From an uncultured Eubacteriales bacterium (GTDB lineage: Bacteria > Acidobacteriota > Aminicenantia > Aminicenantales > Aminicenantaceae), in contig CAZEQD010000002.1 of assembly GCA_964514305.1 (NCBI GenBank), positions 21,346 through 85,345 on the forward strand: a stretch of DNA of 64,000 nt, given 5' to 3'. The notes beneath the pieces are model-generated. The model had not been told where the DNA came from and ran no database searches. It saw nothing but the letters and a program-made list of their open reading frames with translations. A program made the position numbers and the translations under genes. Positions within the stretch are counted from its first letter, which is position 1. The number at the start of each line of letters is the position of its first letter. Shown piece after piece: positions 1-64,000 of this stretch.

Positions 1-950
1 CCTCTGTTTCTTGCTTAATTCTTTCCCATTTTTCTTTGGGAATGGAAAAAAAGGCATCAACAACAGATGGATCAAATTGGCTGCCCCGTCCTTTTTCAAT
101 CTCCTTGAAGGCTTCTTCGAAGCTTTTAGCTTCCCGATACGGCCTATCAGAAGTAATGGCATCCAAAGTATCAGCCAGAGCAAAAATCCTGGCTTCCAAA
201 GGAATATCATCTGCAGCTAATCCGTAGGGATAACCAAGTCCATCATAACTTTCATGATGATAAAGAACTACCTGAGCAGGTTTTTTTAAGAATTCAAACT
301 CCTCAATAAGTTCATAGCCAATCAGCGGATGATCCTTGATAATTTCTCTTTCAACAGAGGTCAAGGCTCCGGGCTTCCTCAAGATAGATTCAGGAATGCC
401 TATTTTGCCAATATCATGGAGCAAAGCACCTCTTTCAATGTTAACTAAATAGTCTTTATCATTGATGCCCATAGCTTTGGTCAGCATCAAAGTATAGCTG
501 GCCACAAGCTGGGAGTGGCCAACTGTATCTTCATTGCCATCGGTGGCGGCTATTAAATAGAGAAAGTTGGAATTTAGAAAGCCCTGTCTTTCGGGCGTAT
601 TTTCTTTTAAATGACGATCATGTTCTTTAAATATATTCTCATAATGCTGGCTCAAATCTCTTAGCATTTTTTTGGCAGAGCTTACTTTTCTTATTTTGTT
701 TATTTGATCCGGCCAAAGGGGATATTCTTCTAGATTTTTGACTAAATCTAAGGCCAGAAAAGTAGACGGGAATAATCTTTCAATATCATTGGCAGCGAGC
801 TGATAAGAACTAAAAAAAGGCTCAGTATAATAATTAAGCAGATAAGGGAAAAAAGAGGTTTTTTGGCCTTTCTCATCTTCCAAGATAAGAAATTCTTCTC
901 TTTGAACAACATTTTTGCTGTGGGCTTTTGTTTTCATCTCAAATTCTTTC
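1..950 (-). CDS. HD-GYP domain protein (cyclic-di-GMP phosphodiesterase family); C-terminal end runs off the window start
   Basis: My own reverse-strand translation from ATG at 950 gives MKEFEMKTKAHS... with LLHDIGKIGIPESIL (HD motif) and HHESYDGLGYPYGL (GYP motif). No stop before position 1. It is absent from the ORF track because it hits the window edge. Confidence 0.8.
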
Positions 951-1312
951 ATCTTGAAACTCTGCCTTTATAATTTTCATAGCTTTAGTCGCTTCGACTC
1001 TAAAAAAATTGAAACTTCTTTTTGAGTTTCTGAAAGAAATTCTATTCAGCGACAATCTATCCAATACAGCAGGAGCCGGTAAATTCTCTATTCTCAGTAA
1101 TCCTTTTGAGAGTATCCAACAATTGATAGCCATCATCCTTTAATTTTTTCTCAATCAAAAAATAAAAATCTCTCTCGTTAGTTATTTTTCTTTCTTTAGC
1201 TTGTAGTTTGCCAAAATGTTTTTCCATAAGTTTTTCCTCCTCATGGAGCAGAAAATTTAGTCGAAGATTCCCGGCAAAAATTGAAAAATAGACTCTGCCT
1301 TTTATTTCCAAC

Positions 1313-1849
1313 TTGTCAACATTGGTTTCTGCTTATATAATGGACGAAGTGAAAAACAAGAATAAAGAAGTTAATCTTGAGCAAATTATTTCTAAATACA
1401 GACCTATCATCGGTTTTAGAGTAAAAAGATCTTTAGGCCACTCTAATCCTGATTGGGAAGATGTGGTCAATGAAATCATCCTTAATGTTTTGGAAAAGAT
1501 TAAAAAGGGAGAATTTAGAGGAGAATCATCGATTGGAACTTTCATTTACATTATCACTAGCCGCAGGATTGTAGATTATATCCGCCGCAAAAGCAAAGTA
1601 TTAAGGCATATGCCTGAACCCAGCCCCCTACCAGCTCCCTATGAACAAATCGAAAACAAAGAAAGAGCAGAATTAATAGCTAGGGCTATAAAAAAGCTAA
1701 AGCCCAAATATAGAGAAATTTTATACTTATATTATTATAGGGACATGACCAGAGAGGAGGTAGCTCAGAAGCTGGGTATATCACCCCGGCGAGTCAGCGA
1801 ACGAGTAAATTATTCCCAAAAGCTCCTCAGAAAAATATTAAAAAAATGA
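1313..1849 (+). CDS. ECF-type RNA polymerase sigma factor (sigma-70 family, regions 2 and 4)
   Basis: C-terminal HTH MTREEVAQKLGISPRRVSERV is typical of sigma-70 region 4. Size (~170 aa) and an immediately following anti-sigma gene fit an ECF factor. True start may be ATG at 1340 (MDEVKN...). Confidence 0.8.
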   Translation: MSTLVSAYIMDEVKNKNKEVNLEQIISKYRPIIGFRVKRSLGHSNPDWEDVVNEIILNVLEKIKKGEFRGESSIGTFIYIITSRRIVDYIRRKSKVLRHMPEPSPLPAPYEQIENKERAELIARAIKKLKPKYREILYLYYYRDMTREEVAQKLGISPRRVSERVNYSQKLLRKILKK

Positions 1850-1913
1850 ATTTTTTCCGTTTTTTATCGGCTGAGACGACTAAATGGTTGAAGTCAAATA
1901 AAAGGGAAAGACG

Positions 1914-2564
1914 ATGAAAAAATGTGAGTATGAAGACTTAATTGATGATTACTTAAGAAACAAACTTTCTGAAGCTGATACAAAAAAATTTGAAGAGCAC
2001 TATTTTAACTGCTCCTCCTGTTTTCAGAAAATGACTGAAAGAGAAGAGCTTCTGGCTGTCATCAAAAATAAAGGGTATGAAATATTCCAAAATGAGTTCC
2101 TCACTGAGGAAACCAAAAGATCTCCCTGGTATGAACCCCTTATTTCCTTTCTCACTCCTCGTCAATGGGCCTTGGCTGCTGTTTCAGCCGCTCTTATCCT
2201 GGTCGTTGTCTTAGCAGTTATTCCCATCATGAAAAGTTCCTCTCCTCAATTCTTTATCAACGAAGACTTGGTTAGAGGACAATCAATAACCCTTATTTCC
2301 CCTGTCATTGATATAAAAAACGTTCCTTCTGAATTTAAATGGAAAAATCTGGGTAAAGATGTTGAATATAAAATCTACATCTACAATGATAAGCTTCTCT
2401 GGACCGCCACCACTAAACAGAATTCAATCACTCTTCCTGATGAAGTCAAAAAATTAATGACCTCTGATCAGAAATACTCTTGGCAGGTTAAAGCCTTCTC
2501 TCCTGAGGGAGGCCTGATAGCTGTTTCCAGTCGGGTTCAATTTAAAATTACTTCAACAAAATAA
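1914..2564 (+). CDS. Putative membrane-anchored anti-sigma factor (zinc-finger type) with extracytoplasmic C-terminal domain
   Basis: N-terminal H-x3-C-x2-C motif (EEHYFNCSSCFQ), a single TM helix (WALAAVSAALILVVVLAVIPI), and position directly downstream of the ECF sigma gene. Confidence 0.6.
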   Translation: MKKCEYEDLIDDYLRNKLSEADTKKFEEHYFNCSSCFQKMTEREELLAVIKNKGYEIFQNEFLTEETKRSPWYEPLISFLTPRQWALAAVSAALILVVVLAVIPIMKSSSPQFFINEDLVRGQSITLISPVIDIKNVPSEFKWKNLGKDVEYKIYIYNDKLLWTATTKQNSITLPDEVKKLMTSDQKYSWQVKAFSPEGGLIAVSSRVQFKITSTK

Positions 2565-2586
2565 AGAAAAAAGCAGCTATTTTTTC

Positions 2587-3270
2587 TTAATCTTCTTCCA
2601 CTCTTTCTTCTTCAGTATACATCCTTCCTTTTGTTTCTTTTTCAAAAGCCAGACAACACATTAGCCTTCCACACAAACCAGAAATCTTGGTAGGGTTTAT
2701 TACAATTTGCTGCCTTTTTGCCTTTTGAATAGTGACTGGTTCAAAATTTTTAATAAAACTAAAACAGCACAGAGGGCGGCCGCAAACACCCAAACCACCA
2801 ATCATCTTGGCTTCATCACGGACCCCAATTTGTCTCATCTCGATTCTCATCTTCAATTCCTTAGCAAGATCTCTAACCAGCTGTCTAAAATCTATCCGGC
2901 CATCAGCCGTATAGTAAAAAATGCCCTTTTTTTCATTGAAAAAATAGCGGACCATGACTAACTTCATCGGTAACTTTCGGGCTTTAATTCTCTTCAAACA
3001 AAACTCAAAGGCTTTCTTTTCCTTCTCTTTCAGCCACTGGAATTTTTTTTTATCATCCTCAGTAGCTTTACGGATTATTTTTATTGTTCCCTTACCTGAT
3101 TTACGATAATCGCAGATTTTACTCGAATCATCAACTACTAACGCCAAATCACCTCCCAATTCAGATTCAACCAGGCAAAAATCACCTCTTCCAAGCTCTT
3201 CTTTCCCTTTTTTCGCTCGGAATATTTTACCTGTCCTCTCGGAAAGGACACGGACAATTTCGGCCATCAA
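2587..3270 (-). CDS. PSP1 C-terminal domain protein (YaaT/RicT-like)
   Basis: Cys-rich GVCGRPLCCFSF...GLCGRLMCC block typical of the PSP1/YaaT family. It sits immediately downstream of holB, as in the B. subtilis holB-yaaT arrangement. Confidence 0.75.
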   Translation of the reverse strand: MMAEIVRVLSERTGKIFRAKKGKEELGRGDFCLVESELGGDLALVVDDSSKICDYRKSGKGTIKIIRKATEDDKKKFQWLKEKEKKAFEFCLKRIKARKLPMKLVMVRYFFNEKKGIFYYTADGRIDFRQLVRDLAKELKMRIEMRQIGVRDEAKMIGGLGVCGRPLCCFSFIKNFEPVTIQKAKRQQIVINPTKISGLCGRLMCCLAFEKETKGRMYTEEERVEED

Positions 3271-3271
3271 T

Positions 3272-4249
3272 TTACTCCATTAAATTCGAAAATAAAGAAC
3301 TAATTAACAAATTAATATTCAAATTCTTCTGCAAGGCATAGAGATTATAATCCATTATTTGAAGGCAGTCTACCGACTTTTGCCAAGAAATAAAGTCTTT
3401 TAATTGAATCATTTTCTGGGCGTAATCAGGGTTCATTAAGAGGTGGGGATTACTTCCCTGTTGGAGTAGAACCAAATCTCGACAAAAAGAAGATAGTATT
3501 TCCAAATTTTGTTCTAACTCATCTCTGGTCAATCCCTGCCTAGCTGAATATTGATTTAAATAAGAAGCTACATTTTTCTTCATTACAAAAGATACAAAAA
3601 ACTGCCATGCCTCTTCCCTTCTACTCTGGATTTTTTCCCAATCTAGGTGCAAAGCTTTTTTTAAATTGCCTTTGACCAGGAGAGAAATAACCTTGGCTCT
3701 TTTAGCTGAAAAACCCTTCTTTAAGAGTATTTTTTCTATTTCTTCTCTTAGAATGGGCTGGAAATTTAAAATTTGACATCTCGATTTGATGGTAGCTCTT
3801 ATCATTTCTGGATTAGTAGTTATTAAAATAATATGGGAAAAAAGAGGAGGCTCTTCCAAAATCTTCAAAAGAGAATTAGAAGCTTCTTCATTCATTTTCT
3901 CAGCCTCGGTTACGATAAAAACCCTCTTTTTACCGACCATAGGCCTTAAATAAGCTGTTTGCTTTAAGATCCTCATCTGGCCAATTTTAATTATGTTTCC
4001 CTCAGGAGATATAACCATTACATCAGGAAAATTGTTTTTATTAATAGCTCGGCACGCTGAACAGGTCTCACAAGCATCATCTTTTTTAGAGATACAGTTC
4101 AGGGCTTTGGCCAAAACAAGAGCTATGCTTTTTTTGCCTATTCCTTCCTGACCACAAAAAAGCATAGAATTGGGTAGTCTCCCTTTTTGGAGAGCTCTTC
4201 TTAAAATCTTCTTTTGGCGTTCGTTACCTAATATGTCTTTAAAAGCCAT
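3272..4249 (-). CDS. holB: DNA polymerase III delta-prime subunit
   Basis: P-loop GQEGIGKKSIALVLAKALNC followed by zinc module CETCSACRAI; size ~325 aa. Confidence 0.85.
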   Translation of the reverse strand: MAFKDILGNERQKKILRRALQKGRLPNSMLFCGQEGIGKKSIALVLAKALNCISKKDDACETCSACRAINKNNFPDVMVISPEGNIIKIGQMRILKQTAYLRPMVGKKRVFIVTEAEKMNEEASNSLLKILEEPPLFSHIILITTNPEMIRATIKSRCQILNFQPILREEIEKILLKKGFSAKRAKVISLLVKGNLKKALHLDWEKIQSRREEAWQFFVSFVMKKNVASYLNQYSARQGLTRDELEQNLEILSSFCRDLVLLQQGSNPHLLMNPDYAQKMIQLKDFISWQKSVDCLQIMDYNLYALQKNLNINLLISSLFSNLME

Positions 4250-4252
4250 TAT

Positions 4253-6796
4253 TTAATCCGGGTGAGATGAAGCCTGAGTTTCAGTTATTTTTTTGCTCCG
4301 GCCTAAGATTTTCTTCAGAAATTGACCGGTATAAGATTTCTTATTTGCAGCTACTTCTTCCGGAGTACCTTGGGCCACTATCCAGCCTCCTTTATCCCCT
4401 CCTTCTGGGCCGAGATCAATAATATAATCTGAATATTTAATAACTTCAAGATTATGTTCAATAATGATGACCGTATTGCCCAATTTTACCAGCTGACCAA
4501 GGACATCAAGGAGTTGACGAACATCATCAAAGTGAAGACCAGTAGTAGGCTCATCAAGGAGATACAAAGTCTGGCCAGTGTCTTTTCGACTGATCTCCTT
4601 GGTCAATTTAATCCTTTGGGCTTCCCCACCTGATAAGGTAGGGGCTGGCTGACCCAATCTTATATAACCTAAGCCTACCTTCTTTAATAACCCCAGCTTC
4701 CTTTTCAAGACTGGATGAGCTTTTAAATATTCAAAAGCTTCATCAACTGTCATGGCCAGATAATCAGCAATATTATTTCCTTTGTACTCAACTGCTAAAG
4801 TTTCTTTATTATAGCGCTTGCCCTGGCAGCGGTCACAGGTAACGTAGACATCAGGTAAAAAATGCATTTCAATTTTTTTGGCTCCAGCTCCTTGACATTC
4901 TTCACAGCGACCGCCGGGCAAGTTAAAGCTAAAGCGGCTGGGAGAGTAGCCCCTTAATCTTGCCTCTGGAGTCAGAGCAAAAAGCTGGCGTAAGGAGGTA
5001 AATAAGCCAGTGTAAGTAGCCGGATTGGAACGGGGAGTCCGTCCTATAGGTTTTTGGTCGACAGCAACTACCTTATTAATTTTATCTAAGCCTAAAATTT
5101 TTTTATGCCTTCCCGGTCTTTGTTTGGCTTTATAAAATAAATTGGCTAAGCTCCGGTAGACGATATCATAAATCAATGTGCTTTTTCCTGAACCAGAGAC
5201 CCCCGTCACTGCTGTCATTACTCCCAAAGGAATACGAACATCAATATTTTTTAAGTTGTGTTCTTGAGCTCCTTTGACAATCAACCAGTCTTTTGGCTTT
5301 TTTCGAGGAAAAGGTATGGGGATATATTTTTCTCCTTTTAGATATTGAGAAGTAAGGGAAGAGGATGATTGCAGCAGCCCTTTTAGATTACCTTCAGCTA
5401 CTTTATAGCCTCCTCCCTCTCCAGCTCCAGGGCCCAGATCAAGAATATAATCAGCAGAGCGTATAGTCTGTTCGTCATGTTCAACAACAATAATAGAATT
5501 CCCTTCATCCCTTATACTTCTAAGTAAAGAAATTAGCTTTCCATTATCTCGCTGGTGGAGCCCAATAGTCGGCTCATCTAAAACATAAAGTATCCCTCTT
5601 AGGCGAGCTCCAACTTGAGCAGCCAGCCGAACACGACGGGCCTCCCCTCCAGAAAGAGAGGCGGTTGTCCTGCTCAACTGCAGGTAAGACACTCCCAGCT
5701 CTACCATAATTTTAAGCCGAGAATTAATTTCTTTTAATATTCTAGAGACGATAAGTTCTTGACTGGAACTGAACTTTAAAGAACGCAGCTCAGTTAATAG
5801 GTCGCTGATTGGCAGCAGGCAGAAATCATAAATATTTTTGTTCCCTATTGTAACAGCCAAGCTTTCCTTTCTTAAGCGGCTTCCCCCACAGTAAGAACAA
5901 ACTTCATTGGTAAGTTCAATTTCCCCCCATTTATTTAAAACAGTCTCATAGCCTAAACCATGGCAGTGAGGACAAGCTCCATAAGGGCTGTTAAAGGAAA
6001 AACTCCTCGGCTCTAACTCTGGCAGGCTAAGTTCACAGTAAGGGCAAAGGAGGTTTAAAGAAAAATAATAATCCCTCTCTTTTTCATCAATAATCACTAA
6101 GTCCCCCTTGCCCATCTCCAAAGATAAGTCGACTGCTTCTTTGAGTCTTTTCCCTGAACCTGAAGTTATTTTTATCTCATCAATTAGGACATCTATGTCA
6201 TGCTTTTTTGTTCTTTCTAAAGAGAGGCTTTCCTCTATTTCCCTTATTCGGCCATCTACTCGAAAACGGACAAAGCCTCTTTTGCCCAATCTCTCAAAGA
6301 GAGCATGATATTCTCCTTTGCGGCCTTTAACTACGGGGGCTAGTATCTTTACTTTCTTGCCAGGATAAGTTTGGCCCACCCTTCTCACTATTTCTTCTTC
6401 AGTTTGAGATCTCACCTGGCGACCACAGCGAGGGCAATGAGGCACCCCTACCTTGGCAAAAAGAAGCCGCAATAAATCATAGATTTCAGTTGCAGTTCCC
6501 ACAGTAGAACGAGGATTTGATGAAATCGTCTTTTGCTCGATAGAAATAGAAGGAGAGAGACCTTCAATAGCTTCCACTTCAGGCTTTTCCAACTGTTCAA
6601 TGTACTGACGAGCGTAGGTAGAAAGGCATTCAATATACCTTCTCTGTCCTTCAGCGAATAAGGTGTCAAAAGCTAACGATGATTTGCCAGAGCCACTAGG
6701 GCCAGTAATGACAATGAATTTATTTCGGGGCAGGCTGAGATCAAGATTTTTCAGATTGTGTTGAGAAGCTTTCTTAATAATTATCTCTTTTAACAT
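4253..6796 (-). CDS. uvrA: Excinuclease ABC subunit A (UvrA), 847 aa, lacks the canonical insertion domain
   Basis: Two ABC ATPase modules (GPSGSGKSSLAFDTL and GVSGSGKSTLI), LSGGEA signatures, zinc fingers CPRCG / CPYC..CPHC / CEECQG..CDRCQGKRY. A UvrB-binding-like segment is present. About 95 aa between the second and third zinc modules appear missing compared with E. coli UvrA. Confidence 0.9.
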   Translation of the reverse strand: MLKEIIIKKASQHNLKNLDLSLPRNKFIVITGPSGSGKSSLAFDTLFAEGQRRYIECLSTYARQYIEQLEKPEVEAIEGLSPSISIEQKTISSNPRSTVGTATEIYDLLRLLFAKVGVPHCPRCGRQVRSQTEEEIVRRVGQTYPGKKVKILAPVVKGRKGEYHALFERLGKRGFVRFRVDGRIREIEESLSLERTKKHDIDVLIDEIKITSGSGKRLKEAVDLSLEMGKGDLVIIDEKERDYYFSLNLLCPYCELSLPELEPRSFSFNSPYGACPHCHGLGYETVLNKWGEIELTNEVCSYCGGSRLRKESLAVTIGNKNIYDFCLLPISDLLTELRSLKFSSSQELIVSRILKEINSRLKIMVELGVSYLQLSRTTASLSGGEARRVRLAAQVGARLRGILYVLDEPTIGLHQRDNGKLISLLRSIRDEGNSIIVVEHDEQTIRSADYILDLGPGAGEGGGYKVAEGNLKGLLQSSSSLTSQYLKGEKYIPIPFPRKKPKDWLIVKGAQEHNLKNIDVRIPLGVMTAVTGVSGSGKSTLIYDIVYRSLANLFYKAKQRPGRHKKILGLDKINKVVAVDQKPIGRTPRSNPATYTGLFTSLRQLFALTPEARLRGYSPSRFSFNLPGGRCEECQGAGAKKIEMHFLPDVYVTCDRCQGKRYNKETLAVEYKGNNIADYLAMTVDEAFEYLKAHPVLKRKLGLLKKVGLGYIRLGQPAPTLSGGEAQRIKLTKEISRKDTGQTLYLLDEPTTGLHFDDVRQLLDVLGQLVKLGNTVIIIEHNLEVIKYSDYIIDLGPEGGDKGGWIVAQGTPEEVAANKKSYTGQFLKKILGRSKKITETQASSHPD

Positions 6797-6904
6797 AATA
6801 TGATTTTAGCACATTCTTGGCCAAAGTCACGAACCCTTAATTAACATCGAAAAGATCATTATTTCAGCGATTATTAGTAAACACAAAAACAAGCATATAA
6901 GGTT

Positions 6905-6975
6905 ACGTTGATAGCCTTCCATCCAAAGCCCACAGCGGTGGGTGGGGTCTTGGGCAAGGATGGATGGGCATCAAC
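6905..6975 (+). repeat. Truncated copy (core only) of the dispersed ~175-bp structured repeat family
   Basis: ccatccaaagcccacagcggtgggtggggtcttgggcaaggatgg matches the core of copies at 7108, 20183, 35711 and 56434 (ccatccgagcctatagtggtgggtggggggtcttggcgaagatgg). The 3' half is absent. Confidence 0.6.
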
Positions 6976-7107
6976 ATTATTTCTAGTAACTTCTTTAACT
7001 ATTGGGCATCAGGTAAATAAGGATGCATCCATTAGCATTATAAGCATTCTTACTATGAAACCATTTTTTCAGTTGACCAATATCCATGCTCATAATAATA
7101 TAAGACC

Positions 7108-7288
7108 GGAAGCATTTCCAAAACCGTGATAGCTAATAATGAATAAAGTTGTATCTAGGGGCAGCAACTTTCCACTATCCAAACCCATAGCGGTAGGTTA
7201 GGGGCCTTGGCCAGTACGGAGGGAAATCGCTGCCACATATCATTTCCTGGTGAAAACTTTCAATCATCACCGAAATGGAAATGCTTAC
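7108..7288 (+). repeat. Copy A of the dispersed ~175-bp element with nested inverted repeats (possible MITE or structured ncRNA)
   Basis: Outer inverted repeat ggaagcatttccaaaaccg ... ccgaaatggaaatgcttac. Inner stem gcagcaactttcc / ggaaatcgctgcc. Conserved core ccatagcggt...ggccttgg. Aligned by eye to the three other copies. Confidence 0.7.
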
Positions 7289-7313
7289 TAGAAGAAAAAA
7301 TTGGTTGAAGTAA

Positions 7314-9662
7314 ATGATCAATAGAGAAGAAAACCTTCTTAAGTCCTTAAAGATTCTCCAAAAAACTGGAGCTGAAACAGGTTCAATCCGTATTATTAAA
7401 CACATCCCTCCTCAACCAGGAGAATATAGAGACTATCCGCCTGATCTTCATCCGGCCTTGGTCAAAGCTCTTAAAGAAAAGGACTTCTCTAAGCTTTATT
7501 ACCATCAATACCTTTCCTGGCAGCTTCTCCGTCAACGAAAAAATATTGTGGTTGTCACCCCTACTGCTTCGGGAAAAACCCTCTGCTATAATTTGCCAGT
7601 GCTTAATGCTATTCTTGAAAATCCTTCAGCCCGGGCTTTATATCTTTTCCCGACTAAAGCTCTTTCCCAAGATCAGCGAGCAGAGTTGGATGAAATCATC
7701 GCCCTTCTTCCTGAAGAAATAAGAATTTTTACCTACGATGGCGATACACCTCAAGATGCCAGAAAGGCCATCCGGACCAGGGGACATATCATCCTTACCA
7801 ACCCGGATATGCTTCATACAGGTATTCTGCCTCACCACACCAAATGGATAAAATTGTTTGAAAACTTAAAATTCATAGTCATTGACGAACTTCATAACTA
7901 CCGTGGTATCTTTGGCAGTCATTTGGCTAATGTTCTTAGAAGGTTAAAGAGAATTGCTCAATTTTACGGAAGTAAACCCCAATTTATTCTCTCTACAGCC
8001 ACCATCGCCAATCCTTTAGAAATATCTGAAAAAATGATAGAGGAACCAGTTTCAGTAGTTAATCGCAGCGGAGCCCCCAAAGGAGAAAAATATTTCATTT
8101 TCTATAATCCACCTGTTGTTAACAAATTCTTAGGAATTCGGCGTTCTTATATCAATGAATCACGCTGGGTAGCTTCAATTTTTTTAAAAAACCATCTTCA
8201 GACCATTGTTTTTGCCCAAAGCCGCCTCATGACTGAAGTTCTGGTAACTTATCTTAAAGAAGATATCGAAACCAGCGTTGGTCAAGAAGGGCTTATCCGC
8301 GGTTATAGAGGAGGGTATCTTCCTTTAAAACGCCGGCAGATAGAAAAAGAGTTAAGAGAAGGCAAGACAAGAGGAATTGTCTCGACCAATGCTTTAGAAC
8401 TGGGAATTGATATTGGTAGTTTAGATGTGGCTGTTTTAGCCGGATATCCAGGGACAATCTCCAGCACCTGGCAAAGAGCCGGTCGGGCTGGCCGACAAGC
8501 AGGAAAATCGGCTGCTATTTTGGTGGCCTCCAGCTCCCCCCTTGACCAATTCATTATCAACCATCCCCAGTATTTCTTCTCCAAAAACCCAGAAAAAGCT
8601 CTGATAAATCCCGATAATCTTTCTATTCTCATCAGTCATATAGAATGTGCCACTTTTGAACTTCCTTTTATGGATGGTGAAAAATTTGGCAAGGTAGACA
8701 TCACTGAAATCCTTAAATTCTTAGAGGAAGAAAATTTAGTTCACCACTCCCAGAATAAATGGTTCTGGACTTCAGATGCTTATCCAGCCGATGGCGTAAG
8801 CCTGCGCAGTATAAGCTCTGACAATTTTGTGGTGATCGATACTTCCCAAAAACCTCAAGCCATCGCTGAGGTTGATTTTTCCTCAGCCTTAACCACTCTT
8901 CATCCCAAAGCTATTTATATTTGCGAGGGTGAACAATATTTTGTCGAAAAACTCGATTACCAGCAAAGAAAAGCTTATGTCAAAAAGACAGATGTCAATT
9001 ATTTCACCGAGGCCATAGATTATACTAAAATCAAAATCCTTGATATTTTTACCCAAAAGAAATTAGCTCAAGCTCATATCGCCCACGGAGAAGTACATGT
9101 GGCTACTCAAATAGTAGGCTTTAAAAAAATCAAATTCTACACCATGGAAAATTTAGGCGCCGGAGATTTAAGTCTCCCCCAAAACGAGATGCATACTACT
9201 GCTTACTGGCTAAGCATCCCTGCCTCTATTTTTCAAAGTCTATCCTACAGTTCTGAACAAAAAATAAATGGCCTTTTTGGCTTGGCTTATCTTCTTCATC
9301 ATGTCTCACCTCTGTTTCTAATGTGTGATCTTCATGATATTGGTGTCTCTATAGGAGATAACGTAACAGGTATGTCTGTCCCCCCCCGAGATATGCTTTC
9401 TAAAATTGGAAGAAGAGAAGCTCAACTCCTAAGAGAGGCTAAATTTGAGCCCAATATTTTCATCTATGACAATTATCCAGGGGGAATAGGGCTTAGCCCT
9501 TCTCTTTTTGAACTCCAAGAAAAACTTTTCAAACACTGTAAAGAAACAATTGAAGCCTGCCCTTGTCAAGAAGGCTGTCCCTCGTGCGTCGGACCTTCCA
9601 AAGCCCTTGGCACTTTAGCCAAGCAGGTCGCTTTAGAGATTCTGACAAGGTTAATTGCCTAA
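7314..9662 (+). CDS. DEAD/DEAH-box helicase with C-terminal DUF1998-like 4-Cys zinc domain (MrfA/YprA-like; also resembles DISARM DrmA architecture)
   Basis: Walker A TPTASGKT, DEAH-type VIDELH, motif VI QRAGRAGR. C-terminal CPCQEGCPSCV cluster is characteristic of DUF1998/MZB domains. Confidence 0.75.
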   Translation: MINREENLLKSLKILQKTGAETGSIRIIKHIPPQPGEYRDYPPDLHPALVKALKEKDFSKLYYHQYLSWQLLRQRKNIVVVTPTASGKTLCYNLPVLNAILENPSARALYLFPTKALSQDQRAELDEIIALLPEEIRIFTYDGDTPQDARKAIRTRGHIILTNPDMLHTGILPHHTKWIKLFENLKFIVIDELHNYRGIFGSHLANVLRRLKRIAQFYGSKPQFILSTATIANPLEISEKMIEEPVSVVNRSGAPKGEKYFIFYNPPVVNKFLGIRRSYINESRWVASIFLKNHLQTIVFAQSRLMTEVLVTYLKEDIETSVGQEGLIRGYRGGYLPLKRRQIEKELREGKTRGIVSTNALELGIDIGSLDVAVLAGYPGTISSTWQRAGRAGRQAGKSAAILVASSSPLDQFIINHPQYFFSKNPEKALINPDNLSILISHIECATFELPFMDGEKFGKVDITEILKFLEEENLVHHSQNKWFWTSDAYPADGVSLRSISSDNFVVIDTSQKPQAIAEVDFSSALTTLHPKAIYICEGEQYFVEKLDYQQRKAYVKKTDVNYFTEAIDYTKIKILDIFTQKKLAQAHIAHGEVHVATQIVGFKKIKFYTMENLGAGDLSLPQNEMHTTAYWLSIPASIFQSLSYSSEQKINGLFGLAYLLHHVSPLFLMCDLHDIGVSIGDNVTGMSVPPRDMLSKIGRREAQLLREAKFEPNIFIYDNYPGGIGLSPSLFELQEKLFKHCKETIEACPCQEGCPSCVGPSKALGTLAKQVALEILTRLIA

Positions 9663-9694
9663 ATTCAACTCCTTCAGAATTAAAATCTAAATTC

Positions 9695-10351
9695 TTATGA
9701 TTTAATAGAATTAATTTTAGCTAACTGCTTTTCTTCGCCCATGATGATCAATATATCACTATCCTTGATGACAAAATCGGCACGCGGAATAAAAGTTGTT
9801 TTTTCCGGAATCAACTCTTTAATAGCGATTACCTGGATGCCATATTTGTTTCTTAAGTCCAATTCTTTAAGGCTCTTGCCCATGAATTTTTCGGGAGGGG
9901 CTATCTCTTGAATCCCAAGCCCTGAAATAAGAGGGAGATATTCCAGGATATTAGGATTACTTAATTTAAGGGCCGTCTTTAGAGCCATATCCTTCTCTGG
10001 ATAAATTACCTCTGTGGCCCCAACCGCTTCTAAAATTTTAGCATGATCTTCGGTGAGAGCTTTAGCTATTATCCTTTTAACTCCCATTTCATGTAAGTAT
10101 AAAACTGTAAGAATAGAAGATTCCATCTCTGGTCCAGAGCTGACCACAACCACATCCATCTCTCCTACCCCTAAGGCCTGAAGATTTTCTTTAACTGTGG
10201 CATCCATATTAACGGCATGAGAAACAAATGTTTTTACTTCTTCTACCTTTTCTTTATCCTTGTCTACAGCTACTACCTCATTCCCTTTTTCATAAAGAGT
10301 TTTGGCCACATGAGCACCAAAACTTCCAAGACCAATAACTGCAAATTTCAT
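9695..10351 (-). CDS. trkA: Potassium uptake protein TrkA/KtrA (NAD-binding RCK domain)
   Basis: N-terminal Rossmann motif MKFAVIGLGSFGAHVAKTL; ~218 aa with RCK N and C domains; adjacent to trkH/ktrB. Confidence 0.85.
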   Translation of the reverse strand: MKFAVIGLGSFGAHVAKTLYEKGNEVVAVDKDKEKVEEVKTFVSHAVNMDATVKENLQALGVGEMDVVVVSSGPEMESSILTVLYLHEMGVKRIIAKALTEDHAKILEAVGATEVIYPEKDMALKTALKLSNPNILEYLPLISGLGIQEIAPPEKFMGKSLKELDLRNKYGIQVIAIKELIPEKTTFIPRADFVIKDSDILIIMGEEKQLAKINSIKS

Positions 10352-10371
10352 GAAAATAAATCTCCTTTATC

Positions 10372-11766
10372 TTAACCTATCATAACAGTTTCTTCAGCAT
10401 ATTCAAATCTTCCGTATGATTTTTCTCTACTAAAAGCATATAAAAGGGTTAAAGGGCCGATGCGACCGATATACATGGTAAAGATAATAATAATTTTTCC
10501 AAAATCATTCAATCTTGGAGTTATACCTAAAGAAAGACCTACGGTTCCAAAGGCAGAAAAAACTTCAAATAAGATCTCCTTCATTGCCAATCCAGGTTGT
10601 GTCAGGAAAAGCAAAAAGGAAGAAAGGAAAATAATTAATATAGCTAAAGTTACCACCGTAAAGGCTTTAGTCACCAGTTCAACAGGGATGGTGCGGTAAA
10701 AGACATTGACCGATTCTCTGGCCGTAATTTTAGATTTCAGATAAGCAAAAATAACGCCTATAGTACAGGTTTTAACTCCCCCGCCTGTTGATCCAGGAGA
10801 AGCCCCGATAAACATCAACATGATTAAAAGAAAGATTATGGGTAAACTTAAAAGATTTAAATTCAGAGTATTGAAGCCGGCGGTACGGGGGGTGACTATT
10901 TGGAAAAAAGATGAAAAAACTTTATCTTTAAGGGAAAAACCAGCTAAAGCCTGATTCCATTCAACTGCCAGAAAAATGAGGGAGGGAAGTAAAATAAGAA
11001 CTGCAGTAATTATCATAACCAACTCTGTATGAAGAGAAACCTTGATTTTCTTCCTTTTTATGAGCCTAAAAAAAATATTTCTTACTTCATCCAGCACCAG
11101 GAATCCAACTCCTCCTAAAATAATTAACAACATAATAGTCAGGTTTATCCAGATGTCTCCTCTAAAAGAAAGAAAACTGCCACTAAAAAGAGAAAAACCG
11201 GCATTGCAAAAAGCAGAAACTGAATGAAATACAGCTTTACAGATAGATTCTAACCACGAATATTCTCTCAACCAGCGGAAAAAAAGAGAGAAAGCCCCAA
11301 TCCCTTCGAGAATCAGGGTATAAAGAAAAACCCGAGTTATAATAGATTTTATATCTCGGGGGGCAGTGTGGTGAAAATCCTGTTGAACAATTATCCTATC
11401 TTTTATGGAAATTCTTTTGCCGGCAGCCAGGAGAATTAGAGTAGAAAAAGTCATTATGCCTAATCCTCCCAACTGGATAAGAACTAAAATTATTATCTGT
11501 CCAATTGGAGTAAAAAAAGTGGCCGTATCCTGGACAATAAGGCCAGTTACACATACCCCAGAAGTAGATGTAAAAAGAGCATCTACAAAAGATATATGAC
11601 CAGACCGGGTGGCTAGGGGAAGAAGGAGAAGCCCGCTCCCCGCTAAAATAGTAATAATAAAGCTAATAGCCAAGAACTGAGCAGGCTGAAATCTTTTTTC
11701 GCCTTTAATTTTCTTCCTCCTTGCCAAACAAATATCAAATCTATTACTTAAGCTAATTTTTGTCAA
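10372..11766 (-). CDS. trkH: Potassium transporter TrkH/KtrB family membrane protein
   Basis: Polytopic membrane protein with repeated GFxxxGLS selectivity-like segments (GVCVTGL, AGFSLFSG, AGFNTLN, FGTVGLSLG) typical of the Trk/Ktr/HKT family; adjacent to trkA. Confidence 0.8.
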   Translation of the reverse strand: MTKISLSNRFDICLARRKKIKGEKRFQPAQFLAISFIITILAGSGLLLLPLATRSGHISFVDALFTSTSGVCVTGLIVQDTATFFTPIGQIIILVLIQLGGLGIMTFSTLILLAAGKRISIKDRIIVQQDFHHTAPRDIKSIITRVFLYTLILEGIGAFSLFFRWLREYSWLESICKAVFHSVSAFCNAGFSLFSGSFLSFRGDIWINLTIMLLIILGGVGFLVLDEVRNIFFRLIKRKKIKVSLHTELVMIITAVLILLPSLIFLAVEWNQALAGFSLKDKVFSSFFQIVTPRTAGFNTLNLNLLSLPIIFLLIMLMFIGASPGSTGGGVKTCTIGVIFAYLKSKITARESVNVFYRTIPVELVTKAFTVVTLAILIIFLSSFLLFLTQPGLAMKEILFEVFSAFGTVGLSLGITPRLNDFGKIIIIFTMYIGRIGPLTLLYAFSREKSYGRFEYAEETVMIG

Positions 11767-11923
11767 TCAATAGTCAATCATCTCTTATCCTTTCATATTC
11801 AACCATCAGAAAGTATTTCTATATCCGTGGTCAGTGAAGATTTAAAGTTTTTTGAAATGCTTGCCAACCATCATCTTTATTTGACAATGTCCCAGCCATA
11901 TGCTACTTTTTTTGAGGAAAATC

Positions 11924-12586
11924 ATGAATTTCTTCAAACTTGTTCTTGGGGCTGGGGTTGTAGTCCAAACTGTTATCTTTATTCTCGTTCTATTTTCAAT
12001 TTTTTCCTGGGCCATAATTTTCTTTAAAAGAAAAACTCTTAAGTCTGCAGCCTCTCAATCAAAAAAATTCCTAGCACTTTTCAGAAAAAGCAACAATCTG
12101 TCCGATGTCAACGAAGCTGCCAGAAGATATAAGGCAAGTCCCCTGGCCGTGCTTTTTCGGTCTGCTTTTAGAGAACTTTCTTACCAAACAAAATCCAACC
12201 CCAAGCTTACTCTTAATTCGGCTAAGTTAGAAAGCATTAACCGAGCTTTAATTAAAGCTTCCAATCAAGAAATTTCTAGGCTAGAGAAAATGATGAACTT
12301 TTTAGCCACTACCGGCAGTGTAACCCCTTTCATCGGTTTATTTGGAACTGTCTGGGGAATTATGGACGCTTTTCATAGAATTGGCATTGTTCGCTCAGCC
12401 AGCCTAGTAACTGTTGCTCCGGGCATTGCTGAAGCTTTGATTGCCACTGCCGCTGGGCTTTTTGCGGCTATTCCAGCAGTTATTGCTTACAATCATTATC
12501 TGCACCGTATAAAAGACTTAATCACCGAAATGGAAGATTTTTCCATCGAATTTCTGAATTTAGCAGAAAGAATTTATGGCGATTAG
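11924..12586 (+). CDS. tolQ: Tol-Pal system protein TolQ (MotA/TolQ/ExbB proton channel)
   Basis: MotA/ExbB-like 3-TM protein with conserved [12 protein letters not shown] helix. It is the first gene of a tolQ-tolR-tolA-tolB-pal-cpoB array. Start moved to ATG 11924, preceded by GAGGAAAATC (ORF track begins at 11900). Confidence 0.85.
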
Positions 12587-13010
12587 AAGACATTCCATTT
12601 CTAAAAGACAGATCGGGACTTCTCTCTCTGAAATAAATGTCACCCCGTTAGTCGATGTCATGCTTGTCCTCCTTATAATATTTATGGTCACTGCTCCCAT
12701 GATGCAATCAAGTCTCGGAGTTAACTTGCCTCAGGCTGAAACTGAATCATCACCAGCTGAAGCAGGTCTTACTTTAACCATAACCAAAGACAGGTATATT
12801 CATCTTGAAGATTCGGTAATCAATCAATTTCTTTTGGAGAAAAAGCTAAAAGAATACTTTTTTGGCAAAGAGAAAAAAATTGTTTTTATCAGAGCCGATG
12901 AAAGGTTAACCTATGGTTATGTCATTCGCATTTTAGATATAGTAAAAAAGGCTGGGGTGGAAATAGTAGGCCTGGTCGTCGAACCAGTAGAGGTTAAAGG
13001 AAAAAAATGA
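12576..13010 (+). CDS. tolR: Tol-Pal system protein TolR (ExbD/TolR family)
   Basis: [20 protein letters not shown]-terminal TM helix typical of ExbD/TolR; ~144 aa; gene order. Confidence 0.85.
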
Positions 13011-13798
13011 GCCTGACCTCCTTTTCAAACCATGATACACCTTTCCAAAAATACATTATTCTATCCATAATCTTTCATCTTTCCCTTTTCCTTTTAATTC
13101 TTCTTTCCCCTTATTTTCCCAAATCCTCTTCTAAAGGGATGATCCATTATGTTAATCTCATTTCCCTCCCTCAAGGTGGCGGCGGTTCTTCTCTAGGAGG
13201 GAGCAAAGCTTCAGTCACAGCTCTACCTCAAAGAGAAACACTACGAGACTTAACCACTCCACCAAAATTTGAATCTCGCCCATCTTCAACTTTAAGACAT
13301 CCCGTCTCCAAACCTAAGAAAGAAAAAAAAATACCTCCTAAAAAAAAGGCGGTTATTCAAAAACAAGCCCTACCCCCCACTGGACAAGGCAAGGCACAAC
13401 AGGGAACCTCCTCAGGAGTTGGCTCAGGGGTGAGATTAGGTATAGGCAGTGGTCAAGGAACTGGAGGCGGTTTTCAATCCCCATATTCCTCTCAGATTGG
13501 CCTGGCCAGTTTTCCTTTTACTTATTATCTCCAAATAATTATGGACAGAGTCTCCAATAATTGGTTTACCTCTCTGGTTGAGCCTGGCTTAAGAGGAAAA
13601 TTTCAGGTAACAGTCTATTTTAAAATATATAAAAGCGGTCATATATCTGATTTAAAAATAGAAGAATCGAGTGGATTAAGATCGCTTGATCTATCTGCTT
13701 TACGAGCCATTCAAACCTCAGCCCCTTTCCCTCCATTGCCTAAGGAGTACGATGAAGAATATTTAGGCATTCATCTGATATTTGAGCATTCCAAATGA
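13007..13798 (+). CDS. tolA: TolA-like protein with TonB-type C-terminal domain
   Basis: N-terminal TM anchor, Pro/Lys-rich linker ([15 protein letters not shown]), C-terminal TonB-C-like domain. Position between tolR and tolB. Confidence 0.7.
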
Positions 13799-15084
13799 AA
13801 ATTAAATTTATACTTTTTTTTCTCGCTTTTTTCCTGGGGGGAACCCTCCTTCTTCATCCCCAGCAGGAAGTAGTCTTGAGCATTAAAGAAGGGATGCCAG
13901 CTATTCCTATTGCTATCCCTGAATTTATAATTCACAGTTCTTCTCCTAACCTATCTTCAGCTGCGGCTGATCTCCATCAGGTTATTGTCTCCGACCTGAA
14001 GTATAGTCGTGTCTTCCAGCCTCTGCCCAAAAGTTATTATGATTACATAAGGCCCTTAAATCCCCGTCAAATATTTTTCAAGGATTGGGAGTCCATCCAA
14101 GCTAAAATTCTTTTTGTCGGAGAAGTCTCCTCCTCAAATGAAAACAGCCTTTTTTTTGAAGGAAAGACTTATGATGTCAAGAGTGGTCGATTTATTTTCG
14201 GCAAACGCTATCAAGCTGAAAAATCTCTTCTCCGCCTAGTAGCCCATAAAATGGCTGACGAGATTATGAAAATTTTTGGAGAAAAGACAATTTTTACTTC
14301 TAAAATCGTCTTTATATCTAATAGAGATGGCAATGACGAATTGTACATGATGGACTACGACGGTTATAATCAAACCCGAGTAACTTTTAATAAAGTTAGA
14401 GACTATATGCCAGCATGGTCGGCCGATGGTCAAAAGATAGCTTATACTTCTTACAGAAAAAATAAAGCCGCTCTTTACATTTTAAATCCTTTTGAAGGAA
14501 AAATAACTGAAGTGTTCAACCAGGGAACAAATTATGCTCCTTCTTTCTCTCCAGATGGAAAAAAACTGGCTTTTTGCTCTACTGAAAAAGAGGGAAATCC
14601 TGAAATTTATGTCGCTTCGAGCCAAGGAAAAAAGATCAGGAGATTAACCTTTAATAAAGCAATAGATACAGCTCCTTCTTGGTCACCAACTGGCCGTGAG
14701 ATTGCTTTTACTTCAGACCGAAGCGGGACTCCTCAAATCTACATCATGGATGCTGAAGGCTCAAATGTGCGGCGGATAAGTTTTGGTGGCAGCTACCATG
14801 ATGCACCTAGTTGGTCACCTACGGGTGATCGCATTGCTTATGTCTCTCGAGTAGAACAAATATTTGACATCTATATTCTCAATTTGCGGACAAACCAGAT
14901 TATAAAACTGACCGAAAGCAATGCTCGTAATGAATCTCCCTCCTGGTCTCCTGACGGAAGGCATCTTGTCTTCTCTTCCAACTTATCCGGAACTATTCAA
15001 ATTTATACTATAGATTACGATGGAACCAATTTAAGGCGGCTGACCTCTGTAGGGGAAAATAAGCTGCCTGATTGGTCTCATTAG
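13795..15084 (+). CDS. tolB: Tol-Pal system beta-propeller protein TolB
   Basis: Signal peptide, then repeated WSPDG / SWSPTG / PSWSPDGR beta-propeller motifs (PD40 repeats). Confidence 0.9.
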   Translation: MKIKFILFFLAFFLGGTLLLHPQQEVVLSIKEGMPAIPIAIPEFIIHSSSPNLSSAAADLHQVIVSDLKYSRVFQPLPKSYYDYIRPLNPRQIFFKDWESIQAKILFVGEVSSSNENSLFFEGKTYDVKSGRFIFGKRYQAEKSLLRLVAHKMADEIMKIFGEKTIFTSKIVFISNRDGNDELYMMDYDGYNQTRVTFNKVRDYMPAWSADGQKIAYTSYRKNKAALYILNPFEGKITEVFNQGTNYAPSFSPDGKKLAFCSTEKEGNPEIYVASSQGKKIRRLTFNKAIDTAPSWSPTGREIAFTSDRSGTPQIYIMDAEGSNVRRISFGGSYHDAPSWSPTGDRIAYVSRVEQIFDIYILNLRTNQIIKLTESNARNESPSWSPDGRHLVFSSNLSGTIQIYTIDYDGTNLRRLTSVGENKLPDWSH

Positions 15085-15138
15085 AAACTCAGGGGAAGGT
15101 CCCTAGAAAAGTTTCCCCTAGGTTTCCCTTAAATAGTG

Positions 15139-15169
15139 TTGACAGAGGTTGAGTTTAATTGTATATAAT
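15139..15169 (+). promoter_or_regulatory. Sigma-70-like promoter (TTGACA-N17-TATATA/TATAAT) upstream of pal, internal to the tol-pal cluster
   Basis: ttgacagaggttgagtttaattgtatataat lies 70 bp upstream of the pal start, with the RBS aaaggagg at 15228. Confidence 0.45.
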
Positions 15170-15239
15170 TGTGGGAGAAAAGGTGTAGCGATTTTCGTTA
15201 AGAAATTGACAGATAATAAAAAAATCTAAAGGAGGCCCA

Positions 15240-15794
15240 ATGAAAAAAAGTCTTATTATTTATTTGTCCTTAATGCTGGTTTTTGCTTTCTTCATTTCCT
15301 GTCGGAAAAAAGTAGAGCAAGAACCCCCTCCTCCACCGCCTCAAGTTAAGGAACAGCCAAAAGTTGAAAAAGTTCAAAAGCCGGCCGTAGTTAAAAAACC
15401 AAAATTGACTGAAGAAGAAATATTTATGGCCAAGTCACTTGAAGAAATCAACAAGGAAGCCCCTCTTAAAATGATTCATTTCGATTTTGACCGCTATTTC
15501 ATCCGCGACGATGCTAAGCCTGTCTTAGAAGCGGACGCTCAATGGTTGAAAAAATACCAAACTGTCAAAATCCTCATCGAGGGCCATTGTGATGAAAGGG
15601 GAACTGAAGAGTACAATCTTGCTCTGGGCGAAAAGAGGGCCAAGGCTACTTTTGACTATCTTGTTTCTTTAGGCATTTCTCCCGACAGGATGAAAATCAT
15701 ATCCTATGGCAAAAGCCAACCTTTAGATCCTGGTCACAATGAAGCTGCCTGGGCCAAAAACAGAAGAGCCAAATTTACAATCATAGCTAAATAA
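15240..15794 (+). CDS. pal: Peptidoglycan-associated lipoprotein Pal (OmpA-C domain)
   Basis: Lipoprotein signal with lipobox FISC. OmpA-like C-domain with NLALGEKRAKATFDYLVSLGISPDRM. Confidence 0.9.
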   Translation: MKKSLIIYLSLMLVFAFFISCRKKVEQEPPPPPPQVKEQPKVEKVQKPAVVKKPKLTEEEIFMAKSLEEINKEAPLKMIHFDFDRYFIRDDAKPVLEADAQWLKKYQTVKILIEGHCDERGTEEYNLALGEKRAKATFDYLVSLGISPDRMKIISYGKSQPLDPGHNEAAWAKNRRAKFTIIAK

Positions 15795-15797
15795 TCT

Positions 15798-16655
15798 ATG
15801 AACCGAAAGCTTTCTTCAGGGATATTTCTTATCCTTATTATTCCACTCCTTTTAATGGGGACCGATAAAAGTAAAAAGGCTTACGAATTAATTTACAAAG
15901 ATGTCCAGCTGCTAAAACAAAAAATTATTCAGCTCGAACTAAACATCAAATCTAACTCCGAAGATATTAAGACTATAAAAAAGCAACTTGATGAAATCTT
16001 AAATATTGCCAAACTCCTTCAACAAGAACAGGCAAGTTTTCAGCAAAGCCAGAAAAATATTCCAGCTCAGTATCAAGTCTTGGTTGAAAAAATAGAAACG
16101 ATGAACTCCCAATTTGCCAAATTCGCCGATGAATTAAGGGGAGTAAAACAGGCCTCCCTGCAGCAGTTTGCACGAAAAGAACAGCCGCCCCAAGAATCCA
16201 CCTCTTCTCAACAAAAAGAGGAAAAAGCACTCAAAGAAAAGAAACAACCCCCTCCTACTCCTATTCTGCCCCCAACCATCTCTCCCCAGGAAGTATACAA
16301 TACAGCCTATTCTGACTATTTAAAAGGAAATTTTCAATTAGCCATTGAAGGTTTTTCTCTTTACAGACAACAATTTCAAGAAAGCCCCTTAGCTGATAAT
16401 GCTTTATACTGGATAGGGGAGTGTTATTTCAGCCAGAAAAAATTCCAAGAAGCTATCGACCAGTTTAACGAATTAATACTCAATTATCCTCATGGTGACA
16501 AAGTAGCTGCAGCTTATCTGAAAAAAGGAATAAGCTTAGTAGAATTAGGCAAAAAGGATGAAGCTCTGGCAGTTTTCAAATTATTAATTAGCAAATATCC
16601 TCTTGAAGAAGAAACAAAAATTGCCCAAGAAAAAATAAAGGAATTAATTTCTTAA
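15798..16655 (+). CDS. cpoB: Tol-Pal system protein CpoB/YbgF (coiled-coil + TPR repeats)
   Basis: Signal peptide and N-terminal coiled coil. C-terminal TPR-like repeats (YNTAYSDYLKGNFQLAIEGF...ALYWIGECYFSQKKFQEAI). Last gene of the tol-pal array. Confidence 0.8.
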   Translation: MNRKLSSGIFLILIIPLLLMGTDKSKKAYELIYKDVQLLKQKIIQLELNIKSNSEDIKTIKKQLDEILNIAKLLQQEQASFQQSQKNIPAQYQVLVEKIETMNSQFAKFADELRGVKQASLQQFARKEQPPQESTSSQQKEEKALKEKKQPPPTPILPPTISPQEVYNTAYSDYLKGNFQLAIEGFSLYRQQFQESPLADNALYWIGECYFSQKKFQEAIDQFNELILNYPHGDKVAAAYLKKGISLVELGKKDEALAVFKLLISKYPLEEETKIAQEKIKELIS

Positions 16656-16657
16656 CC

Positions 16658-17110
16658 ATGAGAGATATAAACAGTTTAAACAAAGTTATTCTCATTGGCC
16701 GCCTTGGACAAAGGCCTGAACTAAGATATTTACCTCAAACAGAAAGAGCTGTAGCCAGATTTACTTTGGCCACTAACGAACGCTATTTTAATCCTACCAC
16801 CAACGAAAGCAACGTTAAAGCCGAATGGCATCGGATAGTCGTCTGGGGAAAACTAGCTGAATTTTGCGATAAATACCTTACTCAAGGCAAACAAATTTAT
16901 CTCGAAGGAAAACTTAGAACCCGCAGCTGGCAAGATAAAGAAGGCCGTAAAAGGTTTACGACTGAAATCGAAGCCCAAAATATCATTCTCTTAGGAAAGA
17001 AAGAAGACACAACCATTCCTGAGGAATACTCTCAAGTGGCACCTTCTGAATTTCCTCAGGAAGAAACAGAAACTAAAGATGATCAAGAAGAGGATGAGGT
17101 CCCCTTTTAA
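16658..17110 (+). CDS. ssb: Single-stranded DNA-binding protein
   Basis: OB-fold signature LIGRLGQRPELRYLPQTERAVARFTLATNE...WHRIVVWGKLAE and an acidic C-terminal tail ending DEVPF. Confidence 0.9.
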   Translation: MRDINSLNKVILIGRLGQRPELRYLPQTERAVARFTLATNERYFNPTTNESNVKAEWHRIVVWGKLAEFCDKYLTQGKQIYLEGKLRTRSWQDKEGRKRFTTEIEAQNIILLGKKEDTTIPEEYSQVAPSEFPQEETETKDDQEEDEVPF

Positions 17111-17189
17111 TCCCTGAAAATTGAGCTTAGTCAATAGTAGGATAGCTTGAATTTACAAGCCAAATTGTGGCAGTCATAAAGGAAACCTG

Positions 17190-17582
17190 ATGTTGGAAGA
17201 TGATGAGAAAAAGAAAGAATTGTCTTTTCGAAAACAAATAAAAGAAGATAAGAGACCCTGGGGAAAATTTAGAGCTTATCCCCATCAGCTAGCCAACAGC
17301 ATCAAGATCATTACTATTAATCCAGGTCAAGCTCTCTCTCTTCAATATCACAATCATCGAAGCGAGTTTTGGGTAGTTTTAGATAAAGGGTTAGAGATAA
17401 CAGTTGGAGATAAAGTTTGGCAACCTGAGGAAAACGAAGAAGTATTTATACCCCAAAAAGTTCCTCACCGCCTTCGTTGTTTAGGCCCTAAACAAGCCCG
17501 GGTTATGGAGATTTGGATTGGCCATTCAGATGAAAATGATATCGTCCGTCTCCAAAACGACTATGGACGAAACTTTCCTTAA
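17190..17582 (+). CDS. Cupin-domain protein (mannose-6-phosphate isomerase type II C-terminal-like)
   Basis: Cupin motifs PGQALSLQYHNHRSEFWVVLDG and VFIPQKVPHRL; 130 aa. Confidence 0.65.
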   Translation: MLEDDEKKKELSFRKQIKEDKRPWGKFRAYPHQLANSIKIITINPGQALSLQYHNHRSEFWVVLDKGLEITVGDKVWQPEENEEVFIPQKVPHRLRCLGPKQARVMEIWIGHSDENDIVRLQNDYGRNFP

Positions 17583-17627
17583 GGTAGGATTTATATTTCT
17601 TTAAGCTTATCAGCTATTCAGCCTGGC

Positions 17628-19385
17628 TTAGGCCATAAGGAAAGCTTTGGGATATTTAACCAGCACTTTCTCTATAATATACTCTTCAATTTCTTGAGAA
17701 GTAGGTAAGATTATCGCCTTGCGCACAATGTTTTTTACAACTTTATATTCAACTGAGCGTAAGGCTCTTTTTACTCTAGGAATAAAAATAGGATTCATAC
17801 TATACTGGCGCAAGCCAAAGCCAAGTAAGACTATGGCTGAGAGAGGGTCAGCGGCCATCTCGCCGCAAACAGTTACCTCTTTTCCTGCCTTTCGGGCTCC
17901 CTCAATAATAAATTTTATAAGTTTTAAAATAGAAGGATGAAGCGGTTTATAAAGGTAGGAAACTAACTCATTAGAACGGTCAACCGCCAAATAATACTGG
18001 ATTAAATCATTGGTGCCAATACTCAAAAAGTCAACCTCTTGGGCCAAAACATTAGACAAAGCCGCTGCCGCTGGTACTTCGATCATGATTCCCAAGGGAA
18101 TATTCTCATCAAATTTCTCTCGTTTTATTGTCAGCTCCTGTTTTACCTCCTGGAAAATGTGTTTGATCTCAGCTAATTCTTCAATCTCAGTCACCATTGG
18201 AATTAAAATTCTTATGTTTTTCAGGAAACTTGCCCTGAGAATTGCTCTCAGTTGAATTTTAAACAAATCTTTGTTGCGGAGAGAAAATCTTATGGCTCTC
18301 AATCCTAAAGCAGGATTGGGCTCTTTTTCAATTTTTAATTGAGGCAAACTCTTTTCACCGCCTAAATCTAAAGTCCGGATGAAAACTGGTTGAGGATAGG
18401 CTTCTTTAGCAATCCGGGAATAAATAGAAAAGTGATCATCTTCTTTGGGCACCGTATCACTTTGAAGATAAATAAATTCAGAACGAAAAAGTCCTATGCC
18501 CTCCGCTCCTAAAGAAAAAGCCAGATTCACTTCTTCAGGAAGTTCGATGTTGGCTAAAGGAAAAAACTTAAAACTATCTAAGGTAAGGGATCTTAACTTG
18601 GCTGTTTTTTTAAGTTCATGACGGTAAATATCATACTTCTCTTTTTTGCTGGAAAACTCCTTTCTGATGGCTCGAGGTGGATTAATTATTACCTCACCGT
18701 CAGTTCCGTCGACAATCAAAAAATCTCCATCTTCTACAACTTTGGTAATATTTCCTAAGCCAACCACAGCCGGGATATTTAAGGAGCGAGCCAGAATAGC
18801 CGTATGAGAAGTCTGCCCACCCATATCAAGGGCTATTCCCAAAGTATTTCCTCGGCTCAGCTTGGAGGCTGCCTCTGATGGTAAAAGTTCATGAGCCACT
18901 AAAATTTTTTCTGTATCATCTTCTCTTTCTTCAGGAGCAGAAGCCTCCAGGTTATTATAAATCTTACTAAGCACGTCAGATACATCTGATCTCCTTTGTC
19001 TGAAATACTCATCAGTTATCGATTCAAAAAGTTTTTGGTATTTATTATGAACTTGAGATATAGCCCATTCTGATCTGGTCTTTTCTTGCTTAATTATTCT
19101 CTGCAGTTCTGACAATAATGATTTATCTTCAAGAATGAGAAGGTGCGCATCAAAAATAAAAGAGTGCTCCTTTCCTATTTTCTTCTTTACTTGTTCTTTT
19201 ATTTTAATTAGTTGTTCTTTTGTCCGGTTCAGAGCATTCCTCAACCTTTTTATCTCCTTATCCACCTGTAATAAGGGAAGGCTTTCTTTTCGGGCAGTAA
19301 AGACAATTCTGCCCAAGAGCCGAACTTTACCCATAGCAATCCCAGGAGAGACTCCAATTCCTCTTAGCCTAAAATAATCCATCAC
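17628..19385 (-). CDS. ptsI: Phosphoenolpyruvate-protein phosphotransferase (PTS Enzyme I)
   Basis: N-terminal GIGVSPGIAMGKV, phosphohistidine region GGQTSHTAILARSLNIPAVVG, C-terminal PEP-utilising domain IGTNDLIQY. Confidence 0.9.
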   Translation of the reverse strand: MMDYFRLRGIGVSPGIAMGKVRLLGRIVFTARKESLPLLQVDKEIKRLRNALNRTKEQLIKIKEQVKKKIGKEHSFIFDAHLLILEDKSLLSELQRIIKQEKTRSEWAISQVHNKYQKLFESITDEYFRQRRSDVSDVLSKIYNNLEASAPEEREDDTEKILVAHELLPSEAASKLSRGNTLGIALDMGGQTSHTAILARSLNIPAVVGLGNITKVVEDGDFLIVDGTDGEVIINPPRAIRKEFSSKKEKYDIYRHELKKTAKLRSLTLDSFKFFPLANIELPEEVNLAFSLGAEGIGLFRSEFIYLQSDTVPKEDDHFSIYSRIAKEAYPQPVFIRTLDLGGEKSLPQLKIEKEPNPALGLRAIRFSLRNKDLFKIQLRAILRASFLKNIRILIPMVTEIEELAEIKHIFQEVKQELTIKREKFDENIPLGIMIEVPAAAALSNVLAQEVDFLSIGTNDLIQYYLAVDRSNELVSYLYKPLHPSILKLIKFIIEGARKAGKEVTVCGEMAADPLSAIVLLGFGLRQYSMNPIFIPRVKRALRSVEYKVVKNIVRKAIILPTSQEIEEYIIEKVLVKYPKAFLMA

Positions 19386-19651
19386 TCTTTCTCTTGGAAT
19401 TTATCATCAATTAAAGCTATTAAGGCCTGCAGGGCATTTTTTTCATCCTGCCCGGAGATTCTTAGGATTATCTCTGAACCTTGAGTAGCCGCTAAGGTCA
19501 AAATGCCCAAGATGCTTTTGCCATCAATTTCATTGCCATCTTTTTCTATCCTGACACTTGAACTAAAACGATTGGCCAGGTTAACAAACTTTACGGCAGC
19601 TCTAGCATGCAGCCCAAGCTTATTTTTTATGGTAATTTTCTTCTCAACCAT
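19382..19651 (-). CDS. ptsH: Phosphocarrier protein HPr/NPr
   Basis: GLHARAAVKFV active-site His15 motif and SILGILTLAATQGSEI regulatory Ser46 region; 89 aa. Confidence 0.9.
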   Translation of the reverse strand: MVEKKITIKNKLGLHARAAVKFVNLANRFSSSVRIEKDGNEIDGKSILGILTLAATQGSEIILRISGQDEKNALQALIALIDDKFQEKE

Positions 19652-19668
19652 TGAAAAGAAAGAAATTA

Positions 19669-20070
19669 TTACTTACTACTTAAAAGGGCGCTGGCTAAAT
19701 GTATATTTTTCTTTCCTTGTTCCACTACTTTCCTGGCTACTTCTTTCAAATTATTGCTCCTTTGAAGAGACACAAATTTAATGAGCATGGGCAGATTTAC
19801 ACCAGTGATTATTTCTACTTTATTATTTTTCATAAAGCTAAAACTCAAATTGGAAGGAGTCCCTCCAAACATGTCTGTAAAGATAACAACTCCATTTTTC
19901 TGATCTACCCTTTTCAAACTCTGATTTATCTTCTTTTTTGACTCCTCAACATCGTCATACCAGCCAATGGAAATAGCTTCAATATTGACTACTTCTCCCA
20001 GAATAATATTTAGAGCATTAAGCAGTTCCTCGGCCAGCTTTCCGTGAGAAACTATAATACCACCTATCAT
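19669..20070 (-). CDS. PTS EIIA component, mannose/fructose family (type 4)
   Basis: MIGGIIVSHGKLAEEL N-terminal active-site His motif and FTDMFGGTPSN; 133 aa. Confidence 0.8.
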   Translation of the reverse strand: MIGGIIVSHGKLAEELLNALNIILGEVVNIEAISIGWYDDVEESKKKINQSLKRVDQKNGVVIFTDMFGGTPSNLSFSFMKNNKVEIITGVNLPMLIKFVSLQRSNNLKEVARKVVEQGKKNIHLASALLSSK

Positions 20071-20182
20071 CTCAGCTTCTATTCTTTTTTAAATTATTCA
20101 ATCTTGATTTATTTTATCACTTCTCCTATCTAAACTTAAGTTTTTTATTTTTCCAGTAAGTACTTGTCCCAAATCATCCCAA

Positions 20183-20349
20183 AAGTATTTCCAAAACCGT
20201 TATAGCTAATAATGAATTTGTATCTAGAAGCAGCGACCTTCGGCCATCCGAGCCTATAGTGAGAGGTCTTGGTGAGGATGGGAGAAATCGCTGCCAAATT
20301 TCATTTCTTGGTGAGGAATTTCACTCATCACGGTTTTAAGGAAGCTTAC
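20183..20349 (+). repeat. Copy B of the dispersed ~175-bp structured repeat
   Basis: tatttccaaaaccgttatagctaataatgaa...gcagcgaccttcggccatccgagcctatagtgagaggtcttggtgaggatgggagaaatcgctgcc...catcacggttttaaggaagcttac. It lies between the convergently ended EIIA(Man) and rapZ genes, which are on the opposite strand. Confidence 0.7.
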
Positions 20350-20425
20350 ATTTTTCCAAGAAGGGAAAGTTCCTTTGAATAATAAAATTAGCTCTTATTC
20401 AACCAGGAATTAATATTTAAAGCTC

Positions 20426-21295
20426 TTATTTATAGATATCCCGATGATACACTCTAATTTTATATCCCTTCTCGGTTAAATGATCCTTCAGTTCTTCAGC
20501 TATGACTACAGCCCTGTGCTTGCCTCCCGTACAACCAATGGAAACATTAAGATAGCTCTTTCCTTCTTCAACAAAATTAGGCATTAAATAATCAATAAAA
20601 TTAAAGAGTTTAGTTACAAAAGCTTTTGTTTCAGGCTTTTCCAGAACATAATCTCTGACATTTTTACTCTTACCGGTCTTATCTCTCAGTTGATCAATAT
20701 AAAAAGGATTGGGCAGAAATCTTGTATCAAAAACTAAATCAGAATCAACTGGAAGGCCGTATTTGTAACCAAAACTAACAACTAAAACTTGGAGTTTAAC
20801 TTCTCTTCTTACCAATAATCTGGTCGTCAGCATTTTTCTCAACTGGATAATACTGGTAGCTGAAGTATCAATAACATCATCAGCTAATTTTTTTATCCTT
20901 TCTAACCTTTTCCTTTCTAAAGCTATATTTTCCAAAACTGATTTTCTCTGGGCTAAGGGATGCGGACGTCTTGTCTCTTTAAATCGCTTAACAAGCGTTT
21001 CATCAGAGGCCTCAAGAAAAATTAATCTGGGTGATATTTTTTTCCTTATTCTTTTTAGCACTTTTGGAAATTCAGAAGTAAAACCGGCCTCTCTAATATC
21101 TACGACTAAGGCTACCTTGCTAATCTCAACTTCTTTTCTCATCCAGAGATTGACAAAATCAGGAATCAATTTGGCCGGCAAATTGTCCATGCAATAATAA
21201 CCCAAATCTTCAAGAAAACGGCTGACAATTGTTTTACCTGAACCAGATAATCCAGTTATAATCAGAAACCGGTCATTTCTCATTTCATTCTTCAT
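20426..21295 (-). CDS. rapZ: RNase adapter protein RapZ (P-loop ATPase YhbJ/YvcJ family)
   Basis: FLIITGLSGSGKTIVSRFLEDLGYYCMDNLP N-terminal Walker A region diagnostic of the UPF0042/RapZ family; 289 aa. Confidence 0.85.
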   Translation of the reverse strand: MKNEMRNDRFLIITGLSGSGKTIVSRFLEDLGYYCMDNLPAKLIPDFVNLWMRKEVEISKVALVVDIREAGFTSEFPKVLKRIRKKISPRLIFLEASDETLVKRFKETRRPHPLAQRKSVLENIALERKRLERIKKLADDVIDTSATSIIQLRKMLTTRLLVRREVKLQVLVVSFGYKYGLPVDSDLVFDTRFLPNPFYIDQLRDKTGKSKNVRDYVLEKPETKAFVTKLFNFIDYLMPNFVEEGKSYLNVSIGCTGGKHRAVVIAEELKDHLTEKGYKIRVYHRDIYK

Positions 21296-21299
21296 CTTA

Positions 21300-21857
21300 T
21301 TAGCGAGACGAAAGAACTCTATTTAGCTTTTTAGCTATTTCTTGAGGAGCAAAGTAACCTTTTTTTCTAAGGATATGGACTTTACAAGCTACTTCAATCA
21401 GAGTAGCAATATTCCTTCCTGGAGCCACTGGAATATTGATTTGAGACACTTTCTGGCCTAAAAGTTCACCTTCCTCAGGAAACTCAACGCCCAGCCGGTC
21501 ATATTCTTTGCCTTTTTTCCACTTCTTAAGGTTAATAATTAAGCTGAGCTCAGCTTGGGCAGAAACCGCTTTAGGACCAAATATTTTTTTTATATTAATT
21601 ATTCCTAATCCCCTAATTTCCATGAAATAGCGGCTGAGGCTGGGCGAGCTGCCCACTAATTTGCCTGCCCTTGTTCTCCTTAATTCTGTGACATCATCTG
21701 AGATAAAGCGGTGCCCCCTGCTAATGAGCTCTAAGGCACTTTCACTCTTGCCTATGCCGCTATCTCCTCTGATCAGAACACCGAGACCAAAAACTTTAAG
21801 TAATCCGCCAGAAATTGTTATTCGTTTAGCAGGGGTTTTATCCTGCCCGCTACTCAT
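21300..21857 (-). CDS. hprK: HPr kinase/phosphorylase, short form (C-terminal catalytic domain only)
   Basis: P-loop GVLIRGDSGIGKSESALELISRGHRFISDD. At 185 aa it is far shorter than the ~310-aa full-length enzyme. Confidence 0.75.
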   Translation of the reverse strand: MSSGQDKTPAKRITISGGLLKVFGLGVLIRGDSGIGKSESALELISRGHRFISDDVTELRRTRAGKLVGSSPSLSRYFMEIRGLGIINIKKIFGPKAVSAQAELSLIINLKKWKKGKEYDRLGVEFPEEGELLGQKVSQINIPVAPGRNIATLIEVACKVHILRKKGYFAPQEIAKKLNRVLSSR

Positions 21858-22320
21858 TTAACTTTTCTTCTTCCTTTTGAATAATCTCCAGAATTGAGCT
21901 TATGCTTCTGGCCTCAAGTATTTTTTTGAGCAATGAATTTGATTTGCGGACAAGATGGGCAATGGCCGCTAATATTTGAAGATTCAAGCTAGGATTTTCA
22001 GGAGATGAAACAACCAGGAAAAAAATATGAGAAGGTTTGCCATCCAAAGAATAAAAATTAACTCCTTTCTTAGAAATAGCCAGGAGGACAATCGGATTTT
22101 TTACTCCCTTCATTTTGCAATGAGGAATAGCCACTCCTTGGCCGATAGCTGTACTTCCCAAGTTTTCCCTCTGGATAAGTTTCTCACATAATTCTTTATC
22201 TTTAGTAATCTTGTTCCTTTTTTTCAAAAAATCAACCATCTCTTTCAGGACACCTTCTCTATCCTGATATTCCAGTTCGGGAATGATCATATCCTGAGGT
22301 AATAAATTATGAATTTTCAA
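21850..22320 (-). CDS. ptsN: PTS EIIA(Ntr), nitrogen-regulatory IIA type 2
   Basis: GSTAIGQGVAIPHCK active-site His motif of the EIIA type-2 (PtsN) family. Located in the rpoN operon. Confidence 0.85.
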   Translation of the reverse strand: MKIHNLLPQDMIIPELEYQDREGVLKEMVDFLKKRNKITKDKELCEKLIQRENLGSTAIGQGVAIPHCKMKGVKNPIVLLAISKKGVNFYSLDGKPSHIFFLVVSSPENPSLNLQILAAIAHLVRKSNSLLKKILEARSISSILEIIQKEEEKLNE

Positions 22321-22338
22321 GGCAACCTCTCACTTTCT

Positions 22339-22860
22339 CTATTCAGGCTCTATAAAGCCCAAATTACCATCTTTTCGCCGATAAATAAATACCCATTTTT
22401 CTGAACCTGTTTTCCGAAAAGCAAAAACATCTTTTTGGCTCAAATTAAATTGCAGAATAGCTTCTTCAAGAGACATGGGTTTAAGAGAATAATCATTGCT
22501 TTTAATTATTCTCGGAGTTGGCTCTTCTTTTTCCGTTAATGTAAACAATTCTTTTTCTCTATTTTTTCTTCTTTTTCTTTCTCTTAGCTTTTCTATTTCC
22601 TTTTTTATTCTCTTTTCCAGATTATCAAAAGCTGCACCTAAAGCAAACATCATATCTTGGGTCTCTTCGGCTGCATTAATGCTTATTCTTCTACTTTTGA
22701 TGTTTATTTCAGCCTTATGGCGGTATTTTTCCACTGAAAGGATGATATCCGTTTCTATGGAAGAACCCAATATTTTTTCCAGGCCCTTTATTCTTCTTTG
22801 AGAGTACTTCCTAATATCGGGAGTAATTTGGGCATGACGGGCTGTAAAATTGATAATCAT
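22339..22860 (-). CDS. hpf: Ribosome hibernation promoting factor (long HPF; sigma-54 modulation protein)
   Basis: MIINFTARHAQITPDIRKY start typical of HPF/RaiA, with a C-terminal extension (long form). Start set at ATG 22860, overlapping the rpoN stop; the ORF track begins at 22878. Confidence 0.85.
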   Translation of the reverse strand: MIINFTARHAQITPDIRKYSQRRIKGLEKILGSSIETDIILSVEKYRHKAEINIKSRRISINAAEETQDMMFALGAAFDNLEKRIKKEIEKLRERKRRKNREKELFTLTEKEEPTPRIIKSNDYSLKPMSLEEAILQFNLSQKDVFAFRKTGSEKWVFIYRRKDGNLGFIEPE

Positions 22861-24311
22861 TTTCTCTCCTCCATCCAATACCTCTTTTTTCTCACATGAG
22901 AAGGGGGGATATTTAACTGCATTCTATACTTAGCCACTGTCCGTCGGGCAATTCTAAAGTTTTCTTTAGCTAAAATTTCACCTATTTCTATATCACTGAG
23001 AGGTCGTTTTTTATTCTCATGTTCAACCAGCTTTTTTATTTTTTCTTTGATTCTTAAGGATGATATCTCTTGGCCATAATCGCCCACCAGAGATTTATGA
23101 AAAAAATACTTAAGGGGAAAAACTCCTCGAGGGGTTAGCATATATTTATTAGCCACTACCCTGCCTACAGTTGATTCATGGACACCAATTTCTCGGGCTA
23201 ATTCCATTAAAGTCAAAGGTTTTATAAACTCGATTCCTTTCTCTATAAAATCTTTCTGTTTGTCAACGATATATTTGGCCACTTTATAAATGGTCTGATT
23301 CCGTTGATCTAAACTCCGCAAGAACCAAAAAGCTTTTTTCATCCTATCTTTTAGGAATTTATAAGTTTCAGGGCTGTCCTGGGAGGCCCTGGCCAAAAGG
23401 CTTTTGTAATAACTATTGATTCTTATTCGAGGTATCCCTTCATCATTCAAGGCTATTTTTAAGTCATTGCCTTCTTGGCTGACAATAATATCGGGAATTA
23501 CATAGAATGTTTTTTCCTGGCTGTATTTTCTGCCTGGATTCGGATCCAATCTCTTAATAACTTCAAGATGATATTTTAGAGAGGAAAAAGGGATATTCAA
23601 GATTTTAGCCAATTGAGCATAATCAGCCTTTTCCAAAAGATGGAGATGGTTTTCTACTATCTGGCGGCTCACTTCATCTTCAAGCTGAAGATAGTCCATT
23701 TGAGTTAAAAGGGCCTCTTTTAGTGACAGACTCCCTACTCCTACAGGATCAAATTTTTTAATTTTCTCTCTTACTTTATTCACTTTGGCCAGAGTAGATT
23801 TTGTCTCCTGAGCTACCTCTTCTTCGGAAATAGTTAAATAGCCATCTTCATTGATGTTGCCTATGATATAGCGGGCAATTTCCTTCTCTTTCCGATCAAA
23901 AAAAGTTAAATTGGCCTGCCAGTTTAGATGATCCCAAAGAGAAGGACTCTTAGATACTACATTCTCTAAAGGAGGGGCTTCTCTGTGTTCTAAAAAAAAA
24001 GACCTAAAACCGTTGTCAAAATATTCCTGAAAGTAAGCCTCAAAGTCTTCTTCTTCAACTTCCTTTGACTCCTTTTCCTCAGCTATTTCTTCCTGCGATT
24101 TGAGAGGAAGAGCTTCTTCATTCGTCTTTTCAGCTGTCTCATCTTCTACCTCCAGCATCGGATTCTGGGAAAGCTCTGCATCGATAATTTCTATGAGCTC
24201 CATATTAGTCAGAGGCAGGAGCTTGATTGCTTGTTGTAAAGCAGGGGCCAAGATTAACTTCTGAACCTGCCGCTGGTCTAAACGCTGTTTTAAGGCCATT
24301 TTTCTTCCCAA
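22857..24311 (-). CDS. rpoN: RNA polymerase sigma-54 factor
   Basis: C-terminal RpoN box ARRTVAKYR and HTH. Gln-rich N-terminus (LKQRLDQRQVQKLILAPALQQAIKLL). A start at 24299 (MALKQ...) is possible. Confidence 0.9.
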   Translation of the reverse strand: MGRKMALKQRLDQRQVQKLILAPALQQAIKLLPLTNMELIEIIDAELSQNPMLEVEDETAEKTNEEALPLKSQEEIAEEKESKEVEEEDFEAYFQEYFDNGFRSFFLEHREAPPLENVVSKSPSLWDHLNWQANLTFFDRKEKEIARYIIGNINEDGYLTISEEEVAQETKSTLAKVNKVREKIKKFDPVGVGSLSLKEALLTQMDYLQLEDEVSRQIVENHLHLLEKADYAQLAKILNIPFSSLKYHLEVIKRLDPNPGRKYSQEKTFYVIPDIIVSQEGNDLKIALNDEGIPRIRINSYYKSLLARASQDSPETYKFLKDRMKKAFWFLRSLDQRNQTIYKVAKYIVDKQKDFIEKGIEFIKPLTLMELAREIGVHESTVGRVVANKYMLTPRGVFPLKYFFHKSLVGDYGQEISSLRIKEKIKKLVEHENKKRPLSDIEIGEILAKENFRIARRTVAKYRMQLNIPPSHVRKKRYWMEERK

Positions 24312-24331
24312 ATTGAAATCAAATAATAAAA

Positions 24332-25060
24332 CTAATCAAGAGAAAAATCATCTCCTAAATAGCTTCTTCTAACATTTTCTGAGGAAACCAGTTCTTGAGG
24401 GGTTCCAGCCAGTAATATCTTCCCCTTATCTATGATGTAAGCTCTCTCTGTTATTTTAAGTGTTTCTCTTACACTATGATCAGTTACGAGCAAACCCAGG
24501 CCTTTCTCTTTTAAAGAGAAAATAATTTTATGTAAATCAGAAATGGCCAAAGGATCAATTCCTGTAAAAGGCTCGTCCAAAAGAAGGAATTGAGGTTTGG
24601 TGATCAAAGCTCTGGCAATTTCCAATCTGCGTCTCTCTCCTCCAGAAAGAGTATAGGCTTTAGCTTTAGCTAATTTATCCAGTCCAAACTCCTTCATTAC
24701 TTTCTTTAAATCTCCATTCTTTTTAAACTGAGTATCTCCAGAGGCTTCTATAATAGACAACAAGTTCTCTTCTACTGTTAAGCCTCTAAAGGCCGAAGGT
24801 TCTTGAGGGAGAAGCGATAATCCTCTCCTGGCTCTAATGTACATAGGATAATCTGTAATATCTTCTCCATTTAAATAAATTTTACCTTTATCCTGGGAAA
24901 TGACACCTAAAATCATGGAAAAAGTAGTTGTCTTGCCAGCGCCATTGGGCCCCAAGAGGCCAACGACTTCTCCCTTATTTACTTTAATTGAAACATTATC
25001 AACTACTACTTTATGGTGATAACTTTTTTCGAGCCCAACTGCTTCTAAACAATATTTCAT
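24332..25060 (-). CDS. lptB: LPS export ABC transporter ATP-binding protein
   Basis: Walker A GPNGAGKTT, signature LSGGERRRLEIARAL, Walker B LLLDEP; 242 aa; directly upstream of rpoN. Confidence 0.85.
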   Translation of the reverse strand: MKYCLEAVGLEKSYHHKVVVDNVSIKVNKGEVVGLLGPNGAGKTTTFSMILGVISQDKGKIYLNGEDITDYPMYIRARRGLSLLPQEPSAFRGLTVEENLLSIIEASGDTQFKKNGDLKKVMKEFGLDKLAKAKAYTLSGGERRRLEIARALITKPQFLLLDEPFTGIDPLAISDLHKIIFSLKEKGLGLLVTDHSVRETLKITERAYIIDKGKILLAGTPQELVSSENVRRSYLGDDFSLD

Positions 25061-25063
25061 TTC

Positions 25064-26941
25064 TCACGATTTTATAATGGTAACCGACCTCTCCCGCTCT
25101 TTATTTTCAACGACGATTCTACCATCGGCCATATAAAAAGTCAATTTGTCCCCCTCAATCCTTCCCTTATTTTTATCTATCAGAACGGGATTTCCAGTAA
25201 GGATAATTGTCTCTCGTACCAGGTTATATTGGGCCTCATTTCCCTGTCCTTGACTTTCATTCTGGATGACTACTACTTCTCCTTTAGCCTTAACACTTTC
25301 CATTGCGCCCTCCCCTTTTTTCAGATTTACTATGATGGATCGAGCCGAAAGAGAGTTGTTTTTTACTTTTAGATAACACTTCCCTCCATAGCTAAGAAAA
25401 CCTTGATCTCGCTCATAATTTAAGGTCTCCCCCCCAATCTCCATTTCTTCTTCTCCTCCCTTCTGGGGCTGGTAAGGGATAATCGTTTTTACGTTTCCTA
25501 AAGCAGAAATCTCTCCTTCTTCCTCCATAAGGGAAACCTCATCGGCTATCAGTGTTTTCTTTTCCTGCCACATTCTGACTTTCTCCTTAAAAAGGAAACG
25601 CTTCTCTTCTTCTAAATATCTCATTTCCTGAGCTGAAATAAAAACAGGTTTTTCTTTAGAAAAAAAGCCAAAAGCTTTTTCTTTTCCAGATTTAAGCCGG
25701 AAAGCAGTTTTGACGTCTCTTTTTAATGTCAAATTACCGTTATCCAAAACCATCTCCATCTCATCTCCGTAAATTTTGTTCTGGCTAAAGACAATACTGG
25801 GCTTAAATTTCTCTTTTCCTCTCACCTCCAGAGTGTTGGAGTCTTCAGACATTGACATCATTTCACCTTCAATAATTCTCAGCTCTTTAGAATCCTTTTT
25901 CTTTTCTGTTATTTTTGCCTTTTTCTGGGCTTTAAAGGCAGTTAGCTCTCCTCTACGGTTGAAGATAAAACTAAGGTTTTCACCCTGAATCAAAGTATAT
26001 TCATTCTCGGAAGAAATAAATTTAAAAAGGCAACTACCCTGGGCATCAACAGCTTTAATCTTAGGGAGGTCAATAAATCCCTGAATTACTATCTGCTCTC
26101 CTTCGACTTCTCTTTTTGCACTAGAAGGAATGAGGAAATTTTTGCCGGCCACAACTTGTTCTCCTTCGGAGATAAGAGAAGACCTTACTTTACCTCTAAG
26201 AATAACGTTTTTTATCTGCTGTTCATCATCAGACAACTCAAATAGGGCCTGTTTAGCTGTTGCCTTGCTTTTTCCTTGAAATATCTGGACATCACCTTCT
26301 ATAGTTCCCTTTTTTGTTTTACGACTGTAATCAAATCTTTTGCTTTTAATCAAAAAGGGTTGAGAGTTTTCTATACGGGGCTTTACTACAAGTTCCACTT
26401 TTTCTCCAAGTTCAAGTTTTTCCTTATTCATTAAATAGAGAAGCTTGAGCGCAGAACCAGAAAAAACTGGAGAGGTAAACTGAGTTTTTTTCTCACTTCG
26501 AAATGTTTCTTTCTTGCTGCTGTAACTTAGAGAAGAAGACTTGATGATGAGATCTTTGAATTTGATAGTAGCTTCCCCAGAAAGAAAGAAGTGATTACCT
26601 TTTTTATCATAAATAATCTGTTGGGCATAAAGGTAAATATCTTGACCTTCACTTTTTTTGAAAAAAATAACTTCAACATTTCCCTCTAAATGATACTTTT
26701 TGTCCTCTCCTATATAATGCTTATCAGCCCTAACTTTAAAATTACCTTTTTCCCCTTTAACCTCAAAATGCTCAATTTTTTCCTTCTTTTCTATTTTTTG
26801 AGAAGAGATAATTTCTTTTTCAAGAGGAGGTTTGGGCTTTCGTTTAAAATGAGTTATAAAGTTCCAACCGATTAAGACTAGAATGACTATTAAGAAAAGG
26901 ACAGCCAGCAGCTGCATCGTTCTTTTCTGATTGATTTTCAT
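25064..26941 (-). CDS. OstA-like (LptC/LptA family) protein, unusually long fused form with N-terminal membrane anchor
   Basis: N-terminal TM (LLAVLFLIVILVLIGW) followed by repeated LptC/LptA-like beta-jellyroll segments (HFEVKGEKGNFKVRADKHY...; C-terminal YNLVRETIILTGNPVLIDKNKGRIEGDKLTFYMADGRIVV). Occupies the lptC-lptA position upstream of lptB. Confidence 0.55.
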   Translation of the reverse strand: MKINQKRTMQLLAVLFLIVILVLIGWNFITHFKRKPKPPLEKEIISSQKIEKKEKIEHFEVKGEKGNFKVRADKHYIGEDKKYHLEGNVEVIFFKKSEGQDIYLYAQQIIYDKKGNHFFLSGEATIKFKDLIIKSSSLSYSSKKETFRSEKKTQFTSPVFSGSALKLLYLMNKEKLELGEKVELVVKPRIENSQPFLIKSKRFDYSRKTKKGTIEGDVQIFQGKSKATAKQALFELSDDEQQIKNVILRGKVRSSLISEGEQVVAGKNFLIPSSAKREVEGEQIVIQGFIDLPKIKAVDAQGSCLFKFISSENEYTLIQGENLSFIFNRRGELTAFKAQKKAKITEKKKDSKELRIIEGEMMSMSEDSNTLEVRGKEKFKPSIVFSQNKIYGDEMEMVLDNGNLTLKRDVKTAFRLKSGKEKAFGFFSKEKPVFISAQEMRYLEEEKRFLFKEKVRMWQEKKTLIADEVSLMEEEGEISALGNVKTIIPYQPQKGGEEEMEIGGETLNYERDQGFLSYGGKCYLKVKNNSLSARSIIVNLKKGEGAMESVKAKGEVVVIQNESQGQGNEAQYNLVRETIILTGNPVLIDKNKGRIEGDKLTFYMADGRIVVENKERERSVTIIKS

Positions 26942-26958
26942 TTTCCCAAATGACGGAT

Positions 26959-28650
26959 TTAAAATTTGATGTCTTCTACAGCCAGTGAAATTTTATCTTC
27001 ACCTAAATATCGGGAAAATTGAAGAGAATAAACCAGATCTATCCTCTCTCCTCTAAACAGAGTTTCGGCCCAGTCTCCTCTTCCCCAGGCTAAAGCTTCG
27101 AATATTCTATTTTTTTGTTTGAGCCATAGTTTAGAATGTTTTCCTTGAAGCTTTTGAGGTTGAGCTATGATTTCTGCTCCTCTAGTTAAAAAAAATGGTT
27201 TGGGATTGCCGATGCCAAAAGGAGCTAACAGCCAATATTTATCAAGGAACGAAGAGCTGAGTTCTGAGAAATTCAACTCGGCATCAATATAAATTTTTCT
27301 TTTCAAATCTTCGGCAGTCAGCCTGCTCTCAGCATAGGAATTAACAGCTTGTTTGAGAGTAAGAATTTTTTCTCTTTCTAACTCACAACCTACGGCTAAG
27401 GTGTGCCCGCCATAACTAATAAATAAATCTTTATATTCGTCCAAACAATTGATTAAAGGGAATTCTTTTATACTTCTGCCCGAGCCGTAAGCATGGCTGT
27501 CTTTATAGGCGAAAAGAAGAACGGGGCGGTGGAATTTATCTTTGAGCTTGGAGGCCACAATACCGATTATCCCCCGATGCCATTGCTCACAACCCATTAC
27601 CAGAAATCTATAACGCTGGTCAAGCTGGCGGGATTTTATTCTATTTAGAGCCTGATTATATATATTTTCTTCTATTCTTTGCCTCTTGGAATTCATAGTA
27701 TCCAAGGAGCGAGCCAACTCTTCAGCCTCCTGGAAAGATTCTGCAAAGAACAGCTTAACAGCCTGGTCTGCTTCTCCCATTCTGCCGGCGGCATTAATTC
27801 TTGGTCCTAAGCGGAAACCTACATCTCCTACTGAAATCTTTTTTCCTCTCAGCCGGCATATATCCAACAAAGAGTTTAAACCTATATTTGAAGTTCCATC
27901 TAAATTTTCAAGACCAAATTTTACAAGTAACCTGTTCTCCCCCCTTAACTCGGCTACATCAGCTATAGTAGCAATCGAGACCATCTTAAGGTAAGAAGAA
28001 AGCTGAGAAGACCTTTGATAGCCATCCAGAAGAGCCTGAATCAATTTAAAAACAACACCAACTCCGGCTAGCCTGTTATCCGGATAGCCACAATCAGGCA
28101 GAACCGGATTAAGAATGGCCAAAGCTGAAGGCAATTCAGAACCAGGCTGATGATGGTCGCTGATAATCACATCAATTCCTTTCCTCCTGGCCTGGCTAAC
28201 AAAACGGGTGGCTTTTATTCCACAATCAACACTTATCACCAACCTGGCTTGGTTCTTCTCGACAATGTCCATATATTTTTCTTTAATTCCATAGCCATCT
28301 TTGAGCCGATTGGGAATAAAATAGCTCACTTCTGCGCCTAAAGACTGCAGCGCCTTTGTTAGAATCACGATAGAAAGAATGCCATCTACATCATAATCCC
28401 CAAAAATTAATATCTTTTCTCTCCTGACAATAGCTTCTTTTACTCTTTTTACCGCCTTTCTCATATCTTTCATTTGATACGGGTTATGCAAATCGTCTAA
28501 AGAAAGGTAAAGAAAATTAGAAGCTTTCTCTGGATCAGAAATTCTCCGATTTACTAAAACTTTAGAAATAGCCAAGGGTAGTCCTAATTCGGCTGAAATT
28601 CTTTCAGCCTGTTGGCCAGAAGGGTAAATTATCCAAATTGTTTCCTGCAT
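26959..28650 (-). CDS. recJ: Single-stranded-DNA-specific exonuclease RecJ
   Basis: DHH motifs (IFGDYDVDGI, ISVDCG, ISDHH) and a DHHA1 domain (GGHTLAVG); 563 aa. Confidence 0.9.
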   Translation of the reverse strand: MQETIWIIYPSGQQAERISAELGLPLAISKVLVNRRISDPEKASNFLYLSLDDLHNPYQMKDMRKAVKRVKEAIVRREKILIFGDYDVDGILSIVILTKALQSLGAEVSYFIPNRLKDGYGIKEKYMDIVEKNQARLVISVDCGIKATRFVSQARRKGIDVIISDHHQPGSELPSALAILNPVLPDCGYPDNRLAGVGVVFKLIQALLDGYQRSSQLSSYLKMVSIATIADVAELRGENRLLVKFGLENLDGTSNIGLNSLLDICRLRGKKISVGDVGFRLGPRINAAGRMGEADQAVKLFFAESFQEAEELARSLDTMNSKRQRIEENIYNQALNRIKSRQLDQRYRFLVMGCEQWHRGIIGIVASKLKDKFHRPVLLFAYKDSHAYGSGRSIKEFPLINCLDEYKDLFISYGGHTLAVGCELEREKILTLKQAVNSYAESRLTAEDLKRKIYIDAELNFSELSSSFLDKYWLLAPFGIGNPKPFFLTRGAEIIAQPQKLQGKHSKLWLKQKNRIFEALAWGRGDWAETLFRGERIDLVYSLQFSRYLGEDKISLAVEDIKF

Positions 28651-28911
28651 TTAGGTCTAAATTTAACATAACTCTTTCCATTCCACAACTACGAAACTCA
28701 GTCTCTGGCCATGTATTTTTTCCTTTAGTTTTTTAACGGTCTTTTGAGGACAGCAGACCCTACATTTATTTTTCACCTTTTTTGCCTATTTGTCCTGCAG
28801 CCCGTTAAGGACAATGGGCCCTACATTACTCCTCACTCCTCACTGGCATGTATTAAGGAGTTGGCGGGCTGGATTGACTTTAAAAAATGTGAAAAATATA
28901 ATGGAAAGACG

Positions 28912-29808
28912 ATGATTGGCGATCTTAAAGAAAAACTTTCACGAACAAACCGCAATTTCAAAGAAAAATTTAGCCAATGGCTATCTACTGATAAAAGCAG
29001 GGGAGAAATTCTTGATGAACTATTTGAAATTTTAATTTTGGCCGATGTGGGGATAGCCACTACTGAAAAAATAATCAAATCCATTAAAGAAAAAAGCAAG
29101 AAAAATGATTCTTTCTCTACAATTAAAAGCCTCTTAGAAGAAGAGCTCTCAAGTATGCTCAAATCATTTCCTTCTGAATTAAATCTAAATTTCTCCTCTT
29201 CTGTGGTGATGTTTGTCGGTGTCAACGGAGGCGGCAAAACAACCTCTTTGGCTAAAGTGGCCTACCATTTTAAAAATCAGGGAAAAAAGGTTTTGATGGT
29301 AGCTGCTGATACTTTCCGGGCCGCAGCCCAAGAACAACTCACTATATGGGGGAAAAAATTAAATATCCCCCTTATAAAAGGGCAATATGGGGCCGATCCT
29401 GCCTCCATTGTCTATGATGCCCTTCAATCTTTTCGGGCTCATTCTTACCATCTTCTCCTTATTGATACCGCCGGCAGAATTCATACTAATGTCAATCTCA
29501 TGAGTGAACTGGAAAAAATAAAAAGAGTAATATCTAGAGAAATTGAAGGAGCTCCCCAAGAAATCCTTTTAGTTCTGGATGCCAGTATTGGCCAAAATGC
29601 CCTGATCCAGGCTAAAGAGTTTCTCAAGTTCTCGGGGATAACTGGGATTTTCCTTTCCAAATTGGATGGAACAGCCAAAGGCGGGAGCGTGTTAAGTATT
29701 GTTGATGAATTAAAACTCCCCATAAAGCTGATAGGCATTGGGGAAAGTGAACAAGATATGCTCTCTTTCTCAGCTGAAGATTACATCAAGGCTTTGCTGG
29801 CAGAATGA
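28912..29808 (+). CDS. ftsY: Signal recognition particle receptor FtsY (short NG-domain form)
   Basis: N domain plus G domain with VMFVGVNGGGKTTSLAKVA, DTAGR, LSKLDGTAKGG. ORF track opens at 28744, but the first plausible start is ATG 28912 (MIGDLKEK). Confidence 0.85.
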   Translation: MIGDLKEKLSRTNRNFKEKFSQWLSTDKSRGEILDELFEILILADVGIATTEKIIKSIKEKSKKNDSFSTIKSLLEEELSSMLKSFPSELNLNFSSSVVMFVGVNGGGKTTSLAKVAYHFKNQGKKVLMVAADTFRAAAQEQLTIWGKKLNIPLIKGQYGADPASIVYDALQSFRAHSYHLLLIDTAGRIHTNVNLMSELEKIKRVISREIEGAPQEILLVLDASIGQNALIQAKEFLKFSGITGIFLSKLDGTAKGGSVLSIVDELKLPIKLIGIGESEQDMLSFSAEDYIKALLAE

Positions 29809-30905
29809 TTGAACTTAAAGATAGATCATATATGGAAATGGCCTATGCTTTGGCTACTAAGGCCAAAGGCTGGGCCAGTCCTAATCCATATGTGGGAGCT
29901 GTGATCGTTAAAAAAGGGGTAGTTGTTGGTTATGGCTACCATGAAAAGCCCGGAAAACCTCATGCCGAAGCCCTTGCGTTCCAGAGAGCCGGCTCCCAGG
30001 CGCATAACAGCACTGCCTATCTGACCCTTGAACCTTGCGTTCATTGGGGCAGAACCCCTCCCTGTGTGGATACCATTCTCAAAGCTAAACCAAAAAAAGT
30101 TTTTATTTCTGCTCTTGACCCTAACCCGTTGGTTCATAAAAAAGGAGTAAAAAAATTAAAGCAAGCAGGCATTGAAGTATCTTTAGGGCTTCTTCAAGAA
30201 AAAAACGAACGCCTTAATGAAATATACATAAAATATATTACTAAAGGCATTCCCTTTGTGGCCGCCAAAACGGCTGTTAGTTTAGACGGCAAAATAGCCA
30301 CTAAAAAATATTCATCACAATGGATCTCTTCAACTAAAACTAGAGAATATATTCATTTTTTAAGAGGAGAGTTTGATGCTTTATTGATTGGTATAAATAC
30401 CCTTCTTAAAGATGACCCACTTCTGACAATTCGCCATCCTTTCTGGAAACAGAAAAAACTAACGCGAGTAATAGTTGATTCTCACCTCCGTTTTCCCCTC
30501 AAAGCTAAGATCATATCTACTCTTTCCCAGGGAAAAATAATAATTTTCACCCTTCCCCAAGCCTCTGCCCATAAAGCCGAAGCCTTACGCCACCAAGGGA
30601 TAGAAGTTATTCCCTTGAAGTCAGCCACGCCTCAAGTTGATTTAAAAAAAGTTCTCCGCTGGTTGGGTAGCCACCAGGTCTCAAGCCTTCTGGTAGAAGG
30701 AGGCAGCCACATTTTAACCTCTTTCTTAGAAAAAAGGTTGGTTGATAAAATTATTATTACTATCTCGCCTAAATTAATCGGCGGCCAAAATGCTCCTTCC
30801 CTCCTGGCAGGAAAAGGAGTAAACTATATAAAAAATTCATTGAAACTAAAAGATACAGATGTTTTTCAGATAGATGAAGACGTAATTGTCAAAGGATACT
30901 TTTAA
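29805..30905 (+). CDS. ribD: Bifunctional riboflavin biosynthesis deaminase/reductase RibD
   Basis: Cytidine-deaminase zinc motif HAEALAFQRAG...TLEPCVHWGRTPPC plus a C-terminal reductase domain; overlaps the ftsY stop. Confidence 0.9.
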   Translation: MIELKDRSYMEMAYALATKAKGWASPNPYVGAVIVKKGVVVGYGYHEKPGKPHAEALAFQRAGSQAHNSTAYLTLEPCVHWGRTPPCVDTILKAKPKKVFISALDPNPLVHKKGVKKLKQAGIEVSLGLLQEKNERLNEIYIKYITKGIPFVAAKTAVSLDGKIATKKYSSQWISSTKTREYIHFLRGEFDALLIGINTLLKDDPLLTIRHPFWKQKKLTRVIVDSHLRFPLKAKIISTLSQGKIIIFTLPQASAHKAEALRHQGIEVIPLKSATPQVDLKKVLRWLGSHQVSSLLVEGGSHILTSFLEKRLVDKIIITISPKLIGGQNAPSLLAGKGVNYIKNSLKLKDTDVFQIDEDVIVKGYF

Positions 30906-31504
30906 TGTTTACAGGTATTATCAGCCATTCTGGGCTCTTCAAGGGCTGGCGTCGAGGAAAAAAGGAAATAATAATCGAGGCCCCCTCTCTTTCTTCAAAA
31001 TTGGATATAGGAGAAAGCCTGGCTGTTAACGGTGTTTGTCTGAGTTTAGTAAAAAAACAGAAAAATCTTCTCTTTTTTAGTATAGCAGAAGAAACCTTGA
31101 CCAAAACTAACCTAAGCCGTTTACTGCCGGGGGAAATCCTCAATCTTGAACTGCCCCTCACTCTTAACTCTCCTCTTGGGGGACACCTGGTGACTGGTCA
31201 CGTCGATGGCCAAGGTAAAGTTGAACAAATAATCAGCAAAAATAGGAGCAAGCGTTTGACCCTTTCTTTTCCGCCAGAACTCAAAGCTTATTTTATTCCC
31301 AAAGGCTCAGTAGCCGTCAATGGGGTTAGCTTAACTATAGCCTCTATTAGTGCTTCTTCTTTTCAAGTGGAACTTATTCCAATCACCCTAAAAAACACCA
31401 ATTTAGGCGGCTTAAAGCGAGGCGATGAGGTTAACCTGGAATGTGACATAATTGGCAAATATGTGTATAATTGGATAAGAGAAATAAAGAATATAAAAGC
31501 TTGA
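30905..31504 (+). CDS. ribE: Riboflavin synthase alpha chain
   Basis: [10 protein letters not shown] start and duplicated lumazine-binding half-sites (VNGVCLSL / VNGVSLTI). Confidence 0.9.
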
Positions 31505-31514
31505 GGCTCTAAAG

Positions 31515-32732
31515 ATGAATAGCAAAAAAGGAACAGTTTCAGTCGAAAAAGCTATCGAGGCCGTAAAGGCTGGCAGGATGATAATTATTGTCGATGATGA
31601 GGACCGAGAAAATGAAGGCGACCTGATGGTGGCCGCTGAAAAAGTAACTCCACCTATGATAAATTTTATGAGTAAGCACGGCCGAGGGCTAATCTGTCTG
31701 CCTTTAACCAAAGAAAGGCTCAAAGAGCTGGATATCCCTTTAATGGTTAAGGAAAATACGGCTCGCTTTGAAACCGCTTTTACGGTATCTATCGACGCTA
31801 AAGAAGGAGTGACCACCGGCATTTCTGCTTATGACAGAGCTCAAACAATTAAAATTGCTGTCGACCCTCAAACTAAGCCTTCTGATTTAGCCCGACCTGG
31901 CCACATTTTCCCCTTACAGGCTAGAGATGGAGGTGTCCTGGAAAGAGCTGGCCAAACAGAAGCGGCCGTGGATATGGCTCGCCTGGCCGGCTTAAAACCT
32001 GCGGGTGTCATCTGTGAGATTATGAATGAGGATGGTTCCATGGCCCGGCTGCCTCAATTGGAAAAATTCAGCCAAACCTATGACATTCCTATTTTAACCA
32101 TCGCTGATCTTATTAGATACCGAATGAAACATGAGCGCCTGGTCAAGAAGATTGAAGAAGCGGATTTACCTACCCATTTTGGCCATTTTAAGATTCTGCT
32201 TTTTGAAGACATTATCCATAAAGAATGCCATTTAGCCCTGGTTAAAGGCGAAATCAAAAAAAACGAGCCTGTTCTTGTTCGTGCCCATTCCCAGTGTTTA
32301 ACCGGTGATACCTTCGCTTCTGCCCGCTGTGATTGTGGGGCTCAGCTTCATCAAGCCATGAAAATGATTAACAAGGAAGGAAAAGGAATAATTCTCTATA
32401 TGCTCAATCAAGAAGGAAGAGGAATTGGTTTGGTCAACAAGATTAAAGCTTACGCTCTCCAGGATAAAGGAATGGATACAGTCGAAGCCAATTGTAAATT
32501 GGGATTTAAGCCTGATCACAGAGATTACGGCATCGGAGCTCAAATCTTAGCTTCCTTGGGAGCAACTAAACTCCGCTTGATTACCAATAATCCTCGGAAA
32601 TTCATTGGCCTTGCTGGTTACGGTCTGGAAATTGTGGAGAGAGTGGCTATTGAAATTCCTCCTAATAGTAATAATTTTAAATATTTAAAAACTAAAAAAG
32701 AAAAAATGGGGCATATTTTAGAGATGGTTTAA
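31515..32732 (+). CDS. ribBA: Bifunctional 3,4-dihydroxy-2-butanone-4-phosphate synthase / GTP cyclohydrolase II
   Basis: DHBP synthase motif [16 protein letters not shown] and GTP cyclohydrolase II zinc motif [15 protein letters not shown]; 405 aa. Confidence 0.9.
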
Positions 32733-32764
32733 ATCTCTATAAAGCCTCAAGGAATTGTTCAGAA

Positions 32765-33526
32765 GTGGGGGAGAAATTAAAATCGCTATCCGCCAGCCAA
32801 AAAATAAAATTATTTGAACAACAATTAAAGAACCTTCAAGAGGGAGAGAAAAGAACATTCTTGTTGCAAACGATTGAGGATAAAGAACTCCCTTCCTCAG
32901 TCCAGGCAGCCGCCCTTAAAGCCCTGAGCCAGTCTTCGTTTCAAGCAGAAGCTGTTCTAAAAAAATATGTCAGCTACAATTCTCGAATTATAGCCAGAGC
33001 CGCCAAAAAAGCTTTAAAAGAAATAAAACAACGACAGAATAAAGATAAAAGACTGTCCACCTTAGTTTTAAGAAAAATAAAATCTACTAAAGAGAAACAA
33101 AAAAGACTGAAGATAATTAAGTCCATTGCTGGGGTAGATGGAGCCTGGGTAAATGAAGTTTTACTGGCAGCCCTTGAAGATCCATCAGAAGAGATTAGAA
33201 ATTTCATTATTAGGGAATTAGCTCAAAGAGAAGATCTTAAATTGGACAGCCTTTACCAAAAGCTGCTTCATCCTCCATGGTATGCTAAAAGTGCTGTCCT
33301 AAAAATCTTATCCTATAAAAAAGATCCTCTCACCTTAGGCTTAATTGAAACCGTTATCGATGATCCAAATGTGGATGTCAGAATAAGCGCAGCTCAGGCC
33401 TTAGGAAAAATTGGAGGGGAAGAAGCCCTTCTTCTGCTTAACAAATTAGCTCAAGACAAAAATCGATTCGTCAGAAAATCAGCCGAGAAAGGCATAAACA
33501 AAGCCAGCCGCCTAAAATTCAGCTGA
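32765..33526 (+). CDS. HEAT-repeat (PBS-lyase-like) protein
   Basis: Repeated VRxxAAxALGxIG-type HEAT units (VDVRISAAQALGKIGGEEA, RFVRKSAEKGI). Confidence 0.55.
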   Translation: MGEKLKSLSASQKIKLFEQQLKNLQEGEKRTFLLQTIEDKELPSSVQAAALKALSQSSFQAEAVLKKYVSYNSRIIARAAKKALKEIKQRQNKDKRLSTLVLRKIKSTKEKQKRLKIIKSIAGVDGAWVNEVLLAALEDPSEEIRNFIIRELAQREDLKLDSLYQKLLHPPWYAKSAVLKILSYKKDPLTLGLIETVIDDPNVDVRISAAQALGKIGGEEALLLLNKLAQDKNRFVRKSAEKGINKASRLKFS

Positions 33527-33546
33527 GCATAAAGGGGGAGTGTCCC

Positions 33547-34002
33547 CTAAAATTGGGATTGTCCCCCTTTATCCAGGATAAAAGTTACCGGGCCATCATT
33601 AATTAAACTGACTTCCATCAGGGCCCCAAAAATCCCTGTTTCAATCTTTATCCCTCGCTCTCTAATTAGCTTAACGAAGTAATTGAAAAGGGCCTCGGCC
33701 CTGGCAGGTTCTTCGGCTCGATCAAAGCTTGGCCGGCGCCCCTTGCGCAAAGAACCGGCTAGAGTAAACTGGGAGACAGCTAGGATTTCTCCTTCAATTT
33801 CAAGAAGGGAAAGGTTCATCTTTCCTTCTTTATCCGCAAATACCCTCAATTCTACAATTTTTTTGGCTAAATACTTAGCCTCTTCTTGAGAATCCCCTTT
33901 CTCAATCCCTACCAAAAGACAGAGCCCAGCTCCTATTTTCCCGACCACCTTCCCTTTAACTTTGACTGAAGCTTGTTTAACTCTTTGTAAAACAATTTTC
34001 AT
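33547..34002 (-). CDS. dtd: D-aminoacyl-tRNA deacylase
   Basis: [15 protein letters not shown]...[14 protein letters not shown]...VSQFTL; 151 aa, typical Dtd. Confidence 0.9.
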
Positions 34003-34012
34003 CAGATTTTCC

Positions 34013-35587
34013 TCAAGAATTAATCTTTGGACGGGAGAAAAGGTCTTTTAAACTCCTTACATCCTCATGATTAAAAAGCAAGTTTAAAACAAAATAAGCG
34101 ATTATTCCTATTAGAATGGCTGCCAGTAAAATTCCTACTTGGCGGATAAAAACCAAGCGAGCAAAGTCAAAATTTCGAATGAAAAACCAGACGGCCACCC
34201 CCATTCCCAAACCACCAATAGCAGACTTCAAGGCAGATTTAAAAATTTCTTTTTTGTCCAGAGGCCCAATTTTTCTCTCCAGTAAATAAAAAAGAAAGAA
34301 AAAATTGATGACTGAAGCTATAGACAAGGCTAAAGCTATGCCCCCCACCCTTAAAGGAACCATGAGGATTAAAGAGAGGATGATGTAGCTAATCATAACA
34401 AAGAAGGCAACGATAACAGGAGTTTTTGTATCCTTAAGCGAATAAAAAGCAGGGGCTAAAATCTTTACTCCAGAGATAACTGGTAAACCGAAGGCAAAGA
34501 AGAAAAGACAAGAGGAACTCATAGCCGTTGATTGGGCATTAAACACTCCCCGTTGAAATAAAACTTGAATGATAGGCTTATTCAAAATCAAAAGACCAAC
34601 CATTGCTGGGAAAGTTATGAAAAAGACAAGCCTAAAAGAAAAAACAAGTGTTTTTTTCATCTGAACATAATCTTGCTCAGCCGCCAAATCGGAAAGAGTT
34701 GGCAGCAGAGCGATAGAAAGGGCAATGGAAAAAAGACCCAAAGTTAGCTCCTGGACCCGGGAAGCAAAGTAAAGAGAAGCCACACTGCCCTCTTCTAGTA
34801 AAGAGGCTATCATCCGGCTGATGGCAAAATTTACCTGATAAATGCCAAAACCAAAAATGCCTGGAGCCATCAATTTGCCCACTTTGCGCACAGCCGGATG
34901 AGTAAAAGAAAGGCCGAATTTAAAACGCATCCCTTGTTTCCACAGCCAGGGTAGCTGAAAAGCTAGCTGTAATACTCCACCCAGAACAACTCCTCCAGCA
35001 AAAACAAAAGCTGGTTCTTTGGCTCGGGGAGCAAATAAAAGAGCAACGCCTATGATGGACAGATTAAATAAAACAGGAGTAAAAGCCGGCACAAAAAATT
35101 TATGAAAGGAATTAAGAATGGCCATAGCCAGAGCGGCTAGGCTGATTAAGAAAATATAAGGGAACATCAACCGAGTCAGAGCTGTAGTCAATTCCCATTT
35201 GCCCTGAATATTTTTAAAACCAAAAGCAATAATCCTGACCAACAAAGGAGACAAAACAACCCCCAACACAGTCAGCAGAGCCATAATCAGAGTTAGGTCA
35301 AAAAAGAAAGCGTTGGCAAATCTCCAGAGTTCAGCTTTTGATTTATCTTTTTTCACTTGGGTAAAGACAGGAACAAAGGCTGCGGTCATAGCTCCTTCGC
35401 CCGTCAATCTTCGCAGGAGATTAGGAATTACATAAGCTATGGTAAAAGCATCACCACTTCTACTTGTCCCCAGATAAAATGCCTGGATCACATCTCTTAA
35501 AAAACCAAAAATCCTGCTAAGGAGGGTGGGAGAAGCCACAGCCAAGGTTGACCGGACTAATTTTCTGTTTTTTTCCTGGTCAGTCAT
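34013..35587 (-). CDS. murJ: Lipid II flippase MurJ (MviN family)
   Basis: ~14-TM protein of 524 aa with MurJ-like N-terminus [27 protein letters not shown]. Confidence 0.85.
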
Positions 35588-35710
35588 TTGCCTATCACCG
35601 GGATCAGGCTTTGTTATTGATATTTTAAATAGTCTATCTTATTGCTTCAGACTTTCTATTACGACCAAATCTGATCCCAAATCTACACTCTATATAAATA
35701 CACTATACAA

Positions 35711-35886
35711 GGAAGCCTTCCAAAACCGGGTTAGATAATAATGAAGTTGTATCCAAAAGCAGCGATTTTCTTCCATCTGAAGTCCATAGCGGTGAGTGGC
35801 AGGATGTTGGCGAAGATGGGGGAAATTGCGACCACATATCATTTCTTAGTGAAACCTTCTAATCATCCCGGATATGGAAATGCTTG
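35711..35886 (+). repeat. Copy C of the dispersed ~175-bp structured repeat
   Basis: ggaagccttccaaaaccgggttagataataatgaag...gcagcgattttcttccatctgaagtccatagcggtgagtgg...ggaaattgcgacc...catcccggatatggaaatgcttgc. It sits upstream of rpsT. Confidence 0.7.
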
Positions 35887-35904
35887 CTCCTATATAAATA
35901 TAAG

Positions 35905-35933
35905 TTGACTTTAATCGCAGTTTTCCTTATCAT
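35905..35933 (+). promoter_or_regulatory. Putative sigma-70 promoter of rpsT (TTGACT-N17-TATCAT)
   Basis: ttgactttaatcgcagttttccttatcat lies ~25 bp upstream of the rpsT start. Confidence 0.35.
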
Positions 35934-35956
35934 ACCATTCCCATAGAGGTAATAAC

Positions 35957-36241
35957 ATGGCTCATCATAAATCAGCCAAAAAACAACTCAGATATTCTCT
36001 CCGCCGCAGAGCTATCAATAAAAGAAATAAATCCCTGCTTCGAACCCAAATTAAAAATCTAAAAAAAGCTATCGCCAACAAAGATAAAGAAGAAGCTATG
36101 AAATTGCTTCCCCTTACTTTTTCTCTGATAGATAGGTCTGTCAAAAAAGGAACTATCCACGAAAACACTGGCCGCAGGTATAAATCAAGATTAAGTCGAC
36201 AAGTGGAAATGATTAACCTCTCTCCTTCCAAGCAAGGGTGA
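35957..36241 (+). CDS. rpsT: 30S ribosomal protein S20
   Basis: MAHHKSAKKQLRYSLRRRAINK...; 94 aa, highly basic, typical S20. Confidence 0.9.
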   Translation: MAHHKSAKKQLRYSLRRRAINKRNKSLLRTQIKNLKKAIANKDKEEAMKLLPLTFSLIDRSVKKGTIHENTGRRYKSRLSRQVEMINLSPSKQG

Positions 36242-37298
36242 CTCGGGCTAAATGATCACAATAATTATATAAAAAACCCTCCAGAAGGACCTGAGCCGAA
36301 GCATCTGAACTCTTGATTTTCCAATCAATCTGGCTTAGTTCATTTAAAAAAAAATTCAAATCTTTTAGTGATAGTTTATCCACTAAAGAGAAAAACAAAC
36401 GGTACTTATCTCTATAAAATTGGCCAAATCTTTCTTGAATATTGGGCTTGATTTCTTTAAAAATGCCTTTTCTATCTTTCTGCCTATCCCTCAACCAGAG
36501 TTTGGCCAAAAGAAGATCTCTAAAAAAGCGGGATATTATACCCACCAGTAATTCTGGCTTGGTTCCTTCTTTAAACAAATTATTCAAAATCAGAAGACCC
36601 TTGTTGAAATCGCCTTTTTCTAGGCTATCAGCTATTTCCCATTCGACAAATGATTTTACCCAGCCAGCTACCTGGTTGACATCATCCAGCTCAATTATTT
36701 TTTTATCACCAACAAAGTTGACCAGTTTTTCCAGTTCATTACTTATTCTTCTTAAGTCATTGCCCACTAATTCTTCTAATCTTGTTTTGGCCTCAGATGT
36801 AGCCGCTTTTCCTTTTAAAGAAAGTTCTCTATCAATCCAAGCCGAAAGAGAGCTTTTTTTTAAGGGTTTCAACTCTTTAAGAAAAACCTGAGACGGAGGA
36901 AAAGAGGAAAAGAACTGGAAAAGGGTAGACCCTTTCTTCATCTTGCCTGGATAAATAATTATCATCACTGTATGGCTGGAAGGAGAGGCCAGATAGTCTT
37001 TTAAAATACTTTTTTCTGTAGAAGAAAGAGCCCCTTTTCTACCGCCAGCCAGCTTCACTACAATTATCCTCCAGGTTGAGAAAAAAAAGGAGGGGGTTCG
37101 AGCTACATCGATAATTTCCATCCAGGAGTTATCTTCGAGATTAAATCTCTCTACATTGTAATTTTCAGCCTCAGCCGAAATTAAGGATTCCTTTAATTCC
37201 TGAACAAACTGATAAGCTAAAAAAGTCTCTTGGCCGTAAAAAAAATAACAGGGTAATATATTTCCCTTCTTAATTTCTCTGGAAAGAAAATTTGTCAA
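36213..37298 (-). CDS. holA: DNA polymerase III delta subunit
   Basis: Start ...ILPCYFFYGQETFLAYQFVQELKE is HolA-like. ~360 aa. Conserved leuS-lptE-holA synteny. Confidence 0.8.
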   Translation of the reverse strand: MTNFLSREIKKGNILPCYFFYGQETFLAYQFVQELKESLISAEAENYNVERFNLEDNSWMEIIDVARTPSFFFSTWRIIVVKLAGGRKGALSSTEKSILKDYLASPSSHTVMIIIYPGKMKKGSTLFQFFSSFPPSQVFLKELKPLKKSSLSAWIDRELSLKGKAATSEAKTRLEELVGNDLRRISNELEKLVNFVGDKKIIELDDVNQVAGWVKSFVEWEIADSLEKGDFNKGLLILNNLFKEGTKPELLVGIISRFFRDLLLAKLWLRDRQKDRKGIFKEIKPNIQERFGQFYRDKYRLFFSLVDKLSLKDLNFFLNELSQIDWKIKSSDASAQVLLEGFLYNYCDHLARVTLAWKERG

Positions 37299-37302
37299 GC
37301 TT

Positions 37303-37833
37303 TTAGAATCCTTCTAAAATAGTTATAACTAAACTACGAGCAAACTTCTCGGCTACTTTATCAATAGCCTCTGTTTCGACTGTCTCAAAATCAGTCCCCT
37401 CAGGAACTTCATACTCTTCCTGATAAACAAAATAGGGGTTGGAAAATATGGTCTTTCGATTAACTAAATCCCTGAGGTTTATTTTAGCCGCAATAGTAAT
37501 TTTATAGCGATCTGCTGTTCCTTCTCTGGTAAAAGCAATGGGAGAAGCATTAAAAGAAACTATTTCACCGCTTAAAACAGCATCAGCGCTTTGAACATCT
37601 CCTGTAATTTCAACTTTCCCTCGAGCCACCAGCTCATCTATAACTTTTTGAGTTAATTTAACATCTAATTCAAAGCGGGTCGTTCGGTTCTTGAACATTG
37701 GTACATTAATCTTTTTGATATGAACAGGTAGAGAACTGCCCATTCCCCTTAAATGATATCCACAATTTATGGCTAAAAGACAGACTATTGTCAACCAGAT
37801 ATATTTTTTCATTAGATTTAATTTAAATAACAA
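37303..37833 (-). CDS. lptE: LPS-assembly lipoprotein LptE
   Basis: Lipoprotein signal with lipobox (LLAINCG); 176 aa; located between leuS and holA as in E. coli. Confidence 0.7.
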   Translation of the reverse strand: MLFKLNLMKKYIWLTIVCLLAINCGYHLRGMGSSLPVHIKKINVPMFKNRTTRFELDVKLTQKVIDELVARGKVEITGDVQSADAVLSGEIVSFNASPIAFTREGTADRYKITIAAKINLRDLVNRKTIFSNPYFVYQEEYEVPEGTDFETVETEAIDKVAEKFARSLVITILEGF

Positions 37834-40306
37834 TGTTTATCAGTTTATTTTTAACATAGATAACCCTTCTGACTTTTTTTCCTCTGATAAATTTCTGGAC
37901 GCGTTCCAGGTTCAGGGCTCTTTCTTTAATCTCCTCTTGGTTTAACTCCCTCTCCACCTCTAATTTATCCCTTAATTTGCCATTAATTTGGATGACTATA
38001 GCTAGCCTCTCTTCCTGAGCCAATTGAGGCTCATAGGAAGGCCAAGAAGTTTTTATAAGAAAATCTTCATGTCCCATTTTCTGCCAAAGTTCCTGAGAGA
38101 AATGAGGTGCAAAGGGAGAGAGAAGAATCACCAATTTTTCCATGGCTTCCCTCAATGACTGCCGACCCAGCCTGGTTTTAATCAATTCATCCCTTTCACT
38201 CTTCATTAGATTAAAAAGTTCCATCAATGAGCTTATCGCTGTATTAAAATGGAATCTCTCCTCGATATCTTGGCTGACCTTTTTTATAGTTTGGTGAGTT
38301 TTAATTCTAAGCTGGAGAGAAGGAATATTCCTTCCTCTTTCGACTTCAGTTTGATTCTCCTCTTGTCTAAAGAGGTCTAAATTCTCCCCATAAAAAGCCC
38401 AAACTCGGTTTAAAAATCTAAAACAGCCCTCAATTCCCTTTTCATTCCAGGCAAATTCTTTCTCTGGAGGAGCAGCAAAAAGAATAAAAAGTCTTAAGGT
38501 GTCAGCTCCATATTTGCTGATCATGTCATCAGGGTCAACTACGTTTCCCTTTGACTTCGACATTTTAGCTCCGTCTTTGGTGACCATTCCTTGAGCTAAA
38601 AGTCTTGGAAAAGGCTCATCCAATTTGGTCAGGCCAAAATCTCTTAAAAACTTACAGAAAAAGCGGGCATAAATAAGATGAAGAATGGCATGCTCAACTC
38701 CACCTATATAGAGGTCTACCGGCAGCCAGTAATCGACCTTCTGAGGATTAAAGGGGAGCTTGCTTTCCTGAGGTGAAGTATAACGGAAATGGTACCAGGA
38801 AGAGTCGAAGAAAGTATCCATGGTGTCGGTTTCTCTTTTTGCCTTCCCTCCACATTTGGGACATCTTGTCTCGACAAAGCTTTTTACTTTGGACAAGGGA
38901 GAGCCTTCTTCTCCTTTAAACTCAACTTCATAAGGAAGAACTACTGGCAGTTCATCATAAGGAACAGGGACAATTCCACAATGCTGGCAGTAAACAACAG
39001 GAATCGGTGTTCCCCAATAGCGCTGGCGGGAAATCCCCCAATCGCGAAGCCTATAAAGAACGCTTTTACGGCCGAATTTTTTTTGAGTTGCATAGCGGAC
39101 CATCTCTTCGGCCGCCTGAGAGGAAGATTTGTTGGAAAAAGGTCCAGAATTGACTACAATCCCATAATCCTCAAAGGCCTTATCTGATTCTGAAGGAGGA
39201 GGCTGTCCCTCAGGCACAATGACTACCTTAATAGGTAAAGAATATTTGCGGGCAAAATCAAAATCCCTCTGATCGTGGGCAGGAACAGCCATAATGGCTC
39301 CAGTTCCATATTCCATCAACACATAATTGGCAATCCAGATAGGAATTTCCTGACCGTTGAAGGGATTGATAGCTTTTTTGCCGGTATCAATACCTTCTTT
39401 TTCAGCCTCTCCCAAATCTTTTTTAAGATGGCGCTCAGCTAAACTCTTCTCTATCCATCTTTCTAACTTATCTCTGTGAGCTGAATCAGCTATCAATTGC
39501 CGGCCTAAAGGATGCTCTGGCGAGAGAACCAAAAAAGTAGCCCCATAAATAGTGTCCAGGCGAGTGGTAAAGACTTCGATAGATTGTCTGGATCCTTTAA
39601 GGGGAAAACTAACGTGGGCTCCAACACTTTTGCCTATCCAGTTTTTCTGCATTATGAGGACATGTTCAGGCCATTTTTCTAACTCCTGGTGGCCGGCCAG
39701 GAGTTCTTCAGCATAATCTGAAATCTTAAGAAACCATTGCTCCATCTCTTTCTGCCTAACTTCAGAATCACAGCGCCAACAGCGCTCGCCAATTACTTGC
39801 TCATTAGCCAGAACCGTCTGGCAGCGGGGACACCAATTTACCCAGCTCTTCTTGCGGTAAGCCAAACCTTTCTCTAACATTTTCAAAAAAATCCACTGGT
39901 TCCATTTGTAGTATTCAGGCAAGCAGGTATTGACTTCTCTCGACCAATCATAACTGAAGCCCAATCTTTTTAACTGCTTTTTCATATGAGCAATATTGGC
40001 CAAGGTCCAATCCTGAGGGTGAACTTCCTGAGTTATAGCCGCATTTTCGGCTGGCATTCCCAAAGCGTCCCAGCCGATAGGGTGAAGGACATTATATCCC
40101 TTCATGAACTTGTAACGGGCTATGACATCACCGATTGAGTAATTTCTGACTTGACCCATGTGGATTCTGCCTGAGGGATAAGGATACATTTCCAGACAAT
40201 AATATTTCGTTCTTTGGGGATTTTCGGAAGCTTTATATACCTCTTCTTTTTCCCAAATCTTTTGCCACTTTTCTTCAATTGCTTGGAAATTATAGTCTTC
40301 GCTCAT
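37823..40306 (-). CDS. leuS: Leucyl-tRNA synthetase
   Basis: HMGQVRNY (HIGH-type) and KMSKSKGN (KMSKS) class I motifs, plus CP1 editing domain; 827 aa. Confidence 0.95.
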   Translation of the reverse strand: MSEDYNFQAIEEKWQKIWEKEEVYKASENPQRTKYYCLEMYPYPSGRIHMGQVRNYSIGDVIARYKFMKGYNVLHPIGWDALGMPAENAAITQEVHPQDWTLANIAHMKKQLKRLGFSYDWSREVNTCLPEYYKWNQWIFLKMLEKGLAYRKKSWVNWCPRCQTVLANEQVIGERCWRCDSEVRQKEMEQWFLKISDYAEELLAGHQELEKWPEHVLIMQKNWIGKSVGAHVSFPLKGSRQSIEVFTTRLDTIYGATFLVLSPEHPLGRQLIADSAHRDKLERWIEKSLAERHLKKDLGEAEKEGIDTGKKAINPFNGQEIPIWIANYVLMEYGTGAIMAVPAHDQRDFDFARKYSLPIKVVIVPEGQPPPSESDKAFEDYGIVVNSGPFSNKSSSQAAEEMVRYATQKKFGRKSVLYRLRDWGISRQRYWGTPIPVVYCQHCGIVPVPYDELPVVLPYEVEFKGEEGSPLSKVKSFVETRCPKCGGKAKRETDTMDTFFDSSWYHFRYTSPQESKLPFNPQKVDYWLPVDLYIGGVEHAILHLIYARFFCKFLRDFGLTKLDEPFPRLLAQGMVTKDGAKMSKSKGNVVDPDDMISKYGADTLRLFILFAAPPEKEFAWNEKGIEGCFRFLNRVWAFYGENLDLFRQEENQTEVERGRNIPSLQLRIKTHQTIKKVSQDIEERFHFNTAISSLMELFNLMKSERDELIKTRLGRQSLREAMEKLVILLSPFAPHFSQELWQKMGHEDFLIKTSWPSYEPQLAQEERLAIVIQINGKLRDKLEVERELNQEEIKERALNLERVQKFIRGKKVRRVIYVKNKLINIVI

Positions 40307-40522
40307 TTCTTGGTTCTTTCTTTGTTATCAATAGGGCTAATTACAAAGAAGTAATAAAGCCATTATAAAATCAATCATAAATATTAATTTTAACCTCTTT
40401 AAAAGTCAAGGCAACAGAGAACTTGACAAACAACTGCTTTTCTGCCAAGAATGAGGACTCAAAGGATAAATACTTAAATATAGATTGAGGCTTTTTTAAA
40501 GCTCAACGCTTTTTCCTTAATT

Positions 40523-41317
40523 ATGTCAATTCTTGAAGTTAAACACCTTTCTGCCGGCTATGAAAGAGAACATGTGATTAGAGACATTTCTTTCTCTTTG
40601 GAGCAAGGAGAATTTGTTTCTATCCTGGGACGAAATGGTTCCGGTAAAAGCACTTTAATTAAAGCCCTGCAGCGGATGCTGAAAAATGCCGAGGGCGAGG
40701 TTAAAATCGATGGCCAAAACATCTCTTCTTTGCAACCTCGCCAATTGGCCAAAAAGATTGCCTATGTCCCTCAGATATTTGATTTCTCTTTTGAATTCAG
40801 GGTGGAAGAAATTGTAGTTATGGGCAGATACATCCACCAGTCGCGATTGAGCCGGGCTTCAGCCTCTGATCAGCTGGTTATTGAAGAAGTTATGGATCTA
40901 ACTCAGGTATCTCATCTAAAAAATAAAAAAATCGCCCATTTAAGTGGTGGCGAACGCCAGAGAGTCTTTATTGCCAGGGCTCTTGCCCAAGATACACCTT
41001 TAATTTTTCTGGATGAACCCAGTTCACATCTAGACATCAATTATCAACTAGAAATCTATCAAATACTAAAACAACTTCAGCAAGAAAAAGGGAAAACTAT
41101 TCTGACAACTGAACATAATATCAATCTGGCCATTCCCTATTCCCAGCGATTGCTCTTCCTTAAAAACGGGAAAATTCATGCGGAAGGCAGCCCCCAAAAA
41201 TTAATTACCAAAACCCTTATTAAAGACGTCTTCGGAGCAGAGGTAGAAATTAGAGATAATCCTCATTCTCATTTACCTGAAATCTCTTTAAACCCCAAAT
41301 TTCTGAATAATCAATGA
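40523..41317 (+). CDS. ABC transporter ATP-binding protein (iron-siderophore/cobalamin FecE/BtuD family)
   Basis: Walker A GRNGSGKST, signature LSGGERQRVFIARAL, Walker B IFLDEPSSHLD. Confidence 0.85.
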   Translation: MSILEVKHLSAGYEREHVIRDISFSLEQGEFVSILGRNGSGKSTLIKALQRMLKNAEGEVKIDGQNISSLQPRQLAKKIAYVPQIFDFSFEFRVEEIVVMGRYIHQSRLSRASASDQLVIEEVMDLTQVSHLKNKKIAHLSGGERQRVFIARALAQDTPLIFLDEPSSHLDINYQLEIYQILKQLQQEKGKTILTTEHNINLAIPYSQRLLFLKNGKIHAEGSPQKLITKTLIKDVFGAEVEIRDNPHSHLPEISLNPKFLNNQ

Positions 41318-42234
41318 GTTATCTAAAAACAAAATTAAGTCTTAGCCTCGCTTTCTTTCTCCTCCTAACCTCTAACCTGACTGCCCAGACCAAAACTATT
41401 ATAGATGCTTTAGGCCAACCCTTTTCCTTAAAAGCCTCTCCCCAAAGGATAATATCCTTGGCACCTAACATTACTGAGATTCTATTTGCTCTTGATTTAG
41501 GCCCAAAAATCGTGGCTGTAACTCGTTATTGCGACTATCCTCCTCAGGCTCTTAGAAAAGAGAAAATTGGAGGAATGATAGATCCCAACCTGGAAAAAAT
41601 TAAAGCCCTCAATCCTGATTTAATAATAGGCTTTCGAGGTAATCCTTTAAAAATGCTGGAGCGGATAAAAAGTTTAAATCTGCCTCTTTTTGTTTTAGAA
41701 ATGGGTAATGAGCTGGAATCTGTTTTTCAGATTATCAAAAAAATAGGCATAATTACCTATAAAGAAGAAAAAGCAGCTGCTCTTATCCAGAAAATGAGGA
41801 ACAAATACCAAAAAATCAAACAGAATCTTCAATATATTCAACACTGGCCAAAAGTATTTTTTTCTCTTCACGGTTTTGGTCTCTGGACCTGTGGCCGTCA
41901 TAGCTTCTTAGATACGCTCTTAAGAGAAGCCAAGGGAATAAATATTGCTGGCCGTATAAACAGAAAGTGGCTCGTTTTCAATCGAGAGCAGCTAATTCAT
42001 GAAAATCCAGAAATAATTATCATTGTCTCCAAATCGCCAAAGCAGTTTGCCCAGGCAAAAGAGTGGATAACCAATGAAAAATCTTTTCATAGGGTCAGGG
42101 CAGTCGTTAGCCACCACCTATATTATCTAGATGAAAATATGGCCACTAGGCCAGGTCCCCGCCTTATAGACGCTCTCCAAGAGCTGGCCCGTCTTCTTCA
42201 TCCTCAATTCTTTGAAAACTGCTACTCAAAATGA
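41314..42234 (+). CDS. ABC transporter periplasmic substrate-binding protein (BtuF/FecB-like, class III)
   Basis: Signal peptide, then IISLAPNITEILFALDLGPKIVAVT, typical of vitamin B12 / siderophore binding proteins. Confidence 0.75.
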   Translation: MSYLKTKLSLSLAFFLLLTSNLTAQTKTIIDALGQPFSLKASPQRIISLAPNITEILFALDLGPKIVAVTRYCDYPPQALRKEKIGGMIDPNLEKIKALNPDLIIGFRGNPLKMLERIKSLNLPLFVLEMGNELESVFQIIKKIGIITYKEEKAAALIQKMRNKYQKIKQNLQYIQHWPKVFFSLHGFGLWTCGRHSFLDTLLREAKGINIAGRINRKWLVFNREQLIHENPEIIIIVSKSPKQFAQAKEWITNEKSFHRVRAVVSHHLYYLDENMATRPGPRLIDALQELARLLHPQFFENCYSK

Positions 42235-43217
42235 AGTCAAAAAGATTTGAACTATTCTTCATTCTGATTGTCCTTCTCTTAGCTGGATTGTTATTGTCTC
42301 TGCTGGTCGGCCCAGTTCCCACCAAAATCCACCACCTCTGGAGTTTTATTTTCAACCACGATCAAACTTATGCTCCCATTTTCCTTGACCTCAGGTTATC
42401 ACGGGCCCTGCTGGCTTTCCTAGTTGGAGCCAGCCTTTCTCTATCTGGAGCAATTCTGCAGGGCTATTTTCAAAATCCAATGGCGGGCCCTTTTGTCGTT
42501 GGAGTTTCATCAGGAGCTTCCTTAGGAGCTGTTCTGGCCATTTATATTGGCCTCAATTTTCAGTTGTTTGGATTTTCTCTTCAGAGTATTTTCGCCTTCG
42601 CCTCGGGTTTTGTTCTTGTCTATTTTGTCTATTTGCTGTCCCAGCGGAATGGACTATTTAAACTAGAAACGCTGCTTTTAACTGGAATTGCGGCCGGTGC
42701 TTTAGCTTCCTCTCTAACCTCTTTTTTTATATTCATAAAATCAGATTCTTTCCAACAAGCCGTATTTTGGCTTTTAGGCAGTTTCTCTCTAGCTGACTGG
42801 AGTCAGATTGCAGTTATAGCCCCTTATTTTGTCCTTTGCCTGGTTGGAGCCCAATGGATGGCTAAAGATATGAATCTTTTGGTTCTGGGAGATGAAGTAG
42901 CCCAATCTCTTGGTTGTTCTGTCAAAAGAGTAAGAAAAATTTTTCTGGCTCTTTCCACACTTCTGGCCGCCTCAGCCGTCTCTGTCAGTGGTATCATCGG
43001 TTTTGTCGGTCTGATTATTCCTCATCTTATCCGCCTTCTCATCGGACCAGACCACCGTTATCTTTTTTTCTTTTCCTGTTTAGCCGGAGGGGTATTTCTG
43101 GTTTATTCAGACCTTGTTGCCCGGACTATTCTTTTTCCAACCGAACTGCCCATAGGTATTATAACCTCCGGCATCGGTGCCCCTTTCTTTATCTACCTCC
43201 TCAATCATAAAAGATAA
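42231..43217 (+). CDS. ABC transporter permease, FecCD/BtuC family
   Basis: Polytopic membrane protein with FecCD-type motifs (LVGASLSLSGAILQG, SGIIGFVGLIIPHLIR). Confidence 0.85.
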   Translation: MKSKRFELFFILIVLLLAGLLLSLLVGPVPTKIHHLWSFIFNHDQTYAPIFLDLRLSRALLAFLVGASLSLSGAILQGYFQNPMAGPFVVGVSSGASLGAVLAIYIGLNFQLFGFSLQSIFAFASGFVLVYFVYLLSQRNGLFKLETLLLTGIAAGALASSLTSFFIFIKSDSFQQAVFWLLGSFSLADWSQIAVIAPYFVLCLVGAQWMAKDMNLLVLGDEVAQSLGCSVKRVRKIFLALSTLLAASAVSVSGIIGFVGLIIPHLIRLLIGPDHRYLFFFSCLAGGVFLVYSDLVARTILFPTELPIGIITSGIGAPFFIYLLNHKR

Positions 43218-43276
43218 TAAAGGGAAGTGTCCACCTTCAACCGGCCTCTGTTTTGCTTGCCGCTCCATAAAGCTAA

Positions 43277-43876
43277 ATGTTACAATTAATTACACTCATG
43301 AAATTTCTGTTTGTTCAAGACTATCATCATAAATACCGCTATTTCTGTTTAGAACAGAGTTCACAAATTCAGGTTAAGTTTTCTCGCTGGCAAAAAATTT
43401 GGGATAAAGCCAGAAAAAAATTAATGCTCCTCCCAGCTAAAGAGATCCATCAGGAACAAGCTTTAGCCCGGGCTTTAAAACTTGAGGAAGAAAATGTCCA
43501 AATAATGGTTTCAGGCCTTCTTTCTCCCAAAAAATTAAAAAGTAAGTTTTACTTTTTTCTCCAAAAACAAAGGACAAAGCATATTTTCTTTCTTATAGGC
43601 GAGACTCTTCTCCTTCCTCTTAGCGGTTTGGCCGCTATTCTTCCCGGCCCAAATGTCTTTTTTGGGGTTCTGGCACTGCTAATGATTACCCATTGGCAGG
43701 CCTTAAGAGGAACAAACCGCCTTCTGAAAAAAACACCACAATTCATTCCCACCTCGCTTCTTAAGGAATGGGAAGAGGCTCTAAAATTAGAAAAAGAAGA
43801 GCATTTAATTTCAATATTGGATAAAATATCTTCTGCTTACGGTCTTCCCCATATCCGTAAGCTGCTCTGGAAATAA
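43277..43876 (+). CDS. Hypothetical membrane protein (two predicted TM helices), function unknown
   Basis: ORF of 199 aa with a hydrophobic pair FFLIGETLLLPLSGLAAILPGPNVFFGVLALLMITHW. I recognise no motif. Confidence 0.4.
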   Translation: MLQLITLMKFLFVQDYHHKYRYFCLEQSSQIQVKFSRWQKIWDKARKKLMLLPAKEIHQEQALARALKLEEENVQIMVSGLLSPKKLKSKFYFFLQKQRTKHIFFLIGETLLLPLSGLAAILPGPNVFFGVLALLMITHWQALRGTNRLLKKTPQFIPTSLLKEWEEALKLEKEEHLISILDKISSAYGLPHIRKLLWK

Positions 43877-44016
43877 ATTAAATTGGCCTCAAGCTTTGTT
43901 TAATATCCTTATTCCTCATGGCCTGCAGGGGACAGCAAGCCTTACAGGTATCATTGTTTACGCTCTACATTTATCTATTTGACAAAGGCAAGCTTTTATT
44001 TTATCTAATAAGTGCG

Positions 44017-44394
44017 ATGTCGTTGACCTTAAATCAATTTGTTTTATTAGTGATTACTATCGCTGTAGTTGTAGCTGTCACTTTTCTGGTTATTTTTTTG
44101 TTTCAATTAAGAAAAACAGCCAAAGAAGGCGAGCAAACATTAAAAGATCTTCGGCTCCTTATTCAGAATTTCAATGAAACCAATCAAAGGTTTAGATCTA
44201 AAGTTGAAGATATGGGCGAAATTGTTGAAGTAACCAAAAATGCTGCTTCCAGTTTCTCTGAAATCCTGTGGTTTCTAGCCACTAAAATCATTAAACCCAC
44301 TTCCAGATATTGGCCTTTCCTCTTTCCCTTCATTCGCCTCGGTTGGCGGCAATTAAAAAGAAAAAAAAGAAAGGAGGCAAAAAATGGCAAATAA
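44017..44394 (+). CDS. DUF948-like small membrane protein
   Basis: N-terminal TM (LLVITIAVVVAVTFLVIFLFQL) followed by a coiled-coil segment; this architecture resembles DUF948. ORF track opens at 43918; ATG at 44017 is the likely start. Confidence 0.45.
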   Translation: MSLTLNQFVLLVITIAVVVAVTFLVIFLFQLRKTAKEGEQTLKDLRLLIQNFNETNQRFRSKVEDMGEIVEVTKNAASSFSEILWFLATKIIKPTSRYWPFLFPFIRLGWRQLKRKKRKEAKNGK

Positions 44395-44710
44395 TAAAGG
44401 TTCAAGCGCTTTAGAAATCACTCTATCTTTTCTAGCGGGAGCTACGGCCGGTTTTCTGTTAGGTATCCTCTTTGCTCCTGCTAGCGGAGAAGAAACTCGT
44501 AAAAAAATTCAAGAACAAGCCACTAAAACCGGTGAAAAAGCCAAAGAAACATATGATAAAATTGCTCAGGAAGCCGAAAAAGGAATTAAAATTGTCAAAG
44601 AAAAAACCTCTGAAGGTTTAGAAGCTGTCAAAGAATTCGTCGAGAAAAAAAAGGAAGAACTGACCAAAAAATCTCCCGAAGAAGCCAAACAAGGAGAAGT
44701 CAAAAAGTAA
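44384..44710 (+). CDS. YtxH-domain protein
   Basis: LSFLAGATAGFLLGILFAPASGEETRKKIQEQA is the YtxH signature; Lys/Glu-rich C-terminal tail; 108 aa. Confidence 0.65.
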   Translation: MANNKGSSALEITLSFLAGATAGFLLGILFAPASGEETRKKIQEQATKTGEKAKETYDKIAQEAEKGIKIVKEKTSEGLEAVKEFVEKKKEELTKKSPEEAKQGEVKK

Positions 44711-44778
44711 TTAACTCAGCCAAAAGACAATACCTTTTCTAATTAACTCCTGATAAAAACCAAAAAGGAGAAAGTCTA

Positions 44779-46074
44779 ATGGAAAAGACCATAATAACTA
44801 AAATCGAAGCTCAGGAAATCCTTGATTCCCGAGGCAATCCTACTATCCGCACTTTTGTCACCCTTAATTCAGGCATTGTGGGCAAAGCCTCAGTTCCTTC
44901 TGGAGCCTCCACTGGAAAACATGAAGCTCTCGAGTTGAGGGATGGCGACTCTTCTCGTTTTCTGGGGAAAGGAGTTCTCAAAGCTGTTTCTAACGTTGAG
45001 AATATTATTGCTCCTGAAATTATTGGCCGTAATGCTTTACACCAAGAAGAGATTGATAAACTTTTGATAGAATTAGATGGTACTCCTTCCAAAAAAAATT
45101 TAGGAGCTAACGCCATCCTATCAGTTTCCATGTCCGTAGCCAGCGCTGCCTCTAAATCTGTTGGCCAGCCTCTCTACCTATATCTAAGTGACAGTGAGAA
45201 TTTCCGTTTGCCTGTGCCTCAAATTAATATCCTCAATGGAGGCTCCCATGCTGATAATAATGTTGATATTCAAGAGTTTCTGATCGTCCCCGCCGGCAGG
45301 CCCAGCTTTTCCCAAGCCATCAGAGCTGCGGCTGAGGTTTTTCAAAACCTAAAAATTATTCTTCGTCAAAAAGGTTACAGCACGGCTGTGGGCGATGAAG
45401 GTGGTTTTGCTCCTAATCTCAAATCAAATGAAGAAGCTTTTGATCTAATCATGGCCAGTATTGAGAAGGCCGGTTATAGAGAAGGACAGGATATATTTTT
45501 AGCTATCGATGTGGCTGCTTCAGAATTATATTCTGATAATAAATATATATTCAAAAAATCCACTGGAATGAGCAAAACAGCTGCAGAAATGATAGATTTT
45601 TACCAGAAACTGATTGAGAAATATCCTATTATTTCTATAGAAGACGGTTTGGCCGAGGATGATTGGACCGGCTGGAAAAAATTGACAGAAAGATTGGGTC
45701 AAAAAATACAGATTGTAGGTGATGACATTTTTGTCACCAATCTTCAAAGATTTAAAAAAGGAATATCAGAAGGAATAGCCAATTCCATCCTCATCAAACT
45801 AAACCAGATAGGTACTTTAAGCGAAACTTTAGCCACTATCAAATATGCTCATCAAGCGGGATATACAACTGTCATCTCCCATCGTTCAGGAGAAACAGAA
45901 GATACTTTTATTGCTGATTTAAGTGTGGCTGTTGATTCTGGCCAAATAAAGACCGGTTCTTTGAGTCGAAGTGAAAGAGTGGCTAAATACAATCGTCTTC
46001 TTGAAATTGAAAGAGAATTAAAAGACAGAAGCCGCTATGCAGGCTCTCAAATCTTCGATAAATATTTATCCTAA
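44779..46074 (+). CDS. eno: Enolase
   Basis: [27 protein letters not shown] start; SHRSGETED; [15 protein letters not shown]; 431 aa. Confidence 0.95.
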
Positions 46075-46129
46075 TTGAATATTCTGGCCTAATTTGCTTC
46101 TTTAGTAGATAATATGCTCTTCGGTAAAA

Positions 46130-47731
46130 ATGTCTGCTCCTAAAGAAAGAAAAAAAAAGTTTCTGACTTCTTCAGCTATTGAAGTCAAATGTGTTTACGA
46201 TGAAAATGACTTAAAAGGGTTCAAACCTTCCAATTCGTTAGGAAAACCAGGAAAGTATCCTTTTACCAGGGGAATCTATCCAACCATGTACAGAGGTAAA
46301 CTCTGGACTATGCGGCAATATGCTGGATTCGGCACAGCTCAAGAATCCAATAAAAGGTATCGTTTTCTTCTTTCCCAGGGACAGACAGGTCTTAGCGTCG
46401 CTTTTGATTTACCCACCCAGCTGGGCTTAGATTCTGATCACCCCCAAGCTCAAGGAGAAGTGGGCAGGGTTGGCGTAGCTGTAGATAGCCTGGAAGATAT
46501 GGCTATTCTTTTTAAAGGCATTCCCCTGGACAAAGTCAGTGTCTCCATGACCATTAACTCCACAGCCGCTATTATTTTGGCCATGTATCTGACCTTGGCT
46601 GAAAAAAAGAGAATTGCTTGGTCTGAGCTTTCAGGGACTATTCAAAATGATATTCTAAAAGAATATATTAGCCGTGGCACTTACATTTACCCTCCCCAAC
46701 CTTCCTTAAAAATCGCGACCGATATTATAGCTTTTTGCCAAAAAAATGTGCCCCGCTGGAACACAATGAGCATCAGCGGTTACCACATCCGCGAAGCCGG
46801 GGCTACGGCTGTTCAGGAGTTAGCTTTTACTTTAGCCAACGCTCTTACCTATGTCCAATCAGCTCTCGAAAGAGGTTTGAAAATCGATGATTTCGCTCCT
46901 CGTCTTTCTTTCTTTTTAGCTGCCCATAACAATTTCTTTGAAGAAATAGCCAAATTTCGGGCAGCCCGCAGAATATGGGCTAGGATAATGAAAAATAGAT
47001 TCAAGGCGAAAAATCCCCAATCCTGGAAATTCAGATTCCATACTCAAACAAGTGGAGTAACCCTGCTGGCCCAACAGCCCGAAAATAACATCATCAGAGT
47101 GACTATTCAGGCCTTAGCTGCAGTTTTAGGAGGAACCCAGTCACTCCATACCAATTCAAGGGACGAAGCATTGGCTTTACCCAGTCAAGAATCGGCCCGC
47201 ATAGCCCTGCGGACCCAACAAATAATAGCCCATGAAAGTGGAGTAGCTGAGACTGTTGACCCTCTCGGCGGGTCTTATTTTATAGAGTGTTTAACCAATC
47301 AAATTGAAGAAAAAGTATCAGATTATTTAAAGAAAATAGAAGATATGGGAGGAATGCTGGCTGCTATTGAAAATGGTTTCATCCAAAAAGAAATCCAGGA
47401 TAGCGCTTACCAGTTCCAAAAAAAGGTCGAGACTAAACAGCGAATTATTGTCGGTCTTAATCAATATCAACAAGAAAAAGAAAAAGTAAAGTTTGATCTG
47501 TATTATCCACCTTCCCAACAAGAAAGGGACCAGGTAAGAAGGCTGCAGGCTTTCAAAAAGACAAGATCAGAGCAAAAAGTCATTCGAAGCTTAGACGATT
47601 TGCGACGAGCCGTCCGCACCAGAAAAAATCTTATGCCCTTCTTCATCGAAGCTTGTCGAGCAAAAGCCACCCTAGGAGAAATGTTATCTGTCCTTAAAGA
47701 AGAATATGGAGTCTACCAAGAAGTTGTTTGA
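46130..47731 (+). CDS. Methylmalonyl-CoA mutase family large (catalytic TIM-barrel) subunit without a B12-binding domain
   Basis: [32 protein letters not shown] and [12 protein letters not shown] are conserved MCM N-terminal motifs. Ends at 533 aa with no C-terminal cobalamin-binding (DxHxxG) domain. Confidence 0.8.
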
Positions 47732-47762
47732 CTTGATCCGCCAGCCATTTTAAGATAAAGCC

Positions 47763-49073
47763 ATGTTGGGGAATTTAAAAATTAGAATTGCTTTTGTTGC
47801 CTTTCCTCTCCTTTGGTTAACTCTAACCGCCAGAGCCGTTGATAAACAGACGGCTTTACTCATAGATAAAGAGATAGAAAAACGTAAAATTGAAATTATA
47901 AAAATTCGCCGTTTTCTCCATATGAACCCAGAATTGAGCAACCGAGAATATCAGACAAGCAAATTGATCGCTTCCAAACTTATATCCTGGGGATTAGAAG
48001 TCAAGACAGGCATAGCCAAAACAGGAGTTACAGGTTTACTCAGGGGCAGCGAAGAAGGACTGACTGTAGCTTTAAGAGCTGACATGGATGCCCTGCCCAT
48101 TCAGGAATTAGCAGAAGTGCCTTATAAATCACTAAACCCAGGAGTAATGCATGCTTGCGGCCACGATATTCATACTTCTATCGCCCTAGGCGTAGCCTTG
48201 GTTCTTAATAATCTCAAAGATCATATGAAAGGGAATATAAAATTTATTTTTCAACCAGCAGAAGAAGGCCCTCCTCCTGGCGAAGAAGGAGGAGCAGCTC
48301 TAATGATAAAAGAGGGTGTTCTCGACAATCCTCCAGTAAGAGCTATCTTTGCCCTTCATGTTTGGCCTCAAGACTTAGGCCAAGTCTTCTTTTCCTCCGG
48401 GCCAATATTGGCGGCGGCCGATCGCTTTCAGATTGTAATTAAAGGTAAAAGCGCTCATGCTGCTAGACCTTATGAAGGGATTGATGCCATCACTCTAGCC
48501 GCTCAAATTATTGTCGATATCCAGTCAATTATAAGCCGAATGGTCGATCCTAATGATCCAGCCGTCATTACCATCGGTAAAATTCAAGGAGGAACAAGGG
48601 CTAATATTGTAGCCGACGAAGTTCGTCTTGAAGGGACAATTCGAACCTTGAGTGAGGCTAATAGAAAACGGATCCCGCTTTTAATCGAAAATATAGTCAG
48701 GGGAATAACAGAAGCTTTTGCTGCTCAATACAGTTTTAAATTCCAGCCTGGTACACCTCCTGTCTATAATCATCCTGAATTAGCCAAACTTATGCTGCCC
48801 ACCCTGGACCATCTTTTGGGAGAGAATAATGTCAAAGACATAAAGCCGCAGTTGGTAGCTGAAGATTTTGCATATTATTGCCAGAAAATCCCCGGACTTT
48901 ACTTCTTTTTAGGCGTTAAAAACCCTCAACAAGAAACAATGGCTCCGCTCCATAGTCCCTATTTTAATCCTGACGAAAGAAGTATTCCTCTGGGTATAAA
49001 AGTCATGTCTCATCTTCTTTTAGATTGTCTCCAGCATCAAAGTACTCTGGCCGTAAATAACTCCCTCTTCTGA
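47763..49073 (+). CDS. M20D-family amidohydrolase (N-acyl-L-amino-acid amidohydrolase / hippurate hydrolase-like), secreted
   Basis: Signal peptide, MHACGHDIHTS metal-binding motif, and GTIRTLSE dimerisation region; 436 aa. Confidence 0.8.
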   Translation: MLGNLKIRIAFVAFPLLWLTLTARAVDKQTALLIDKEIEKRKIEIIKIRRFLHMNPELSNREYQTSKLIASKLISWGLEVKTGIAKTGVTGLLRGSEEGLTVALRADMDALPIQELAEVPYKSLNPGVMHACGHDIHTSIALGVALVLNNLKDHMKGNIKFIFQPAEEGPPPGEEGGAALMIKEGVLDNPPVRAIFALHVWPQDLGQVFFSSGPILAAADRFQIVIKGKSAHAARPYEGIDAITLAAQIIVDIQSIISRMVDPNDPAVITIGKIQGGTRANIVADEVRLEGTIRTLSEANRKRIPLLIENIVRGITEAFAAQYSFKFQPGTPPVYNHPELAKLMLPTLDHLLGENNVKDIKPQLVAEDFAYYCQKIPGLYFFLGVKNPQQETMAPLHSPYFNPDERSIPLGIKVMSHLLLDCLQHQSTLAVNNSLF

Positions 49074-49079
49074 TAAATA

Positions 49080-51458
49080 ATGGCTTTCCCCTTCCTTTTT
49101 TTAAGCCTGTCTTTAGCTGCAGGCATCCTTTTCTTCCATTATCTTTGCCCTTCCTTGCCAACCATCATAGCTTTATTTGGAGTAAGTCTAATTTCAGCTT
49201 GGATCTTTTACTTTTTTAAAAGAAACAAGAGATGTTTGACCTTTATTCTTCTGTCTACTCTTTTCCTGGGTGCAAGCTTGCTGGGACTAGTTGATAAAAA
49301 CTTTAACCAAAACTCTCTTCATAACCTCCACTATGAAGATTATATCGACTTCTACGGCACTTTGGCTAAATCGCCTTCTCTCGGTCAGGATAAATTTTGG
49401 TTGCTATTAAAAGTTGAGAGAGCCTCTTTCCAGAAAAAAGAAAAAAAAATTAAAGGAAATCTAAGGATTACTGTCTATAATTCTTCTCCCTCTATCTCCG
49501 CCAGAAACCTTCTGGTCGGCGATAAAATTAAAGTTTCAGCCTGCTTAACTTCTTCTCGAGGTTTTAGAAATTTCAACAGACCTTCACTCAATCTTTATCT
49601 TAAAACTCAAAAAATTCATAGGCGGGCCATTAGCAAAAGCCCGTTGCTAATAGAAAAAATTAAATCAGGAAAAAGGTTCTCTCTTTTAAGAGCTATTTCC
49701 TGGCTCCGCCAGAGCCTCCAACAAAAAATTGAGGAACATTTCCCATCCTCTGCCGCCTCCCTCTCTGTCCAAGGAGCAGTCCTGGAAGCTCTCCTTTTAG
49801 GAGAAAGAAATCGCCTGAATAATTCAACCTCCAGGGCTCTGCAGAACGCCGGAATTTACCATCTTATGGCTATCTCCGGGGCCCATATTGCTATAATTTC
49901 TTTCTTTTTCTTTTCTATCCTCAAATTATTTAGAGTCCCTGAAAGGTTATCATATATGCTGCTTATGCCTTTCTTGGTCTTTTTTGCTCTTCTGGTGGAA
50001 GGGCGACCTTCGGTTATGAGAGCTACCATCATGGCCTTAGCCTATCTTCTGGGAAAAATCATCTGGTCTGATGTTAACCTGATTAATACTATTTCCATTA
50101 GCGCCTTCTTTCTCCTGCTGCTTAATCCTTTCAGTCTTTTTAACGTTGGTTTTCAGCTTACCTTTGCCGCTACCCTGTCTATCATCCTCTTTTTTCCCAA
50201 AATTATAAAATATCTGCCCCGGCTACCTTTCAGAATAAGTGAAATTTTCTGCCTTTCCCTTACAGCCCAACTGGGAATCATACCTATTGTGGCCGCTGTT
50301 TTTCATAGAGTTACTTTCTCCGCTATTGTTCTTAATTATGCGGCCTTACCTCTAGTGGCAGTGATTATGGCAGGCGGCTATATTTTCCTTATTTTCTCCT
50401 TTTTTAGTTTCTGGCTGAGCCATCTTCTGGCTAAATTTATTTCCCTGAGCATCAATCTCTTAATCAGAACCTCTCACAGCCTAGACTGGCTACCTTTTGT
50501 CTCCTACCGCTTACCCAGCCCTCATTTACTGACAATCATATCTTATTTTGCCTTTCTTTTGCTTTTTCTAATCTCTTTTAAGGCAAAAAGACATAAATTA
50601 TGGTTATCTTTTTGTTTCCTAGCTGTCTTCTTTATTTTAATTTATTATCCTTTTCCTTCCTCCTTTTCTCCCGGACTTAAACTGACTGTCCTTGATGTTG
50701 GTCAGGGTGAATCTATTCTTGTTGAATTTCCGGGACGGAAAAAAATGTTAATTGATGGCGGCGGGCTGCAACAAGAAACATATGATATTGGGGAAAACGT
50801 GGTTTCCCCTTTCCTCTGGAAAAAAGGGATAAAAAAAATAGACTATTTAGTTTTAACTCATGCTCACCCTGACCACTTGAATGGACTGAGAGCTGTGGCC
50901 AGAAATTTCAAAATAAATGAATTCTGGGAAGCCTTAAGTCCTTTAAAAAATAAAACCTACCAAGAATTCAAACGCCTCCTCCCCCCCGCTAACCGCCAGA
51001 AGAGGATGTTTAGAGGAGAAGTACATAAAGAAGGATCGACAATAATTAGTGTCCTTCATCCAGCCCGCCAAAATCCCTATGTGGTTAAAGTTGACAATGA
51101 CCAATCCCTAGTCTTAAGACTTACCTACGGCCAAACCTCTTTTCTCCTACCAGGAGATATCGGCACCAAAGCTGAAAAAGAAATCCTAGAGACAGGACTC
51201 GAAATCCAAAGTCAGCTCTTAAAATCTCCTCATCATGGTAGCAAGACTTCAAGCTCAGCCGTCTTTTTAGAAAAAGTTAAGCCCCAACTTGTAATTATTT
51301 CTGTAGGCAAGGGGAATAGATATGGATTTCCTAATAAAGAAGTCTTGGCCAGGTATAAACAATTTGGCCTTAAAATTTACCGCACTGATCTTGATGGAGC
51401 AGTTGAGGCTTTATCTGATGGCCACAAAATATCAACCCGAACTTCGGTTATCCGCTAA
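49080..51458 (+). CDS. comEC: DNA internalization-related competence protein ComEC/Rec2 with C-terminal metallo-beta-lactamase domain
   Basis: N-terminal DUF4131-like TM region, competence core (HLMAISGAHIAII), C-terminal MBL domain (LVLTHAHPDHLNGL, SPHHGSK); 792 aa. Confidence 0.85.
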   Translation: MAFPFLFLSLSLAAGILFFHYLCPSLPTIIALFGVSLISAWIFYFFKRNKRCLTFILLSTLFLGASLLGLVDKNFNQNSLHNLHYEDYIDFYGTLAKSPSLGQDKFWLLLKVERASFQKKEKKIKGNLRITVYNSSPSISARNLLVGDKIKVSACLTSSRGFRNFNRPSLNLYLKTQKIHRRAISKSPLLIEKIKSGKRFSLLRAISWLRQSLQQKIEEHFPSSAASLSVQGAVLEALLLGERNRLNNSTSRALQNAGIYHLMAISGAHIAIISFFFFSILKLFRVPERLSYMLLMPFLVFFALLVEGRPSVMRATIMALAYLLGKIIWSDVNLINTISISAFFLLLLNPFSLFNVGFQLTFAATLSIILFFPKIIKYLPRLPFRISEIFCLSLTAQLGIIPIVAAVFHRVTFSAIVLNYAALPLVAVIMAGGYIFLIFSFFSFWLSHLLAKFISLSINLLIRTSHSLDWLPFVSYRLPSPHLLTIISYFAFLLLFLISFKAKRHKLWLSFCFLAVFFILIYYPFPSSFSPGLKLTVLDVGQGESILVEFPGRKKMLIDGGGLQQETYDIGENVVSPFLWKKGIKKIDYLVLTHAHPDHLNGLRAVARNFKINEFWEALSPLKNKTYQEFKRLLPPANRQKRMFRGEVHKEGSTIISVLHPARQNPYVVKVDNDQSLVLRLTYGQTSFLLPGDIGTKAEKEILETGLEIQSQLLKSPHHGSKTSSSAVFLEKVKPQLVIISVGKGNRYGFPNKEVLARYKQFGLKIYRTDLDGAVEALSDGHKISTRTSVIR

Positions 51459-51482
51459 TGGAATTATTAACTAAATTTATCT

Positions 51483-51510
51483 TTGACTTAAAGACTTAAA
51501 TCTATATAAT
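51483..51510 (+). promoter_or_regulatory. Putative sigma-70 promoter (TTGACT-N16-TATAAT) upstream of the BNR/sortilin gene
   Basis: ttgacttaaagacttaaatctatataat; the downstream RBS aaggagg precedes ATG 51587. Confidence 0.35.
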
Positions 51511-51586
51511 TTAATTACAACCATTGTTTATAAATGAATTTTCTTATCTGAAGGAAAAAATCATCTTAGCTTAAGGAGGAATTTAA

Positions 51587-54500
51587 ATGAAAAAAGGAGG
51601 CATTTTTCGCTTTTTAGCCATTATTGGCCTAGGCTTGCTCATCTTTTTTCCTCTGGAAGCCAAAAAAACCCAGAAAAAAACAGGGCCGCTCCTCAAAGAG
51701 TCTATCCTTAATAGCCTTAAATGGAGATGTATTGGGCCGGCTAATATGGGCGGCCGCATTGATGATTTTGCTGTAGTCGAATCCAACCCAAACGTCATCT
51801 ATGTGGCTACAGCCTCGGGCGGAGTCTGGAAGACAATTAACAATGGGGTCACTTGGCAACCTATTTTTGACCAAGAAATTACCAGCTCCATTGGAGACGT
51901 GACGGTAGCCCCTTCTAACCCTAATATTGTCTGGGTAGGAACAGGGGAAGCTAATAACAGGCAAAGTTCTTCCTGGGGGAATGGAGTTTATAAATCAACT
52001 GATGGAGGCTTAACCTGGAAGAATATGGGGCTTAAAGATAGCCATCACATAGGTAGAATTGCTATTCATCCTGCTAATCCTGATATTGTCTATGTGGCTG
52101 CTTTGGGTCATCTTTGGGGACCAAACCAAGAGAGAGGTCTTTTCAAAACCGAAGATGGGGGAAAGACCTGGAAGAAAACACTTTTTATCGATGCTAACAC
52201 TGGCTGTGTGGATGTAGCTATAGATCCTCAAAGTCCTAATATCGTCTATGCAGCCGCTTACCAGCGCCGGCGGCGGGGCTGGGGGTTCAACGGCGGAGGG
52301 CCTGGCAGCGCTATTTATAAAAGCATAGATGGGGGCGAGACTTGGGTTCGACTGACAAACGGCCTGCCTTCAGGAATTATAGGCCGCATCGGCCTTGATA
52401 TTTACCGCAGCCATCCCAATATAGTATATGCTATCATTGAACATAAACAAGGAGGGGTCTTCCGTTCAGAAGACAGAGGGCTTACTTGGAAAAAAATGTC
52501 AAGTACTAACCCTCGCCCTATGTATTACAGTCAGATAAGAATCGACCCTAACAATGATCAAAGAATTTGGGTTTTAGGGGCAGCTATGTATGTCTCTGAA
52601 GACGGTGGTAAAACATTCAGAACGGACTATGTCCGGCGGACCCATGGTGATTATCATGCAATGTGGATAAATCCTTCCAATTCTAATCATATGATTGTCG
52701 GTTCTGATGGAGGCATCTACTTTTCTTATGACAAAGGCCGCAGCTGGGACTTTATTAACTGTTTACCCATTGGACAATTCTATGAGATAGGTTATGATTT
52801 ACGTCAGCCATTTTATTATATTTATGGAGGCCTCCAGGATAACGGCAGCTGGGGAGGCCCTAGTGGCACTTGGTATAGGGAGGGTATAACCAACGAGGAA
52901 TGGATAAAAATCGGAGGAGGCGACGGCTTTTATACTCAGGTTGATCCTACTAACTACAATATAATCTATGCCGAATCGCAAAACGGCAACCTCTTCCGTT
53001 TTGATTTAAGAACAGGCGAAAGTAAATCGATCAGGCCGGAGCCTGAAGATGAGAAAGAAGTTTACCGCTTTAACTGGAATTCGCCAATCTTAATATCTCC
53101 CCACGACCCTAAGACCATTTATTATGGAGGAAATAAGTTATTTATCTCTAGAGACAGAGGAGAAACGTGGACAGCCACCGAAGATCTAACCACCCAGCAG
53201 GATAGAGAAAAGCTACCTTTAATGGGAGTTCTTCCTGACAAAAACACTCTCTCAAAGCATGATGGCATTGCCTATTATGGAGACATTACCACCATATCTG
53301 AATCTCCTTTAAAACAAGGTTTACTTTATGTCGGAACTGATGATGGCAATCTCCAAGTTTCCCGCGATGGAGGAAAAACATGGCAGAACGTCATTAGCAG
53401 AGTGCCTGGAGTGCCAAAATACACTTACGTCAGTCGCCTGGTTGCTTCCCGGTTTGAAGAAGGAACAGTCTATGCTACCTTTGATGGACATCGAAATGAT
53501 GATTTCAAACCTTATGTTTTCATGAGCACTGATTATGGCCAAACCTGGAAAAATATTAGCAACAATTTGCCTATGGGAGGAACAGTTAATGTCATCAGAG
53601 AACATCCACGCCAAGCTAACCTTCTATTTGTAGGCACTGAACGCGGCGCTTATTTTTCTATAGATAGAGGCAGCTACTGGCTAAAATTCAAAGGCAACCT
53701 GCCCACTGTCCCCGTCGATGACATTGCCATTCATCCCCAAAAAAATGATTTGATTTTTGGCACCCATGGACGAAGCATTTGGATCTTAGATGATATCACC
53801 CCTCTAGAAGAACTCAGTCAGAAAGTACTTAATTCTCCATTTTTCCTCTTTGACATCCATCCGGCTCTAATTTTTCACCCTTTTTCCCACAAAGGAAATT
53901 TAGGGCACAAATTCTTTGTCGCTCCCAATCCTCCATTTGGAGCTATCATCAACTATTATCTAAAGGAAGGTAATCAAAAAGATGTAAAAATTATCATCAA
54001 CGATAGTCAAGGCCAAAAAATAAGAGAACTCTCAGCTCCTTCTCAACCAGGTATAAACAGGATTACTTGGGATCTTAGATATGAACCTCCTGTCACTGGG
54101 TTAGAAGGTCAAGCAAGACGTTATTTCAGAGCTTCAGGCCCTTTTGTTCTGCCTGGAGTCTACCAGGTGATTCTTCAAGTTGGGGGCCAACAGATGAAAA
54201 AAGAAGTCAAGGTTGAAGGTGATCCCAGAATTAATATATCTTTCGAAGATAGAAAAGCCCAGCATGATGCCCTTTATACCATCTATAAACTTTATCCTAT
54301 TTTGAGCCAAGCCAGTAAGGCTACTAATAACATTAGAGGAGAAATACGTAAATTAGGGGACTCTCTCCAGAAAGTTCCTAACCTTCCTCAAGCTATAAAA
54401 GACCAAATTAAGGCTATCTCTCAACAAATAGATGGGATAAGATTAAAATTATTCGGCGATCCCAAATTAGGTTATCGGGGTATGCGCTATTCAATACGAG

Positions 54501-54715
54501 GAAGGCTATTTCTTCTCTATCGCTCCTTAGGAAGTTATACAGGTGCACCCTCTAAACGGCAGCTAGAGCAAATAAATCAAAAAGAAGCTGAACTGAAAAC
54601 TGTTATAAACAGCCTCAACCGCCTAATCGAAGAAGATATTCCCCGCCTGAACAAACTCATGAATGAACAGGGTATCCCCCGCCTTTTTCCAGGGAAAAAG
54701 ATAGAAATTCATTAA
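51587..54715 (+). CDS. Secreted BNR/Asp-box repeat protein, sortilin/VPS10-like (glycoside-hydrolase-like beta-propellers), 1042 aa
   Basis: Signal peptide, then at least 10 Asp-box S-x-D-x-G-x-T-W repeats (STDGGLTWK, TEDGGKTWK, SIDGGETWV, SEDRGLTWK, SEDGGKTFR, SYDKGRSWD, SRDRGETWT, SRDGGKTWQ, STDYGQTWK). Confidence 0.75.
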   Translation: MKKGGIFRFLAIIGLGLLIFFPLEAKKTQKKTGPLLKESILNSLKWRCIGPANMGGRIDDFAVVESNPNVIYVATASGGVWKTINNGVTWQPIFDQEITSSIGDVTVAPSNPNIVWVGTGEANNRQSSSWGNGVYKSTDGGLTWKNMGLKDSHHIGRIAIHPANPDIVYVAALGHLWGPNQERGLFKTEDGGKTWKKTLFIDANTGCVDVAIDPQSPNIVYAAAYQRRRRGWGFNGGGPGSAIYKSIDGGETWVRLTNGLPSGIIGRIGLDIYRSHPNIVYAIIEHKQGGVFRSEDRGLTWKKMSSTNPRPMYYSQIRIDPNNDQRIWVLGAAMYVSEDGGKTFRTDYVRRTHGDYHAMWINPSNSNHMIVGSDGGIYFSYDKGRSWDFINCLPIGQFYEIGYDLRQPFYYIYGGLQDNGSWGGPSGTWYREGITNEEWIKIGGGDGFYTQVDPTNYNIIYAESQNGNLFRFDLRTGESKSIRPEPEDEKEVYRFNWNSPILISPHDPKTIYYGGNKLFISRDRGETWTATEDLTTQQDREKLPLMGVLPDKNTLSKHDGIAYYGDITTISESPLKQGLLYVGTDDGNLQVSRDGGKTWQNVISRVPGVPKYTYVSRLVASRFEEGTVYATFDGHRNDDFKPYVFMSTDYGQTWKNISNNLPMGGTVNVIREHPRQANLLFVGTERGAYFSIDRGSYWLKFKGNLPTVPVDDIAIHPQKNDLIFGTHGRSIWILDDITPLEELSQKVLNSPFFLFDIHPALIFHPFSHKGNLGHKFFVAPNPPFGAIINYYLKEGNQKDVKIIINDSQGQKIRELSAPSQPGINRITWDLRYEPPVTGLEGQARRYFRASGPFVLPGVYQVILQVGGQQMKKEVKVEGDPRINISFEDRKAQHDALYTIYKLYPILSQASKATNNIRGEIRKLGDSLQKVPNLPQAIKDQIKAISQQIDGIRLKLFGDPKLGYRGMRYSIRGRLFLLYRSLGSYTGAPSKRQLEQINQKEAELKTVINSLNRLIEEDIPRLNKLMNEQGIPRLFPGKKIEIH

Positions 54716-54800
54716 GCTAACAGCGGCGCCAGAATCTTTACATAAGTTATTGTCTTTTTTATAATAGCTGTTGAATTTTCTCTAAGAATGGAGGAACTAA

Positions 54801-55667
54801 ATGAGATCAAAATTTTTAAGAGCCGCTATTTTAGCTTTAATTCCTTTAATGTTTTTTTCCTGCCAGAGGCAGGTCAAGGTTAAAGGAGTTTCTCTTCAGG
54901 TTAATTTTTCAGATCAGACTTTAACTGATAACCTCATGACTGATATTCAATATAAATGGAAAACCAGCCATGATTTCTTGAAATTGGATCGTGATTACAA
55001 AATATTTGTTCATTTCTGGCATAAAAATAACATGCTTTTTCAAGATGACCACTTTCCAGCCATTCCTACCTCAAGCTGGGAAGCTGATCAGGAATATTCA
55101 TATACCAGAAGAATTTACATACCATCTTTTATTGATGAATATGACCCTGAGTTTAAGGGAGAAGAAAGCCTGAGGTTATCTATTGGCTTTTATTCTCCCT
55201 ATGATAGGACTGGAAAATCAGCCCTTGAAGTCTCTAACAAAAAACTGAAGGTATTACCAGCTCCCCCTGATACGCCAGAAATTATCTACGAAGATGGTTG
55301 GTATAATCAAGAGAATAACCCTCACTCATTCCTCAAGCAATGGAGATGGACAGCCAAGGAAGCCCGGTGTTTGATTGACAACCCTCATCGCGACGCTCTT
55401 TTAGTCATAAAAGGAGGTATAAATCCTCAAGCTCTCAAAGAGCAAAAAGTAATTTTTAAAATCAATAACCTTATTCTGGATGAATTTATACCTAAAACAG
55501 ACCACTTTAAAAAATCATACAACATAAAAAAGGAAATGCTTGGCGAAAATGACGAATTTTATCTCACAATTGCTACAGATAAAACTTTTATACCGGCCAA
55601 AGTCCTGCCAAATTCCCAAGATACAAGAGAACTCGGCGTCCAGATTTCCTTTATCTACTTCAGGTAA
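54801..55667 (+). CDS. Hypothetical lipoprotein
   Basis: Signal peptide with lipobox (LMFFSCQ). I recognise no catalytic motif; 288 aa. Confidence 0.4.
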   Translation: MRSKFLRAAILALIPLMFFSCQRQVKVKGVSLQVNFSDQTLTDNLMTDIQYKWKTSHDFLKLDRDYKIFVHFWHKNNMLFQDDHFPAIPTSSWEADQEYSYTRRIYIPSFIDEYDPEFKGEESLRLSIGFYSPYDRTGKSALEVSNKKLKVLPAPPDTPEIIYEDGWYNQENNPHSFLKQWRWTAKEARCLIDNPHRDALLVIKGGINPQALKEQKVIFKINNLILDEFIPKTDHFKKSYNIKKEMLGENDEFYLTIATDKTFIPAKVLPNSQDTRELGVQISFIYFR

Positions 55668-55696
55668 AAGCCACACTTAAAAAGTAGTTTCTAGTC

Positions 55697-56227
55697 TTAT
55701 TTTTGGCTTTTAAGCTGGTTCAATTGTTGTTTGATTCTCTTCTCTTCTTCTTTGGTTGTCTTTAATCTCTGATTTGTCTGTTTAATACGCTTCTGAATAT
55801 TTACCTTAGGAATTGAATCATCCAGGCTGTAAAACTCCTGCCAGAGAGCATTGATTTTAAGCATCAGCAATTGGATATATTCTTTTGTCCGTTGCAGCTT
55901 CTCTTTAAGTTCTAAAGCAGAAATCTGATAATCCATTTTATCGGCCTCCATTTGGCTTTGAGGCTTACTTTTTACTGGCCTTATATTCTTCATCGGAGTT
56001 TTAATTTTCTTGGGTGATTCTTTAAGGACGATGGGTGGAGACACGACCACAGCCAGACGATTCTTGTGCTTAGCTAAATCAGCGTTGGTAATTATTATAC
56101 TCTTTTTTCTCTTAATCTTAGCTCTTCTCTCTTTCTCTTTCTGGGCAAGTTCCACCAGATTTTGAGCCAAAATTAGAGAAGTGGCTAAAATAAACATTAG
56201 AGACCAGGAAATTATTCTTTTGATCAT
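55697..56227 (-). CDS. Hypothetical secreted coiled-coil protein
   Basis: N-terminal signal/TM, then a Lys/Glu/Gln-rich coiled coil (EEEKRIKQQLNQLKSQK); low-complexity. Confidence 0.35.
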   Translation of the reverse strand: MIKRIISWSLMFILATSLILAQNLVELAQKEKERRAKIKRKKSIIITNADLAKHKNRLAVVVSPPIVLKESPKKIKTPMKNIRPVKSKPQSQMEADKMDYQISALELKEKLQRTKEYIQLLMLKINALWQEFYSLDDSIPKVNIQKRIKQTNQRLKTTKEEEKRIKQQLNQLKSQK

Positions 56228-56292
56228 TACTTTTATTAATATTATGCTACACTATGCCTTGCCAACTGTCAATTCCTGCGTTGACGCTTATG

Positions 56293-56420
56293 GGGTCAGA
56301 CCTTCATAAGTTTCATAACTTTAATTTTTACAATAATTCTAATAGCTTTTGTCCCTTACAAACCCACGAAATATATCAATAGAGAAGCATAATTTATGAA
56401 ACTTATGAAGGTCTGACCCC
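56293..56420. repeat. Perfect 27-bp inverted repeat separated by a 74-bp spacer (long hairpin/cruciform)
   Basis: ggggtcagaccttcataagtttcataa (56293-56319) and its exact reverse complement ttatgaaacttatgaaggtctgacccc (56394-56420). The pair is flanked by ...attcctgcg... on both sides (56270 and 56438). Confidence 0.8.
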
Positions 56421-56433
56421 CACAGCCTATATA

Positions 56434-56646
56434 GCATTCCTGCGGTAAACATCACCAAAACCACGATAACCAATAATGAAGAAGGTCACACTTATAGGCA
56501 GCAATTTTCCTCCATCCGAGCCTATAGTGGTGGGTGGGGGGTCTTGGCGAAGATGGAGGGAAATCGCTGCCAAAGTTCATTTCTTTATGGGGAATTTCAC
56601 TCCTCACGGTTCTAGGGATACTTTCATTCCTGCCTCAAACAAAAAA
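56434..56646 (+). repeat. Copy D of the dispersed ~175-bp structured repeat
   Basis: agcattcc...caccaaaaccacgataaccaataatgaagaag...gcagcaattttcctccatccgagcctatagtggtgggtggggggtcttggcgaagatggagggaaatcgctgcc...ctcctcacggttctagg. It lies upstream of lpxK. Confidence 0.7.
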
Positions 56647-56817
56647 GCATTTCTATATGAAAATTATTAAAAAAAGCTATTGGTCCCGCATTTAGAGATG
56701 CTTGCCTCAAATCTTGTCTCAAATACAGTTATTATTGGTCATTATGGAAATAATAACGCTTGCCTAAATTAGCCTCATCTTGAAAGAGAAAATAGAATAT
56801 AGTATAGTCCTCAAAGA

Positions 56818-57813
56818 ATGAATTTTCTCTTTTGGCTCTCATTTATTTACTGTGGAGTAAGCCGTTTCAGATACTTTTTATATTCTCTCCATTTTCTCAA
56901 ATCCAAAAAAGCTTCTCTACCTGTAATAAGTATTGGCAATCTTACTTTTGGTGGTTCAGGCAAAACTCCGTTAGCCATGGACATTTTATCTTTTCTTATA
57001 GAAAAAAATTATAAACCTGCCCTCCTAACTAGAGGCTATAAAGGCAATTGGGAAAAAAAGGGTGGTATTCTCTCAGACGGAGGCAAGATCCTGGGCAGCT
57101 GGCAGGATTGCGGTGATGAGCCATTTATGATTGCTAAAAATATAGCAAAAGCCGGCATCTTTGTTGGTAAAGATCGCTTCTCCTCAGCTCAAATGGCTGT
57201 TAAGCTTGGTTTTAATATTGCTCTCTTGGACGATGGTTTCCAGTACTATCCCCTCGCTCGCGATATCGATATAATCCTCTATGAAACTTCTCCTAATCTT
57301 CCCCGCAGGGAATTCGACTCTTCTCTTAAAAGAGCAGATTACATCCTGGTAGAAAAAGGGCTGAAGAAAGAGATGAAAAGAAAGAAATACATGGCCGGGA
57401 AAAATATTTATGAATATGAAATCAAAAGCAAAGGATTTTTTGAATTAGGAAATGAGGAAAAACAGATTCCTTTATCTAATTTAAAATCTAAAAAAGCCTT
57501 GGCTTTCTGTGCTATTGCCCGTCCTGAACGCTTTCTCCATTTGCTCCACCAACATGAAATCTATCCTTTATATCTTTTAAAATTTCCCGATCATCATTCT
57601 TATCCTTCATCTTCTATGGTAAAAATTTTTAAGACCGCCAAAAAACTTCAGGCCGAAATTTTAATTATGACTGAAAAAGATGCAGTTAAAGTAACTGAGA
57701 GTCTGCCCATGTTGGAAATTCCCAGCTTCTACTTAAAGATTGAACTAAAGCCAGAAAATAAATTCTATTCTCAGCTCCTTTCCTTTTTAAATGCTCATTT
57801 TTCGGGTCAATAA
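56818..57813 (+). CDS. lpxK: Tetraacyldisaccharide 4'-kinase
   Basis: VISIGNLTFGGSGKTPLAMDILSFL P-loop region typical of LpxK; 331 aa. Confidence 0.85.
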   Translation: MNFLFWLSFIYCGVSRFRYFLYSLHFLKSKKASLPVISIGNLTFGGSGKTPLAMDILSFLIEKNYKPALLTRGYKGNWEKKGGILSDGGKILGSWQDCGDEPFMIAKNIAKAGIFVGKDRFSSAQMAVKLGFNIALLDDGFQYYPLARDIDIILYETSPNLPRREFDSSLKRADYILVEKGLKKEMKRKKYMAGKNIYEYEIKSKGFFELGNEEKQIPLSNLKSKKALAFCAIARPERFLHLLHQHEIYPLYLLKFPDHHSYPSSSMVKIFKTAKKLQAEILIMTEKDAVKVTESLPMLEIPSFYLKIELKPENKFYSQLLSFLNAHFSGQ

Positions 57814-57815
57814 AA

Positions 57816-58697
57816 ATGAGCTTTAAAGATTGTCTTCAATTTCTATTTTTTAAAAAAATTAAGGTAGTTATTTCCATTATGCCGCGAATTTTAGTTATTT
57901 TTTGGGGTCGGCTTGTAGGTATTTCTATTTATTTTTTGGACAAAAAACACCGCTCTATTGCCCAAGCCAATCTCAGCCAGGCCATGGGCCCTGATTTTTC
58001 TTCCCACTCAATCAAAAAAATCTCGCGCCGCTGTTTTATTCATTTTGGCCAGACTTTTTTTGACCTGATTAAATTTGGCCAGCTAAGCCCTAAGAAAAAA
58101 AATAAATTAATAAAGATAGAAGGGGCCGAATATTTAAAAAAGGCCCTCGATCAAGGAAAAGGAATCCTCCTTTTTTCTGGCCACTTTGGCAATTGGGAAG
58201 TGGCCACTCCTTTTTTATCCAGTTTGACCAAATTAAATGTTATCGCCCGGCCTTTGGATAACCGCTTGTTAGAAAAAGAACTTTACAAACTTCGGACAAA
58301 ACTGGGAGCAACCATTATCTACAAACAGCAAGCGGCCAAACCCATCTTGAAAAGCTTGAGCCAGGGAGAAATGGTAGCCATTTTAATTGATCAAAATGTC
58401 CTCCGCTCTCAGGCTATATTCGTAGATTTTTTTAACAAAAAGGCAGCCACAACTCCCAGCTTGGCTGCTTTCCACCTGCGGACAAAAGCCGCTCTTCTGC
58501 CTGTTTTTTGCTACCCCCTTTCCTCAAAACAATATTTTTTAAAAATATACCCCCCCCTAAAAATACATGTATCGGGAAACCAAAGCCAAGATTTGTTGAA
58601 AATAACCCAAATATGCACTAAGATTATAGAAAATCAAATAAAGAAAAACCCAGAATATTGGTTCTGGTTCCATCGAAGATGGAAGACAAGACCATAA
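57816..58697 (+). CDS. Lipid A biosynthesis late acyltransferase (LpxL/HtrB family)
   Basis: GHFGNWEV (H-x4-E/D acyltransferase motif) and overall LpxL-like layout; adjacent to lpxK. Confidence 0.75.
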   Translation: MSFKDCLQFLFFKKIKVVISIMPRILVIFWGRLVGISIYFLDKKHRSIAQANLSQAMGPDFSSHSIKKISRRCFIHFGQTFFDLIKFGQLSPKKKNKLIKIEGAEYLKKALDQGKGILLFSGHFGNWEVATPFLSSLTKLNVIARPLDNRLLEKELYKLRTKLGATIIYKQQAAKPILKSLSQGEMVAILIDQNVLRSQAIFVDFFNKKAATTPSLAAFHLRTKAALLPVFCYPLSSKQYFLKIYPPLKIHVSGNQSQDLLKITQICTKIIENQIKKNPEYWFWFHRRWKTRP

Positions 58698-59458
58698 TGA
58701 GAGCTAAAAAAAGAGCTGCAGATGAATTAAGACCAGTCAAACTAAAACTTGACTGTTTAGACTTTGCCTTTGCCTCTACCTTTATAGAGATGGGAAAAAC
58801 TAAAATTATTGCTGCTGCTACTGTTGAAGAAAAAGTACCTCTCTTCATTAAAAATACGGGTAGTGGCTGGATTACGGCTGAATATGCCCTCCTTCCTTGT
58901 TCTACAGAAAAAAGAACATCCAGAGAAAGAATGCCTGGCCGTATCTCCGGCCGGACCCAAGAAATACAGCGTCTAATTGGTCGGGCTCTCCGAGCTGTGA
59001 CTGACCTTAGTAGTTTAGGAGAAAGAACTATTATTATTGACTGTGATGTTATTCAGGCAGATGGGGGCACAAGAGCTGCTTCTATTACAGCCAGTTGTGT
59101 GGCTTTGGCTCTGGCTCTAAAAAAAATGTTAGATGAAGGCCTACTTGACCATATGCCCCTTAGACACCTAGTCAGTGCTGTCAGTGTGGGCATAGTCGAG
59201 GGTGTAGCTCTCTTAGATCTTGACTACAGTGAAGATTCCCAAGCCCAGGTAGATATGAATGTAGTAGCCACTGACATAGGACAGATCGTTGAAATCCAGG
59301 CTTCAGCGGAAAAATATCCTTTTAGTCATAAAGAATTCAATTCCCTTTTAGAAATGGCCAATAAAGGCATAAATGAGCTCATTCATCTTCAAAAAGAAAC
59401 CCTTAAGAAAAAGAGCCTGCTCTTTATTGCTTACGGCCGAAAGGAAGAAAAAAAATGA
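58697..59458 (+). CDS. rph: Ribonuclease PH
   Basis: LRPVKL...[13 protein letters not shown]...[14 protein letters not shown]...[17 protein letters not shown]...[17 protein letters not shown] aligns closely with E. coli Rph. Start ATG 58697 overlaps the upstream stop; the ORF track begins at 58658. Confidence 0.9.
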
Positions 59459-60387
59459 ATCGAATTTTGGTCACCGGGGGCGCCGGTTTTTTAGGCAGCC
59501 ACCTTTGTGATTATCTTATAAAAAAAGCAGAAGATGTTATCTGCGTCGATAATTTCTTCTCCGGGAACAAAGATAATATCCGCCATTTACATAACCATCC
59601 TTATTTTGAAATAATCCGTCATGATATTATTCATCCTCTTTTTATTGAGGTAGACAAAGTTTATCACCTCGCCTGTCCCGCCTCTCCTATTCATTATCAA
59701 TATAATGCTATCAAAACAGTGAAAACCAATGTAATGGGAACCATTAACATGCTTGGTCTGGCTAAAAGGGTAAAAGCCCGCATTCTGCTGGCTTCTTCCT
59801 CGGAAGTTTATGGAGACGCCAAAATTCATCCTCAACCAGAAAATTATTGGGGCAATGTCAATCCTATCGGTTTACGAAGTTGTTATGATGAAGGTAAAAG
59901 AGTGGCTGAAACTCTAATGATGGACTATTATCGCCAGAATAAAGTAGACATCAAGATAGCCCGAATTTTTAACACCTACGGACCGCGGATGGCTATTGAT
60001 GACGGCCGGGTAGTTAGTAATTTTATCGTCCAAGCTCTTAAAGGCCAACCTCTTACCATCTATGGCGACGGCAGCCAAACCAGGTCTTTCTGTTACGTTT
60101 CTGACCTTATTGAAGGTTTAGTAAGATTAATGAATGAGACTGAGTTTAAAGGCCCTGTTAATTTGGGAAATCCTCAAGAATTTTCTATTCTTGGGCTGGC
60201 TGAAAAAATTCTCAAATTAACCCATAGCCACTCAACCATTGTTCATAAACCCCTTCCGGCCGATGATCCCAGTCGAAGGCGCCCTGATATCTCCTTGGCC
60301 AGAGAGAAACTCCATTGGCAACCCAAAGTAACTCTTGAAGAAGGCTTGATAAAAACAATTGCCTATTTCAAAGAAAAATTGAATTAA
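59455..60387 (+). CDS. UDP-glucuronate decarboxylase (UDP-xylose synthase), SDR family
   Basis: [21 protein letters not shown]-binding motif, [14 protein letters not shown] catalytic motif; 310 aa. Confidence 0.85.
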
Positions 60388-60407
60388 ACAAAGAGAGCCA
60401 TAGAAAT

Positions 60408-61075
60408 TTGAAAATTTCTGTTATTATACCTGCTTACAACGAAAAAAAACAATCGAAGAAGTCATTAAACGCGTTCAGAATGTTGAACTTGGATTGGAAA
60501 AGGAAATAATTGTCGTTGACGATGGCTCCCAGGACGGCACCCACCAGACATTAGAAAGACTAAGTCAACCTCATTTAAAAGTAATTTTCCATGCCAAAAA
60601 CAAAGGAAAGGGAGCTGCTCTACAAAGCGGCTTAGCTCAGGCTGAAGGGGATATTGTTATCATCCAAGATGCAGATTTAGAATATGATCCCCGAGATTAT
60701 CCTAAGCTCTTACAACCCATTTTGGAAGGAAGGGCCGATGCAGTTTATGGTTCACGCTTTCTGGGTGGCCCTCATCGAGTCCTTTTCTTCTGGAATTATA
60801 TTGGAAATAAATTCTTAACCACTCTTTCCAATATGCTCTCCAATTTAAATCTGACAGACATGGAAACCTGTTACAAAGTGATCAAAAAAGAAATATTAGA
60901 CAAAATGACCCTTAAATCCAAAAGATTCGGCATTGAACCAGAAATTACAATGAAACTAGCCAAACTAAAATGCAGAATTTATGAAGTGCCTATTTCTTAC
61001 TGGGAAAGAGATTATACAGAAGGGGAAAAAAATAGGCTGGAAAGATGCCTTAGCCGCTATCTTCCACATTTTTAG
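60408..61075 (+). pseudogene. Family-2 glycosyltransferase (dolichyl-phosphate mannosyltransferase-like) interrupted by a frameshift in an A8 homopolymer (60442-60449)
   Basis: Frame 0 reads (L/M)KISVIIPAYNEKKQSKKSLNAFRMLNLDWKRK then stop. Adding one A to the A8 run gives ...PAYNEKKTIEEVIKRVQNVELGLEKEIIVVDDGSQDGT..., continuous with the ORF at 60494-61075 (GT-A fold, DAD motif IQDADLEYDP). Confidence 0.7.
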
Positions 61076-61196
61076 GTTTAAATTCTTTAAATAAAAAATT
61101 AATACTCTTTTCAAAGCAAAAACAAATATTTATAATATTAACTATACATTTTAAATTATTACCTAGTTGGCGAGGAATAGTTTTAAGGAGGTTATA

Positions 61197-62603
61197 ATGA
61201 CCATCCTGACTAAATTGATACTATTAGCAATCATAGTTGTTGTTTTGGCTCTTATAGCCCTTCTTTTAGCCAAACAATACAGAAAAGTCGGGCCCAATGA
61301 GGTCCTTATTATTTCCGGAGGCCGCAAAAGAACAGTGGTTGAACCAGATGGGACAAAAAGGAAGATAGGCTATCGTTACCGCCTAGGAGGGGGAACATTT
61401 GTCATTCCTTTCCTAGAAACTGTAGACACGCTCCCCATGGAAGTCACAACTCTTAACATTAAAACTCCTGAAGTTTTAACCCATGGGGGGGTGCCTCTCA
61501 TGGCTGAAGCCACAGCTCAGGTTAAAATTGATTCTACTGATCACTCTATTCGTTTAGCGGCTGAGCAGTTTTTAGGATTGGGCAAGGAAGGCATCAGAGA
61601 TGTCTCTTCTACCATTCTGGAAGGTAAAATGAGAGAAATCATGGGAGCTATGACCGTAGAACAAATCTTCAAAGGCAGGCATGAATTCTCAGAAAAAGTA
61701 ACCGAAGTTACTCAGAGCGACTTTTCCCGAATGGGTTTGACTATGATTTCCTTTGCCCTCAAAGATATTAGCGATACCCAGGGCTATCTTGATGCTTTGG
61801 GAAAACCTCAAGTAGCAGCAGCTAAGAGAGATGCAGCCATTGCTGAAGCTGAAACCGAAAAAGAAGCTATGATCCGCTCTTCGGAAGCCAGAAAAGAAGG
61901 TGAAGTGTCCAGATTAGCAGCTGAAGCTTTAATCGCAAAAGCTGAATGGGAGAATGAAGCTAAAAAAGCAGCTTCCCAGGTAGAAGTTAACCAAAAAAAA
62001 GCCCAGGCAGATTTTGCTTATGAACTAGAACGTTTCCGTCTCAGCCAGCAGATAAAAAAAGAAGAAGCCAAGGTCAAACTAATAGAGAAAGAAGAAGCCA
62101 TTAAAATTGAAGAATTAGAGATAGCCAGAAGAGAAAAAGAATTAGATTCCAGTGTTCTCAAACCGGCTGATGCTCGAAAATACCAGATTAAAGCTGAGGC
62201 TGAAGCCGAAGAATTTCGTCTTCAGGCAGAAGCTAAAGGAAAAGCAGAAGCCTTAAAACTGGAAGGAGTGGCTGAAGCTGAAAAAGTTAAACAAAAGGGG
62301 CTGGCTGAAGCTGAAGCTATGCTTAAAAAAGCCCAAGCCTGGGAAAAATATAATCAGGCTGCCATCTTAGAAACTTATTTCCAGATTCTGCCAGAATTGG
62401 CTAAATCTGTAGCTGAACCTTTGACTAAAGTTGATAAAATAGTCCTAGTTGGAGGTGATAAGGGAGCCTCAGCTTCGAAAATAACTTCTCAGGTAGCTGA
62501 AATATTAGCCCAAATGCCTGAGGTAGTCCACTCTTTAACTGGGGTCGATCTCAAAAAGTATCTAAAGGATAAGCTTAGTCCTGAAGAAAAAGAAGAAGAA
62601 TAA
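61197..62603 (+). CDS. Flotillin-like SPFH/Band-7 protein (YqiK/FloT family)
   Basis: N-terminal TM, SPFH domain, then long EA-repeat coiled coil (AEAEAEEFRLQAEAKGKAEALKLEGVAEAEK). RBS aaggagg precedes ATG 61197. Confidence 0.85.
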   Translation: MTILTKLILLAIIVVVLALIALLLAKQYRKVGPNEVLIISGGRKRTVVEPDGTKRKIGYRYRLGGGTFVIPFLETVDTLPMEVTTLNIKTPEVLTHGGVPLMAEATAQVKIDSTDHSIRLAAEQFLGLGKEGIRDVSSTILEGKMREIMGAMTVEQIFKGRHEFSEKVTEVTQSDFSRMGLTMISFALKDISDTQGYLDALGKPQVAAAKRDAAIAEAETEKEAMIRSSEARKEGEVSRLAAEALIAKAEWENEAKKAASQVEVNQKKAQADFAYELERFRLSQQIKKEEAKVKLIEKEEAIKIEELEIARREKELDSSVLKPADARKYQIKAEAEAEEFRLQAEAKGKAEALKLEGVAEAEKVKQKGLAEAEAMLKKAQAWEKYNQAAILETYFQILPELAKSVAEPLTKVDKIVLVGGDKGASASKITSQVAEILAQMPEVVHSLTGVDLKKYLKDKLSPEEKEEE

Positions 62604-62631
62604 ATTTCGGTTCTTAAAAAATAGGTAACCC

Positions 62632-64000
62632 ATGATATCAGAAAAAGTAAATCAAATTGGCGAATCACTTACCCTTAAAATAACAGCCAAGGCCATGGCT
62701 ATGAAAGCTGAGGGCATAGATGTAGTTGACCTCAGCGCCGGCGAACCAGATTTTCCGACTCCGGACAACATTAAACAGGCGGGCATCCAAGCTATCACCC
62801 GGAATTTTACCAAATATACCCAAAACGACGGCATCCCGGCCTTAAAAGAAGCTATTATTAGCCGCCTTAAGGCAGATTACGGCCTCGATTATAATCCAGA
62901 AGAGATAATTGTCTCCAGCGGAGCTAAAAGTTCCCTTTACCATCTTCTTCAAGCTTTGATCAATGAGGGAGAAGAAGTAATCATTCCTTCTCCCTATTGG
63001 GTCACTTATCCATCGGCCGTCTCTCTGGCTAACGGCCGGGCTGTTATTGTACCTACCAAAGAAGAAGATGGTTTCCTCCTTAATCCAGAGCAGCTTAAAG
63101 CCACTATAAATCCCGCCACCAAAGCTCTTATCCTCAATAATCCGGCCAATCCAACTGGAGCTGCTTATCAAAAGCACCAGTTAGAAGCTTTAGCTGATGT
63201 AGTCATGGAAGAAGATATCTTTGTCATTGCTGACGAAATTTATGCCCAACTCGTCTATGATGACTTTCGCTTTGTCAGTTTTTCTTCTTTAGGGGAAGAA
63301 ATAAAAAGAAAAACGATAATAATCAACGGTGTCTCTAAATCCTATTCGATGACTGGCTGGCGGATTGGCTATGCAGCCGGACCAAGTGAAATTATTCGGG
63401 CTATGTCTAAAATTCAAAGCCACAGCACCTCCAATGCCTGTTCTATTTCCCAAAAAGCGAGTGTTGAAGCTCTCGTTGGCCCTCAATACGAAGTCTCTAA
63501 GATGAGGTCTGAATTTCAGCGTCGAAGAAATTATGCCTTAATGAGGCTCAAGACTATTCCTCATATTTCCTGCTTCAAACCTCAAGGAGCATTTTATCTT
63601 TTCCCTAATTTTTCAGCCTATTATGAAAAGGAGTTTAATAATAGCCTGATTCGCAACTCCTATGGTTTGGCCTATTACCTTCTCAAAGAAGCTAAAGTGG
63701 CTATAGTACCTGGGGCGGCCTTTGGCACCGACCGCTATCTCCGCCTTTCATACGCTACTTCTATGGCCAACCTGGAAAAGGGAATGGACAGGATAATCGA
63801 TGCCCTTTCTAATCTTAAAACCGCTAAAAAAGTCAAAAGAATTGTTCTCAATAACACTTTGACCCGAATAAGAAAGTCAGTGCCTGTCGATTCATCTATT
63901 TCCGTCAAGATGAGAGATGCTTTAGTGGCTGAGATGGAAAGTCACCTTAGCTATGAAAATTATTTCGAATGGAATGCCAATATAAATGGCGTCGTTGTTC
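62632..64000 (+). CDS. Aspartate/aromatic aminotransferase (class I PLP fold); reading frame continues to the window end past the usual C-terminus
   Basis: Own translation MISEKVNQIGESLTLKITAKAMAMKAEGIDVVDLSAGEPDFPTP...NPANPTGAAY...SKSYSMTGWRIGY...RLSYATSMANLEKGMDRIIDAL, then no stop through 64000. Absent from the ORF track because it is edge-truncated. Confidence 0.8.
   Translation, partial: MISEKVNQIGESLTLKITAKAMAMKAEGIDVVDLSAGEPDFPTPDNIKQAGIQAITRNFTKYTQNDGIPALKEAIISRLKADYGLDYNPEEIIVSSGAKSSLYHLLQALINEGEEVIIPSPYWVTYPSAVSLANGRAVIVPTKEEDGFLLNPEQLKATINPATKALILNNPANPTGAAYQKHQLEALADVVMEEDIFVIADEIYAQLVYDDFRFVSFSSLGEEIKRKTIIINGVSKSYSMTGWRIGYAAGPSEIIRAMSKIQSHSTSNACSISQKASVEALVGPQYEVSKMRSEFQRRRNYALMRLKTIPHISCFKPQGAFYLFPNFSAYYEKEFNNSLIRNSYGLAYYLLKEAKVAIVPGAAFGTDRYLRLSYATSMANLEKGMDRIIDALSNLKTAKKVKRIVLNNTLTRIRKSVPVDSSISVKMRDALVAEMESHLSYENYFEWNANINGVVV

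Follow-up and report, generated by a model that had tools for sequence, protein, structure and literature searches.

A probable MITE family with 9-bp target-site duplications in intergenic spacers of Aminicenantes

Described MITEs and the family in the window

Prokaryotic MITEs are shorter than 500 bp and are bounded by inverted repeats that measure 4-30 bp; young copies have direct repeats as well. They occupy AT-rich intergenic sites, give stable stem-loop transcripts, and occur as size variants and truncated copies that may be clustered (PMC10969869). QMITE2 of Coxiella burnetii is about 190 bp long: a core of 113-145 bp lies between terminal inverted repeats of 23-29 bp, and the direct repeats measure 7-9 bp. 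It is transcribed as one long stem-loop, and its copies, many of them truncated or of variant size, are intergenic and lie mostly in 3' untranslated regions (PMC10969869). The ERIC elements of enterobacteria (127 bp) and the Correia elements of Neisseria (about 150-200 bp) are MITEs with the form of imperfect palindromes, of which a genome has tens to hundreds between its genes; transcripts of adjacent genes often include them, and the hairpins that they form there can alter the fate of the mRNA (PMC10969869).

We analyzed a stretch of 64,000 nucleotides, here called the window (G+C 39%), from an uncultured bacterium placed in the Aminicenantaceae (GenBank assembly GCA_964514305.1, contig CAZEQD010000002.1, positions 21,346 to 85,345 of the forward strand). 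Among named sequences, its proteins are closest to those of Aminicenantes MAGs, and identical versions of the helicase, RapZ and others occur on metagenome contigs of 144-151 kb. The repeat found between its genes very probably represents a MITE family, that is, a set of non-coding, non-autonomous DNA transposons scattered between genes. The family fits the published description of prokaryotic MITEs on every point, and its elements are 'type II' MITEs in the sense of that description, being related through their ends alone (PMC10969869). Eight members were found in about 73 kb of the source genome (seven in the window and one, copy F, outside it), and more in five other Aminicenantes assemblies; their sizes ranged from 56 to 313 bp. 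The family is previously undescribed in Aminicenantes, and the literature search found no paper linking this lineage to MITEs.

QMITE2 is the closest system in layout, by dimensions and not by sequence: the family described here has elements of 181-194 bp, ends of about 25 bp, 9-bp duplications, and truncated and mini variants. The two differ in host, which belongs to the Gammaproteobacteria for QMITE2 and to the Aminicenantes (Acidobacteriota) here, and in position, QMITE2 favouring 3' untranslated regions and the present elements lying mostly upstream of or between promoters. ERIC and Correia elements duplicate the dinucleotide TA, whereas 9 bp are duplicated here, and no sequence resemblance to either was seen.

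The family is an ordinary kind of genome parasite and of modest interest, though all copies seen point one way. Its main value is for annotation: Aminicenantes are a widespread uncultured lineage of sediments and the subsurface, and their mobile elements are poorly described. With the end consensus, a repeat that inflates intergenic regions, breaks assemblies and mimics structured RNA can be masked. The family also offers natural strain-typing markers, because its insertions differ between closely related populations, and it marks insertion-tolerant spots in promoter regions.

Copies, ends and target-site duplications

A profile built from copies A-D matched each of them at 176-197 bits (E 1e-53 to 1e-60), and a 26-nt 5' motif occurred four times in the window versus 0.05 times expected by chance (Table 1). 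The preliminary description, made from the letters of the window and a list of its open reading frames, had reported four near-full copies, all intergenic and on one strand, and this was confirmed, the strand being +. The limits of two copies were revised. Copy B has an additional outer end-like repeat, GTAAGTACTTG, 27 nt ahead of the usual 5' end, and the duplication lies outside this 5' extension; the true start of B is therefore 20156 and not 20183. Copy D had been given as 56434-56646, in which the surplus bases are the 9-bp duplication and the start of the adjoining mini element 2.

Table 1. Members of the repeat family in the window and in related loci, with their flanking duplications
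Feature	Position	Strand	Size and form	Ends	Duplication
Older diverged member	6889-7053 (limits approximate)	+			None recognisable
Copy A	7108-7288	+	181 bp, full-length, 180-nt subfamily; nhmmer 196 bits	GGAAGCATTTCC... (5') and ...GGAAATGCTTAC (3')	Decayed, 6/9: TATAAGACC 7099-7107 / TAGAAGAAA 7289-7297
Mini element 1	11809-11864	.	56 bp, little besides the ends	GAAAGTATTTC...GAAATGCTTGC	Perfect, 9 bp: CAACCATCA at 11800-11808 and 11865-11873
Copy B	20156-20349	+	194 bp, long form; nhmmer 178 bits		Perfect, 9/9: ATTTTTCCA at 20147-20155 and 20350-20358
Copy C	35711-35889	+	~177-179 bp, most diverged full copy; nhmmer 176 bits		Imperfect, 7/8: CTATACAA 35703-35710 / CTATATAA 35890-35897
Copy D	56444-56624	+	181 bp; nhmmer 197 bits		Perfect, 9/9: CATTCCTGC at 56435-56443 and 56625-56633 (script and sequence)
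Mini element 2	56641-56705	.	~63 bp, adjoins D	AAAAGCATTTC...GAGATGCTTGC	8/9: GCCTCAAAC / GCCTCAAAT
Copy F	L056 3687-3883		Full copy		8/9: ACATACCTC / ACATGCCTC
L055 long element			312-313 bp		Perfect: TTTAAATGT
L055 second element			233 bp		Perfect: CGTCCAGCA
L055 mini element			72 bp		8/9

Copy F, the fifth full copy, belongs to the same genome and occupies the ksgA-ftsK spacer, 5 kb before the start of the window. The sixth, on an unrelated metagenome contig (L052), is located upstream of the gene for an ornithine carbamoyltransferase, a protein whose nearest named relative comes from a Candidatus Aminicenantales MAG. This copy shares the 5' extension of copy B, which is 25-27 nt long and contains a second end-like repeat in both. 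It was the only real copy returned when metagenome contigs were scanned with a stricter pattern, which was probably too strict. Scanning of viral contigs for the element gave no match, and neither did blastn of the element against plasmid and phage sequences. When homologues of the argF-like protein of L052 were sought, an identical protein turned up on a 2-kb contig only, and a look-up of the last protein of the window gave no record. Pairwise identity among the full copies was 67-84%. Copies within one genome differ by 16-33%, yet the duplications of B and D are perfect; this counts against the MITE reading unless there were several diverged source copies.

The segment 6905-6975 had been taken for a 5'-half fragment of the repeat. 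It is instead the central hairpin (6907-6975; core profile, 50.5 bits) of an older, diverged member, which has no 5' arm motif and gave a weaker, partial match to the four-copy profile at 6896-7037. This member has its own closing stem, GTTGATAGCC...GGGCATCAAC, which differs from that of the full copies, and folds at -34 kcal/mol (z = -3.5). Its 5' layout, in which ACAAGCATATAAGG is followed directly by the stem, is that of element X1 of the related locus L062. In another relative, L053, only the 5' flank and a stem arm of the older member are retained.

Both mini elements had been overlooked in the preliminary description. Mini element 1 was picked up by a script that searched for end pairs with duplications, and the end profile matched at 11809; mini element 2 was matched by the end profile at 56704-56685 and folds at -15 kcal/mol (z = -2.9). 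L055, which is from an 81%-identical relative, has three further elements that share these ends and are flanked by 9-bp duplications. The interiors of the two long L055 elements are unrelated to the subfamily of the window. These long variants had no Rfam and no Pfam match, and a search of them for transposase remnants found none.

The terminal inverted repeats are about 25 bp long, with the consensus G-N-AAGCATYTCC-N4-CCGTGAT. The end profile was built from 17 ends; it recovered both ends of every element in the Aminicenantes loci, and in unrelated control DNA (337 kb) it gave no match below E 0.5. The control DNA came from the scanning of genome contigs with the 5' motif, which returned 46 loci, mostly from Bacteroidota, with single chance matches that were all confined to the motif. 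A strict search for end pairs with duplications gave four matches in the Aminicenantes loci and none in the controls, while a relaxed end-pair search, extended to 3.5 kb for a full-length IS, gave noise only (127 matches in the controls). Individual ends start with GTAAGCA, GTAAGCT, GTAAGTA, GGAAGCA, GAAAGTA or GCAAGCA. AAG at end positions 3-5 is nearly always kept, the exception being the 5' end of copy D (GTAAAC); any of the four bases occurs at position 2, and either A or T at position 7.

Target-site duplications, for which the preliminary description had proposed to look, were present as 9-bp direct repeats that adjoin the ends on the outside, and they are the decisive feature. They are perfect in B, D, mini element 1 and two L055 elements, match at 8/9 positions in F, mini element 2 and the L055 mini element, and have decayed in A and C. 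With all tried offsets allowed, an element would show a 9/9 match by chance with a probability of about 1.5e-4. The left flanks (AGACC, TTCCA, TACAA, CCTGC, ACCTC and CATCA) contain no common motif and no conserved target tetranucleotide.

Insertion polymorphism, also proposed for examination, was found. The site of copy A is empty in L053 (helicase identity, 91%), where a single TATAAAATC replaces the two diverged duplicates and the uvrA-helicase spacer measures 200 bp, compared with 517 bp in the window. Likewise, the site of copy B is empty in L067 (RapZ identity, 92%), where ATTCTTCA occurs once instead of ATTTTTCCA-[B]-ATTTTTCCA and the rapZ-EIIA spacer measures 153 bp. Conversely, family members occupy sites in L062 (an 89% relative) where the window has none; an example is the EI/cupin spacer, which is only 45 bp long in the window. 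The narrow trkH-exbB gap, with its divergent promoters, holds a different family member in each of the window, L055 and L062. In the window and L055, the duplicates flanking these members are the same within a genome and differ from one genome to the other, so that these are independent insertions into one of the few permissive spots. An unrelated insertion occupies the same spacer in L059.

The genes next to the full copies are functionally unrelated (helicase, rapZ/EIIA, rpsT, lpxK, ftsK and argF). Copy A, in the uvrA-helicase spacer, lies directly 3' of a promoter-like site, TTGACC-17-TAATAT (7073-7101), that is conserved in L053; judged from this predicted promoter, it is probably within the helicase 5' leader. 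Copy B is in the rpoN-ptsN-hprK-rapZ / EIIA-HPr-EI cluster, where it separates rapZ from EIIA-Man and is antisense to the operon; it splits the rpoN-PTS(Ntr) neighbourhood, as had been noted. Copy C is between murJ and rpsT, upstream of the promoter-like site of rpsT (TTGACT-17-TATCAT, 35905-35933), and copy D is upstream of lpxK and also of the best promoter-like site of that gene. The 5' leaders of the helicase gene, rpsT and lpxK had all been named as locations of the repeat; a predicted promoter on one side and the start codon on the other are found for A only, and C and D are upstream of the predicted promoters.

Interior structure and orientation of the copies

Each full copy is a long imperfect palindrome of nested hairpins that folds at -49 to -57 kcal/mol (z -1.3 to -3.6), in agreement with the nested inverted repeats of the preliminary description. 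From the outside inwards, a copy consists of the terminal repeats, AT-rich spacers, a 13-bp inner stem (GCAGCGATTTTCC / GGAAATCGCTGC) and the core, in which CCATCC...GGATGG surrounds a G-rich loop. The core hairpin of about 75 nt reads CCATCC-RA-GCCCATAG-G-rich-TCTTGGCGAGGATGG and includes the closing stem. The view that the element is not protein-coding was upheld: stops occur in all frames and at different places between copies, and the sole long open reading frame, of 76 amino acids on the - strand of A, extends beyond the element and does not stay open in B or C. Pfam gave no match for the elements, and no promoter-like or terminator-like site was found inside them. Several functions were considered for the core and rejected: an integron attC site, as the end motifs do not fit; a terminator or an outward promoter, as terminator-like and internal promoter-like sites are absent; and a G-quadruplex, as the G-tracts are not conserved in B.

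The cores were also aligned across subfamilies (n = 10: the six full copies, 6907-6975, two L062 elements and one L060 element). Both sides were changed in 9 of the 20 pairs of the core closing stem, and the observed covariation score was reached by 0 of 500 shuffles, although a few related subfamilies can co-vary in this way without selection. Examples of the stem are GCAGCGATTTTCC/GGAAATCGCTGC, GGGTCGATTGCC/GGCAATCGACCC and GTTGATAGCC/GGGCATCAAC. The covariation is compatible with a selected structure, but it may just as well stem from what propagation requires or from the shared descent of the subfamilies. Most simply, and as is usual for transposable elements, it suggests that source copies have to stay palindromic in order to spread and that dead copies decay.

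In all 11 copies that could be oriented by their core, the G-rich side falls on the strand whose GC skew is negative. These correspond to about 8-10 independent insertions (two-sided p about 0.001 to 0.008) in a small sample that, apart from the L052 copy, comes from one syntenic region of about 90 kb. The skew of the window is -0.078, with 29 of 32 2-kb bins negative, and A, B, C, D and the older member are oriented alike in it. Copy F, the L060 element and the L052 element share this orientation, and three L062 elements and one L072 element are on the - strand of loci with a skew of about +0.12. The direction of transcription does not explain the uniformity, which is not expected from simple cut-and-paste movement of an element with near-identical ends.

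Competing explanations and the source of the transposase

The preliminary description had listed as candidates a MITE-like element, an IS200/605-derived palindrome, an omega-RNA-like remnant and a multi-copy small RNA. The ends and the 9-bp duplications favour the first of these, and the others were unsupported. If the copies were genes or cis-elements of a multi-copy structured RNA, either a small RNA or a leader, with a fold under selection, their stable folds, the probable place of A in the helicase leader and the covariation of the core closing stem between subfamilies would be accounted for. However, this is very unlikely in view of the other data. Comparison with Rfam 15, suggested earlier as a check for a known RNA, gave no match across the whole window at the gathering score, and the matches in focused scans at E<=10 were all to lncRNAs, due to chance and far below the gathering score (18 bits against 55). 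Within the 180-nt subfamily, 85.5% of cells were paired in the six full copies compared with 85.0% in shuffles, and 132 of 500 shuffles were as high; 19 of the 46 pairs depart through unpaired cells only, and RNAalifold, also suggested earlier, returned a covariation term that was a penalty of +4.4. The compensatory substitutions reported between B and C were not found, as B is altered in the 5' arm only and C in the 3' arm only, so that pairs are broken. Judged by these substitutions, inserted copies do not appear to be under selection to fold, and the earlier suggestion of selection on structure survives only in the weaker form of the core closing stem. Unrelated neighbour genes, the antisense position of B, the location of C and D upstream of predicted promoters, and the lack of promoter-like or terminator-like sites inside the elements also argue against an RNA gene. 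A and B are absent from close relatives in which nothing else is altered, and duplications of 9 bp together with exchangeable interiors are properties of transposition and not of RNA genes.

It is also conceivable that the MITE is the vehicle and that the core hairpin is an independently selected module, such as a strand-polar DNA signal or a protein-binding hairpin, which would account for core conservation and uniform orientation together. Conservation across subfamilies and species is highest in the core; its closing stem has been swapped for different self-complementary sequences (the three pairs given above), the core persists in copies without recognisable ends (6907-6975 in the window and 16362-16435 in L060), and 11 of 11 cores are on the negative-skew strand. 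We nevertheless consider such a module doubtful: the G-rich loop is poorly kept, with a 7-nt deletion in B, and the mini elements and the L055 variants move without a core. GC-rich stretches stay recognisable for longer in AT-rich spacers, so that survival of the core may be an artefact of detection; the oriented copies, all but one, are from a single syntenic region and hence one replichore, and the caution stated for covariation among few related subfamilies applies here too. An origin from single-strand systems, that is, an IS200/IS605-type palindrome, a REP/BIME moved by a RAYT, or an omega-RNA/TnpB remnant, would fit the palindromic architecture and the location of all copies on one strand relative to GC skew; such a one-strand bias is the hallmark of elements whose insertions go into the lagging-strand template (PMC5027513; PMC6006769). 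But these systems make no target duplication and use a fixed 4-5-nt target, in contrast to the 9-bp duplications and motif-free flanks found here, and the duplications by themselves already largely refute this origin. They have distinct left and right subterminal hairpins where true terminal inverted repeats are present here, no tnpA, tnpB or RAYT gene lies beside any copy in the loci with gene tables, and Rfam gave no omega-RNA or HEARO match. The probability of such an origin is close to nil.

For the MITE family, we are highly confident that a DDE-type transposase acts in trans with 9-bp staggered cuts, the cuts being deduced from the duplications. The enzyme would be encoded elsewhere in the genome and would recognise the ends, and cuts 9 bp apart would leave the 9-bp target-site duplication. 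Copies would then build up between genes, frequently right in front of a promoter or in the gap between two of them, presumably because selection removes insertions elsewhere. The interior would be cargo, here an imperfect palindrome with a G-rich core hairpin and in other elements an unrelated sequence or almost none. Inserted copies would decay neutrally, while lineages that spread would keep the palindrome, and a copy inside a transcript, as is probable for A, would form a stable RNA hairpin as a side effect. The Aminicenantes DNA in which a transposase gene with matching ends was sought amounted to about 280 kb, from housekeeping regions throughout, and none was found there.

Of the features of the family, only its orientation bias and its conserved core hairpin merit follow-up. 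Many IS families, including the DDE families IS66a and IS256, have a family-specific bias in orientation relative to replication, and the TnpB and TnpC peptides of IS66 bind the beta sliding clamp; the biases of IS66a and IS256 are weak, and most families have few or no chromosomes with a bias (PMC3971601). The replication-oriented IS of this kind (Gomez et al. 2014) are a precedent for the one-strand orientation seen here, with the differences that the survey scored transposase genes and not MITEs and that the 11 of 11 found here come from a small, mostly syntenic sample. It seems to us unlikely that insertion or survival of the family is confined to one orientation relative to the replication fork and that the family also carries a G-rich palindromic core with a stem kept by compensatory change across subfamilies. 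If this were true, the transposase would be coupled to the replisome, for example through the beta clamp or the lagging-strand template, and the orientation would be fixed despite the near-symmetric ends; alternatively, the core would be a strand-polar DNA or RNA signal selected by the host and spread by the transposon. Uniform orientation throughout the genome would make the family a clean case of replication direction constraining a non-coding transposon.

Members of the IS66 family in ISfinder have 8-9-bp duplications and ends beginning GTAA. From GTAAGC in several ends and the length of the duplication, an IS66-family transposase can be proposed as the source of the ends, tentatively and as a lead only, and we hold it to be possible but clearly less probable than another source. 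IS66 terminal repeats are 20-30 bp long, start with GTAAGCG and are flanked by 8-bp duplications (PMC11946415; PMC12898284). Compared with IS66, including the ISBst12 group, the present ends are within the length range at about 25 bp, and several start with GTAAGCA, GTAAGCT or GTAAGTA; in contrast, their second base varies, base 7 is A or T and not G, and the duplication is 9 and not 8 bp. IS256-type elements have ends that begin G-A/G and an 8-9-bp duplication, and an enzyme of that type is an alternative lead, to which the ends of the family fit about as loosely.

Orientation, forms and relationships of the MITE family

The orientation of the family members that carry the core, a G-rich hairpin, was compared with GC skew, and the G-rich side of the core was on the strand of negative GC skew in all 11 of 11 members. 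Transcription direction, considered as the cause of this uniform orientation, did not account for the pattern; replication-coupled insertion or selection may have produced it.

In the 81% relative (L055), elements of three lengths had the same terminal repeats as the window family, with 9-bp duplications. The interiors of the two long ones were GC-rich and unrelated to the window subfamily, and searches of both against Rfam and Pfam gave no match.

Copy B of the window and the copy in the unrelated metagenome contig (L052) had in common a 5' extension of 25-27 nt, in which a further end-like repeat (GTAAGTACTTG / ACAGCATTTG) lay outside the usual one. Because the duplication of copy B lay outside this extension, the family comprises long and short forms, which use alternative 5' ends. 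The L052 copy was 84% identical to copy F, located upstream of the window in the same genome, and 79% identical to copy D, whereas copies A and C showed a lower identity (66.9-77.8%) to any other copy of their own genome. These identities imply that the element lineages are older than the split of their hosts, or that they move between Aminicenantes lineages.

Coordinates of the features analyzed
Feature	Locus	Positions
Oriented core-bearing members	Window	7108-7288 (A), 20156-20349 (B), 35711-35889 (C), 56444-56624 (D), 6889-7053 (older diverged copy)
	L056 (same genome)	3687-3883 (F)
	L062 (89% relative)	13558-13790, 19494-19685, 10917-11015
	L072	2076-2204
	L060	16362-16435
	L052	4316-4497
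Family elements	L055	5867-6179 (312-313 bp), 10819-11051 (233 bp), 197-268 (72 bp)
5' extension	Window	20156-20182 (B)
	L052	4495-4525 (- strand)
D and mini element 2	Window	56435-56712
trkH-exbB gap occupants	Window	11800-11873
	L055	10810-11060
	L062	19485-19700
	L059	14700-15040
HPr kinase gene	Window	21300-21857 (- strand)
	L071 (79% relative)	6995-7906

Clustering and the trkH-exbB gap

Members of the family clustered, as has been reported for pneumococcal repeats. Mini element 2, which comprises hardly more than its ends, started 16 nt past the end of copy D, its left duplicate overlapping the right duplicate of D by 2 nt, and copy A was about 55 nt from the older diverged copy. In four genomes, the short gap that separates the divergent promoters of trkH and exbB was filled. 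Three of the four occupants were different family members, each inserted within about 2 nt of a single position, and the duplications around them differed from genome to genome. The fourth, in L059, was an insertion of about 330 bp, unrelated to the family, with AGCCTGG on its flanks. The gap looks like a hot spot for insertions at a permissive site.

Other features of the window

At the gathering score, no Rfam family (tRNA, riboswitch, leader or small RNA) was matched in the whole window (1-64000). The HPr kinase encoded in the window (185 aa) had the C-terminal catalytic domain only, as in close relatives, while that of the 79% relative (303 aa) also had the N-terminal domain.

Follow-up and report, generated by a model that had tools for sequence, protein, structure and literature searches.

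The window, that is, the whole 64-kb stretch of DNA analysed, belongs to a Candidatus Aminicenantes MAG and encodes a 782-aa helicase, MrfA, between a divergent uvrA and a convergent trkAH pair. The genes of the locus and the domains of the helicase are arranged as follows:

4253..6796, minus strand: uvrA, the divergent neighbour, 847 aa (NCBIfam NF001503, 1255 bits versus a cutoff of 1147)
7314..9662, plus strand: mrfA (yprA-family) coding sequence, 782 aa plus stop, ATG start (6ZNP match)
7503..8012, plus strand: RecA1/DEAD domain, residues 64-233 (Pfam PF00270, 2.6e-31)
8187..8495, plus strand: RecA2/Helicase_C domain, residues 292-394 (Pfam PF00271, 6e-17)
8604..8813, plus strand: Hrq1/MrfA-type winged-helix (WH) domain, residues 431-500 (PF22982, WHD_HRQ1)
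9282..9590, plus strand: MZB domain (MrfA Zn-binding, ex-DUF1998), residues 657-759 (PF09369)
9558..9587, plus strand: four-cysteine zinc site CPCQEGCPSC (C749, C751, C755 and C758; MrfA alignment)
9695-10351, minus strand: trkA, downstream of and convergent with mrfA (Pfam/NCBIfam)
10372-11766, minus strand: trkH, downstream (Pfam/NCBIfam)

The helicase motifs named in the original prediction (TPTASGKT, VIDELH, QRAGRAGR and CPCQEGCPSCV) were all found in the ORF, and all four Pfam domains of the 782-aa protein scored above their cutoffs. It matches the crystallised Bacillus subtilis YprA/MrfA, PDB 6ZNP (phmmer E = 1.9e-241, 806 bits), which aligned in two segments (query 30-678 and 713-779 to chain 26-672 and 684-749) with 50.2% identity over 711 aligned residues. 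At the sequence level, the domain order NTR-RecA1-RecA2-WH-OB-CON-MZB is collinear with the crystal structure. The SF2 DExH helicase core is intact in motifs I, II, III and VI, with both PF00270 and PF00271 above cutoff. Residue mapping placed K88 of motif I and D191-E192 of motif II (DELH) on MrfA K82 and D185/E186, and showed the residues of motifs I, Ib, II, IV and IVa to be conserved. In RecA2, R304 and R340 correspond to MrfA R298 and R333, and motif VI reads QRAGRAGR. The winged-helix match (7.2e-10, 40.2 bits versus a cutoff of 27) includes conserved contact residues N435 and E449, equivalent to N428 and E442 of MrfA.

The predicted C-terminal DUF1998-type four-cysteine domain was recovered as Pfam MZB (PF09369, formerly DUF1998) at 1.7e-17 and 64.3 bits versus a cutoff of 24.2, with profile positions 1-80 of 80 covered. 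Hinge residues Y721 and I725 align with MrfA Y690 and I694, and C749, C751, C755 and C758 with C718, C720, C724 and C727. The four zinc-binding cysteines are invariant in a 22-sequence alignment (A4), and CxCxxGCxxC is present in 84/84 homologues in which the C-terminus is present; four closely spaced conserved Zn-binding cysteines are a family criterion of Burby & Simmons (10.1101/426304).

Among the functionally tested residues of MrfA, all are conserved in the window protein or conservatively replaced, the replacement being S222 to T in motif III (T228-A-T). Compared to the B. subtilis enzyme (PDB 6ZNP/6ZNQ/6ZNS), the window protein thus shows the same seven-domain order, collinearity over the full length, 50% identity and conserved catalytic, DNA-contact, hinge and Zn-binding residues; it differs in the motif III substitution, in N666 to H, in its phylum (Aminicenantes versus Bacillota) and in the length of the lineage-variable MZB loop between the MCD and IFIYD motifs, 42 aa versus ~19. 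This loop insertion was considered as a signature of MrfB-less helicases and rejected, as loop length in Acidobacteriota (18-59 aa) does not track the presence of MrfB. Judged from its sequence, the product of 7314-9662 is the Aminicenantes orthologue of MrfA/YprA, a known repair-helicase family.

Other helicases of this type are more distant. Mycobacterium smegmatis SftH (TIGR03817, DECH_helic) also joins a DExH helicase to a C-terminal four-Cys DUF1998 domain; it is a solo enzyme with no MrfB and has been proven biochemically to be a monomeric 3'→5' DNA helicase (10.1101/2025.09.15.676423; PMC7797055). The window protein scored 623.8 bits on TIGR03817, below the equivalog cutoff of 874.1 and with its best stretch at profile positions 2-658 of 742, and is much nearer to the Bacillus MrfA type than to SftH. 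Hrq1 of Saccharomyces cerevisiae (RecQ4-like) belongs to the same family and shares the Hrq1-type winged helix (PF22982); it is eukaryotic, oligomeric and more distant from the window protein. B. subtilis MrfA is ~32% identical to Hrq1 (10.1101/426304), which contributes to mitomycin C tolerance (PMC7797055; 10.1101/426304).

The predicted gene neighbourhood held up, with uvrA divergent from the helicase (4253-6796, minus strand) and trkA and trkH on the minus strand downstream. The window UvrA has no insertion (DNA-binding) domain: its alignment to PDB 9GXK skips chain residues 305-413, and these ~110 insertion-domain residues are uniformly missing from UvrA of the Aminicenantes clade. Across syntenic Aminicenantes loci, in which MrfA is 75-91% identical, a divergent uvrA adjoins mrfA in 6/6 loci with upstream sequence, and the core block ricT-holB-uvrA<->mrfA-...-tolQRAB-pal-ybgF-ssb is kept in all sufficiently long loci. 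Insertions or rearrangements affected the holB-uvrA interval in two relatives (L005 and L007) and the region 3' of mrfA in a third (L002), and never the interval between uvrA and mrfA. That spacer is 517 bp in the window and as short as 31-58 bp in relatives. Five relatives' spacers were compared; they share AT-rich promoter-like hexamers only, with no shared operator or SOS-box-like motif among them.

Within the 517-bp spacer, the 1.5 copies of a structured repeat seen in the original prediction were resolved into one full copy and one partial copy of a family with four full copies (~175-195 bp) and one partial copy in the window:

6916..7033, plus strand: partial (5'-truncated) repeat copy (nhmmer model positions 61-180, E 6e-8)
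7073..7101, plus strand: putative sigma-70-type mrfA promoter, TTGACC-17-TAATAT (consensus scan)
7108..7299, plus strand: repeat copy 1, full, MITE-like, ~185 bp (nhmmer 7113-7295, 188 bits)
20187..20360, plus strand: repeat copy 2, between the EIIA-Man gene and rapZ (nhmmer, 171 bits)
35717..35896, plus strand: repeat copy 3, between murJ and holA (nhmmer, 170 bits)
56450..56634, plus strand: repeat copy 4, upstream of lpxK (nhmmer, 190 bits)

The stretch at 7073..7101 is the putative mrfA promoter; the 91%-identical locus L003 has the same hexamers at the corresponding position, and the TTGACC...TAATAT pair recurs in L005. Repeat copy 1 sits in sense orientation between this element and the mrfA start codon and forms a long central hairpin (MFE −52.8 kcal/mol, z = −2.8 versus shuffled sequence). 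Both its position and its stability would suit control of mrfA by a small RNA gene or by a cis-regulatory RNA of the leader or riboswitch-like kind. The comparative data make such a role very unlikely. The repeat is missing at the mrfA spacer in relatives with 77-91% identical MrfA, and the other copies adjoin unrelated genes, in two cases on the strand opposite to the flanking operon. Of 49 consensus pairs, only 4 are supported by compensatory change and many are disrupted; the covariation term is likewise unfavourable, and the opposite strand folds nearly as well. Rfam returned no match at the gathering score or even at E ≤ 1, and neither a tRNA nor a tmRNA was found, so that known RNAs were rejected as candidates.

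The element itself carries terminal inverted repeats of 19-21 bp, imperfect in copy 1 (16/21). In copy 1 and L124 the match extends to 16-18 of 19-21 positions; copies 2 and 3 have weaker inverted repeats, and none were detected for copy 4. L124 was the only carrier in a metagenome scan for the repeat motif, in which nhmmer showed 50 of 51 loci to be chance matches. The repeat is therefore an insertion and not part of the mrfA system, since the corresponding spacer of the 91%-identical relative lacks it: the full copy faces an empty aligned site in the L003, L001 and L002 spacers, and the partial copy is likewise an insertion relative to L003. Being shorter than 300 bp, non-coding (no conserved ORF was found in it), dispersed in several copies, bounded by terminal inverted repeats and polymorphic for insertion, it has the properties of a MITE-like element; no clean target-site duplication was visible against the 91%-identical empty site, and Pfam revealed no transposase in the window. 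By these comparisons, the upstream copies are recent MITE-like insertions peculiar to the host genome, and at most would give the mrfA transcript a structured leader of ~190 nt. Small ORFs of the spacer were also considered as a hidden partner and rejected, all being inside inserted repeat DNA or unconserved.

The original prediction had left room for a phage-defence role, and the helicase could in principle be a DISARM DrmA-like component, a Druantia/ARMADA-like component or part of a new minimal system. The YprA-family fold and the DUF1998/MZB domain are common to DrmA/DrmB, DruE, DpdJ and the window helicase, the SF2 core and CON/DUF1998 module of DISARM DrmA/DrmB being homologous to those of the window protein (10.1101/2025.09.15.676423), and the PADLOC models BrxHI, DruE, SngC and DrmA match it with E values from 1e-20 to 1e-44. 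These matches reach no further than the generic RecA1/RecA2 core (residues 45-403, for example), leaving the C-terminal module uncovered. The DrmA profiles gave core matches far below their cutoffs, with 52-71 bits for the PADLOC DrmA models and 22.4 bits versus a cutoff of 999 for NCBIfam DISARM DrmA (NF038326). The BrxA-like insertion and extra zinc modules are absent, and at 782 aa the protein is the same length as MrfA. In DISARM, the OB-CON-DUF1998 module resides on a separate, adjacent DrmB, and a DrmC PLD nuclease and DrmMI/DrmMII methyltransferases are encoded in the same defence island; here the module is fused into the 782-aa protein. Pfam scans of the window (every ORF of ≥100 aa that does not lie inside a longer one) detected no RNase_H_2/MrfB, PLD, DUF1998-only protein or methyltransferase among the main ORFs, and no defence genes occur in these 64 kb. 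No MrfB, DrmB, DrmC, PLD nuclease or methylase gene lies near mrfA in the flanks of the Aminicenantes relatives either, and the neighbours in the window and in the relatives are all housekeeping genes. The predicted lack of a DrmB, DrmC, methylase or MrfB-like partner nearby thus stands, and the comparison in relatives returned the same core block, with mrfA always next to uvrA in Aminicenantes and no variable partners. Because this core-genome synteny is fixed and lacks DrmB, DrmC, PLD nuclease and methylase genes, the defence reading fails; together with a helicase tree that tracks organismal phylogeny, this makes it extremely improbable, and DISARM, Druantia and other defence systems were rejected. 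The other possibility raised for this gene, a stand-alone MrfA/YprA-type repair helicase, is the one that collinearity with B. subtilis MrfA, the MZB match and core synteny without defence genes bear out.

The arrangement differs from that of B. subtilis in that the window gene is monocistronic and convergent with trkA, with no mrfB downstream. MrfAB systems comprise two genes, the DEDDh exonuclease MrfB (PF13482 core plus TPR) being encoded immediately downstream of the helicase or fused to it. An MrfB HMM found no match among all stop-to-stop ORFs (≥60 aa) of the 64-kb window, nor within ±10 kb of mrfA in seven informative Aminicenantes loci. Among the best 80 tblastn matches, taken from the first 600 pattern hits of one genome scan, mrfB lies directly downstream in 57/80 loci. 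Its identity was verified by PDB 8UN9 (7e-106) and PF13482, and mrfA and mrfB nearly always overlap or abut in these 57 genomes.

A distance-based neighbour-joining tree of the same best-80 sample, outgroup-rooted and bootstrapped, agrees with the organismal phylogeny. All bootstraps recover Aminicenantes as monophyletic (100/100) and as nested behind earlier-branching MrfB-positive lineages (100/100), and 99/100 give the clade a predominantly MrfB-positive sister group. Since sister lineages keep mrfB immediately downstream, the solo mrfA is a derived state, and the nesting of Aminicenantes inside MrfAB lineages therefore points to secondary loss of the adjacent partner. From these sequences, the solo state looks like a recent loss, at the locus, within the MrfAB branch. 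A second clade without adjacent mrfB is of the Bryobacterales type. MrfA is more widespread than MrfB (10.1101/426304), and a 'YprA only' repair branch is already recognized (10.1101/2025.09.15.676423). The window protein resembles that branch of Bell et al. (2025) in its repair-type helicase, its fused OB-CON-DUF1998 module and the lack of a nuclease gene, yet groups with MrfB-linked helicases in the tree. UER53415.1, their 'YprA only' representative, was rejected as the Aminicenantes orthologue; the orthologue, P0014, is UCC38925.1 in GCA_020344415.1 (CP070825.1, 4.43 Mb).

Loss from the locus could also mean that the operon was split and that MrfA is still served by a canonical MrfB at an unlinked site. 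The ancestral state was MrfB-linked, the searches for MrfB covered 64 kb of the host genome and ±10 kb in the relatives, and MrfA shows as much residue conservation here as in homologues linked to MrfB, also in the WH domain, the proposed MrfB dock. Set against this are the absence of any MrfB match in the window and the seven informative loci, the overlapping or abutting genes of the 57 MrfB-positive genomes, which suggest a tight coupling that would rarely survive as an unlinked pair, and the many MrfA-only genomes already recognized (10.1101/2025.09.15.676423; 10.1101/426304). We consider a split operon unlikely.

Co-location with uvrA was originally proposed to fit a repair role; the adjacency is only circumstantial evidence for a functional link. 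A stronger version would have MrfA rewired to UvrABC, sharing a divergent promoter region with an atypical UvrA and substituting for or assisting a step of nucleotide excision repair. The divergent pair is kept in the window and in all six informative Aminicenantes loci, genome changes in relatives hit both outer sides of the pair and never its interior, the spacer can shrink to a few tens of base pairs, and the clade's UvrA uniformly lacks the insertion domain. However, the adjacency is found in a single clade and may simply reflect inherited synteny, the spacers share no operator-like motif, and in the Bryobacterales-type MrfB-less clade mrfA is not adjacent to uvrA, the one uvrA near such a locus (L024) being canonical at 940 aa. 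MrfAB, moreover, repairs mitomycin C damage independently of UvrABC in B. subtilis (10.1101/426304). Rewiring to UvrABC is accordingly doubtful. Just as speculative is a hybrid excision-repair module in which MrfA, uncoupled from MrfB and fixed beside an insertion-domain-less UvrA, may supply DNA handling no longer given by the truncated UvrA or the missing MrfB.

The reading that we favour, with a probability of roughly 0.8, is that Aminicenantes MrfA is a repair-branch helicase whose locus has lost mrfB and retains the helicase as a monocistronic core gene, with recent MITE-like insertions upstream in the window genome. The 3'→5' helicase activity and canopy/rope mechanism of MrfA have been described (PMC7797055). 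By homology, the window protein would be a monomeric, ATP-driven 3'→5' SF2 DNA helicase whose OB-CON-MZB 'canopy', hinged at the zinc-binding MZB, would shut over single-stranded DNA during translocation. Within the YprA family it belongs to the DNA-repair branch rather than the defence branch. In most lineages of the repair branch, the helicase is co-transcribed with the DEDDh exonuclease MrfB; in Aminicenantes, with mrfB gone from the locus, it would be expressed from a monocistronic, strongly conserved core gene divergent from uvrA. Its likely role would be to unwind damaged or structured DNA in excision-type repair, with the strand probably removed by a nuclease from another locus, be it an unlinked MrfB or some general exonuclease. 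The mitomycin C specificity of B. subtilis MrfAB did not carry over even to Pseudomonas aeruginosa homologues (10.1101/426304).

For the family, the gain is largely one of annotation: the Aminicenantes 'DEAD/DEAH box helicase' can be renamed an MrfA orthologue and struck off as a defence-system candidate. The locus also offers a clean case of an MrfAB operon decaying to solo MrfA within one phylum, since the Aminicenantes and the Bryobacterales-type clade are both without adjacent mrfB, and this case could help to decide the role of MrfA without MrfB. The conserved pairing with an insertion-domain-less UvrA is the only aspect that might repay experiments.

The mrfA gene (window 7314-9662, + strand) runs from an ATG start through 782 codons to a stop at 9660-9662, and its translation contains each of TPTASGKT, VIDELH, QRAGRAGR and CPCQEGCPSCV. 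Four Pfam domains scored well over their curated cutoffs on the product:

mrfA residues 64-233: DEAD domain
mrfA residues 292-394: Helicase_C domain
mrfA residues 431-500: Hrq1-type winged helix
mrfA residues 657-759: MrfA Zn-binding domain (MZB, PF09369, formerly DUF1998)

The original prediction of a 782-aa helicase with a C-terminal Cys/DUF1998-type module was thus borne out by the profile search that it had proposed. Among all PDB sequences, the top match was Bacillus subtilis YprA/MrfA (6ZNP; E = 1.9e-241, 806 bits), with a collinear alignment (query 30-678 and 713-779) at 50.2% identity over 711 aligned positions. Residues were mapped to B. subtilis MrfA after correction for a two-residue tag of the PDB chain, and nearly all functionally important ones (PMC7797055; 10.1101/426304) are kept. 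In B. subtilis numbering, these include the motif I lysine K82 (window K88), T134, G137 and R144 of motif Ib, D185/E186 of motif II, R298 and R333, the winged-helix contact residues N428 and E442, and the MZB hinge residues Y690 and I694. The zinc ligands C718, C720, C724 and C727 correspond to window C749, C751, C755 and C758. The sole changes among the functional residues compared are S222 to T, F483 to Y and N666 to H. With 3,304 clusters (50% identity level) at E <= 1e-30, the family is very large, and Candidatus Aminicenantes MAGs supply all of the closest homologues (77-91% identity), one of them on the 4.43-Mb contig CP070825.1. The window protein is orthologous to members of a known helicase family whose structure has been characterised, and comes from a phylum that has received little study.

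The flanks are as first described, with uvrA (4253-6796, - strand) divergent from mrfA, and trkA and trkH downstream on the - strand, followed by tolQ-tolR-tolA-tolB-pal-ybgF-ssb. When the main ORFs of the window (all those of at least 100 aa not nested inside a longer ORF) were scanned with Pfam, housekeeping functions were returned throughout, save for two unmatched ORFs. The genes include sigma/anti-sigma, ricT, holB, uvrA, trkAH, the Tol-Pal genes, ssb, a PTS-Ntr/rpoN cluster, lptABC, recJ, ftsY, rib genes, murJ, holA, leuS, enolase, comEC, lpxK and others. The unmatched ORFs (no Pfam match at E <= 1e-3), flanked by a BNR/sortilin-repeat protein and the lpxK operon, are:

54801-55667, + strand: ORF of 288 aa
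55697-56227, - strand: ORF of 176 aa

A phage-defence role was considered and rejected. Defence profiles, including DISARM-specific ones, match the generic RecA1/RecA2 core of window MrfA and nothing beyond: NCBIfam DrmA reached 22 bits where its cutoff is 999, and PADLOC models for DrmA, DruE and BrxH span approximately residues 45-410. DISARM carries the OB-CON-DUF1998 module on a protein of its own; the window protein has it fused to the helicase, as MrfA does. The absence of DrmB, DrmC, a methylase or an MrfB-like partner nearby, noted from the sequence alone, held up, as the Pfam scans above, which covered the main ORFs across all 64 kb, showed neither RNase_H_2/MrfB nor a PLD nuclease, a methyltransferase or a stand-alone DUF1998 protein. 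The block sigE-antiS-ricT-holB-uvrA<->mrfA-(trkAH or RND pump)-tolQRAB-pal-ybgF-ssb is kept in the Aminicenantes loci long enough to show it, and MrfA ranks among its best-conserved proteins. The original prediction had held that defence should be abandoned if orthologues lay in a conserved housekeeping setting beside uvrA, and the neighbourhood comparison therefore speaks against it. Identity as a repair helicase is upheld by the 6ZNP match, the conserved residues and this core-genome context. Table S1 of Bell et al. 2025 lists some Candidatus Aminicenantes genomes with ARMADA Type I helicases; these are a different, defence-branch YprA-like protein, and none of that kind is present in the window.

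The distribution of MrfB, the DEDDh exonuclease usually encoded beside mrfA, was surveyed with an HMM built from five Bacillales MrfBs; a genuine MrfB from a Neobacillus locus was confirmed by its matches to PDB 8UN9 (E = 7e-106) and Pfam PF13482. The search took in all stop-to-stop ORFs of 60 aa or more in the window and 84 related loci. In 57 of 80 named genomes from one genome-collection scan (those scoring best by tblastn among its first 600 pattern hits, a sample and not a full set of nearest relatives), MrfB follows the helicase directly on the same strand, mostly overlapping it or a few bases apart. These 57 span Vicinamibacterales, Terriglobales, Rokubacteria, Bacillota and Proteobacteria, among others. 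No match was found in the window or in the seven Aminicenantes loci whose downstream sequence reaches 1.3 kb or more, in agreement with the proposed stand-alone helicase; among the loci examined, MrfB is also absent from a Bryobacterales-type clade and a few scattered taxa. In an Acidobacteria MAG (L018:9943-13551, + strand), the HMM match lies in the helicase's own stop-free frame, which suggests an MrfA-MrfB fusion protein; Bell et al. mention such fusions.

A neighbour-joining tree of 85 helicases, rooted on eight distant family members, broadly tracks organismal phylogeny and places the Aminicenantes clade within MrfB-linked lineages. The clade is monophyletic in 100/100 bootstrap replicates, at least one MrfB-positive ingroup lineage branches before it in 100/100, and it is sister to a mainly MrfB-positive group in 99/100. 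By parsimony, the solo state of mrfA is therefore derived, the adjacent mrfB having been lost secondarily. Three MAGs are probably mislabelled: L007 ('Eubacteriales') shows the complete Aminicenantes synteny and falls within that clade, and L017 ('Acidimicrobiia') and L067 ('Bifidobacteriaceae') group inside Vicinamibacterales-type Acidobacteriota.

uvrA and mrfA are divergent neighbours in the window and likewise in each of the six Aminicenantes loci with upstream sequence. The other 76 genome-scan loci (from the best 80 matches) have one uvrA within the fetched flanks, 4.6 kb downstream in L024, although in about a dozen the upstream sequence is too short to judge adjacency. Insertions in the relatives were seen between holB and uvrA (L005 and L007) and 3' of mrfA (L002), none between uvrA and mrfA. 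Their uvrA-mrfA spacers measure 31-200 bp; no shared operator-like motif was found in them, and a promoter-like TTGACC...TAATAT pair recurs upstream of mrfA. The pairing is compatible with co-regulation and equally with inherited synteny; B. subtilis MrfAB works independently of UvrABC (10.1101/426304). At just 847 aa, window UvrA nonetheless scores over the NCBIfam UvrA equivalog cutoff. When it is aligned with PDB 9GXK, chain residues 305-413, the insertion (DNA-binding) domain, are passed over, and Pfam UvrA_DNA-bind gave no match in it, while the UvrB-interaction domain matched. The UvrAs of relatives are equally short (838-847 aa), and the deletion is therefore clade-wide. This domain normally gives a large share of the DNA contacts (PMC7835731).

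The window spacer is unusually long (517 bp) because of two repeat insertions relative to L003, a relative with 91% identical MrfA. The 1.5 structured repeat copies originally reported before mrfA proved to be one full and one 5'-truncated copy:

6916-7033, + strand: partial repeat copy, 5'-truncated, insertion versus L003
7073-7101: putative mrfA promoter, consensus-like TTGACC...TAATAT
~7108-7299, + strand: full repeat copy 1, insertion versus L003, between the putative promoter and the mrfA ATG
20187-20360, + strand: repeat copy 2, between rapZ and the EIIA-Man gene
35717-35896, + strand: repeat copy 3
56450-56634, + strand: repeat copy 4
L124:4310-4491, - strand: sole further genuine copy, from a metagenome collection

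The four full and one partial window copies share a single orientation, and the full ones are 65-83% identical. Elements are about 175-195 bp long, lack a conserved ORF and contain a long central hairpin. Their terminal inverted repeats, imperfect and 19-21 bp in length (AAGCATTYCCAAAACCG...), stand out in copy 1 and L124 and are weaker in copies 2 and 3; none was detected in copy 4. The copies adjoin unrelated genes, two of them running antisense to the operon around them. Of the 49 pairs in the consensus fold, just 4 show compensatory change and many are broken; the covariation term is unfavourable, and the reverse strand folds nearly as well. Rfam gave no match, a metagenome-wide motif scan yielded L124 alone beyond the window, 62 kb of sequence from close relatives lack the repeat, none was found in the syntenic loci of close relatives, and no cognate transposase was identified. 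It is best described as a lineage-restricted MITE-like element outside the helicase system. If the conserved promoter is used, full copy 1 would be transcribed as a ~190-nt mrfA leader. Copy 2 is inserted in a nitrogen-PTS-type regulatory cluster of ordinary gene content (17628-24311, - strand; intact rpoN-hpf-ptsN-hprK-rapZ, then EIIA-Man, HPr and ptsI genes). Directly 5' of copy 4, in the spacer between the 176-aa ORF and lpxK, lies a near-perfect inverted repeat (56292-56420; 30-nt arms, 97% complementary, 69 nt apart).

The solo MrfA configuration is already documented: MrfA is commoner across taxa than MrfB (10.1101/426304), and Bell et al. recognised a 'YprA only' repair branch (10.1101/2025.09.15.676423). 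Two aspects of the locus are mildly unusual, namely the fixed pairing with a UvrA without the insertion domain and the MITE-like elements inserted in the spacer near the promoter. MrfA homologues translocate 3'->5' on ssDNA as monomers, closing an OB-CON-MZB canopy with a 'skipping-rope' linker, and require the ATPase motifs and Cys cluster in vivo (PMC7797055; 10.1101/426304). Aminicenantes MrfA belongs to this family, has intact catalytic and structural residues and a core-genome context, and has no adjacent MrfB, a derived loss of linkage. It would act as a constitutive DNA-repair helicase, and the strand that it unwinds may be degraded by a nuclease encoded elsewhere.
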